Shown piece after piece: positions 1 through 64,000 of a stretch of 64,000 bases of DNA. Numbering within the stretch: the first letter of the stretch is position 1; every line of letters starts with the position of its first letter. Below the pieces are notes generated by a model. That model was not told the origin of the DNA. It ran no database searches and saw only the letters and a list, made by a program, of their open reading frames with translations. The position numbers and the translations under genes were made by a program. Origin of the DNA: Pocillopora damicornis (lineage: Eukaryota); NCBI RefSeq assembly GCF_003704095.1, contig NW_020844892.1, positions 186,001 through 250,000 on the forward strand, in the 5' to 3' direction.

Positions 1-1
1 C

Positions 2-1680
2 GCTGTAATATGCCACATATGTGACAAAGGGTTCAATGATGAAGATCGGAAAGTTAGGGACCATTGCCATTCCTCAGGAAAGTCTAGAGGAGCTGCTTAC
101 AACAGTTGTTATTTGAAATTCAACAAGCCGAAAAAGATTTCTGTCATCTTCCACAACCTCTCAGGTTATGATGCTCACTTGTTCATCAGGAGGTCTTCAG
201 ATGGAAATGATGAAGGTATCTTCTACATCGCTAGCACTGAAGAAACATACATATCATTCACGAAAAAAGATCATCAGTGATTCATTTATTGTCATCGCAA
301 AAGATGTCAAAGAGTAAGAAAAAGAAAAGAAAAGAAAGTAGAAGTAAATTTTGACTTGATATTCATCAATAGCCTTACATAATAGCCTTACATGCATGCT
401 GTTATCTCTGGCTGATTTTTCTTAAAATCTTCCAAACGACGAGGGATCATCCCAATATGACTACTTTGATTCACTTGTAAAAATGAAAGACACGAAGCTG
501 CCGTCAAAGGAAGCATACTTTTCAAGGCTTAGTAATGAGCACATCAACCCTGAAGGGGTGGGGGAGGAAGCACTTTCATCCCATATCTGGATGCTTCGGA
601 ACTTGAGAAGTGTAGGGCTTTGCAAATCCTGATTCAGACGTTGAATGCATTCTTGAGGTCGATCTTGAATATCCAGATCATATTCACGACCTTCATAATG
701 ACTATCCACTAGCTCCTGAGAGACTGATTGTTAATAAGGTTGAAAAGCTCACCCCGAACTAGAATTATATAGAGAATTATGTGCTTCACTACAATGAATT
801 TGAAAACGATTCAGCAAAGGATCAAGTTTTAACAGTATGCGTGGCTGAAAACGTACATCGACTTGAACACCAAACTTAGGACTACAGCCAAATCAGAATT
901 TGAAAAATACTTCTTCAAGCTGATGAAACATTCCGTCTTAGAGAAGACCATGGAGAATACAAGAAACAGGGTGAATGATATAAGATAGGCCGGCGACAGT
1001 AAAACGGAAGTTAAGCTTTCTTCAAAAGTCAACTGCAAACACATCACAATCTCCGATGAGGATCTGATAACAGATCACATGCAGAAGAATTACCTGTATT
1101 TCCACAAGCCAGTCTACCTACATATGACTGTCCTCGACTTGAGCAAGACTTTGATGTATGATTTTCATTATAATTACACGAAGATGAAGTATGGTGAGGG
1201 AGTGAGACTATTGTTTACAGACTCTGACTCACTGATGTATGAGACCACTGACCGAAGACTTTTGTACTGATATCTCTGAAGATCTAGATTTAAAGTTTGA
1301 TGCATCAAATTATCCAAAAGACTACCCAATTTATCCAGCAAAGAACAAGAAAGTCATCGGGATGATGAAAGTTGAATCTGGAGGAAAGCAAATTTCGGAG
1401 TTCGTTGGTTTGAGAGCAAAGTTGTACAGCTATAAGACTGATAAATATGAAAAGAAGAAATGCAAAGGAATCACAAAGAATGTAATCATTAAGAATATCG
1501 GTTTTGAAGACTACAAGAGAACTATTTTAACGAGAGAAATTCCACACAGGAGGATGAACTGTGTAAGCTCGCCAAATGATGAACTTTTCATTTAAATTGT
1601 GGACGAGATAGCCCTCTCAGCAACAGTGACAAGAGGCACAGATCAAAAGACAAAATAACTACTCGTACTAATGGGTATAA
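2..1680 (+). pseudogene. Decayed protein-primed family B DNA polymerase (Polinton/Maverick/adintovirus-type), 5'-truncated by the window, frameshifted and internally deleted
   Basis: The frame from nt 2 reads CHICDK..KVRDHCHSSGKSRGAAY..VIFHNLSGYDAHLF (EndoVII-like and exonuclease II motifs). Later fragments are ILEVDLEYP..HNDYPLAPE (~650-720), LDLSKTLMYDFHY and LLFTDSDSL (DTDS motif, ~1135-1235), EFVGLRAKLYSY, KKCKGI and ALSANSDKR. There are several stops and frameshifts, and the motif A region is missing. Confidence 0.9.
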
Positions 1681-1864
1681 ACTATTACGAAAGAAGTGAA
1701 ACTCAAGAGAATATGAAATTTCTACAGAAAAAATATAGATGTTTTCTAAAATGAAAGTCGCCGATAGAATTAAGGTGAAATGAAGTTGACTCTCCCACCA
1801 AGTTGATTTGTCCCAGAACTGGCATATCTCTACTACTGTATTTAAGGGGGTAAGTTTCTAAAGA

Positions 1865-1957
1865 AACGTCGGTGGGAGAGTATAACAGGGTAATTTAGTA
1901 TTATCAACTGAGTTGATAACGTGATTTGCTACGGTAAAGAGTTTCAAAGCTGACGTT

Positions 1958-1989
<32 letters not shown>

Positions 1990-2070
1990 GGAATCGTGGA
2001 ACACACAATTGTGTGCTGCACAACTTTTCCATTCACTCAAATACTAAAATACTAAATTACCTTGTTATCC
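1865..2070 (-). mobile_element. Penelope-like element terminal-repeat fragment containing a hammerhead ribozyme
   Basis: Contains the minus-strand motif attcgctctgacgaagggctaacgctcgaaacgtcagc followed by tcaactcagttgataatactaaattacc, a recurrent cnidarian Penelope-type repeat (recalled, not searched). Confidence 0.65.
1949..1982 (-). ncRNA. Minimal type I hammerhead ribozyme (Penelope-type)
   Basis: Minus strand reads gct-CTGACGA-A-GGGC-taac-GCTC-GAAA-CGTC-agc. The CUGANGA and GAAA cores are intact, with a 4-bp stem II, palindromic ACGT helix III, GUC cleavage triplet and gct/agc stem I. Confidence 0.8.
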
Positions 2071-2074
2071 CCAC

Positions 2075-4220
2075 TACTGCACTCTTACTTTTCCTTGTTT
2101 TTCGATTTCTATGTTTTTTCTTTTGCTCATTTAGTTTTCTCTAATGTCTGATTTGAATTTTAGTATCTTGCAGTCTATTAGTTTTCCTTGATGTTGATTG
2201 TTATCTTAGCATTTAGGGCACTTTTTTCCGTTTTGTTCGATTGTTATGTTAGTATCTGAGGCACTTTTAGTGTTCCTCGTTGTCCGGTTATTACGTTTGC
2301 ATCTCCATACATTTAATTATCCCCGTTGTGCGATTTTTACGTCAGTATCTCGCACACTTATTTTTTCTTGTTGTTTGATTGTTACGTTGGCATCTTGTGC
2401 ACTTTAAGCTTTCCTTCTGATGCAATTGCTAGGTTAGTTACTCGCCACTTTTAGCTTTTCTTGTCCTGTTGTAACGTTAGTATCTTGTGCGCTTTTGGTT
2501 TTCCTTGGTGTCTGATTGTTACGTTAGTAACTCTCTCTCATTTAGTTTTCCTTATCACCATACGTTACTTTCGTAATTTGTGCACTCTTAGCTCTCATTG
2601 GTGTGCGTTTGTTTCGTTCTTAGTTTGTGCACTTTTCGTTTTCCTTGTTGTGCGGTTGTGTCATTAGTATCTTGCACAATTTTAGTATTTATTGCTGTGC
2701 GATCATTACATTAGTATAGTTTTTCTTGTTTTCTTTTCTTTTAGGTACGTTAGTATCTCGTGAATTTTTGTTAGTATCTTGTACTCTTAGTTTTTCTGTG
2801 TCGCCGTATGTCTCGTTCTTAATTCGTACACCTTCAGTTTTCCTTGCTAACCGATTGATACTTAAGTAATTCTCACTACTTTATTTTCTTTGTTGCCAGA
2901 TTGTTACGTTCGTAATTTGTGCATATTAAGTTTTCCCTGGAGTTCGATTGTTACGTTGGTATCTTGCACACTTTGAATTTCCCATATTTTCTGATTGTTA
3001 CGTTGATATCTCATACACTTTTATTTTTTTACACTACTTTTGTTAGTATTTTGTACACTTTTAACCTCCCTTTTTTCCGATTGTTGTGTTAATGTCTCAC
3101 CAACTTTTGGTTTGTTCTTGTTGTCCGATCATTACGTTAGTATCTCCACACATTTAGCTTTGCATTCCCTGTTGTGCGATTGTTACATTAGTATCTCGAA
3201 CACTTTAAGTTTTCCTCGTTATCTGATTGTTATGTCAGCATTTTGTGCACTTTTAGTTTTCCTTGGTGTCTGATTGTTACGTCAGTAACTGCCACTCTTT
3301 TACAGTAAATGATTTCAACCCGGGGGTAACATGTAAAAGTGTTGTTTGATTGACCGGGTGACTTAAGTCGTGGGAAGGACTGTTATGGGAAGTAGTGCAT
3401 GACGTTTCGATAACCTAAGCAAAGTCCTCACCAGAGTCAAGTGAGTAGTTTTTGTCACTCGAATGTTCCAAGTCCGGTTCGTATAAACTGATTGGTCAGT
3501 TTTGCCGTTCTGACCAATCAGTTTGGTTGATGTCCCATCATTAGGTTACTGATTTGTGTACTTTTACTATTTCTTTGTTATTCGATTGTAGTTTGTACAC
3601 TTTTATTGATCTTTTTTTCTTATTATTGCGTTAATATCTCGTGAGTTTTTCGCTTTCCTTTGTGTTGGATTGTTACGTAAGTATGTCCTGCACTTCTAGT
3701 TTGCTTGTTTTCTGCATGTTAATTTACTGTTTCGTACGCTTTTTGTTTTTGTGGTTGCCGAATTCTTACCTCTATATATCGCACACTTTCATTTTTGCTG
3801 TGTCGGATTGTTATTTTGGTTATCACTTGCACTTTAAGTTTTCCCGTTACTTTGGTCTCTCGCGCTGTTTTAGTTTTCCTTGATCTCTTGTTTGTTTCGT
3901 TAGTATGTGTCAGACTTTCAGTTTCCTTGTTTTCCCATCTTCACCTTAGTACTTCTCGTTTTTTAAAGTTTCGTTGGTTTCCCAATTGTTACGCTAGTGT
4001 TTCATACACTTTTAGCTTTCCTTGTTTCTTGATTGTTACGTTAGTATCTCTACTCTTGTATACTTTTACTTTTCATTTTTGTCGCCGAATGTTACGTCAG
4101 TTTTTTTGCTCTTTCTTAAATTTCGCTATTGCCCGATTGTTATGTTATCTTGCACGCTTACAGTTTTCCTTGTACCCTGTTTGTTACGTTGAGCTCTCCT
4201 GCAATTTTAGTTTAATTTCC
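2075..4220. repeat. Degenerate ~46-bp tandem minisatellite (roughly 40 units), interrupted at ~3300-3545
   Basis: Recurring unit close to ttttccttgttgtccgattgttacgttagtatctcgcacacttttag. The gattgttac core recurs at about 2196, 2239, 2286, 2332, 2377 and onward. The strand is strongly T-rich. Confidence 0.85.
3300..3545 (-). mobile_element. Second Penelope-like repeat fragment with a degenerate hammerhead (core at ~3396-3440)
   Basis: Minus strand reads ttgact-CTGGTGA-ggac..atc-GAAA-CGTC-atgc, with the core and stems mutated. The flank cagtccttc..acccggtcaatca resembles the remnant at ~38730-38795. Confidence 0.6.
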
Positions 4221-4839
4221 CTACCACTAAGGAAACTTACCGTAGAAGGGTATTGCTGAGGCACAGGAGAAACTTTTCGGGCCGTTTTTCGTATTGTCTT
4301 TCGTATGCCGTGAAGAACCATTAAAACAATTTCTAAAGTGAAATAGGAAATTTTATTGTCCTAGCCCTAAGAAATATACTTCAGATTATTGTGATAATTT
4401 TCAAAAGTGTTGAAAATCTGACCGTGTGAACATCGGTTCTGACAACCAAACTTTTCAATGAAACAGCTTCGTATTTGGCTTTAAGACATGTACTTGCAGC
4501 AGCTATGTTGCCGCAAATGTTTTCGAATAGTACCGGTATGCCATGGGTGCGCTAATCCTTACGGGAAAAAACATGAAGGACAACTGGTTCGGAGCGTGAG
4601 CTCAATAACATCTTTCTTCACTTAAATAAACTTGATTATAATTTTCAATCGTCATTTGCATCATCGTTGCACATAAACATAACATATTGACATTCCACTT
4701 CCTAGCAATATGCAGGAAGTTTGTCTCCATGGACCTTATAAAACGGCATAGCTTGCCACAAGTCTTCTATAGTTCAGTGGCGGAGCGCGCCAATGGGAAA
4801 TGGGAATGGGAAATGGGAAAGTCAAAGTTTAAGGACGAA

Positions 4840-22365
<17,526 letters not shown>

Positions 22366-23595
22366 GTACTAATTTAAACGATTCGGTTGTGAAATCTGAC
22401 CACTGTCTCTTTCGTAATGCACGTGACCTAACCAGGCCAACCAGGGTATGCTCGTTCTTCTAACCATTATCACGCGGAAAAAGTTAAAAAAATGAATCAT
22501 AAGCAGTTACTTATTGACGAACGTCAAGAGTGGCTTCTCTTTTGAAATGGCGGTTATGCTCGACAAGGCTTCTTGAGCCTGCGTTCTTCTGGCCATTATC
22601 ACAGGAAAAAAGAGAAAAAATTCATGATAAATTTAAAAAGAGATATTAAAATAAAATAAACAAGGAAATAAATGAATGAATATTCACTAAAGGCTTACCA
22701 TAGGCGAGTGGAATGAAAGGAGATGGAGAGGACAACGCGCTTCGTAAAGAGACCAAGTAAAGGCTTGTTCTTGAGTATAGCTTCTGAGCGCAACTGATAA
22801 CTTTATAGAAATAAGATGGTGGACTGTCAGAGGAACTTCAAATCCCTTAAGAACTGTTACAAAAACAAGGTGAATAAAGACCATGTGTAGCTTCATTACC
22901 CAAAAAGTGTTTTTGAGATGAAAATAACCATCTGAAATGTTTTTCACATACACCTAAGGCTCTTCAAACAAAGGACTTACTGAAAATTATTGCATCCTCC
23001 TATCTATCAAAAAAATTTAGGCTGTACATCTAAACACCATGTCGACCACCATGTTTGATCCTATATGGGCTAATATCTCCACGATACACTACGAGGTAAC
23101 TACGAGGACTACGAGGTACCCCTTAGGTTGCTCTGAGATTTGTCTGGTCTGACGGTCTGGGTCCCCCTTAAGCCAGCAAGAAAGACCGCTGCCAAATTGT
23201 GACGTAGTAGTAAGGAGCAAACTAAGCTTGTCGTACAAGGCTGAAGCCGCCCCATAGGGTCTTCTACGATTACGGTTGGCTTCAAAGTATTGGGATCGCC
23301 AACTGATCGAATACGGCTTTTAAACGGTGGAGGATCAGAAAGGCGTGAAACTTCTAAGCAGCTGAGACCTAAGTGCGGAGATGAACTACAAGTCGAGTGC
23401 CAGAGTGGATTATTTTCTTTTCGCAACGTTCTTCTTGGCTTCGTTATATTCTAAATGTGTGTAACTTCGTTCAACATTCGAAATTAAGTCCTCTCGCGGC
23501 TGAACCGGTGAACCTTGCTTTAGAGCAACAAGAGGAAGAAAGAGGTATAGTAAGAATCAAGAGAAAACTCGAGAATTTGGTGAAAGGCATTTCCA
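22366..23595. promoter_or_regulatory. Putative bidirectional promoter and 5'UTR region between ALLC and the SH2-C1-ART gene
   Basis: The two start codons are divergent and 1.23 kb apart. CpG is visibly richer than in flanking introns. A triple ctacgagg repeat lies at ~23089-23118. Confidence 0.5.
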
Positions 23596-24990
23596 ATGTC
23601 AAACAAACCACCTCAAGACCACAAACCTTCTGATGGGGCTCCTGCTTATGTCGACATCGAGAAACTGAAGGAACCAGAGTGCAGAGCATGGCAAAGTGAT
23701 ATGCTGCTCGCTTTGCAGCAGAATGCTGCCCCTGAGCCAATTCGCTTAGCTTGTATGAAGAACCTGCCTTCCAGACCATCGTTCTTTCAAGAAGAGTTTC
23801 ATGGCCGCATTCCTCGGGAGGAAGTCGACGAACTACTCTCTGGTCCTAATGGTCCAGTCAACGGAAGATACTTAGTGAGAGAGAGTAATAGCTCACCCGG
23901 CGACTACAGCCTGTCCTTAAGTTACGGTGGACATATTCTTCATTATAGACTATTCTACGAAAACGAAAGATTTTTCATCGATTCTACTGATGAGAAGAAA
24001 TACAAGTCGATCACAGATCTTGTTGTTGATGTGCTCAATATGTTTCGCGTGATTGATGATGTGGATGGACATGTGCCAAAAGAAGAAAAGAAAAAACCCA
24101 TCGCTTGCCCTCACGTATTCAAACCTTACTCTTACAAACATTTTAAATGGTGCGCATCTTGTGGAGGTTTTATGTGGGGAATTAAAGATCAAGGTATGAA
24201 GTGCGAGGGATGTGGCCTGGATGTTCACAGCCGTCCGCGTTGTATGAAGAATGTTGAAGGAGAGTGCCCACTTACTTTACCTTGTAAAGAAAAGAAAGTT
24301 CCACGTAACAAATTAAGTGCCTCAAGTTTTCCACCCAAGCAGAGTACTGTGTCTGTTGACACATTCAAAGCTAGTTGTGAATATCAAGAGAGCTGTATTA
24401 GATTCCTCAGTTATTTGAACATTCCTTCATGTTATTTTGAAGCAGATGCATTAAATCCCTGTTATTGTGAAGAGTGCTGTCTTGATGTTGAAACACCATT
24501 GTGTAAGAGTGGTAACCCTCCCCAAACATACTCGCTGCCTACAGGATGGTGTCGCTTTCAACTTGGGGCTGCTAGTGGGCAGGAAAATATTGTTTCATCA
24601 AACTGGAATTTGGCATTTATGTCTTTAAACCCAAAGGAGGTTGTCAAAGTACTTGAGTCAAATACCACAGATAATCATTCAGAAGACCTGAGTGAGGATG
24701 GGTCTAAGCCATTGATAAAGATGACACCTTCTATTATATGTGCTGATTTGGATGCACCAAAATTAAAGTACAATGACACTGAGACTGGCGAAGTCAAGGC
24801 AGGCCAAGTTGTCTTGCAAGCTTACATTGAACCATACTCGTACCAAATGATGCGGAGACCAGGAATGAATGATGAAATTGATCCATATTTTAAAATGGAC
24901 ACTATATATTGGGTGACAAGGCAAGCTTCATCCATTTTACCATTTGCACTGCTTGTAAAGACCATGGATGCAACCTACTTGAATCTATGA
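23596..24990 (+). CDS. 464-aa protein from an intronless CDS: chimaerin-like N-terminus, SH2, C1, and NEURL4-like ADP-ribosyltransferase-fold C-terminal domain (probably inactive)
   Basis: WQSDMLLALQQNAAP..C...RP.FF.EEFHGRIPREE matches the alpha2/beta2-chimaerin N-terminus. SH2 with YLVRES spans aa 68-146. C1 HVF..C..CGGFMWG...QG.KC..CGL.VH....C...C spans aa 173-224. aa 260-456 (CEYQ..C.RF..L.IP..YF, CYCEEC, GNPP..Y.LP.GWCRF.L, TPSI, QVVLQ.YI.P.SY, DPYF..IYWVT, ALLVK) resembles the NEURL4 C-terminus as recalled. Confidence 0.9.
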   Translation: MSNKPPQDHKPSDGAPAYVDIEKLKEPECRAWQSDMLLALQQNAAPEPIRLACMKNLPSRPSFFQEEFHGRIPREEVDELLSGPNGPVNGRYLVRESNSSPGDYSLSLSYGGHILHYRLFYENERFFIDSTDEKKYKSITDLVVDVLNMFRVIDDVDGHVPKEEKKKPIACPHVFKPYSYKHFKWCASCGGFMWGIKDQGMKCEGCGLDVHSRPRCMKNVEGECPLTLPCKEKKVPRNKLSASSFPPKQSTVSVDTFKASCEYQESCIRFLSYLNIPSCYFEADALNPCYCEECCLDVETPLCKSGNPPQTYSLPTGWCRFQLGAASGQENIVSSNWNLAFMSLNPKEVVKVLESNTTDNHSEDLSEDGSKPLIKMTPSIICADLDAPKLKYNDTETGEVKAGQVVLQAYIEPYSYQMMRRPGMNDEIDPYFKMDTIYWVTRQASSILPFALLVKTMDATYLNL

Positions 24991-27900
24991 ATGCAAGTAG
25001 TTTATCTTTTTTTTTCCAGGATGTGCTCACTGCTATACGATATACAATTTCCCCGATAACTGAATAGCCAAAAATGAGTTGTCTAAGTGATGCTCAATCA
25101 CTGGATGCAGCTTTATAATTACAATGTTAGCTCATTTGTTGTAAGGATGCAACAAGCAAGAGCATCTCTTGAGTAATCTTCTTATGTACTGTGCATCTAA
25201 ATTATCAGCCAACTACAACTGATTCAAAGCAAAAGACCTTCAGTTCTACTGGAAGATTGTCAAACTTTGTCAAGGTAATGCAGTCATACAATTTAAGTGA
25301 CATGCAGTCATTCAACAGCCTAATATATCCTGGGCTTTAATTCTGTTTCATCAATGGAACCCTTATGTGATGCACCCCACAGTGAGAAAAAATGTTATAC
25401 AGAGAATGTGTTCCACCTAGGGAAGGTCGGTTATGTTTTAAAAAGAACATACATTTAAAAAAGCCAAGCACAGTGAACAATTAAATTAAACATTGGTATC
25501 ACCATCTCGATTCTGATTGGCTTTGAGCATGAAGTTGACTTTGCTTTAAATTTTGTTTTAAATAACAAATACAGTCCATAAGCCCAAATTTAATTTTACG
25601 AAAGAGTTTTGAGGTTGTCAAAATTAATATTTTCACTCAGTGCGTGTTACATCTAACATTCTGGCTCATTAGGTTAATTCTTTCACTGCCAAAATGAACA
25701 TGCTACTTTGGGTGATCATAAAATTATTTGCCATCTTTTTGTGAGGATGAGAAGTTAAATCAAGGCAATTTCTGAATTATTTTAATATTCTTCATTTTTC
25801 TCACTTGGTTGCAAAAATTGTAAGGCAAATGTATCAAATGATCATCCTTGGGAGTGAAACGGACTTCCATTTTGCTATATGCCATTCTATGGCACTGAAT
25901 GTTGAGTGATGCAGTAAATTACAATTCAATCCCAAGGTAAGATAAAGAGTGTTAAAAATTATCATTTCATCTGGACAGAAAGACCAGGTGTGTCCTCACT
26001 TTATTTTATAATCAGTTCGATCAAACCATACTTGTTTGAAGTAGCCACTCAGTGGTTAAACTCAGTTAATTCAGAGCAATGGGGGTGATGAGTTTAATTG
26101 TCTGAGTTGAGAGAGGAGTTGCTGTGAACTGTGTGTTATGTACTAAAATACTATAATTAACATAATGTAGCTAAACTGGAACAAGTCGTCCAGGAGAATA
26201 TCCAGATCATTAACATGGTAGATATTTACTCCTCACATCCAGTGTCATGTTGTCAATTGATTTGAATAATCGCATTAATTCGATATAATGGCTATTTCAC
26301 CTTCCTTAAGTTTCGTGGTGACCCTACCTTATTATGGAACTGTCTACTGCATTAATGGCTACTTAATTATTATACTTTTACATACTTGCAAATGAGCACA
26401 TTTTGAACAGGTCAGTTACCTTGATGTAAATGTGTACAGAATAGAAGCTAAGGTCCGCCCATTTGTGTGTATAAAAGGGTTTGATGTACTCATAGGGAGA
26501 TCTTGATCAAGCAAAGTAGAGGAGAACGTAAAGAGTGGAAAGTAGTAAGAGCCACATCCTCATATAAGATGTATTCTTTACAAATTAATTAACTGTAGAA
26601 AATAATCAGATGGTTAGTAATTTCCTTTTTTCTTCTTTAGTGGCAGCACACACTGGGAGAGAGGCACTAACTTTGTATCAGTCTCAAGATCCCAGATTTA
26701 AGCAGGGTACCTATGTTAAAGATAGGACACACTAGAGCATTTAAAATACAGATGTTTGATTCTCTAGCATGGATGAACTACATTTTGCTTAAGGCACATT
26801 ATCAATTATCACACATCAAATTCTATAAAAAAAGCCTGATCATTTTAACAGTGGTCATGTGAATGAGAGATTTTTATGATTTCAATTTTTAAGGGAATGC
26901 CATGATTTTATCTGGTAATAGGCATTTTTATTATTTTTTTAAGAAATAAATGTGCATAAGCATCAACTTTTAAGGCCTCAAGTGCATCTTTTCATGCACA
27001 AGAAACTTTTCTCAGTTCTTGTGATTTAAAAGGAAGCAAATGTTTGCAGAATGGTTCAAAAAATAAATTCCAATTGTTATGGTAGAAATTTCACTGAAAA
27101 AATTATTCTCACTCTTTTGACAAAAAGCCATATTTGAAAGAAATCTCAAACAATTGGAACATGAAAAAGTTATAATTATTCTTATACAAATATATTAGTA
27201 AAGAAATATAATAAATAAACAGATGATTACATAACCTACCAAAAATAGGAAACCAATGTCAGTAAAGAAAAGCTGATATACTCTCTTGACAGTACATAAT
27301 GGATCTTAGTGTAAAGTGGGGGACAAAGTGTTGGAAACAGGCTCCTGAATTTAGAATTTGTTCATAAATCCATACTTAAAAGTCTGATCAATGAGGTCTA
27401 TCAGTTATGTCATGGTGTCTTTTGGCTATTGAAATTTGTACAGAAAATCTACCCATGAGTGTTTAATTTTATCTCCAAAGACTTTGTCTTTAACAAGCGA
27501 CCATCATTGTGTGACTAAAAGAGAGGTAATTGCTTGCAATAAATTATTTGCATGCAAGAGTAACATTTGGAAAGGTGGGGCAGGACACTGACACCTCTTT
27601 GGTGCAGATCTACCCCATCGGAGTTATGGTATGTGTATTTGTAGGAGAGAGGTGGAGGGGGATTTAGGAGTCTTTTTTCCTCTCTTCCCACCCAGCCTAC
27701 TGTCCTCTCTGAGATATTCCTTTCTCTTCTCAACTTTCTAAATAAAATGACACAATGGAATACTTATGGCTCATTGACAAAAAATATCCTTGTACAGCAA
27801 ACTGAATGCAAACTCAATCAAGATCCTGAGCCCTGATGCGACATGCTGCTTAGCCAGCCATATCTTTACTTCTTTAGGGTTTGGAAGCAACTCCTGTCAA

Positions 27901-28499
27901 GAAATTGAAACCTTATTTCTGCCTTTTTTTTTGAATTGATAGGTTTTAACTTTCTTCATAATTTGTATTTTGAAGGGTTTGATAGATAAATTTAAAAGAT
28001 GTAGGCCCATTTAAATAGAGAGACAATAGTTTAATGAGTGTGTTGCAATGTACAGATTTCCTTTTCTCAATGTTATACCTTCATAAACACTTTCAGTGTA
28101 AGTCACATCTGTTACACCTTTGAGGTCTGATATCTACAAGTCTGTACAGGAATTAAAAAATCTTGCACTGTATCAATTATTTGGTACTATTTTCTACTAT
28201 TCAACTACTCCAGCTGTAAAATATAGCTTGCCAGCAAACTAGACTGATTTCCTCAAAATTATTTGCTTTTAACATTAAGAAATCTATACTCAAAATTTCT
28301 TTATCACAATTAACAAAAAATGAGAATAAAAAGGTGAAATTAAAAAATCCAAAACGGAAGATTATAAAAGTAATTGATGCAGCATAGGCGGGTGCTACAA
28401 AATACAATCAAAGTATGCGAATGCATAAAAAAATTCCACACGGGAATCTAGTAACATGTAGAGCTTTATGATGAGCTTCGTCAGGAGCCCATTACTTGA

Positions 28500-31400
28500 T
28501 CATTCAACTGGATCGAGCATTCCAGACTGGAGACCACTAACGATTCCCTTTAAATTAAAATAAAACATATTACTATAACAGACATCTTCGCAATTTTTGG
28601 AAACCATTTCCAAGGTTAAAGCCCGTCATTTTTCTAAAACTCTCACGTAAAACCAAGCATCAATGACAGCTGCAAAACTTTAACCATTGATAAATTAAAA
28701 AAATTAATGTGAGAACAGGAAGTGTTGCCAACTTCTAGGTAATTCGGCTGTTTGATTAGTACGCGACAGAGATCATTGAATCGACATGCCATCGGCGTTT
28801 TGGTTTTCTATATTGAGTATGATGGCCGTATTACGGAGTACAATTATAAGGGATTCTACTGTTTGGGGTTTTAAAATGTGGCTGTTGGCCGCATTAATGA
28901 GTGACCGCGTAAACAAGGGTTTTCCTGTTGATAAGAAAATGAGTGTCCGTTTAGCCGAGCTATTAAAAAGCGGCCATAATAACGAGGTGGCCGTAAGGCA
29001 GGGTTCCGCAGTACATCCTATAATTTATTATGACTACAAGTTTTCGCACGTAGTTGTTGCTTAGATAAATAAGTTTGCTTTTTCCGTGCTTTACCCTTAC
29101 CCCAGTGGTGTATTCGTCGAGAAAGCTTCCAGGTACGAGTCCAAGCTCTCCATTCACTTCAGCTTGATAAAAGCCATCAGCGCGCTTAAGGAGAATAAAG
29201 AAACGAGAAGAAAAACAAATGTTTAAGAATTATGAACAAAATTTCCCAAGGAATTCTTATCTACTTTAAATTTAGATAATTGCGGAGTTTGCTTTGGGGC
29301 TTTCGCTACGACGTTTCGGTTTACAGAAGCTTGCAAATACCTATTAATACGAGGCTGCGCTTGAAAACTTCACACTAGCTGCGCAAATCATTATTTTCTC
29401 CAGTCATGGAAAACTTCTCGAACACTTGAGAAAAAGACCACCTTTTCTCTGTAAAATGTCGAGGATTGTACAATAAAAGAAATGATAGGTATGCAACGAA
29501 CGAATTACAAACTAAAGATAACACAGAATGTGATCTGCTGTAGTCAAACGTGTGGTACATAAGTGTAAGCCCGAATTTTAAGGGGGTCATCTGTACTTTA
29601 TGGTCCTTTTTCTCCCCTTGGTAATAAAGGAAACGTCATTCCTGCTATAAACCGAGATCAATTGTGAAGGAAAACTTATTAAAACTATCAAAGAGAATCT
29701 CGCTCTGGTAACCTTACTGCGGGCCACTCCAATACTTTAACATTTATATTATTCTCCTTTAGAAAACAAAAACTTCTCTACCAGGGAAAAAAAAAGCCTT
29801 AACCTTCCAATTAAGTGTAACCTATAACTTTGTCTTTATCAAGAGAAATTGGAGTATTTGTATACAAAACCATGTTGCACGCCGCAAATTGAACAGCTGA
29901 ACTTCATGGGGCCAGGCTAAGAAAGAAAATATTCAGGTCGGTCTTACACCACTTCTCCTGATGTCGTTTCGTGGTCAGGTTTTTCCGCAACATCATAAAA
30001 TCTTCCACTATTTCCGTTGTTCGAATTTAAATTGTTAGGGCTTCTTGCTACTTACCATGTCACCAAAAACAGTAAATATTTGCCCCTTCTTCAACGGGAG
30101 TTCTGAATCTGGGTTATCTTGCGGTGATTGCACCTCTGGGTTGTAATCATAGAGGGCCACCATCATCTACACAAAAATGAGATGAAAATTTCAGCACCGA
30201 ATCCACTGCATTGCTCCTCTTGGATATTTTCCCTCTCCCTTTTTACTTTTTCTAAGTTATTCACCTACTACCATTTATTAGTGGGTGCATATTTAGGGAT
30301 TTCTGACTAGGAATTGACAGTAATTGTTGAGGGAGGCATCGTGGTCTATTAGTAAAAGAGAAGAGCGCACAAAAACTTACTTCAAACCACAAATCCCTGA
30401 AAAATTTGGATCGGAACCGAAAGTTGCTCACCAAACCAACGAAACCGAAAACTTACCATCCAAACCAAGTTTCCAAGACCCTAATCGACCTGATTTATTG
30501 GAAACGCATGGAGCTTACAGAATGAACTGAATCAGTTTCATCGAAGTATTTGTTGACGTTGAGGTCATGAATCCCTCGCGGGAATTGTTGTACGACATCC
30601 CAGAACTAAATGGCTGTGAAGGACACAAATATGTCCTCTAATCTCTATTTAGAATTGAAAAATTTCTAGAAATCTTAAAAAAAAAAAAAAAAAAAAAACC
30701 GAAACGAAGGAAAAAAAAACTGCCAATTGTAAGAGAGACCAAAACCAAAGAATACTCCGAGATATGGAAATTCTCTTGACCTACCTTTCTATTCATTAGC
30801 ACAGGATTCTTTGCTCCGACAGTTGGTGAACCGATACTTTCAACTGAACTGATGTGTCCTGATTGAGGCCTGATTGTGGGACTGGGAGGAGCTGCTTTTC
30901 GTCTCTGAAGAGAGAAAAGAGAACTGACTTGCTGAAAGAGCATGCATCTACATCACTTTAACTTTTTAGAAAATAAAACTGCGAGTCCGTGTAAAAAATT
31001 ATAGTTTTCACGAACGCATTTGATAGTTTTTAAAGATTTCAGTTAGGCAAGAGCACCATTGCAGTTTTATAGCTGGGAGCGTAATTAGCGATGAAAGAAT
31101 GATGACCTACGATTACTCCTACAGACAAAAACTGTCTCTCGTTACCGAGCTGACTGGGAAGTCAGATTGTGTGACAGCATTGCTCAAGAAAAGCTGTGAG
31201 CAACAAAGTTTACCGCCAATAAATTGAAAGAAGTGGTATTGATCTCTTTTACATGAGATGGTCACTCCTGTGAGAATCTGACTTATAAAATGCTACCCCT
31301 TTTGAGTTTTACGTTAAACACAGGACGCACAACTAATAACAGGAAAACAGATATTGTGCACAGAAAAGTAATTCACGATTCGTGACAATTACCTTAGCAG

Positions 31401-34400
31401 CGGCCAGTCGCAGAGGTGAGGCCACAGCTACTTCCTCTATAAAGTTGGATGGGATCAGCCCTTTTCTGTTTTTCAGCTGTAAAGTCAGAGACATGTCCTC
31501 GTCAACGTGCTCGAACATTTCAACAGTGTAATCTGAACTGTTGGTTACCTCCTTCAAGAACGGCCGCCAGAAAGGCCTCCTGGCTAACGAGCTCCAAAGG
31601 ATTACCATAAAATTCAACACATATTACTGATTGGTAATCGATTTAGTTGTGACTTGTATGCGGAAATGAAAAGTAAAGTAAGAAGAAACTAGCCTTAAGA
31701 TTTAAAAAAATGCCTAATATAGTAAATGTACGACAGAAAAGCATCTGACTATGCGAGACCCCGAATTACAAACACTTTCAGTACCTTTCCTACAAAATAG
31801 CCGTCCTTTCTGAAAGTGTTAAACACTTTCAAGATGTCCCCTTCTTTGAAGCTCATTTCAGCAGCAGGATTTTGATTGGGTGAACTTTTAAACGGATCGT
31901 AGTCGTAAAGAGCCACAAACTGAAAAGACAAGCAAATAACGGGGTCTGTCATCAGAACACGAATGTCCATCACGCACTTGGAACACTACACTCAACCTAA
32001 ATACATTTTGTTACAAAGTAAGTTCTCATTGGTGACAGATTCATCAACATCAAACCGAAGGAACATGGCACCTAACCATTTTAAAATCAAATATCTTTCT
32101 ACGCTTTCCAGACTAAATCGAAAGGGCATCTAGAGTAACATTACTAGAGTAGTCAATCATACCGTTCTGTATTGCTGCTCATTTTCCAAATCCTTTGAAA
32201 ACAGAAACAAAACAATTCATGATTTACAATTCAAGTTATTCGTACTTTAGTCGTATAAAATTGGTTGACTTTTTCGAGATTTCAACCCCTCTATTAGTAT
32301 ACCCAACTGAAACCAGGATACACAGGCGGCCTCATATATCTGTTGATCTCGACAAAAAGACGGAACATAAAACTATCTCTTCAAAAGAAAATCCAATGAA
32401 ATTGAAAATACACGTAGAAGGTTCAGAATGCCGCCTACGGCAAAAGACAAATGAAACTTCTTGCTGTCTGCATTCAGGGATGATTTCTCAGTTACAGGGA
32501 AAGTGAGAAAAATTAGAAATTTATTTTTGCCGCAAGAATTAAACTCACTATTATCATTAAACGGCGCCTAAGAAGACATAAAGCATGTGGCACTACATCA
32601 AGTACAGACGGACGCCACACGTGAGAAAAAGACTCGTCTTTAGTGAGGGAAAGTCAAGTTTCTGATTTCCTTCAATAGTTTTCTCTCGATTTCAAGTGGC
32701 CTGTCATTTCTAAGCGTGGGGCGAATCAAAAAAGTTCTCTATAATATACAAGGATGGTGCCTTTAATAAAGTGAATTTTGCACTAAATAGCTATCGATAA
32801 TAACAGAAAAACAAACCTCAAAGTATTCTTCACGCGAATCCTGCCAAAAAAAAAAGAGAGTTCACAGCTTAAATGCCAAAGCGTTGCTTTACAAATTAAA
32901 ACAAAAAACAAAACAAAGCAAACAAACATAAACTGATCTAATCTCCTGATTAGTTTTTGTTAAAGAGATAGTCAGTACCTAAAATATGTCCACCATATTC
33001 ATATCAGACGAGAGAGAACACGAACCAATAACTTAAAAATTTTACGCAATATTTAACTAACAATCACTGAGCTTTAAAATATCCCTCAATAAGAGCACAC
33101 AAAGGAGCTAAAGGTGTTCTTAGGCACATCTAAAGGAATCAATGTTTGACCCTACAAACAAAAAAACAAAGACCAACTGCGTTTCCTATGAAGAGGACTC
33201 GACAAATGACACTATATCGACTAGTTACGCTCATCTACTAGTTCCTTACCAACAAGCTTTCTTTGATTGTGTCGTTAAATGCTGCTGACACAGTTTCAGA
33301 AGATGTGCCATTTTCAGCCACAGTCTTAATACTGAATTTGATCGGCAGACCAAGTTCAAGACCCTCGACCAAAGCCTAGTAAGAAATATTAGGCAAAAAA
33401 GGTTACAGCAGAAGACATAATGAAAAAAAATACATCTATAGTAGTTCATTAGCAATAGTAAGAAAACTGACGGGGTAATCGAATGCTATGATCAAATTGT
33501 AAAGAGAAGACCAAGCGGAAACGTTTAGCGTAAAGACACACCGGTCCGTCATACCTTCGCCATGTAGGGGCTACGAACGTCTAGCCTCACGTCGTCATTC
33601 GCATAAATCTATCAACAGAGAAACAGACCATAATTACACAAACATTTTTTAAACCAACTTCATTGAGTAGTCAAGATAAACTACATATAAAACGAATGTA
33701 CCTACCTTATATCCCTTCACAGAGAGACCGCTGCTTCTACCAAACTCGTCCATTTCCGGTAGAGTCCATCCCACCAACATAGCATCGTGGTTCACCGGTC
33801 GTATACATCGAAAGTTGCTTGGAGCACTAGGGCGAACTAAGAGAGGTGGCAGAAAGACGAAACAACCTCATTACTAGCCAAGCATGTACTGGGAGAATTG
33901 AAGCCAAAGATTTTAAGAATTTGGACAAAACGTAATAAGGTCAGTGCAAAAACTTAAAACAAAAGACTCTAAATTTTAATTCTTGGACTCCTTGTCTTTC
34001 ATCTTCTTCGCGTGCATTACAACACAAGCTCTTCTAGCATGCACTGGAGAAGGTGTATTTTTTAAAGCTTTTTAAGCTCACTGCTCAGTATTTTTAAGTC
34101 AAAGAAGTTTACAGACGTTTACCTCAAATTAATTGAAAAAAAGATTCTTAACTAAAAATCTTAACTCTGCTTTTCCTAGATGCGGCTCGAGAGACGTTAG
34201 AGCTTCAAATGATACGTGAAGAAAACGTCTCACCGACTTCTGTTTTTCACACACTTCGGTATCTTTCTCTTAAAATAAAGAACGTTAGGCTAAAAGACAC
34301 TGGAGAGGTTAGAAAACAAAGATTCTCACGGCGTTGTAATAAAAATAGGCAGTTTGACGCTGTATGTGGCTACTGATGTAGCTCAATTTTTTTAATAGCA

Positions 34401-34581
34401 TTTAAAAGAACTAGAGGTTATAAACCGATACTAGAGGGTAGTGTTGCAGAAGATTTGTCCCACATGCAAAACAGAAAACCTGCCGCATCCCACATATTTA
34501 TGAGTACCCTGTTCCCCAAGAGAAATATGATTCAAGAATATAGTGAGTACTTGACACTCAACCAATAATTAAATGTTGACA

Positions 34582-34618
<37 letters not shown>

Positions 34619-37600
34619 TCTTTTGTAGTATCACGACAAGAACTGAAAAAATTATATCTTCGGATCTACAGGGCATAACTCGCTGATTCAATCGGTAAAA
34701 TGCTCTCTCTTCAAAGGAGAAAAATTTCCTCTAAGATTCCATGATGCACCGATCACACCCTTATAGATATTTCTGCAAGGAAAAGCTTTGTTTTTCACGC
34801 TGTTTATCATCTTCTGTAGTAATACGAAATAAGCAATAAGTAGCACCGGGAAACATCGGGTCAAATTGGGTCAATATCGGAATCCTATTGTTACCGTCAC
34901 TCACTCACTTACTCACTCACTAGCTCATCTCGACGACATATGTGGCGTCGCTTACTATTGGAGGCAGTAAATACGCCCTTTGGAACTTTACAGTGTATCG
35001 TCAAAACTTGTCACCACATTTTTTTACGTCAGTACTACTTCAGGAAAACGTCTGATTAACGCTACATTAAGACGAGAAACCATCACTCTGCAAGTGCAAC
35101 TCTACCTCTATTTGATATCACATGAATGACTCGTACCTTTTTTAGACAGTGACTTGGTTGACACGACAGGAGCAATCTGTTTGGGGGTTGCGGGTGGTGT
35201 CGATATTTTGTCTGGTTCTTGAGAGGACAGCGGAACTAATTGTTGGGAGGACTGTGTCACAGAAGTCATGACACCAAGCATATCTACGTCCGGTGATGGC
35301 TTGAATTTTGTTAATCCCACATTGGGTAGTTTGTTTGGACTGCCGGGAAGACACGTATGAGTTAATGACGATTGAAGGCCGTTGGAATTACCATAGTGAG
35401 TTAGTGACTTCATGCTTCCCATCGATGGTAGCGGTGTAGGATAGTCTGAATTCTGTGTTGAAGAAGCTGTAACAAGCAAAAAGTAAAATGACAAAATGAA
35501 CTGTTTCCAAGATGCCAAATCTCTTTGTATTACAACCAGGGTAAGTGCGAAGCCTTTGTTACGAATGACTTTTTGCTTTATTGCATTTTTTTTTTGATGA
35601 TGGCTTCGTCCTGGGCCTTGTTTTATAGGTGTCATTTTCTTTTAAATCGGACATAAGCTATTAAACAATACGTCTATATTGAGGATAAAACTTAAGATGA
35701 CCAAAGAGAAACCCTAAGCAATTACAGAACAGAGACCAGCCCTTGACTTAACTCTAGTTACGTCTTGCGATTCCGGCGGCTTGTTACACCAAAGTTGATC
35801 ACGGTGTCATTGTTATGAGGCGACATGCTACTCCTCCTCGTGGATAACCCCTGAATTTGTCATGAAACCCTGTCACTTTGGAGGTGCCCATTATAACCCT
35901 AAGTGGAGACAAGCACTCTAAGAGTGTCGAGTGTGAAGCACAATAGCCCAGCAAAGGCTCCAATCCAGGCTTCTTATGCATTTAGAACTACAGATGAGTC
36001 AAAACTGCACACTACCGATCCACTAGCTTGTTCGATGTAACTTCTTACAAACTCAATGTAGTGGCTTGTGAAACTCACCTTCTGGTTGTCCTCGTCTGGG
36101 ATAATTATTTAACATTCCTAATATTTGCTCTGGAGCTCGTCTGTTCACCTTGTAAATGATAAGAACAAAGAAGAAAAGTACTTCGTCTTAGAGATATTGG
36201 TGAAAGAACATTTTTTTCTTGTTTCGGAAACACGGAGAAGATGTCAGTCTCGTAATGGTCATTATATTCCTTTCACACTTTGAGGAAGCTTTTCTGTATA
36301 CTGGGCTAACGTGCATTCGGTGTTCTCGATGCGTTTCAAAATTGTCTTTGATTCAAATATCCAACCAATATTTATGTATAATAAAAGGATATTTCATTTC
36401 CGTATGTGGAATGAGTTTCTTAATATTCAAAGACAAAATTCGCATCCATGTGCGGCTAAGAAATATCCTCTGCTCCCTGATTAACATACTTAAATTATTT
36501 GACAAACTTACAGGTTGCCGCGATAAAGATGAAGATTCGTTTTCCACCATCTGTCCAGGAACAAACCCTGTTTGGCCTTACGAAAAGGTTAAATGAAAAT
36601 ACATCATTTTAATCTCTCCTGAATTATTGAAGGTGGACAATACACTGATTATAAAAATTACATATAAAAACACGATTTAGGGGAAAGGTGTATTTTCTAC
36701 CCATGTGCATAAAAAACCACAAAAAACAACAAAAAAAGGGGGTATGTGTAGAAAACAAGGGAGCTAAACGGAGCCAAGGTAAACGTATAGCAACGAAATG
36801 TGCAATTTGTATCTCGAAGAAACCTATCAACAAAGTTCATTATGAAGATGAATTCAGTTAGCCTGCCTTAGTTACTGTTATTTGAACAACTTTGTATTAT
36901 AACTCCTTTTTGACTGGCTTTTTGACTGGCTTTTTGACGGAACTAAATAACATATAACCAATCGTAAACTCTCACCGTTCAGAAAAACGCGGTAAAACCC
37001 ATTTGCATCCTGATCTTCCAACGCCGTCATGACATCACCCTTCTTCAGCGTCAGTTGATCGTGAGGCGGCCATCCACGGACACCAGAGCAAAAAGGATCG
37101 TAATCGTATAGGGCCACTAGGCACCGACGTTTCTCAGGTTCCGCAGAAGAGGCCCCTGAAGATGAACTACCACGGCGGCAGGAAATGACATCTGGGTACA
37201 ACTGTGGAAAAAAGAAACTATTCAATAAATAGATTGTTTCATTTTTTTTTCCGCGAGATATTTGCAAGAAAGCTTGTTTAGAAATGTACTGCGACTTCGT
37301 CAGCAATGATGTTAGCATCAGGAACTGTTTTTTTTCGCATTCCGTAAAAGAGTCACGTGTTCTCCTCCACAAGGAATTCGATTTGTACTAAGTCTGACGG
37401 TTGTTTCATTCCCGTTTTCATTCTAGAAAATAGAGGCCACCAAAGTGAAACCCTTTCCATATACGAGAACTTTATTAGTGAAACGTTTTTTCTCGTCACA
37501 AAATATATTGTCTGGTGCCATAAAAAGGAAGAGCATGAGTCAATTAACACCGCCGAGATAAATTTCTGTATAGTAAGTTTCCTATGTTCGGTAGAGCCAC

Positions 37601-40600
37601 GAGCGAATGGTTCAGAAGATTCGATCCCGTAAATAAATAGAATTTTAACACACCCGCACGAATAAAAGAATAACAACAAAAACAACCTTTTACCTGTGCC
37701 CTTTCGTTTGACAAAATTGTTCCAAAAAGTTAAAGATAAGTGGAAAAATAGAACTTGAAGTTAAGACGTTCTTTCAAAAAAAAGATCAGGTTTTTTGCAT
37801 CTTGAACAATTTATTGTCATTGAAATCCACGCCAATCTCCACTGTCTTCACCAATCGCTTATTCTGGTTAATTATCCTGTCTCTTTTGCTTCTTCTCTAC
37901 TATAGTGAACTTCTTTCGGAAGACCTCCTTGAATTTAAAGGTTATTTTCTTCTGATACTAATGAAGACTCAAAATATTTTATCGTCTTCTTTACAATCTC
38001 TATCTCACCTGAATTTCCTTGCTCCTGTTCAAAGCACCATGTTTCAGAGGCCCCGCCACCCTGTGAGAAATTGTCAACTGCTCCTCTGGCGCAATATCAG
38101 AATCATTTGCATCCTCGACTTCTTCCACATATAAACTAGGAACCAGGCCTCGTTCCCCGTTCAAGTCCGCCTCTAAATACCCATTGATGTCCATATCACC
38201 AAAAACTGTCAGGAGATCTCCCTCTTTGAGTTTGAGCTCCAAATCAGGGTGTTCAGAAGAAGGTGAGCTATGTGGGTCGTAATCAAACAACGCAATAAAG
38301 CGCCTAGCTTTTTTGCTTCCAGGTGGTGAAGGTTCGAACATCTTGAGGAGAATTAAAAATGTCTGTTACAAATAGCCAATCATTTGATTCTTCTAAAGAA
38401 AAGCTAAGTTGAATAAACCGACAAAAAGTGCAGCAAGTATAAGGCTTTCAGAATGGCGAACCACCATAGTTACATAGTTACTTTTTGCATTCATCTTTGC
38501 ATCCATTACATGCCATTTTTTTCGAAAAACGCGGCTTTCTTGTTTCTGTCGTTCAAGGGGGCCATCAACGCACCCAACAAAATGATCGACTGTCAGCACT
38601 ACAAACGTCACATAAGGAGAATACATTCCACCCTCACAACCACGCAGTTAAATCCATTACTCCTAAAAGCTTTAAATTACTTCAAAATGATTCAGAGACA
38701 GGTAGTGTTGTCGGTAGTTGTCGATAATTGTCGGTCACTACCGACAACAGTCCTTCTCAGTGCAACACTCACCCGAACGATCAGTCTACACTATCACGTT
38801 TTATCATAAGCTTTTCAACATGAAGCGAGTTTTCATCAATCAACCAGGGAAAGCGAGGTGCTGTATGCCCTTTTGAAAACAATGCGGAGATAGTTTCCCA
38901 GAATTTATTTACAGCCTTTCCTTTACTACAATCCTCGTCAAAAGGATTGGGATACCCCTCTACTTCATAATATTATCTTCCTTCTCTTATTCAATGTTTT
39001 TTCATTAATAGACACCGCTTTTTCTGAAGACTTTGGTAAATATTGTCATTATGTTGTATCAAAAAGTTGAAAGCGTGCTTTTCGGGCCCTTCCAGGTTTC
39101 CTCAAAGTTCACTTCCATTTCAAAGACCAATCAATCAGCCAATCAATCAAACGCCGAAGTTGAATGGGAGAGAGGTCTTTAATCCAGAAATGAATATGAT
39201 CACTCAGAGTAATAAACTATCTCGTGAAAGCGCGTTGGCCAAATAAAACTATTACATTGTAACTAGTAACTTTCACAGACCTTGGGAACTTGTTTAGCGA
39301 TCTGTTTCTTTTGTTCCCGATGGGTAGACGACTTCGTGAAGTTGTCGTGCGCGTAACCGAAGCTGCGGATTTTCGAGAGGTCGTCGAGAGTAGATGTTGA
39401 TATGAAATGACGTAAATCGCGAATTTCTTCATTTAGTTTCTCGACAAGATCGTCTTTTTCTTTACACGCTCTCCTAAGCAAGGAAACCTTCGCCTAGAAG
39501 TGGGAAAGAAAACAAAAATCGTTTCATTGGCAGATCATCGATTGGAAGGCAGGCACATAGATAGACGGACAAACAAAGAGGTAGAAATAGAAAATACACA
39601 TACAGGTGATCTCAACTTTTACCTTTAGAGTTGGTATTTGCATCTCAGCATCATCTTTGTGACGCGTAGATTCCGCAAGCTAGGAATAAAAAATCCACAT
39701 CATCAAAGACTTATCCAACTTGGAAAGGGTAATGATTCCATTGAATTCTTTCGTTGACCTGATTTTTACCTTGGTGGTAAAGACTGTAGACTCATGCCGC
39801 CTTAAGAAAGTTGCAAACTCACCTTAATTCGAAGAGAATGAAAACTGTCTTCCAATTTAACGTGATCCCTGTAAAAGATGCAACACATTGCGCTAAGCGA
39901 ACTCTTCAATATTCTGTCTTGTGTAACATACATGCACGTCAATCTCAGTTCCAAAACCTCAAAATGGGATGACTTGCACTCAATCGTTAAGACTTGAAAA
40001 TATAAAACTCGGTTTCCGGAATTACGCTAACGTTGACCGGCAAAGCTGATAATAGTCTTGTCTGATAATACTACACGATACCTATTAAGGTCTTGCAATT
40101 CTGCTACTTGGTTTTCTAGTAAATTTCGTTCTTGTGTCGTGAGGGCAAGTCTTGTTTGCATTTCATTTCTTTCAGCCTCCATTTTTTCTAGTTGTACTTT
40201 GAGGAAGTTTCTTTCGTGTTGACTATCGTGCATTTTTGTTTGGGCTTCTCTTACGTCATGTTCCAGTTGTGCCAGCTAAGAAAAGAAAAAAAAGAAGAGT
40301 GATAAATTGGTAATGCTCTCATTCCAACTTCAAAATTCCATGGGATGACCACATTCCGAAATGGTCTGCTAAAACTGAAAGACAATGTTTCGCTTGAGAC
40401 TCTTGTCAGTACGACAATCAAAGAAAGGCACGATCAAATAATAACGTTTGTTACTTAAAATGACTCCGAGCTTAAACATTATTACGTTTTCTGCATTTCC
40501 AACACAAAAAAAGACACCGAGTGAATGACTTCATTGCGGAAAAACATCTAACAATGTTAGTCACATGATCACAAGAACAAATGAGATATTAATTAACACT

Positions 40601-43600
40601 ATTTTTTGTAGCGAAAAACAGCTGGTGAGAGGAGGAGAGTTCATAGCTCACCCTGGTGTTTAAGGTGCTATTTGTCTTTTGTAACACGGAGCATCTGCTC
40701 TTCAACTCATCTCTTTGCATCTCCATAAGCTTGTTGTTACGTAGGAAATCGTTTCTCTCTGTTTCTACCATCCTTCCTTTTCTGAGCAGGTCATCTCGTT
40801 GATTCTCAACCGCTTTCATTTTTTCGATCAAGTTGTTTCGATCTTGTTCCAGGACGTCCATTTCTTGTAACTGAGCCTGAAAACCAGATAACAAATTACG
40901 CATGGAGTGGCTCCACGACATAAAGGCTACAAGAAAAACAAAACAGTTGATCGATGGACACTTTTAAAGAAATTTTATACATACCTGTAGTATTTGAATG
41001 CTATGTTCCAGTTTCTTAAATTCTTTCTCACTTTTTTCCAACTTCTTCACCTGCAAAGAATGTCGCAAAAAAACAAAAAGAAAAAATGAAACTAATCCAT
41101 AATCGGAAACTAAGTGAGGTCAAGTGACAAGAAACATGACTATTTAGATTATTGGAACATCCGCAAGATGAACAAGATTGTTACCTTTTCACTTAGCTCA
41201 AAGTTCTGTTTTTCCATTCCACTGTATTTGGTTTGCAACTCGGCCAGTTCTTTCTCCGCACCATGTGTACTTTTAAGCTGGTTCTTTGAAAAGGAAAGAA
41301 CAATCCAAAATTAGGCGCAAAAGTCGCTGGTGTTTCTGTTTTCTAAATCACGCGTGTTATGGCAGTTAAGAAACTGAACCTGTAAATTCATGTAAGCTGC
41401 TTCCATTCTTTGTCTCTGTCTCTCTGAATTGCTGGCTTCCGCTTTCCATTGTTCAATCTACAAGGTAAGTATCGTGAATCATAACATGCATGACGATACA
41501 CATAGAAATTGCTATGGAAATACTCAATAAAAATTCCTCTAACACTTTCCCTACTAGCAATAATAAAATAATCAGTCCTGAAGTAGAGCGAAAGTGCACG
41601 AAATTTGGAGAACACTGTTCATATAAATAAAGTCATTTTATTTAAACAAAAAAATAAATGTTCCTCACCTCGTAGTTCTTTTTATTTATTTCTCCAATCT
41701 AAAAGAATTAACGGAAAGAAAAAAGCAATTAAAAAAGATACAAGCAAAACCACGACTCTTTAAGTAGCGTTTTAAAAACAAACAGAGGATGCTAAGTTAA
41801 AAAAGTTCGAAAGATACAGCGGGAAAACAAAGATAAGCAATAAAAGTAAAAATATTAACATTCGATCTCACCTTAGTAAGAAGTTCTTTTTCTTTCTTTT
41901 GATTCTGTCGGAGAAACATTTAAAGTAGATATTATTGTCGAACGAATTTTTAAGGGAAGATCAAATGTCAAATTGACAGACAAATGGTCACCATTTTAAG
42001 ATGACAGAGCTAAACCATCTTATTAAGCATTCTACTTCATTGTTATTTACCTCTTCTTTCAAAAATACCACATCTTCATCCTAAAACAGGAGTGCAAGAG
42101 AAATAAATCGTTTCTTGAAGAAAACGCCTGGCAGTCAAGTTGATTGAATTACATGATATGTTCAGAGTAACACAAGTATACATACATAGAAACATGTCAT
42201 CACCTATTATATTATTCTGCACTACGCTTATTAAACATAATTATAAGATCGTGAGGAAGAGCATCTTGGCCAACCACGCCAGCTTCCTAAAAAAAATCGC
42301 TTATAGTAAAAGAGTTTTTGTATCTATTAGTTTAACAAACAGGGGTGTTGAAGGTTCTCTTTCTATGCAAGTCAGTTAAAAAATCTCAATTCTATTTTTG
42401 TGATATTTAACATAAATTCTTCTTTTAATTACTTTTATAACAATTTTTATAGCTTTTTATTTTTTCCTTCAGTTTTAATATTATTAACATCCCAAAAGTT
42501 AAATCTAATTCATGCTTTTAAACAAGAGAAATCAAAACCCAGGTTAAATTGCCATCCTGGATTACGCGTGTATGATCTGAACGATCATACAGAACTCCGG
42601 TTTCGGTGAAAAGTCCCTGATCTGTACCATCTTTTGACATGGAAAAGTTCGCCTTTTTGTCCTTTTCCAAAGATAGAGCAAGGGTGTGATTACCCTCTAT
42701 TCATCCAACTTACTGATAAAAATACATGATTACAAAAACGGTTACCACATACCAAGATTCTCAGTTCACGATCTTTTCGTTCAAGCTGCAAAAGTGAAAC
42801 GGAAGAAGAAAAGAATGATAATTTAAAGAAAAAATCCATTTCATGCACAAGCTGAAACATTTTGAGGTAAAATAGAGATCGTGCTGGGTTAAACAAAGGT
42901 ACTTACCAGAGACTGAGTCTCCCGTTCAGTTGCTTCGGTCTGTTTAGAAAGCAATTGTTTCCATTAGGTGACCGAATGCACAAGAAAAAGCGAGTTTACA
43001 CAACAATTTTCTTAACATGCACTAAAGATCCCATGCAATACTGAATACGGTGGTAAAGAAAGCCTGGCTGAAGTGCCAAGCTCAGCGTATATGCAAAAGT
43101 ATTAGTCTTATTAAGTTTGAAGACGGAGTTCTAAAACATGAAACGTACCTTCAAGGAACGTATAACATTTTCTTTGTTCTGAAAGTGGTAAACAGAACGG
43201 AATCGTATGTAAAATAATCCATGATAAAGGAACAAGAAAAATACCGTACGATAGTAATTAAACTAAGTGGAATTCAGTTTTGTCTGAAATCATATGGGAA
43301 AAAAAAACAGAGATTTCAAAATAAATGTATTGAAAAAAATTAGTCGACTTAAATTAGCTATCTTTGGTCAAGCTCTATAAAGCTTATCGCATACCAGTTA
43401 AACTAATTTTACTTGTTTCACATTCAAGGAGGATTCAGGTAAAAAACTCCCTAGGAGGAAATGAATTTTGAGTGGCCAGTCTCGCGCTCTGATAAACTCC
43501 AGCTCTTCGACATACCTAAAATGCCTAAAGGCTGAATACTTCTATTACAAAACCATTATCAGTTGCCGCGGTATAGCTGAGGCTAATGCTGGTCTGTTGA

Positions 43601-46600
43601 GACGGAAATTGCCAAAAAGAATTTGACTGACTGACAGTGAGTACAGTAGTAATTAAAAAGTTTTTTTTCCATTTAACTCTTAAAAAAAAATTGGGCGCTT
43701 CCTTACTTTAAGCTGCCTCTCCAAGAACCCAATCTTCTCGTTAAGCGCGTCTATTTCACCACTATTGATCAAAGCGGCCCGGTTAAGTACAAATCCCCGA
43801 GGAGGAATGATTCCATCCTCCTCATCACGTAACCTCTGGGGCTGCATCGACGAAGTCACATTTGAATTTGCATATGAGACCACTGGTTGGTTTAATGGTC
43901 CTAGTTCACGCTTCGGCAAAAGGAGTCTTCTTGGTCCTGGAAGTACCCGAAGAGGAGCCTTGGTTTTAGAGTCATCAGGTTTTATAGATCCTAAACTTGT
44001 GGGCCGCCTTCCAGATGAGTCGGTTAACGACGTAGGCTCCTCGATCGGATAGATTCCACCCAGCTCGCTAGGGTCTGATTCAAGGACCAACGTAGTTTCC
44101 TCCACAAGCAAAGGAGATTCCATTCGGGAAGAAGATTGCGACACCTCAGAGGTGGGTTTATTTTCTGAGTGAAGGCGCTGTCGAGATGAAGCCCGGAGAG
44201 TAGCTGCATCTCTAGGTGGAGAAGAGTCACTATTCAACAACACTTCCAGTCCATGAAGGACGGGAGGCGGAGACTCCGTGAAATCTGGTGGTGGTTCAGA
44301 CGGGAGGGGTGGTGGAGAGGATTCAGGGAGGGGAGGGAGATCTCCCTCATCGTCTGAACCAAAGGTGACAAGATCACCTAATTCTGGTCTGTCTCTACTA
44401 CCTTCCTCTAGAGGAACTGAATCCTTCTCTTCTATATAACGAAGATCTTGAATACGTTGGTCGATAATATCCATTTGGGTGTCCAGATTCCTTTGGGAAA
44501 CCATAAGCTCTGGTTCAGAAATGAGGTCATCAGAGTCGACAGAACTTTCGTTATGACTGGGCATTGTATTTTCAAAGTCTCTTATTAGCGCTGAATAGTC
44601 CATTGGATCATCTTTCCCACTGAAAACTGCACCTTTCTTGTAACGACTTTGAGTTGATGGCTCAAACTCTAAACGACTGTCGCCAAGGTAGCGTATTTCA
44701 GTGGCAACAGTTGAGCGGACCTGAGGTGCAATGGTCTCCTCAATATCGCCTGGTATCGAACTAAGCACGTATTGAGAGTGTTTGAGACTCCTGGCTGCTA
44801 TGTCCTTAGAGGACTCCACACAATCGGTCTGTGTTTCCTCGTTTAATCTCTCAGTGTTTTGCCTGTCCTGGGAACAGAAAGGAGAACTGTATCAAATACT
44901 GCAATTAAGTCATAGGTGCCCACTTTCCTCATTACAATCCCTAGTATCCCTTTGTTGTTTAACAATTTTTATGGTATCTCACATGAACAGTGGCACAAAA
45001 ATATCATAGGATGTTTTTCCCCGGACATTACTTGGTCTGTTGAGCGATTAGTTATTCCGGCAAGAGCAAGCCCGAGGAAAACTGAGGGCTTCGAGGAACA
45101 GATAATGGTCGAGGAAAATATCTGAGCATATTTTATCTCCTAACAGAGTGCAAAACTTGCGTATAGTGGCCTTTAAATAAGTTTTTGCAGGGAAGGGGAC
45201 AACATTTACCAACGTACTCAGTTTGATTCGCAGCTCCGGTTTAATCAGCAGAAACACAACAAAAATGAACTCTTTAAAGCAACCTGGGTAGAGAGTCTGC
45301 ACTAGCACAAGGTTTGCTTCTAGGTTGACCCCAGTTAGTATTTCATATGCCCAAAATTCTGTGGACATGGGCTTTAAGGTGAAAAAAAATTAAAATGTCC
45401 AGTGTGATGGATCGGTGGTAGGTTATGAACGAAAAACAAACTAAAAGAAAACCAACAAATCAAACAAATAAACCAACAAAAAGCCAGAAAACGAAAACAT
45501 AATAAAAAGCATGGTTATTAAAAAAAAAAAAAAATCAAGTGCAACTAGAGATTAGCTTAAAGGCCTCCATTAATATGGAAAAAAAAAGAAATTTTTAATC
45601 TCTCGGGTCCCAACAGGAGATTACCAAAAAGTGAAAAATGATCCAGCAATGGCCCTACAGCTAACCCAAGTTGATACTTTCTCTCAAATCACGAATTTTG
45701 GTTGTTTTTTAATGGTATACCAGTACTCCGTCATACTGGACGTGACTTTTTCTCGGTGTCCTCAAGTTTTCAGTCGGTAGAAGGGCTGGTTTGGGTCAGT
45801 CTTAAGGCAAACCGAACTCTATATAGTTAATGTAATAAGAACTCTTTACGGTATCTAACCCAAGCCAGTGTTGTAAGACTTTATAATGAAGATCAGTACC
45901 AGGTAAATATATCCAGTGTTACATTATAGAGCGCGAACGTCTTCTGTCACCTTTTTGCATTTCCATATTTTAACAGATTTGTTCAAGAAATTGTAATAAT
46001 AGAAAACGAATGAGCCGTTCGACCCGGTTTTTTTTTTTTAAAGAAAACGGGCACCAACATTTTAGATAATGACATATAGGAAACTTCTCGAATTATCATT
46101 ATTACAATAAGGACCTATACTACTCCTTGCATTGCATGTACAGTCTGGTAAAATTGCTCATTTAATACGTTTGACATTCTATAATTTGTATGAGCTTTGT
46201 TCACAGAGTATTCAAGTGTTTGCGAAGTTCTCATACAGAGATATCCTTTCTCATGGTTCTAGGATCGGCTTTACAGAGTATTGCTTTTTATAACTGCTTC
46301 TAAACAATAACCAGCCTACATGAAGTTGAATGTAAAATGAACTCAGCGTTTGTTTGGCTTGGGTGTTCTGTTCAAATATACTTGTGTTTATGTCATATAA
46401 GAACGGTGATCGCTCATCTTCATTCTTCATGAGTATGTGATTTCAGAATAAACAGAACAAGATAGGGAAGAAAGCAACATCCAACAGAATACCACTACAA
46501 AGTAGGAAACCTTTCTGAGAAAACTTTGCATTTTGATGTTAAGGTTGCACATAAACATGCTGAAGACCTTTGTTAGCTGCAGATCAAGCCCTTGACTTTT

Positions 46601-49600
46601 GAATTATATGAAATCACCAAGTTAAAGAAATATCAGTGGGTCGTAAAAAAATAACAAGAACTGAACAAAAGAAAAGAAACTAAATAAGGAAGAATACCAA
46701 ACCTACTATGTTGTTTCCGCTGTGAAATTTTATGAAATGTTCGGTCGCTTGCAACGCTAGTTTGTGGCTCGAACATTAGCATAATCATCCAGAACTAAAT
46801 TATGCAGGGCAAATTTATTCGCTGTTAGGAATATCAGTAAACAAAGACAATTTTAATCATAACGAAGACTATTGTCCAAGTTTTAAAACAGCTATAGCGG
46901 AAGGAAATACATGTGTACACAACTGATGGGAGGTCGTTCTGGACAATGAATAATACCACTGCGGGTGTAATCATCGAACAAAAACAGTTTGGGAATTGAA
47001 AGGAATACTTCTGAAAATTTACAAACATGGATGTTATTACCTATCCTGTGTGGCTGACTGTTTTGTCAGATTTTTTGGAATCGGAGCGGCTAAAATAAGC
47101 GATGAAGCCGCTGGAAGAATGGGACCCGCTACCCTCATATTCACCAAGTGCAAGAAAACCGTCCGTTACGTGGGATAGTTATTATTAGACTTTGACGACG
47201 AATGTAGACGAAAATTTATGAGACATTTCATTGCCGCACGTAAATAAGCCTATTTATCAGCGGTCTTGAAATGCTCTGTTTGTGGGATCGATCTTTAACT
47301 ATTAAATCAGAGACAGCTTATAAAACACACTTCAGGTGCAACCAAAGCAGCAAGACGAGAGCGTTCCAGGTCAGTTCCAGTCTTTCGCTAAGGCTTGTGA
47401 TCGGGTGAGCAACACCATTTCACGCACGCCTACTTTTTCGCTAGTTTCCACTAACTCAGAGAATTTCACAAAAGCTCACGGAAGAACCGTCGTCACAAAA
47501 AGCCTTTTTCTCTCTCGAAGTATTTACAACAATGTAATAACAAAATAACTAGTAGCTCATAAAAATATTGATAGCAGTTATCATAGGGAATTATTATCCT
47601 GACTTGTGAACTGAGCACATCCATAGGAGTGCTTAACGCGCGCAGAGAAACTGAGAAACTGGAGCGCAAACGTTTTTTTTAGACGCTACAGGTAGAGCAG
47701 ATCTTTGGTCTACAGGCCCAAACACTCACATTACAGCCAATGGTTGATGCGAGGGTGCGTAAAAGCAACGGCAGGGGAAATGTTGGCATTTCATAATTAC
47801 CTGTATTNNNNNNNNNNGGGCGGGGGGAATGGGGGAATATTAGAACATTCAAAACTCCTACCTGAACTGTTCTCCTTAGTTCTTTAAGTTCTTCGCAAAG
47901 TCTTCTGTTTTCTTGTTTCAAATTTTCAAGCTCCTGAAAAGTGTCATGAACGAAGACGATTACAAAATTGTTACTCTTTAGGTGCATTAAATGCCCACAG
48001 TTTTGCTGCATGTGGTCAATATCTAAAGAAAGCAGGCCATCAAAGACCAGATGAAGCTGGTCCTGTCAATACTTTAGTGACCTGATCATGTTAATACTTC
48101 AGTAACCTGACTTCATCAAAGTCAGGTTAAAAGCCCCGTAATAGTGAACAATCACAGGATAGCACCGACTAACGCAGACGCATTGCAAAGACGTTATTGA
48201 AATTCGTTACATTTTAAATCAAATGACACATGCCCTGTTTAAGGGCAAATTATGTTCAAGTTCTCGAGCAAGATTAATCTTATTCCAGGATACAAAAGTT
48301 CATGTTAAAGGATCGTCTTTGTACTGCAGGTGAGTAATATGGCTTTATTACTGTAGTTTCGTACATTATGCAACATTTTATGACGTTTAGGATAACTTAT
48401 CTCTTTAAGCAGAACAGGAATCTTTATCTATCGACAGTTAATAAATTATGATTTACTTTTGCTATGTTCTCTGGTATGGGTGAGTTGACTTCATTAATTC
48501 CCCCTGGAATGCGTGTTATATGCTGTATGGGTTTGATCACTGAGCACGGTGTGTCACCAACATCTGATTGCTCTGGTCCGTCAGCCTTTTAAAGCAAGGT
48601 ATAGCGGCATTACTTTACGGTTGTCTTATTTTGGTCACTTCCTGAATAATTTCTTAATTCTTTGATAGCCATTATATGATCGTCTCGCAAGGCCTACACA
48701 TTGCATAATAACGAAATTACTTAATGCTGAGAAGAGGGTGAAGACTAAACGATGGTTCACAGGACGACATAGGTATGGCCACAGCGGAGCGTTAGTGTTC
48801 AGTATAAGTATCAAAGAACAGACGTTTCCATAACCATGAGCGTGTAATGAGGGCGCAGCAACACTGGTGAGATAAGAGTAATGCGAGCATGACTGAAATT
48901 TAGAAATTTTACAAGAAAATGATGTCTGAGTTATTCTTTAGTATCTTTAGTTTAAATATTGTCTTTACTGCTAGTTCTGTAGTGACAGCGATCACTAGCT
49001 GAATTCTTCAGATAAATTTTTAAAGTTTTTGTTAACCCCTATATGTATTAAAGTTTACTTTGATGTTCTTTTTATCAATGGCACCTAGCAGCCAAACATT
49101 ACCAACACATTACCTGTTCAAAGTAATGACCCAGATTGTTCAATTCATCACGCGGGGTAGCCATTCCCGACGACACGTGACTTTCAAGGTCACATGACCC
49201 AAGAACACTTTCCACCTCTGATGAAGTCAAACCAAAATCCTGTACTAATAGCAGTCGAACCTAGACAAAATTATTTTTCTTGGTTTTACAAACAGTTGAT
49301 TTTCATCGATTTAAGTTCAAGTACTGAGGTTACTTCTTGTTACCTTTCGGTTGTTTATTTTTTTTATCTTTAGCACATAATGTCTTTATCTTTGGCACCA
49401 AATTTCTAATAAAAGTACTAAGCTTACACTCAACACTTGTAAGTTACAAAAATGTTTAGAAAGCATCGTTGTTGGATGGAAACTTCAATATGGCGGACAG
49501 GTCCTCAAAAAGGGATCAAATGAAAGGGCAAAATAATTGACTGCCACAAGTTTGCATTCATCCCTTCAGAACTTGGTTTGAAAGAAATTTACTCTGGACC

Positions 49601-52600
49601 ACACCTTTCCAAGTTGTTCAGAGGGATCCATATCTGAAGAAACGTCTCGGTCGTTTTTCTACAAAACAAAATAGAGAAAGTAGGAAAAAGAACAGGCTTT
49701 GCAGAATGGAAAGATTAAAAGTGTTTCTACCCCAGCATATTACACATCTGTTCTTTGGCTGGTGAAAAGAACGTGAGGGTGGTTTCTATGTGCGATGTCT
49801 TAAAAATGCAGATTCTGTTCCACATCAAAAGTATCCCAGCTCTATCTCTTTCTAAAACTCTACAAATACTGCAAAGGTTAAATGTTTCTGTGATTCGGCC
49901 CTGTAACACCAGGAAAAGTGTGTAATATTGTTATTTGTGCTTCATTTAGTCTTACTTGAAATACAATCAGATTGCAGACCCTACCTTCTCCGACTGCAAA
50001 ATATCTATTCTTGCTTTCAATGCTGTATTGGATTCGTTCAGTGCTGCAATTGTCTAAGTAAAATGACAAAATTAAAAATCGACATTCAGTCACTGTTAGA
50101 TATCATTAAATGCAAACAAATTGTGCTTTACGAGAAGAAAAATGAAGGTGAGTTAGACTTAACACTGCCTCAGATTTAATTAGTCTGGATCTTGTGTCTC
50201 GTTAGAACTTGCATTCTACTTTCATTGTTTCAACTGCTGAGGCTCTACGAGTTTGCACACTTTCTTTGCTGAAAGAGATTTTATCCAATCTACAAAGAAC
50301 ATGTTAACCCTTTAACTTCCGACATCGCATCAGCAATTGTCCTTACAGTCTGCCATTCCAATTCTTATAATGGTAGTTTGAAGAATTTGGTATTGGATTA
50401 ACTAGTAATCCCCTAGTTTACATTTTTGTTTTTTCTCATCTCTTGTCTGCTTGATAATGTACAGATATTATAAGGAGAAATTCTGTCTTGGTCATTCCTG
50501 GGAGTTAAAGGGTTAACTTTAACATGATTTAATCACTAGAAAGGTGAGGTGGATGCGCCGGGCTCATAATGACTAATGGTATTCTGCTGTTTCCATTTAT
50601 ATGTTTCCATATATCTACCGTAAGCCGAAATGTTCGTGAAAAAAATTAAAGGTTTCGATATACTTTGCATCTTAACATGACATAAGCAGGCTTACAGTAA
50701 AAAGAAGACATGAACATTCACCAAAATGTTAACCGCTAAATATCAAAGCTATGTGATTGAAGAGCTTCAACTGAAAGCACCACGAATTTTAATTGAAAAC
50801 AATTCATTATCAAAGTATCGCGTGATTTTACCTTATCTGCTTCCTTCAGCTGTTCTATCTTTTTCTGAAGAGTCTCGAATTCCTCCTCAGACAAGCCCTT
50901 AGCCTACAAAATGAAAACAAAACCGCGTGTTTTAAAATTCGTTATTTAAAGGATAATACATTAAAAAGAACCACGATAGAGTTCATCTGTGACGTTTACG
51001 ATAAAGGAAAATGTCAAAAACTAAGTGTTGTTCATTGATTTTGTCCCCCCAACCCCTCTTCTTATTCTTAAGGTGGCTGGGTATAGTTTTCTTAAGCTTC
51101 TACCAGCTATATTTTATATCAGAATTCCTCTTTGCAGATGACCGAGTTTTACAAGAAAAATGCAAGGCCAATGTAAACGGCTGAAAGTGATAGGGTTTGC
51201 AATAACCTCTCCATTATTTTACCCAAACTTCACTTCACTACTAGAAGTTATTTCGTACGAGATATTTTGAAATTGAACCCCTGACATTCGTCTTAAGTCA
51301 ATTTCCATTAAAAGTATCTTGACAAGTTTTTTTTAAAAATCAAATTATATATCTCCCATCAGAATACTGTCCCATTAAAATTTGGTCTAAATGAAAATTA
51401 CATTCCAGGCCCCTGTTCCGAGTAAAATTGGAAGAGAGGTAACTTCACATTTGAATCTGATAAAAAACATTCGGTAACCAACACAAATATTCAGAAGAAC
51501 TCAGTTCTCGCTTAACTCTTCAATGGATTGTCTCCTCTTTTGAAAAGGGTTGATGGGGGACATGAGGTAGAAAAGATATGCAACCACATATATAGAGATA
51601 ACAGACCGACATAAAGATCGGTTGCAACTCAAACTAACACACCTTTGTACTGTACAGGCTTTCAATCCTTTCTCTCAGCAAAATGTTTTCGTCTTCAAGT
51701 GTTTTCATGTTCTTGGAAAGGAAATAAAAAATCATCGATATTTGAGAGAAAAAGTTACTATGAACTAAGAAATGTGCGCAAAACCAACATCAAGGTTGAA
51801 AAGAATTATTCTGTTGGGGTGAATTAGTTAAGTCAGTAAAGCAGTCATATTTGACGATCTGGTTACGAACTCAGAAATCTGAGGATATACTCAAAAGAAA
51901 ACTATAAGAAAGTTCCCGTGACTCACAGAAGTCGTGTCTTCCAGAATTTTGATATTTTCTTTTAACACTGAATTTTCCTCTTCGAGTCTTTCAACAACCT
52001 GAAAGATCAAAGCAATATCACAGTCAATGTAGCACACTTGACACTTTTGTAACTTGACGACACTTTACTTAATTACTTAAATCCTGTCACAGCGGATACG
52101 AACTCTCCGTGACAATTTTCCATTCTCAATTAGCGATATCGCAACAACGTCGACATAAACCACAAAAAGAAGATCGTTATAAATTTAATTATCAGTTGGC
52201 TCCTGGCCACAGTCGCGATAACAATAGAATTTTGTGTGTCATATTCTAGTCACCATCCCTTCAAAACTCTCCTGAAAGCACCAGTTTTCTTCTCTAATAG
52301 CCCCACCTCACTAGTGAAGCGTTCCCCACCTGTACTTACCCTTCCCGTAGAATGTTCCAGATCCTGTATCTTGTCCATGAGTTGCTCGTTTTCCAGTCGT
52401 TCTGAAGTCTGAGAATAAATAAGAATGCATTTATTGTATTTATGCTCGAGAGACGCAGGGACGATTCGCTTCAAGGAATTCTATGAAGCTGGAAACTCAT
52501 TTACAATAACCAGAGACTCTTCCAACATCTGTACTTTTTCTGAGAGCTCTTCATTTTAATAATTTTCTTCTTTTTCTCTCTCTTTCCAATTTCCTCCGTT

Positions 52601-55600
52601 ACTTCGAACTGCCCTTTCAAAGCAGCATCTTTACTTCGAACATATGCAATATTCTGAAATTAACAAAAGTCGAAAGTCAAAAAGCGACAGGAGGTAGAAA
52701 TTATTTTTCTGTTCGTGAGCCACAGCTGCAGCGATGAAGAGATTAAGCAGCAAAGAAAACTGTGTTAGTCTTTATTACTTGGACTTTAATTTTTCTGTTG
52801 TTATTCAAACTGTTTTTTTTCTTTCAGTGTGTGAACTGTAGCCGACATCAAACTATGATACTGACTGAAGCATCTTCCAAGAACTGTAATTTATCCTTGA
52901 GCATTTTGTTTTCATCTTTCAGCTTGTGTAGTTTCTGAAACAGAAAAGGTTGATAACAATAAGACTTTTGTCGAAAAAGAAAACGGCTCTTTTTACTTCT
53001 CAACTTCATAATGTTTTTGTATGTAGTGTAAATAATTAGTAATCAATCTAAGAGTATCGTGCACTTACTGCCTTTGCAGAAATCTACGAATCGTTATGTA
53101 CCCAGACAAACCAACCAGTTCATAGAATGACTCGTTATTAAAACAATTTTTTTGCCCCACTGAAAAAGGGTTCCTACCTTGCTTATCCATAACGTGAACA
53201 ATTACACTAAAAATAAAAAATTGCATACATCATTTTGTTCCAGGTCCTCGATCTGCTCTTTTAACAATGTGTTTTCACAGACCACATCATCCTAAAAACA
53301 TGAAAGATGGTCAATTCAAAGAGTGCAAGCGAGTCACACGGACATTCAACTTCTTCACTGCCACTCCTATGGACACACAAGGCGACTGTCAAGTCGCCAT
53401 GACACGTCGGACGTATAGGTCGCGAACTGTTGGGAAACCAGTCCTTGATAATCTGCAATATCAGAAATCACTTACTGCGGATGCCTTGAGAGCCTCGATT
53501 TTTTCGTTGAGAGTTTCGTTCTCCCCCTCAAGTTCTTTCACTCTCTGAAATAAATTAAAGGTAAGTAAGTGGAAACAGACAGGCTGCTGCATTACATTCA
53601 CAAACTCAGTATTGAAGAACTCTAGTTATTTTTTCCACCCCAGGTCGCCTCGATTTCCTCACTCGACTATATCTACAAGCCAAGAAAGCATAGAAAGATC
53701 GCTCTTTCACCTCGGGTTCAGCTGATAGCATTTCTACTTGTTGCTTTAGATAATCATTCTCCCTTTGAAGCTCTTCAGTACCCTGGAAAAATATCAAAGG
53801 GCAAATTTCTATGATTAAAATATTTACTTCTACATTCCACTGACGGTCAGGATAACTACATCTTAATTTTTGCCGAAGATTCAGACAACTGACCCTAACA
53901 ACAGATTGGTCGACAGCAATTCTCTTATTGTCTGGTGTCTTACGTCTAATGTCTCGATGTTATGTCTATAATAGTCTACATGTGGATCTTCAAAACTGAA
54001 AAGTTTGAAAAATTAAGTGGAAGCCTCTTTTCCAGGAATCCTAAATAATGGATTGTGTCCTGGCGACATACGTGTTAACACAAGACCAAAATTGAAGCTC
54101 TTTTCTTACCATAGTTTGTTCAAGAGTTTTTATCTTTTCCCTTAGCTCTTCATTTTCTTCTTTGGTGTTCTTTATCTCTGCATCTGAAATCTAAGCAATT
54201 CTAAAATTAACTAGGGACCACTTAACGTTATCGACTCCAAGTGAACAAGAAATATTCATAATGAGAGTTTGAAATAAAATGTTACCATGGAAGCTTCTTC
54301 AAGAGCTTTGACTTGTTCCCTGAGTTTGTCGTTCTCCTTCTCTACATCCTTCACATCCTAACGGTGAAAGAGACAGCATCAATTAGCTTCATATGTGAAC
54401 GTAACCATGACATCTTGCCCCAAGCATACTCACTGCTAATTCCTCAAGAATTTTCATTTTCTCTTTGATCAATGCATTTTCCTCTTCTCTATCTTCCAAG
54501 GACTACGACAAAATAAACAAAAGCAGGTAATAAATTATAAATATCTATCAATGCCGTTATTATTATTAAGATCGTGATGTCGATGATAGTCACCGCCGAA
54601 GTAGAGGTGCTAGCCAACGACACTGAGGTCAATAGTTGTTTTAGTATATAATTAACCAGTGAGATAATATTAGACAAAAGATGATCTTAACTCATTTATT
54701 CCTACAACTATTACAATATATTCGGGCGCAATTTTCGGGCGCAAATCCCGCGCGAGTTGCTCAGGGGTGAAAAGAAAAGAATAGTCGACATTTGAGAAGC
54801 CAACCAGAGCTCGCTTACGAGGCTATCCACTGATTTAGTACATACAGATGATTGTTATCGCTTTAATCAACAATTAATATTATCATTAAGATCTTTGTCT
54901 TTATCAAAATACTACTTTCATCGTAATCATCACCACCATTATCGTCAACATGTTTATCATCATTACTGTCATTCTTATTATAATTATCATGTCACTACTG
55001 TTGAGATAAAGACAATTGAAGACGATGAGAAAAATAAGAAATGCCTTGGAAATTAAAAAAAATTGTTTAAAAATGCTTCTTTGACTGACGAGGTCTATTT
55101 CTCCAAGTATTTTACCAACTGGAGGCGCAAGTTGTCGTCACATTAAGGTTTTCTCAAGAAAGACGGAGCACAGCTACTGGTTGATTTAAGAAATAACCTC
55201 AACGTTACTTTCTGTGTATTTACCTGGACTTTCTCCTTCAAGAGGGCGCTCTTTTTTTCAAGTTCCTCTGTCTTCTGCAACATAATAAATTTTTACCATA
55301 AGAGTCAAACCAAACAACAAAGAACAGTCCCAAGATCTGTCAGACCTTGATACGATAAGCAATGTAAACTGTAAAGGATAAGATTAACTAACAACAAAGT
55401 TGGTTTCCTTTTTAACCAACTATACCACGCTCAAAGTTTACAGTGCCTTAGTCTAAAGGTTTTAATTAACCGTGCTATAGTTGGTTTAGAGGCATGTGTT
55501 TGTCTCATACTCGTGTTATTTATGTATGTCGTTGAGTGGCAAACCTAATATTTTCAGTAGAGAAATAATCAAGACATTCTATAGACCATTTAATGACTAG

Positions 55601-58600
55601 CAGAGTAACTGAACGCGTAAAAGTGTGACCTAAAGTTGATTCCTGTACCTCTTTCAGTTTCTCCCAGAGATTCCTGTTTTCTTCCTCGAGGTCTTCAGTA
55701 CCCTGTTGGAGCAATGTTTTTAAATGATGCCTTCATTTACCTCCCTAAATAGGCATCTCAGGTCCATGTATGAAAACATTTCGTTATAGTGGTTATACAT
55801 TGATCAATAAACCGACTGACTACCAAATTAACTGACTTTCTGAATACCTATCAAACTGCAGAATGACAAACGGACCAAACAAGTGACAGATTAATTGTCA
55901 GGGCTGACTGACTTACTGACGAACCGACCAACAGAACGGAAACACTGACTGACTGAAAGAATAAATGAATGGATAATGTACAAAAAAATTGAATGAATGA
56001 ACAGAAAAAATAAACGAACGAACAAACAAACAAATAGAATGAACGAATAAACGAATGAATAACTATTTGATTGACTGACTCACCTTTCCGCTTTCCAAAA
56101 TTAACAGATGTTTTCTGAGAAGTTCGTTTTCTTCTTCTAGTTCTTTTAAGCTCTGCAAATTTAAACACATCTACAAATGTCAAACTATTGCAACAAGAAA
56201 AAAAGCAGTGGATTCCAACATGTCATAAAGGATTTCCCACTGTTTCAAATCAACACTCCATAGATCAGGATTGACCCAACCATCGGGACCGAGAGCTTAC
56301 TTGTGATGATTCAGCTATAACGGTTATAAGGGTTCTCTGTTGAAGAAATTTACTCCAAAGTATTTCATTAAAAATAAAAGTGTTCCTCTTGTCCTCAAGC
56401 AAATCCAATATTTTTGGTGAAAAAGCAACTTGCCAATAATTGAACCCCATTTTCGAAAACAAATCTGACATATTTAACAATTATTCCTTGTTTAAACTGT
56501 CCACCATTAATTACCAGAGTATTACAAACAGTCGCGTCCAGAAAGCAAAATCGAGAGATTCTAGCTAATTAGTATGTAGAATGAGATTTTGTGCTTTGAT
56601 TCACAACTTCAAAATATAACTTTATGGTCTTTAACGCCATTTTCCCTCACAATCCAGGTTTTCCGGCGTAAATTTACGGGAGCATATTTGGGAAATGGTA
56701 CATGGTTAAATTTTGTAAGAAACTTCTGGCGTACTTTTGAAATTGCGGTGCGAGTATTTCCATGTTAAGTTCGTACCAAGAATAAAATTGGACTCGTGTA
56801 AGAGCATAATCGAAGTTTTTCCATCATAGGAGCGTCACAGTTGTTCGTACAGCTGAAAACAAATGATCGCTAAAACTTCGCTGAAAGAAAGATACTGTTG
56901 ATTCACAAACAAATACGACCGTGAAAACAAGGATTATCAAGTAATATTTGTATACTATGTGATACCAGTGAGAACAATAATCAAAAAGCCAACCTTGATG
57001 TCTCCTGTATCCTCTATATCGCTGTCATCTATTCCTTGCCTTATGGCCATCAGATTCAGTAACTCTGAATCCTTTCTTTCCTTCAAAAACTTGTCAAACC
57101 GGTTCACAGCACTACTGTCAGGAGGCATGTCCGTCAACACGTCTCTGCCTTCGCCATCCTGGGTGGAATTAATTGCTTCGTCTGTTTGGTTGAAAACGCT
57201 GTCACTTCCATTTTGAGATGATAACAAAGGGTTATCCGCTGTGGAAAAATATTGCAACAATCACACCCAAGAAAAAAAATTATCCGTAGGACTAAGGCTA
57301 TTAAAATATCCAAGCCTTCAAACATAAGCAATTTCTATACGTTTGCTCTCATGCAGGATAGAGATGGTCAAACGAGAAGAGCTGAGTCTGACCTATAATT
57401 ACGACGTGATTCCACCCATGATCACGAAAACAGTGCACCTTTTGCAGGTCTTGCCAGTTTTTATGAAAATTGCATACGCTCGGCTCAGGCAGTGTAGAAG
57501 AGAACCGGAAAACACATAGGCCTGGTTTACAAGCACGAAAATCAACAAAAAGGAAAGCAAACAAACAAACGAAAAAGTTGAATAGCCATACGCATTGGGA
57601 TTTCAAGGATGACATTCATGTTTCACCACCAGGTACAAACAACATTGTTGCTGCATGATGCTTTCATATCGTATCCGTTTGCCAACGTTTGTACCCAAAT
57701 TGGTGAGACAAAAAGGTAACGAGGCCAAACCTGTAGTTGCACACGTTTGAGTGTACAGGTGTTTTTGGGGAATTTCTAACTAAACACTGATGAGGTAAAA
57801 TACACAAAACACAGCCTGTTGAAACCTCATCTTGACTGACGACATATACCAAGTAAAATCCCGACAGAGGAGAGCCTTCTGCAAATAATAGAATAATAAA
57901 ATAATCTCCTTTGCAGCCGATGTTCGGTCGGGGAGACAGCGCGTTGCGTGAGGAGATCAAACAACAGCTGCGAAGGAGACTGCAAGCAAGAAGGCTTTTT
58001 CACCCATCAAGACGTAGCCCTCTGTAACTATAACACTAGACGCACTGTGAGTTTAACGCAAAGTTATTAAAGAGGAAACGTCTGCGATTTACACACTGTA
58101 TACCTTCGGGAAATTCTGACTGCTCGTCTTCTGCAAACTGGACTGGTGGCGGTGAGCTGATGGTGAAAGTGGCCTTTTCAGGAGGAGGTGGCAGTCGGGA
58201 CAATTCTACCGCGAAACTGTTATTAGGTTCGGTAGCCACTTCATCTTGTACAGGATTGGAATCACTGCGATTCTTCACAACTACTTCCACTGGATTAAAG
58301 CCTAAGAAAAATTGGAGAACTCCGTATAACAAATTGGTTTACAGTGAAAAAGCAATTTAGACAAGACATCTCATTTGCAAAAAAGTGAAACTGAGAACTG
58401 GTATATGAAATAGAAGGTGTCGTTAGAACGGGACTCATATTATGTCCTTTGATAAGATCGGCCTGACTTTCAATACAAGTCAAGTTATCAAAGATTCTTA
58501 ACCCCTAAACTCCCATGAGTGACCAAGACAGAATTTCTCCTTACAATATCAATACAATATCAACCAGATAAGTGATGAAAATTAAGAAAAATATCAATTT

Positions 58601-61600
58601 GGGGATAATTAGTTGATTCAATACTAAATTCTCTGAACTGACACGATAAGAATTGTATGGTTGACAGAAAGGAGAATTACAAATTTGATCTAGGTGTTAA
58701 AGGGTTAAATAGTAAGTCAAAATGTCTGAGACTTCTGGCTCTAACGCGCTTGATTTTGTCACGTCAATCTGATATTATTGTGTGCAAAGATGGTTTTTTA
58801 TTTCTTCTTCATAATTCCTCCTTTGCCTTTCATTCCATATCATTTTTTGGTCCAAAGTATTGCGTAACTTTGAGAAATAACTTGAACGGTATTCGATGTA
58901 TTTACATTTCTTACGTTTTTTTTTCGGAAATGGAGAGGTTACCTGTATCTTGCCGGGCCATGTTAATAGCAGACACGAACAATGGCATGTCCACATCACG
59001 TGGATGTATTCCTCTAAACCCTGACAACATGGCGTCGACATCCACAGGATCACATTGAACACCAATGTTTTTGAAAGAAGCACCTGAATGCAGTATATTT
59101 GTTTCACTGTTGGACGAGAAGCATTCATGTAAACCGTCAGAGACGTGTGCCATGTCGATGGGGATGTTAGACATTTGTGCCCTCTCTGGGACATGCTCGG
59201 GGGTCACTCCTGAGTTCGGAAGTTCGACTGCTGGAGGTGCATCTATCTCATCAGTTTGTCCCACTACAAGATGTATGGGATTGAAACCTGTCGGAAAATA
59301 ATGTTCGAAAGCGAATAAGCGAGACAAATTGATTGCTTTGCAAGATTAAAATATTCTTGTCAAAAGCTTGACAATTCCATTCCAGACAGAATACGTTATG
59401 TATTCATATTTTCATTACAGGTTTAAACAAACGTGTTTATGGCTTTCGATATTTGAAATTTATACCCCTAAAATTCAAAAGCTACCTTGTGCAATAAAGT
59501 TAAGACAGTAGAACGCTGAAAGTGCATTTAGTGCTTTGATTAAGTTACTTAAAGCACATGCAGGCAGCAAGGACAGAAATATCGCTTAAATGAATGATTT
59601 CCTCTAACTAAGAAAAGCTTAAACCACTCGTGGCCCCAGGATGCGAGTCACAGTATTTTTATAAATGTACAGCACCTGTAACTATTTATTTAGTTAAGTA
59701 AAGATATGTCTATATTTATTCAATGGATTAGCTCTATATTTGGACTACCTCGATTTCTGTAGCAGCGATCAGCGTGTGTACAGTTATCTATTACTGTGTA
59801 TGTTCATGAGTTCTTGTTATATATCCAAAAATCAAGGTTTTAGAAGGAACTTAGTATCATAAGCACTATCAGTAACCGCTGGCTTTTAATACGTAATCGC
59901 TGCAACGTTTATAAATAAACTCTTAAACTTGAAAGTAAAATCAGTGGCCATTACGGCAATTACACCCCTCTAAGCTTAACACACTAAGTTCATATTCACT
60001 TTTCAGACCGTTAACATCACACGCTTATTTCAAAATTATCCTTTATCAAACAATGCCTGGCGTTTACTTTGCAATTTCACGTCTACTTTACAGTACTTGA
60101 CGTCCAACAATACCATGACGTATCCTTGAATGTTAACTGTATTTTGTGTGACGTTCATCCATACCGGGAAGTTATTTACATGCACGTTAAAACCAAGGTA
60201 AATTCATGCGTGGGAAAATGATGTCATTTTTGTTAGAAAGGTATTTACGTAATAAGTTGGATCACTTTAAACATGCTGATCTTTGATTGTGGCAGATCAG
60301 TATTGCCCTGCTACCGGGCCATGCTCCTTCCATGAAAAGTCAGTAGAATCAGCTGCATGCATGAACTTGAATGGGTACACAAACAGAACACAAACCTCCT
60401 GGTTGTCTCATCTTTAAGGCTGTCACAAACCACGAAGGAACATCCACCCCTTTCTCTTCTGCTTCCTTGTTAAGCTCCTCCAAAAGCGAACTTAAATCCT
60501 CCAGGGTACATTGTACACCAAAATCAGTCTGTTCTCGACGTGAGTGAATTAAACCAACACCATCACAGGTGTCATATATCCCAAACTGTTGCAAATCAGA
60601 AAATGTTAGCTCGGTCATGACACAAGCATCTCGACACTGATTCTCCTCGATATCTACGTCTTCGTCCTCGTCCATGATAAATTCAGGCTCGTCCAAAACA
60701 GGTAGATAATCTAACTCTGATTGCAAATTCACGAGTGTTTCAGCTTGGAAATTGTCATGAACAAATTCATGAAACGAAGGCGTAGCTCTCTTTTCAGACC
60801 CACTGCCCGCTTGATCTTCGAGATCTCGGATATCTGCTACTGTGAGTTCCGTTTCTGTACCCTTATCATCTTTCTCGACTTCACCATCACTTGAAAGTGC
60901 CATTGTACCATCAATATGGAACTCTCCCAACGTGTGAAGGTGGTCAATATCAGAATTTGTCAATTTTGTCATGACTTCTTTGTCCTCCTTGGGTGCAAGC
61001 ATTCCTGATAGTTCACTACCATTGTCATTAATACTTTTCAAAAGATTTTCCGCTTCCTCTAAGTATTCCAAATCGGCAGTTGTGAGGTCCGTCATTACCC
61101 CTGCATCTTCTGAACTAGCGAGTTCTGCAGCCCCAAAAGAATCCTCTTTGCAAGAAAGTTCTACTTCTTCCAGGTACTGTAGTTCAGATGAGCTGTCCTC
61201 TTGTTCAATTCTAACCCAAGAGGGGTCTTTTTCCTGTGGTTGCTCCCGCTGTAGTCTCTCATACTCGTCCTCCATACACTCTATGGAGGCCAATGTCACA
61301 CTTGTCATGATCTCTGCAGTCCTCTCGCTATTCATGTCCTCAGATCTTCTATCAAGCTCGTGATTATTGTAAGAACTTTCTACACCCATTAAATAATCCA
61401 AATCGTCAATCGCTAGTTCAGTCATGACCTCCTTCTCTTCCGTTTCTTGACGTATACTACTTTCGTCTTTCAAATATTTCAAATCTTCAGTTGTGATAAC
61501 TGTCATAGACTCCTTCTCAACCTTCTCCACAGAATGTAACTTTCTAAAGTCGTCGTATTCCACCAACGTTTTCTTGTAAAGAACTTCTATATCTTCAAAA

Positions 61601-64000
61601 TACTCGAGAATGTTGGCTGTCAACTCGGTCATGGTGTGCTTATTCTGCATATGAACAGACACTGAGGTAGACCTTGAACGCCGTCTCCACTTCGGTGCTT
61701 TACTTTCCTCGTTTTCAGTGGGAGCTGATTCCAGTTTTCCGCGAACTTGAAACTTCGTATGCGGAGGGTCACTCCTATGTTCTTTTCTGTCTATGTAAAA
61801 CAAGCATTGCATGTGTGCAGAGTCAACATCCTCCAGACGTTGTAGATCCAAAACCGATAAGTCTGTCATAATATTTGCGTTTTCTTTCTTCACTGTGGCA
61901 GCTTCAAGCCCGTCGTGTTTATCAGCAAGGTATTCCTCCTGAGCTGCTTTAACATCTTCCAAGTAGTTCAAATCGGATGCAGTTAAGTCTGTCATTACTT
62001 CAACGCTTTCTTTGTCTACAATTCTGACGTGTNNNNNNNNNNNNNNNNNNNNNNNNNNNNNNNNNNNNNNNNNNNNNNNNNNNNNNNNNNNNNNNNNNNN
62101 NNNNNNNNNNNNNNNNNNNNNNNNNNNNNNNNNNNNNNNNNNNNNNNNNNNNNNNNNNNNNNNNNNNNNNNNNNNNNNNNNNNNNNNNNNNNNNNNNNNN
62201 NNNNNNNNNNNNNNNNNNNNNNNNNNNNNNNNNNNNNNNNNNNNNNNNNNNNNNNNNNNNNNNNNNNNNNNNNNNNNNNNNNNNNNNNNNNNNNNNNNNN
62301 NNNNNNNNNNNNNNNNNNNNNNNNNNNNNNNNNNNNNNNNNNNNNNNNNNNNNNNNNNNNNNNNNNNNNNNNNNNNNNNNNNNNNNNNNNNNNNNNNNNN
62401 NTTCAAATCAGATGAAGTCAAGTCTGTCATTACTTCAACGCTTTCTTTGTCCACAATTCTGATGTCTAATTCTTCGTGTTTATCAGCAAGGTATTCCTCC
62501 TGAGCTGCTTTAATATCTTCCAAGTAGTTCAAATCAGATGCAGTTAAGTCTGTCATTACTTCCACGCTTTCTTTGTCCACAATTCTGACATCTAATTCTT
62601 CGTGCTTATCAGCAAGGCATTCTTCATGAGCAGCTTCAACATCTTCCAAGTAGTTCAAATCAGATGAAGTCAAGTCTGTCATTATTTCAACGCTTTCTTT
62701 GTCCACAGTTTTGATGTCTAATTCTTCGTGCTTATCAGCAAGGCATTCCTCATGAGCTGCTTCAACATCTTCCAAGTAGTTCAAATCAGATGCAGTTAAG
62801 TCTGTCATTACTTCAACGCTTTCTTTGTCCACAGTTCTGATGTCTAATTCTTCGTGCTTATCAGCAAGGCATTCCTCATGCGCTGCTTCAACATCTTCCA
62901 AGTAGTTCAAATCAGATGCAGTTAGGTCTGTCATTACTTCCACGCTTTCTTTGTCTACAATTCTGGCATCTAATTCTTCTTGTTTATGAACAAGACATGC
63001 CTCATGAGCGGCTTCAACATCTTTTAAGTATTTCAAATCGGACGCAGTTAAATCTGTCATTACTCCCACACTTTCTTTGTCTCCAATTCTGAAATATAAT
63101 TTGTCCTCCCCATCAACAAGGCATACCTTATGAGAGGCTTCAACACCTTCCAGTAGCTGTGGATCCGAAGCAGTCAAACTGTGGACACTTATGGCTCCAT
63201 ATCTGTTGGCCTGTGGTTCCGCATTTCTATCAGGAGTACATTCATTTCTTGGCCCTTTCACAGCCTCCAAGTATTTTAGGTCCGACAGAGTGAAATCAGT
63301 CATGGTTTCAACACTGTGCTTCTCAGCAAAGCACACATCATTAACCGCATCAACGTTTTCATAGCACTTAAGATCCGAGACGGTAAGATATGTCATTGTC
63401 TCCACAGTTAACCTTTCCACTGAATTCTTTTCATTCTCAAGTTCTTCGCTTTTTCCTCGCAAACTACTAATCTCCACATCATATCTCTGCTCGATTCCCA
63501 TGTCAGCAATTGTTTTGTTTTCTTCCCTACCATTTAAACGTTCCCTGTGTAATTTCTCTTCTTGCCCCCAATATTCTATATCATCAGAAGTTAGCTCTGT
63601 AGCTACACACTTGTCTACTTTGGGATACCTCTGGTGAAGTTTTTCAGTTTGATGTAGAGGCTCGAGGACGGGAATGGTTACGTCTGTCGAGATCATCTTG
63701 TCCATTTTCTCTGTACTGAACTCCAGGAGACCATTTGCCCCTTCTAACAAATGGTCGAGAATCGAAACTGTCAGATCTGTCGCAGTGTACTTCTCTTCTT
63801 TTCTTACCTCTTCGTCTGCACCAGCTCTCGTCTTTTGTCTGTAAAGCTCTTCTACTTCCTCAAGGTACTGAAGGACGTCATGTGTAATGTCTGTCATGCT
63901 CTCTTGCTCCCATTTTTCTACCATCGGTAGACTTTCCTCCTGACGAGCAGCATTCTCAATGTAAAAATCCTCAAGCTCCGAAAGCTCGACAAACGTCAGT
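28500..64000 (-). CDS. Giant RIM-binding-protein-like scaffold (acidic repeats, coiled coil, SH3-SH3-FN3-SH3-SH3); 5' end lies outside the window
   Basis: About 52 GT-AG exons join in phase: >64000-60396, 59287-58943, 58301-58104, 57238-56994, 18 mini-exons in 56152-47862, 44867-43707, six 30-33-nt exons in 43178-41669, 41457-41380, 41283-41185, 41050-40985, 40876-40652, 40275-40082, 39868-39823, 39679-39623, 39493-39281, 38341-38009, 37201-36976, 36576-36512, 36148-36079, 35466-35137, 33836-33706, 33608-33555, 33375-33250, 32840-32817, 31919-31785, 31476-31393, 30904-30785, 30166-30056, 29184-29101, 28547-28500 (stop). The SH3 domains carry the RIMBP-type ALYDYDP..SP....EL and D/NG(F/Y)(Y/F/L) signatures. 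A single transcript is inferred, not shown. Confidence 0.75.
29101..31919 (-). CDS. Exons encoding the two C-terminal SH3 domains of the RIMBP-like gene
   Basis: FVALYDYDPFKSSPNQNPAAEMSFKEGD..DGYF.G|LKNRKGLIPSNFIEE and MVALYDYNPEVQSPQDNPDSELPLKKGQ..FGDM|RADGFYQAEVNGELGLVPGSFL. Confidence 0.9.
33250..33836 (-). CDS. Three exons encoding a single FN3 domain (RIMBP-type)
   Basis: PSAPSNF....MLVGWTLP.MD..GRSSG..VKGYK|IYANDD....SPYMAK|ALVEGL...F.IKTV..NG.SS. Confidence 0.8.
34581..34615. repeat. (AAT)n microsatellite
   Basis: About 11 AAT units. A similar run lies at ~5928-5953. Confidence 0.9.
36512..38341 (-). CDS. Exons encoding the first two SH3 domains of the RIMBP-like gene
   Basis: FIALFDYDPHSS..PDLELKLKEGD..GDMDINGYLEADLNGERGLVPSLYV and LVALYDYDPF...QLTLKKGD...DANGFYRVFLNG|QTGFVPGQMV. 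Confidence 0.9.
43707..44867 (-). CDS. 1161-nt exon encoding a disordered Pro/Ser/Glu-rich segment
   Basis: Open frame of 387 codons with an AG acceptor and GTAAG donor, phase 0-0. Contains EETQTD and LPPLPESSPPPLPSEPPP. Confidence 0.85.
47862..56152 (-). repeat. Array of about 18 phase-0 mini-exons (51-72 nt), most encoding one L-E-x-E-N-x-x-L-x-x-K-I-x-x-L-E coiled-coil unit
   Basis: Examples: SLKELEEENELLRKHLLILESGK (56152-56084), DVKDVEKENDKLREQVKALEEASM (54357-54286), RVKELEGENETLNEKIEALKASA (53544-53476), VVERLEEENSVLKENIKILEDTTS (51998-51927), ELENLKQENRRLCEELKELRRTVQ (47933-47862). Confidence 0.8.
50304..50516. mobile_element. piggyBac-like MITE (TTAA TSD), same family as 13934-14128
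   Basis: ttaa-ccctttaacttcc ... gggagttaaaggg-ttaa. Confidence 0.85.
57902..57982. mobile_element. Very short MITE-like element
   Basis: Terminal inverted repeats tctcctttgcagc and gctgcgaaggaga. Confidence 0.5.
58498..58708. mobile_element. piggyBac-like MITE (TTAA TSD), inverted relative to the other two copies
   Basis: ttaa-cccctaaactccc..gaccaagacagaatttctcctt ... taggtgttaaaggg-ttaa. Confidence 0.85.
60396..64000 (-). CDS. Giant (>3.6 kb) acidic repeat-encoding exon, open to the window edge
   Basis: The frame is open from 64000 (LTFVELSELEDF..) to the donor G|gtttg at 60396. Degenerate (V/T/S)MT-x-LT-x-x-DL-x-YLE units occur throughout. Confidence 0.9.
61850..63090 (-). repeat. Near-perfect 126-bp (42-aa) coding tandem repeat spanning an assembly gap (N at 62033-62401)
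   Basis: Unit VMTDLTASDLNYLEDVEAAHEECLADKHEELDIRTVDKESVE, with at least 6-7 copies visible. Confidence 0.95.

Follow-up and report, generated by a model that had tools for sequence, protein, structure and literature searches.

We report here that a 64,000-nt stretch of the genome of the coral Pocillopora damicornis (hereafter the window) carries a gene that probably encodes a functional cnidarian signalling adaptor, contained in a single exon, in which a sensor module derived from chimaerin is followed, at the place of the RacGAP domain, by a predicted pseudo-ADP-ribosyltransferase (pseudo-ART). Four parts follow one another along the 464-aa protein: an N-terminal segment (N-segment), an SH2 domain, a C1 domain and a C-terminal ART-like domain related to that of NEURL4. 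A literature search for an SH2-C1 plus NEURL4-type ART architecture found no paper, in agreement with an earlier note on this DNA which had not recognised the architecture from any described protein, and it is an undescribed combination of known domains with a new pseudo-ART. It therefore represents a new architecture for the toolkits of both phosphotyrosine/diacylglycerol (DAG) signalling and the ADP-ribosyltransferase superfamily. In addition, the C-terminal domain would provide a natural example of an enzyme fold that became a non-catalytic module and was then frozen by selection, probably since before the split between anthozoans and medusozoans.

The gene, its transcripts and its conservation

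The gene occupies positions 23596..24990 of the plus strand, where a single intact ORF encodes 464 aa and ends in a TGA stop, with zero internal stops. This is the ORF exactly as it was described in the earlier note, and a Pfam scan identified the SH2 (E 8.9e-15) and C1 (E 9.7e-12) domains that had been named there. The scan of the protein produced no match in aa 227-464, nor any RhoGAP domain (PF00620) or Neuralized repeat (PF07177), which is consistent with the note's statement that a RacGAP is lacking. The gene is single-copy in its own genome. The 64,000 nt of the window include 379 N.

In assemblies of polyA RNA-seq reads from three studies, the whole ORF is present as one contiguous coding exon, free of joints. 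The contigs start at 23204, 23241 and 23278, defining a 5' UTR at 23204..23595 (plus strand) with no joint before the ATG, and they end beyond 27000. The transcribed region downstream of the stop (24991..27000, plus strand) is probably a long 3' UTR; no ORF of at least 90 aa was found downstream of the gene up to ~28.7 kb. Two upstream intervals, 21500-21867 and 22052-22235, had zero RNA coverage and the minus-strand neighbour had spliced joints in the RNA contigs. Because of these silent flanks and the spliced neighbour, the coverage can be attributed to RNA and not to contaminating DNA. The junction between the C1 and ART-like domains (~24270-24370), for which transcripts had been called for in the earlier note, is spanned by RNA contigs.

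Comparison with a coral orthologue at 87% identity gave an overall dN/dS of 0.14 (Nei-Gojobori), the confident figures coming from the two closer coral pairs only, as dS is saturated in more distant ones. Purifying selection was evident in every domain, with dN/dS values of 0.085 for the N-segment, 0.045 for SH2, 0.048 for C1 and 0.14 for the C-terminal domain. Values were 0.37–0.66 for the two linkers, the lower figure being that of the poorly conserved linker between C1 and the ART-like domain (aa 227-258; 24274..24369, plus strand), which was modelled with pLDDT <50. Nine allelic differences were present in the RNA contigs, six of them synonymous.

A gene without introns whose canonical counterpart has many exons could raise the suspicion of an artefact, whether a chimeric assembly, a read-through gene model or a retrocopy in decay. 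The canonical chimaerin of this coral was located on contig C2024 (minus strand), where one exon for SH2, one for C1 and four for RhoGAP follow one another in order; RhoGAP exons were found at this locus only. Because that gene is present elsewhere in the genome, the single-exon gene is an extra one, derived from a paralogue, and does not represent a mis-assembled chimaerin. The ORF also recurs with a collinear layout in over 50 cluster representatives, drawn from numerous species and assemblies. These relatives, together with the junction-spanning RNA, the overall dN/dS and the largely synonymous allelic differences, lead us to reject the artefact or pseudogene reading, to which we attach a negligible probability.

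The chimaerin-like sensor module

When all solved structures were searched, the best matches to the protein were beta2-chimaerin (E 2e-32) and alpha2-chimaerin (E 1e-30), with the next match at 48 bits (E 1e-11). The chimaerin alignments begin at aa 30-32 and extend through C1, thus covering the segment before SH2, so that the chimaerin-like N-terminal module suggested in the earlier note is confirmed with its N-segment included. A word-indexed search with the N-module region, whose low sensitivity puts true chimaerins out of reach, returned family members and one tick kinase. The second-best N-module match in the coral's own genome (contig C1902) was considered as a paralogue and rejected, being an unrelated tandem-SH2 gene.

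The chimaerin-type N-segment (aa 28-66; 23677..23793, plus strand) aligned to residues 22-58 of beta2-chimaerin, and its residues W32, L37, A39, L40, A44, P46-I49 and A52-M54 are invariant in Anthozoa. The SH2 domain (aa 68-143; 23797..24024, plus strand) was scored at four positions of the phosphotyrosine pocket, namely Arg alphaA2, Arg betaB5, Ser betaB7 and His betaD4. Conservation of these was almost complete, with R74, R95 and H116 present in 38/38 sequences and S97 in 37/38, and phosphotyrosine binding by this domain is a well supported prediction.

The C1 domain (aa 173-226; 24112..24273, plus strand) was compared with the zinc scaffold HX12CX2CXnCX2CX4HX2CX7C. All eight zinc ligands are present and invariant in the 38 sequences, as are the Trp-Gly (W194, G195) and the Gln-Gly (with Q199) of the ligand loops. 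Variation was found at two places. Position 11 is Pro in 25/38 sequences and Phe in 13 sequences of stony corals, including that of the window (F183, nt 24142-24144). In addition, two extra residues stand between the zinc ligands H211 and C216 in the window ('RP', nt 24232-24237), in its relative at 99% identity and in Stylophora, giving HX4C at a point where HX2C is expected. The consensus of the ligand loops consists of Pro11, Trp/Gly22-23 and Gln27, and Pro11 matters in the C1B domain of PKC-delta. DAG binding by C1 is likely to have been the ancestral condition; in pocilloporid corals it is uncertain, and in this species it may be weak because of the Phe at position 11 and the insertion between zinc ligands. 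The recruitment by phosphotyrosine and DAG that was proposed in the earlier note is consequently well supported by sequence in its first part, the SH2 pocket being intact, and is less certain in its second for this species.

The likeness of the coral protein to the alpha2/beta2-chimaerins (CHN1/CHN2; 3cxl, 1xa6) lies in an N-segment, SH2 and C1 arranged in equal order, with intact phosphotyrosine pocket and zinc ligands. It differs from them in having a predicted ART-fold domain instead of a RhoGAP, as well as in the length of the linker between SH2 and C1, which is ~24 aa in the coral protein and ~80 aa in chimaerins. The genes differ as well, with a single exon here and several in the coral's canonical chimaerin.

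The C-terminal domain and its former active site

The remaining part of the protein is the NEURL4-type ART-like domain (aa 259-464; 24370..24987, plus strand), predicted to be catalytically dead. There is no Pfam model for this type of domain. A HMMER scan with aa 240-464 against 1.84 billion representatives produced 190 significant matches, many of which are true NEURL4 proteins that have five to six Neuralized repeats followed by the C-terminal domain (E 1e-19 to 1e-12), a similarity well outside what chance would produce. A crinoid NEURL4 was 31% identical to the domain of the window in a pairwise comparison (E 2e-27). The sequence motifs which the earlier note had quoted were all found, and most of them are invariant in 31 aligned relatives. 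Other carriers place the NEURL4-type domain after LRR, ARM, ZZ or SPRY modules, and in a hemichordate PARP14-like protein it stands at the exact place usually taken by the PARP catalytic domain. Such carriers (LRRC9-like LRR, NHR plus ARM, NHR plus ZZ and hemichordate PARP14-like proteins) share with the coral protein a mobile C-terminal domain behind diverse targeting modules. They mostly retain His-Gly, Tyr and Glu, however, and none has SH2-C1.

With a diverse alignment as input, AlphaFold2 modelled the domain at high confidence (pLDDT 90, pTM 0.87). The top Foldseek matches of the model in the PDB were PARP-family ART domains only (PARP4 at E 4e-4, TM ~0.33–0.35), and the first 17 matches in an independent all-against-all structural comparison (VIA) were all PARP-type ART domains, with Z scores of 9.2 for PARP16 (over 149 residues), 8.7 for PARP4 and 8.5 for PARP1. 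The pseudo-PARPs PARP13, RCD1/SRO1 and TASOR were also among the structural matches (Z 6.1–7.3), and bacterial ART toxins appeared further down. By sequence no PARP was recovered, as a profile of the domain matched none of the PDB sequences at E up to 10; another profile was swamped by SH2 and C1 columns. The NEURL4-like ART fold put forward in the earlier note is thus supported by homology to NEURL4 and by predicted structure. Ahead of the ART core (24376..24480, plus strand) lies a cluster of cysteines that is a putative zinc site, of which C261, C267, C289, C291 and C294 are kept across the whole domain family and C295 is specific to the clade.

The C-terminus of NEURL4 was reportedly predicted to be a PARP-like ART domain by de Souza and Aravind in 2012. 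It is treated as such in several papers (PMC8932523, PMC7955679, PMC10450202), and Cardamone et al. 2022 described NEURL4 as active, with HGS and ELEW mutations abolishing activity (PMC8932523). The enzymology of NEURL4 has a single-study basis. The coral domain is homologous to that of NEURL4, and the Cys cluster and core motifs are common to both. Unlike NEURL4, which is reported to be active (PMC8932523), the coral protein has no NHR repeats, its HG, Y and E motifs are substituted and a loop is deleted.

The extent of those substitutions became apparent from a tally of the catalytic motifs in 121 full-domain homologues aligned with the window, 85 of which are non-SH2-C1 proteins. In the latter, His was present in 71/85, Gly in 76/85, Tyr in 81/85 and Glu in 78/85, whereas all four are substituted in the anthozoan SH2-C1 proteins (37/37). 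The replacement of His is variable (M, L, Y, V, C or F); those of Gly by Ser, Tyr by Cys and Glu by Tyr are invariant. The corresponding residues of the window are M342, S343, C382 and Y438, and in pairwise alignments its 'AFMSL' stands against 'AFHGT' or 'AFHTT' of relatives and its 'TIYW' against 'EMEW' or 'EIQW'.

Three motifs contain these changes (all on the plus strand). Motif 1 (aa 337-344; 24604..24627) is the equivalent of 'WHxAFHGT' in intact relatives and has N338 for the first His, M342 for His and S343 for Gly. Motif 2 (aa 375-386; 24718..24753), equivalent to 'SPSIxY', has T377 for Ser and C382 for Tyr, and motif 3 (aa 436-441; 24901..24918), equivalent to 'ExEW', has Y438 for the catalytic Glu. 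The clade has five fixed differences from a strong consensus (N338, S343, T377, C382 and Y438), and every one of them is inside these active-site motifs. The fold core and the family-wide Cys cluster are common to the clade and its intact relatives. A further change in the clade is the deletion of ~18 residues that form a 'PGD...G...GH' loop beside the site in intact relatives. In the model, the first motif falls at the end of a strand that precedes a helix, the second where a strand turns into a helix and the third at the beginning of a strand. We take these to be the H, Y and E places of PARP domains, the triad having been mapped by alignment to NEURL4-type proteins and secondary-structure position and not by residue-level superposition. 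Published tables list the triad of human NEURL4 as H-L-E, with its middle residue at a different place (PMC7955679).

The proteins of the medusozoan sister clade have Phe-Ala at His-Gly and His, Arg or Asn at Glu, and mostly retain Tyr. Because they too are without His and Glu, these two losses probably go back to a cnidarian ancestor, and different substitutes were fixed afterwards.

We predict that the C-terminal domain is a pseudo-ART under purifying selection, as the His, Gly, Tyr and Glu for NAD+ binding and activation are gone, and we infer from these residues that it has no enzyme activity. The ART-fold output envisaged in the earlier note is therefore not sustained in the sense of an enzyme, given the substitutions in every anthozoan member and the deleted loop beside the site. 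Possibly, ADP-ribosyl transfer persists in the protein by way of non-canonical catalytic residues. The ART fold is present, and ARTs called inactive have been re-evaluated before, an example being PARP9, which was later found to be active in complexes (PMC9027952). Nonetheless, we consider continued activity highly improbable, since the four residues are replaced in 37/37 proteins, mutations of the equivalent HGS and ELEW motifs kill NEURL4 activity (PMC8932523), and the medusozoan sister clade has also lost His and Glu.

The concentration of fixed changes in the pocket could have another cause. Instead of simply being lost, the former NAD+ pocket may have been rebuilt and conserved as a new site for ligand binding or catalysis, with a different set of residues in Medusozoa, which we regard as doubtful. 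If this were true, the protein would be a cnidarian-specific sensor that connects signalling through tyrosine kinases and lipids with a small molecule or a protein modification, and we know of no such pathway component described in any animal. A more particular form of this idea, and in our assessment a quite improbable one, is that the remodelled pocket (N338, S343, T377, C382, Y438) binds a small molecule or a modification other than NAD+, such as ADP-ribose or another ligand resembling a nucleotide, and couples its presence to phosphotyrosine and DAG signalling. All of the fixed clade-specific changes being in pocket motifs and frozen since the anthozoan ancestor would agree with such a sensor, as would the retention of the fold with high confidence. 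Yet the His and Tyr that are the main contacts of NAD+/nicotinamide have been lost, as has the loop beside them, and the medusozoan clade fixed other residues (F, A, Y, H), which speaks against one common ligand chemistry.

Proposed role, distribution and origin

The pseudo-ART is most likely a binding module, by analogy with PARP13, TASOR and plant RCD1/SRO1. This reading rests on the substitutes, which have stayed fixed for as long as Anthozoa have existed, and on the purifying selection that acts on the domain. These pseudo-PARPs (PARP13/ZAP, TASOR and RCD1/SRO1) likewise combine an ART fold and a degenerate H-Y-E with selection as a non-catalytic interaction module. They are distant structural relatives, however, that have partners of their own (zinc fingers, WWE, RST, the HUSH complex), and none has SH2 or C1. 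On the adaptor role that we infer for the coral protein, tyrosine-kinase and phospholipase signalling would lead SH2 and C1 to bring it to phosphorylated, DAG-containing membrane, with SH2 as the presumed reader of phosphotyrosine and C1 as the presumed membrane/diacylglycerol binder. The pseudo-ART domain would then recruit or sequester a partner at that membrane site. The coral gene could also help to identify what is bound by the NEURL4-type domain, itself poorly understood.

In the autoinhibited state of beta2-chimaerin the RacGAP domain packs on the sensor module and the N-segment contacts the GAP (structure 1xa6). Potentially, the coral protein has kept a comparable arrangement and acts as a regulated decoy or cap, in which the pseudo-ART mainly packs against the sensor module (N-segment, SH2 and C1). 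The protein would then compete with the canonical chimaerin for shared phosphotyrosine and DAG sites, tuning Rac signalling with no partner of its own. The N-segment is near-invariant here although the GAP that it contacts in beta2-chimaerin is gone, and a canonical chimaerin coexists in the genome. We nevertheless judge this arrangement unlikely. The pseudo-ART equals the sensor domains in conservation and carries clade-specific fixed residues where its active site used to be, beyond what a cap would need, and the full-length AlphaFold2 model (pTM 0.46) had no confident inter-domain packing. Intramolecular docking of aa 28-230 against aa 255-464 scored 0.11 against a mark of 0.34, which gives no verdict either way.

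The adaptor reading, with a pseudo-ART that binds a partner, is accompanied by a wide distribution of the gene. A search of 5.8 billion proteins identified 37 full-length anthozoan relatives of equal length (42–99% identity), all with SH2 and C1, in stony corals (Stylophora, Montipora), sea anemones (Nematostella, Exaiptasia, Actinostola) and octocorals (Dendronephthya, Xenia). The relative at 99% identity belongs to a cluster with entries from Pocillopora verrucosa, P. meandrina and Stylophora, all labelled 'uncharacterized protein'. A divergent sister clade consists of 14 medusozoan proteins with a collinear layout, among them LOC105843462 of Hydra vulgaris. The architecture is thus cnidarian-wide. 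The fused ORF that the earlier note proposed to seek in other cnidarians is present in both Anthozoa and Medusozoa, and its description there as lineage-specific was too narrow. Database names for the family are 'uncharacterized', 'N-chimaerin' and 'Protein kinase C'; the last two are wrong, and Rac-GAP or kinase activity should not be inferred from them in coral transcriptomes.

The coding sequence is single-exon in the Pocillopora window, Nematostella, Dendronephthya and Hydra. The gene's lack of introns, set beside the many exons of the chimaerin, hints that retroposition had a part in its origin. Being single-copy, intronless and present in the tractable models Nematostella (where the orthologue is LOC116619735) and Hydra, the gene has a function that is directly testable. 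A quick maximum-likelihood tree of ART-like domains recovered the anthozoan clade as monophyletic (SH-aLRT 99), with a split between octocorals and hexacorals. Nearest to this clade were a medusozoan representative and then a crinoid NEURL4, the closest non-cnidarian. This topology fits one fusion before the cnidarian radiation with vertical descent thereafter.

Conserved cysteines and coral-specific changes in the studied protein

Ahead of the core of its NEURL4-type ADP-ribosyltransferase (ART) domain, the studied protein carries a cysteine cluster of the form CxxxxxC ... CxCxxC (window 24376-24480, aa 261-295). This cluster is a family-wide feature of the NEURL4-type domain, as the five Cys positions, taken as alignment columns, were kept in 84, 69, 85, 83 and 84, respectively, of the 85 homologues outside the clade of SH2-C1 proteins. 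The cluster is probably a zinc site, of which we found no prior description. The C1 domain has two changes: the replacement of Pro11 by Phe (window 24142-24144), which is common to 13 stony-coral sequences, and an insertion of two residues separating two of the C1 zinc ligands (window 24232-24237), which was otherwise identified only in a 99% relative and in Stylophora, where it reads RD. Both changes are lineage-specific and may weaken DAG binding.

NEURL4-type domains in a hemichordate protein and in the coral genome

A NEURL4-type ART domain was also identified at residues 1738-1962 of a PARP14-like protein of 1963 aa from the hemichordate Glandiceps talaboti (P0074, XP_077997139.1), in which the HGT, Y and EMEW motifs are all intact. 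The other domains of this protein are an RRM, a KH, three Macro domains and a WWE, and a Pfam scan of the protein detected no PARP domain. PARP14 has a PARP catalytic domain at the site that is occupied in the hemichordate protein by the NEURL4-type ART domain, whose presence there looks like a catalytic-domain displacement involving two ART families.

In the coral genome, the sole further NEURL4-type domain fragment detected, L002 (C590:97386-97601), is broken up by introns or stops and has the motif WHVAFYGT, representing a His to Tyr change; it may belong to a coral LRRC9- or NEURL4-like gene. The genome also encodes a canonical, multi-exon chimaerin on the minus strand of C2024 (465506-476794; loci L006, L009 and L012) with an SH2 exon, a C1 exon and four RhoGAP exons, whose SH2-start exon shares 57% identity with the studied protein over aa 36-81 of the latter.

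Transcription on either side of the studied gene

RNA contigs extend past the stop codon of the studied gene, from 24991 to beyond 27000 (>2 kb), with one contig implying ~28.6 kb, and this transcribed 3' stretch lacks any ORF that reaches 90 aa. A GT..AG joint (25272 to 26639) was identified in one run, its shorter side being just 28 nt. The contigs over this region are unstranded, and the transcription represents either a long 3' UTR, possibly alternatively spliced, or an overlapping non-coding transcript.

On the other side, a spliced gene on the minus strand (window 22286-23171; exons ~22286-22459, 22699-22853 and 22981-23171, with CT..AC joints) is arranged head-to-head with the studied gene. 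Since its first exon ends only ~30-100 bp from the start of the studied-gene transcript, this arrangement suggests that the two genes have a bidirectional promoter in common.

Follow-up and report, generated by a model that had tools for sequence, protein, structure and literature searches.

The window, by which we mean the whole stretch of 64,000 nucleotides analysed here, contains on its minus strand a run of exons belonging to one gene, the long form of which would encode a protein of ~4,700 aa with an array of repeated units in its middle. The array lies in a giant exon that occupies 60396-64000 of the window and continues to window+1496 (G000:C1527:251496), that is, 1,496 nt beyond the window edge; its 5,101 nt include a 369-N gap at 62033-62401. 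The next exon, at 58943-59287, contains the motif NIGVQCD (59049-59069, also present in the Stylophora orthologue), and its acceptor is common to the long and the likely short isoforms. There follow two linker exons defined by RNA joints (58104-58301 and 56994-57238, together spanning 56994-58301), a series of short exons, mostly 63-72 nt, encoding E/K/L-rich coiled-coil-like repeats (47862-56152), and a proline-rich exon (43689-44867) with a canonical-looking NEETQTD at 44823-44843. A second coiled-coil region (39269-41457) was located by tblastn of the Stylophora orthologue and gives weak coiled-coil Pfam matches. The C-terminal part comprises SH3-1 and SH3-2 (36356-38344), a single FN3 domain (33250-33837) that exceeds the Pfam cut-off for Ig_RIMBP2, and the exons for SH3-3 and SH3-4 (29101-31919); the best matches of SH3-1 are the SH3 structures of RIMBP2 and fly RBP (E 7.5e-16).

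RNA contigs fix the bounds of the giant exon at window+1496 and 60396, within an open minus-strand frame of 1,715 codons that runs from window+1496 to 60352 and is interrupted by the N gap. The upstream joint is found in contigs of two of four runs, the other two carrying a one-letter difference, and a chain of 15 RNA joints connects the giant exon to the second N-terminal coiled-coil exon. The downstream joint, to exon 59287-58943, is bridged by contigs of three of the four runs, and from there RNA joints continue as far as 44867. For the connection with the first exon, and for all parts past 44001, the source is the orthologue rather than RNA reads; some of the short coiled-coil exons are inferred, others coming from RNA joints. 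A preliminary description of this DNA had drawn one giant exon at 58943-64000; the contigs show that 58943-59287 is a separate exon and that 59288-60395 is an intron.

The nature of the gene is best approached through its relatives. A profile search over 1.84 billion proteins gave 12 matches. One is the Stylophora pistillata protein XP_022782888.1 (isoform X11, 3,046 aa); it aligns to the locus exon by exon, mostly at 60-100% identity, which makes a related stony coral the likely source of the window, and it combines JAKMIP_CC3 with four SH3 domains and one Ig_RIMBP2 domain; the count of four SH3 and one FN3 is the same in the window. JAKMIP_CC3 reaches 50.1 bits in P0153 against a cut-off of 30.2, which the Stylophora orthologue passes; a single exon of our own gene scores 19.3 bits, under the cut-off. 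In addition to JAKMIP_CC3, coiled-coil-like exons flank the array on both sides. By Atlas features the N-terminus of the anemone protein matches JAKMIP1 clusters (0.92, but with only 138 of 256 features shared), and an Atlas search with the Nematostella protein returned scores of 0.83 or lower throughout, to be treated as leads only. When the N-terminal exon was used to search for longer proteins, one match was obtained among 3862 candidates. In the JAKMIP family an N-terminal coiled coil binds microtubules and kinesin, and JAKMIP1 binds kinesin-1.

RIMBP proteins, in the extracts of PMC7565545 relevant here, carry three SH3 domains and either two or three of the FN3 type; on a different contig of this genome, C2380, Ig_RIMBP2 finds a far stronger match (E 5e-29 versus 3e-4 in the present gene). 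With four SH3 domains, one FN3 and the better match elsewhere, the gene is therefore best read, from its sequence, as a JAKMIP/RIMBP-like paralogue (JAKMIP_CC3, four SH3, one FN3) and not as a canonical RIMBP. The earlier label of a RIMBP-like adaptor suits the C-terminus, with its SH3 and FN3 domains, but not the gene as a whole. Both the coiled-coil region at 47862-56152 and that at L011:734-3834 consist of runs of small symmetric exons (60-81 nt), which suggests that these regions, unlike the single-exon array, have grown by exon duplication.

Several other features share the window. An intronless frame of 468 codons at 23584-24990 (plus strand) encodes SH2 and C1 domains; its C-terminal part, for which Pfam and PDB searches gave no match, presumably resembles the ADP-ribosyltransferase-like C-terminus of NEURL4. 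A short repeat element at 58498-58708 and about 50400-50520 lies under very many RNA contigs and is likely a high-copy small transposon. A fragment at 1236-1595 (plus strand), with no Pfam match, looks like part of a Polinton-type element, namely its family B DNA polymerase, and at 15376-15837 (plus strand) there is a protein kinase fragment that scores below the cut-off.

A probable splice switch within the giant exon

The giant exon is entered in phase 0 and left in phase 1, and skipping of the whole exon was ruled out because it would shift the frame. A different route is indicated by the Stylophora RefSeq isoform X11, which exits the exon after its first 126 aa (2-3 units) and joins the next exon. 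At the matching place our own exon has an in-phase donor, AAG/GTGAGG, which lies outside the window at G000:C1527:251118, and a [KR]-G-[EK] donor signature is found in the same region in 22 of 24 homologues. Were both forms present, a contig would be expected to stop two bases beyond this donor, where the paths fork, and the X1 RNA contig stops on precisely that base, as judged from its length; this end occurs in one of four runs, the X6 contig ending 17 bases earlier, and the matching downstream contig start is equally compatible with intron retention. The evidence is good but indirect, with no RNA read seen to span the short joint. The internal donor likely removes all but 2-3 units, giving a short isoform that would retain these units and one Gln-Cys site. 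Contigs from X3 and X10 enter the giant exon from its 5' side and cover over 2,300 nt of it; the long form is therefore made. A likely choice between 2-3 units and the full array goes beyond the preliminary description: the array reported there is real, but 11 upstream units and the likely short splice form had gone unseen.

A second in-phase consensus donor, AAG/GTGAGT, is located within the giant exon at L005:5269 (G000:C1527:250269), and could, if used, produce an intermediate isoform of ~8 units.

Anatomy and conservation of the repeat unit

An iterated PSSM, with its threshold for unit calling taken from shuffled sequences, recognises 34 units in the giant exon, each consisting of a strand segment and a helix; 23 are anchored within the window. 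About six of the 34 are weak (4.5-12.7 bits), the N gap cuts one further unit, and the count excludes the terminal GVQC site. The consensus is x-K-x-[DSE]-[KVA]-[EG]-[VTI]-M-T-[DE]-L-T-x-x-D-L-x-Y-L-E, in which we number the Met as position 0. The preliminary count of about 20 sites or more is confirmed and exceeded, and the motifs that it quoted are all found, in frame, on the minus strand: DKESVEVMTD in five copies (62926-62955, 62800-62829, 62548-62577, 62422-62451 and 61987-62016), KHSVETMTD (63295-63321), NKHTMTE (61624-61644), EKEVMTE (61417-61437), DKEVMTK (60964-60984), DDKGTETE (60847-60870), DACVMTE (60610-60630) and DFGVQCT (60505-60525), together with the sites in the later exons given above. 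Its description of the array as regular applies to part of the exon: units of 42 aa (126 bp) form a young tandem block at 61987-63156 (minus strand), which the N gap breaks in two, and regular 126-bp tandem structure is restricted to 62402-63156, spacing elsewhere varying from 27 to 79 aa. Over all homologues the median spacing is 42 aa.

The unit array is conserved as far as a sea anemone, with unit counts of 10-44 overall. A 98% identical sequence without the gap (P0001) has 39 units against the 34 here, 22 ENA homologues (31-61% identity) have 17-44 each, and the Nematostella homologue has 10. At two places individual sites can be followed. The site that reads NKHTMTE here is KNTMT[D/E] in 21 of 25 homologues, which is the core of the verified LC8 site of myosin Va. 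The Gln-anchored DFGVQCT, which is followed by a conserved helix, stands close to the exon end as a [TVI]QC site in 25 of 25 homologues, with Q and C invariant (alignment A5), and resembles EDKGVQCE of gephyrin. The GVQCD and ETQTD of the later exons are present both here and in Stylophora.

No known family accounts for the units: Pfam placed none over its cut-off on the repeats, and the unit profile, searched against PDB sequences, gave nothing below E 0.65. One candidate relative of the array, the FN3 repeats of a cricket protein (P0151), was dropped as a chance match within folded FN3 domains.

A putative ladder for LC8

The central question is what the units do. We consider it probable, at about 0.6 and judging from sequence, that they act as a ladder of putative binding sites for the light chain LC8, as the preliminary description had proposed. 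The flanking residues, the Thr at +1 and the myosin-Va-like and Gln-Cys sites speak for this proposal, and so does the fact that no autonomous fold is predicted; the absence of the canonical Gln, found at position 0 in none of 512 distinct array units, speaks against it. The genome holds two intronless LC8 genes (L012 and L013 on G000:C787), 2.6 kb apart and 94% identical. A third, diverged LC8 match is found on C1208.

To avoid circularity, 195 distinct units were picked by helix pattern alone from 14 sequences, namely our own exon and 13 of the 31 homologues, chosen for diversity. Extracts of PMC3078936 give the flanks of the LC8 consensus as [D/S] at -4, K at -3, [T/V/I] at -1, [T/V] at +1 and [D/E] at +2. 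In the helix-selected units these residues occur at 66% (D/S), 26% (K), 67% (T/V/I), 98% (T/V) and 92% (D/E), each position being enriched ~4-7x over background. All five match at one register, a result equalled by 2 and 0 of 5000 random consensi, each scored at its own best register; the true order of positions is the best, 1 of 120 permutations reaching its score. The five most diverged proteins alone gave the same picture (1 of 5000 random consensi); with our own exon alone (n=15) the test was weaker, at 14 and 23 of 5000. A second test used position rules that we coded ourselves from the text of section 9 of PMC6607443: 17 positions fit, whereas 1000 shuffled sequences gave 0.8 on average and never more than 5, and we infer that the motif array is not a product of chance. 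Only 20 of our own 34 units, however, satisfy every flank rule, and 16 of the 34 have in addition an anchor residue known from binders; in Nematostella the count is 2 of 10. According to passages of PMC6607443, many peptides bearing TQT or another anchor fail to bind LC8.

The anchor itself is the difficulty. Once Gln at position 0 is added to the consensus, significance is lost (946 and 1533 of 5000 random consensi; 294 of 720 permutations), and Met occupies this position in 348 of 512 units. Non-canonical LC8 binders that lack Gln are described, among other places in parts of PMC3078936, and to accept Met at position 0 in the test is post hoc. The candidate sites that flank the array – GVQC, GVQCD and ETQTD – do have Gln at position 0, and it is conceivable that LC8 binds a few Gln-anchored sites only (GVQC twice, ETQTD), the Met array being a descended, entropic acidic spacer of drifting copy number. 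The lack of Gln in the array, the variation in unit number across homologues and the annotated isoform without most of the array are all in keeping with such a spacer, which nevertheless sits poorly with the conservation of the motif: Thr stands at +1 in 501 of 512 units, Lys never appears at position 0 despite being one substitution away from Met, and the orthologous columns 0 and +1 are conserved at 0.86 and 0.97 against 0.62 overall. These facts indicate selection on the motif, and we regard a spacer as improbable.

Structure prediction bears on a second explanation. AlphaFold (AF2) was run on 5.5 tandem units and on the final 420 residues, which are diverged; the models, built from shallow alignments of 16 and 19 sequences, show separate helices and no strands (pTM 0.18 and 0.17); many motifs fall in low-confidence coil, and long helices traverse some of them. 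The preliminary description had named an autonomous globular or solenoid fold of the repeats, burying the motif residues, as one of two results that would count against its reading. Given these models no such fold is seen: AF2, from the shallow alignments, predicts no compact or autonomous fold for the units, and neither AF2 nor the PDB profile search supports solenoid or globular packing of the repeats. The units could instead assemble by themselves, helices pairing across chains to form an acidic rod or spacer, perhaps dependent on cations, with the M-T-D-L-T segment serving as a cap or a short strand. The helices that pass through motifs would be at home in such an assembly, as would the exon's net charge of about -273 and the conservation of helix positions +3, +7, +8, +11 and +12, which equals that of the strand half. 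Left unexplained, however, are the ordered fit of -4, -3, -1, +1 and +2 to the LC8 consensus and a near-invariant Thr that stands seven residues before the helix core, and the absence of a predicted compact fold or of any PDB match to the unit profile better than E 0.65 also counts against self-assembly. It is unlikely, if somewhat less so than the spacer.

The third alternative is a different multi-copy partner, for example kinesin light chain, recognising D-L-x-Y-L-E as a Y-acidic motif, or another strand-binding light chain. Kinesin-1 binding by JAKMIP1, mentioned above, would suit it, and about half of the units have Tyr at +10 with acidic residues alongside. The Y-acidic peptides of JIP1 and TorsinA end in DIYLE and DYYLDD in extracts of PMC6214655, but the Y-acidic motifs described in those extracts are C-terminal and are bound in extended form, whereas the coral segments lie within the chain, have one residue more and follow a helical pattern; moreover, the least variable residues are found in the strand half. 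Of the three alternatives we hold this to be the least likely.

If the LC8 ladder is correct, its working can be outlined. Coiled coils would hold two chains in parallel, each strand x-[DSE]-[KVA]-x-[VTI]-M-T-[DE] would occupy one groove of an LC8 dimer, and the helix that follows would pair with its twin between the LC8 beads. With Met in place of Gln single sites would be weak, and binding would then need avidity; the Gln-Cys sites at the array end may nucleate the ladder. An acidic disordered stretch would in this way become a semi-rigid rod, its length likely switched by alternative splicing. At ~6.5-7.5 nm per unit – our own estimate, from about 3.5 nm per LC8 in KANK1 plus a helix – the rod would measure about 230-300 nm in the long form. 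It would join a JAKMIP-like end that likely binds microtubules or motors to an SH3/FN3 end that likely binds proline-rich partners.

A similar sequence occurs in a kinesin of Trypanosoma melophagium (P0150, XP_067191217.1), the tail of which has 16 near-identical repeats, mostly of 32 aa, at residues about 710-1225. The repeat core, N-T-M-T-D-L-A-A-T-D-L, is similar to the coral unit and also to the LC8 site of myosin Va, and the tail is possibly, by this resemblance, an independent Met-anchored LC8 ladder.

A broader proposal we put forward tentatively, as somewhat less than an even prospect: that anthozoans possess a JAKMIP-RIMBP hybrid in which one splice choice decides between few and 35-45 LC8-plus-helix modules, that the product is a ruler of ~250 nm and the most multivalent LC8 client among those met in our searches, and that its Met-anchored module, missed by motif predictors, was possibly reinvented in the trypanosome kinesin tail.

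Relation to known systems

Searches of the literature at title level found nothing on this gene, on the array or on a JAKMIP-ladder-RIMBP design. Known LC8 rods have up to about 15 dimers on irregular sites. If binding holds, what is new is a variant among multivalent LC8 clients: a regular module of motif and helix, in 35-45 copies and under a splice switch, would provide a clean test of how multivalency relates to length and stiffness; Met-anchored sites would become a class and not an exception confined to myosin Va; and JAKMIP end, ladder and RIMBP end would together define a cnidarian scaffold design.

At its two ends the gene can be compared with two families. Its first SH3 domain is closest to those of RIMBP2 and fly RBP, and its FN3 passes Ig_RIMBP2, as in the RIMBP/TSPOAP1 family, from which it differs in having four SH3 and one FN3 behind a JAKMIP_CC3 N-terminus. 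With JAKMIP1-3 (the Marlin-1 family) it shares JAKMIP_CC3, over the cut-off in the Stylophora orthologue, but the coral version is fused to the repeat exon and to a RIMBP-like C-terminus; vertebrate JAKMIP clusters, among those listed, measure 626-844 aa against the ~4,700 aa of the coral long form. Bassoon, in extracts of PMC2700376, is likewise a scaffold of very large size; it has three LC8 sites and a part in motor transport of active-zone material; it is a functional analogue only, and we claim no relation in sequence.

The closest precedent for the individual site is myosin Va. Among the verified sites of the 2019 set its DDKNTMTD was the only one with a TMT anchor; it has a low LC8Pred score and is thought to be rescued by its flanks and by adjacent coiled coils, as passages of PMC6607443 have it. 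Extracts of PMC3078936 show the same Met anchor, K at -3 and D/E at +2, and an avidity that arises from coiled-coil dimerisation (about 40 nM for a dimeric fragment), as we propose for the coral array; the LC8 site of myosin Va, going by titles cited there, lies on an alternatively spliced exon, as the coral array likely does. Myosin Va has one such site, the coral protein dozens.

For the array as a whole the precedent is KANK1, as portrayed by Walker et al. in parts of PMC12803091. Its linker L2 resembles the coral array in several respects: it is long and disordered, belongs to a cytoskeletal adaptor, lies beside a coiled coil and is rich in non-canonical sites; about 15 LC8 dimers bind sites that fail as single peptides, forming a rod of about 53 nm, and the cooperativity is credited there to short linkers. 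The KANK1 sites are heterogeneous and tightly spaced, whereas the coral protein has 34-44 related, putatively binding units about 42 aa apart; every unit brings its own amphipathic helix, and a single exon, likely subject to alternative inclusion, encodes them all. Across 42 residues, in place of the short linkers of KANK1, it is the helices that would have to supply the coupling.
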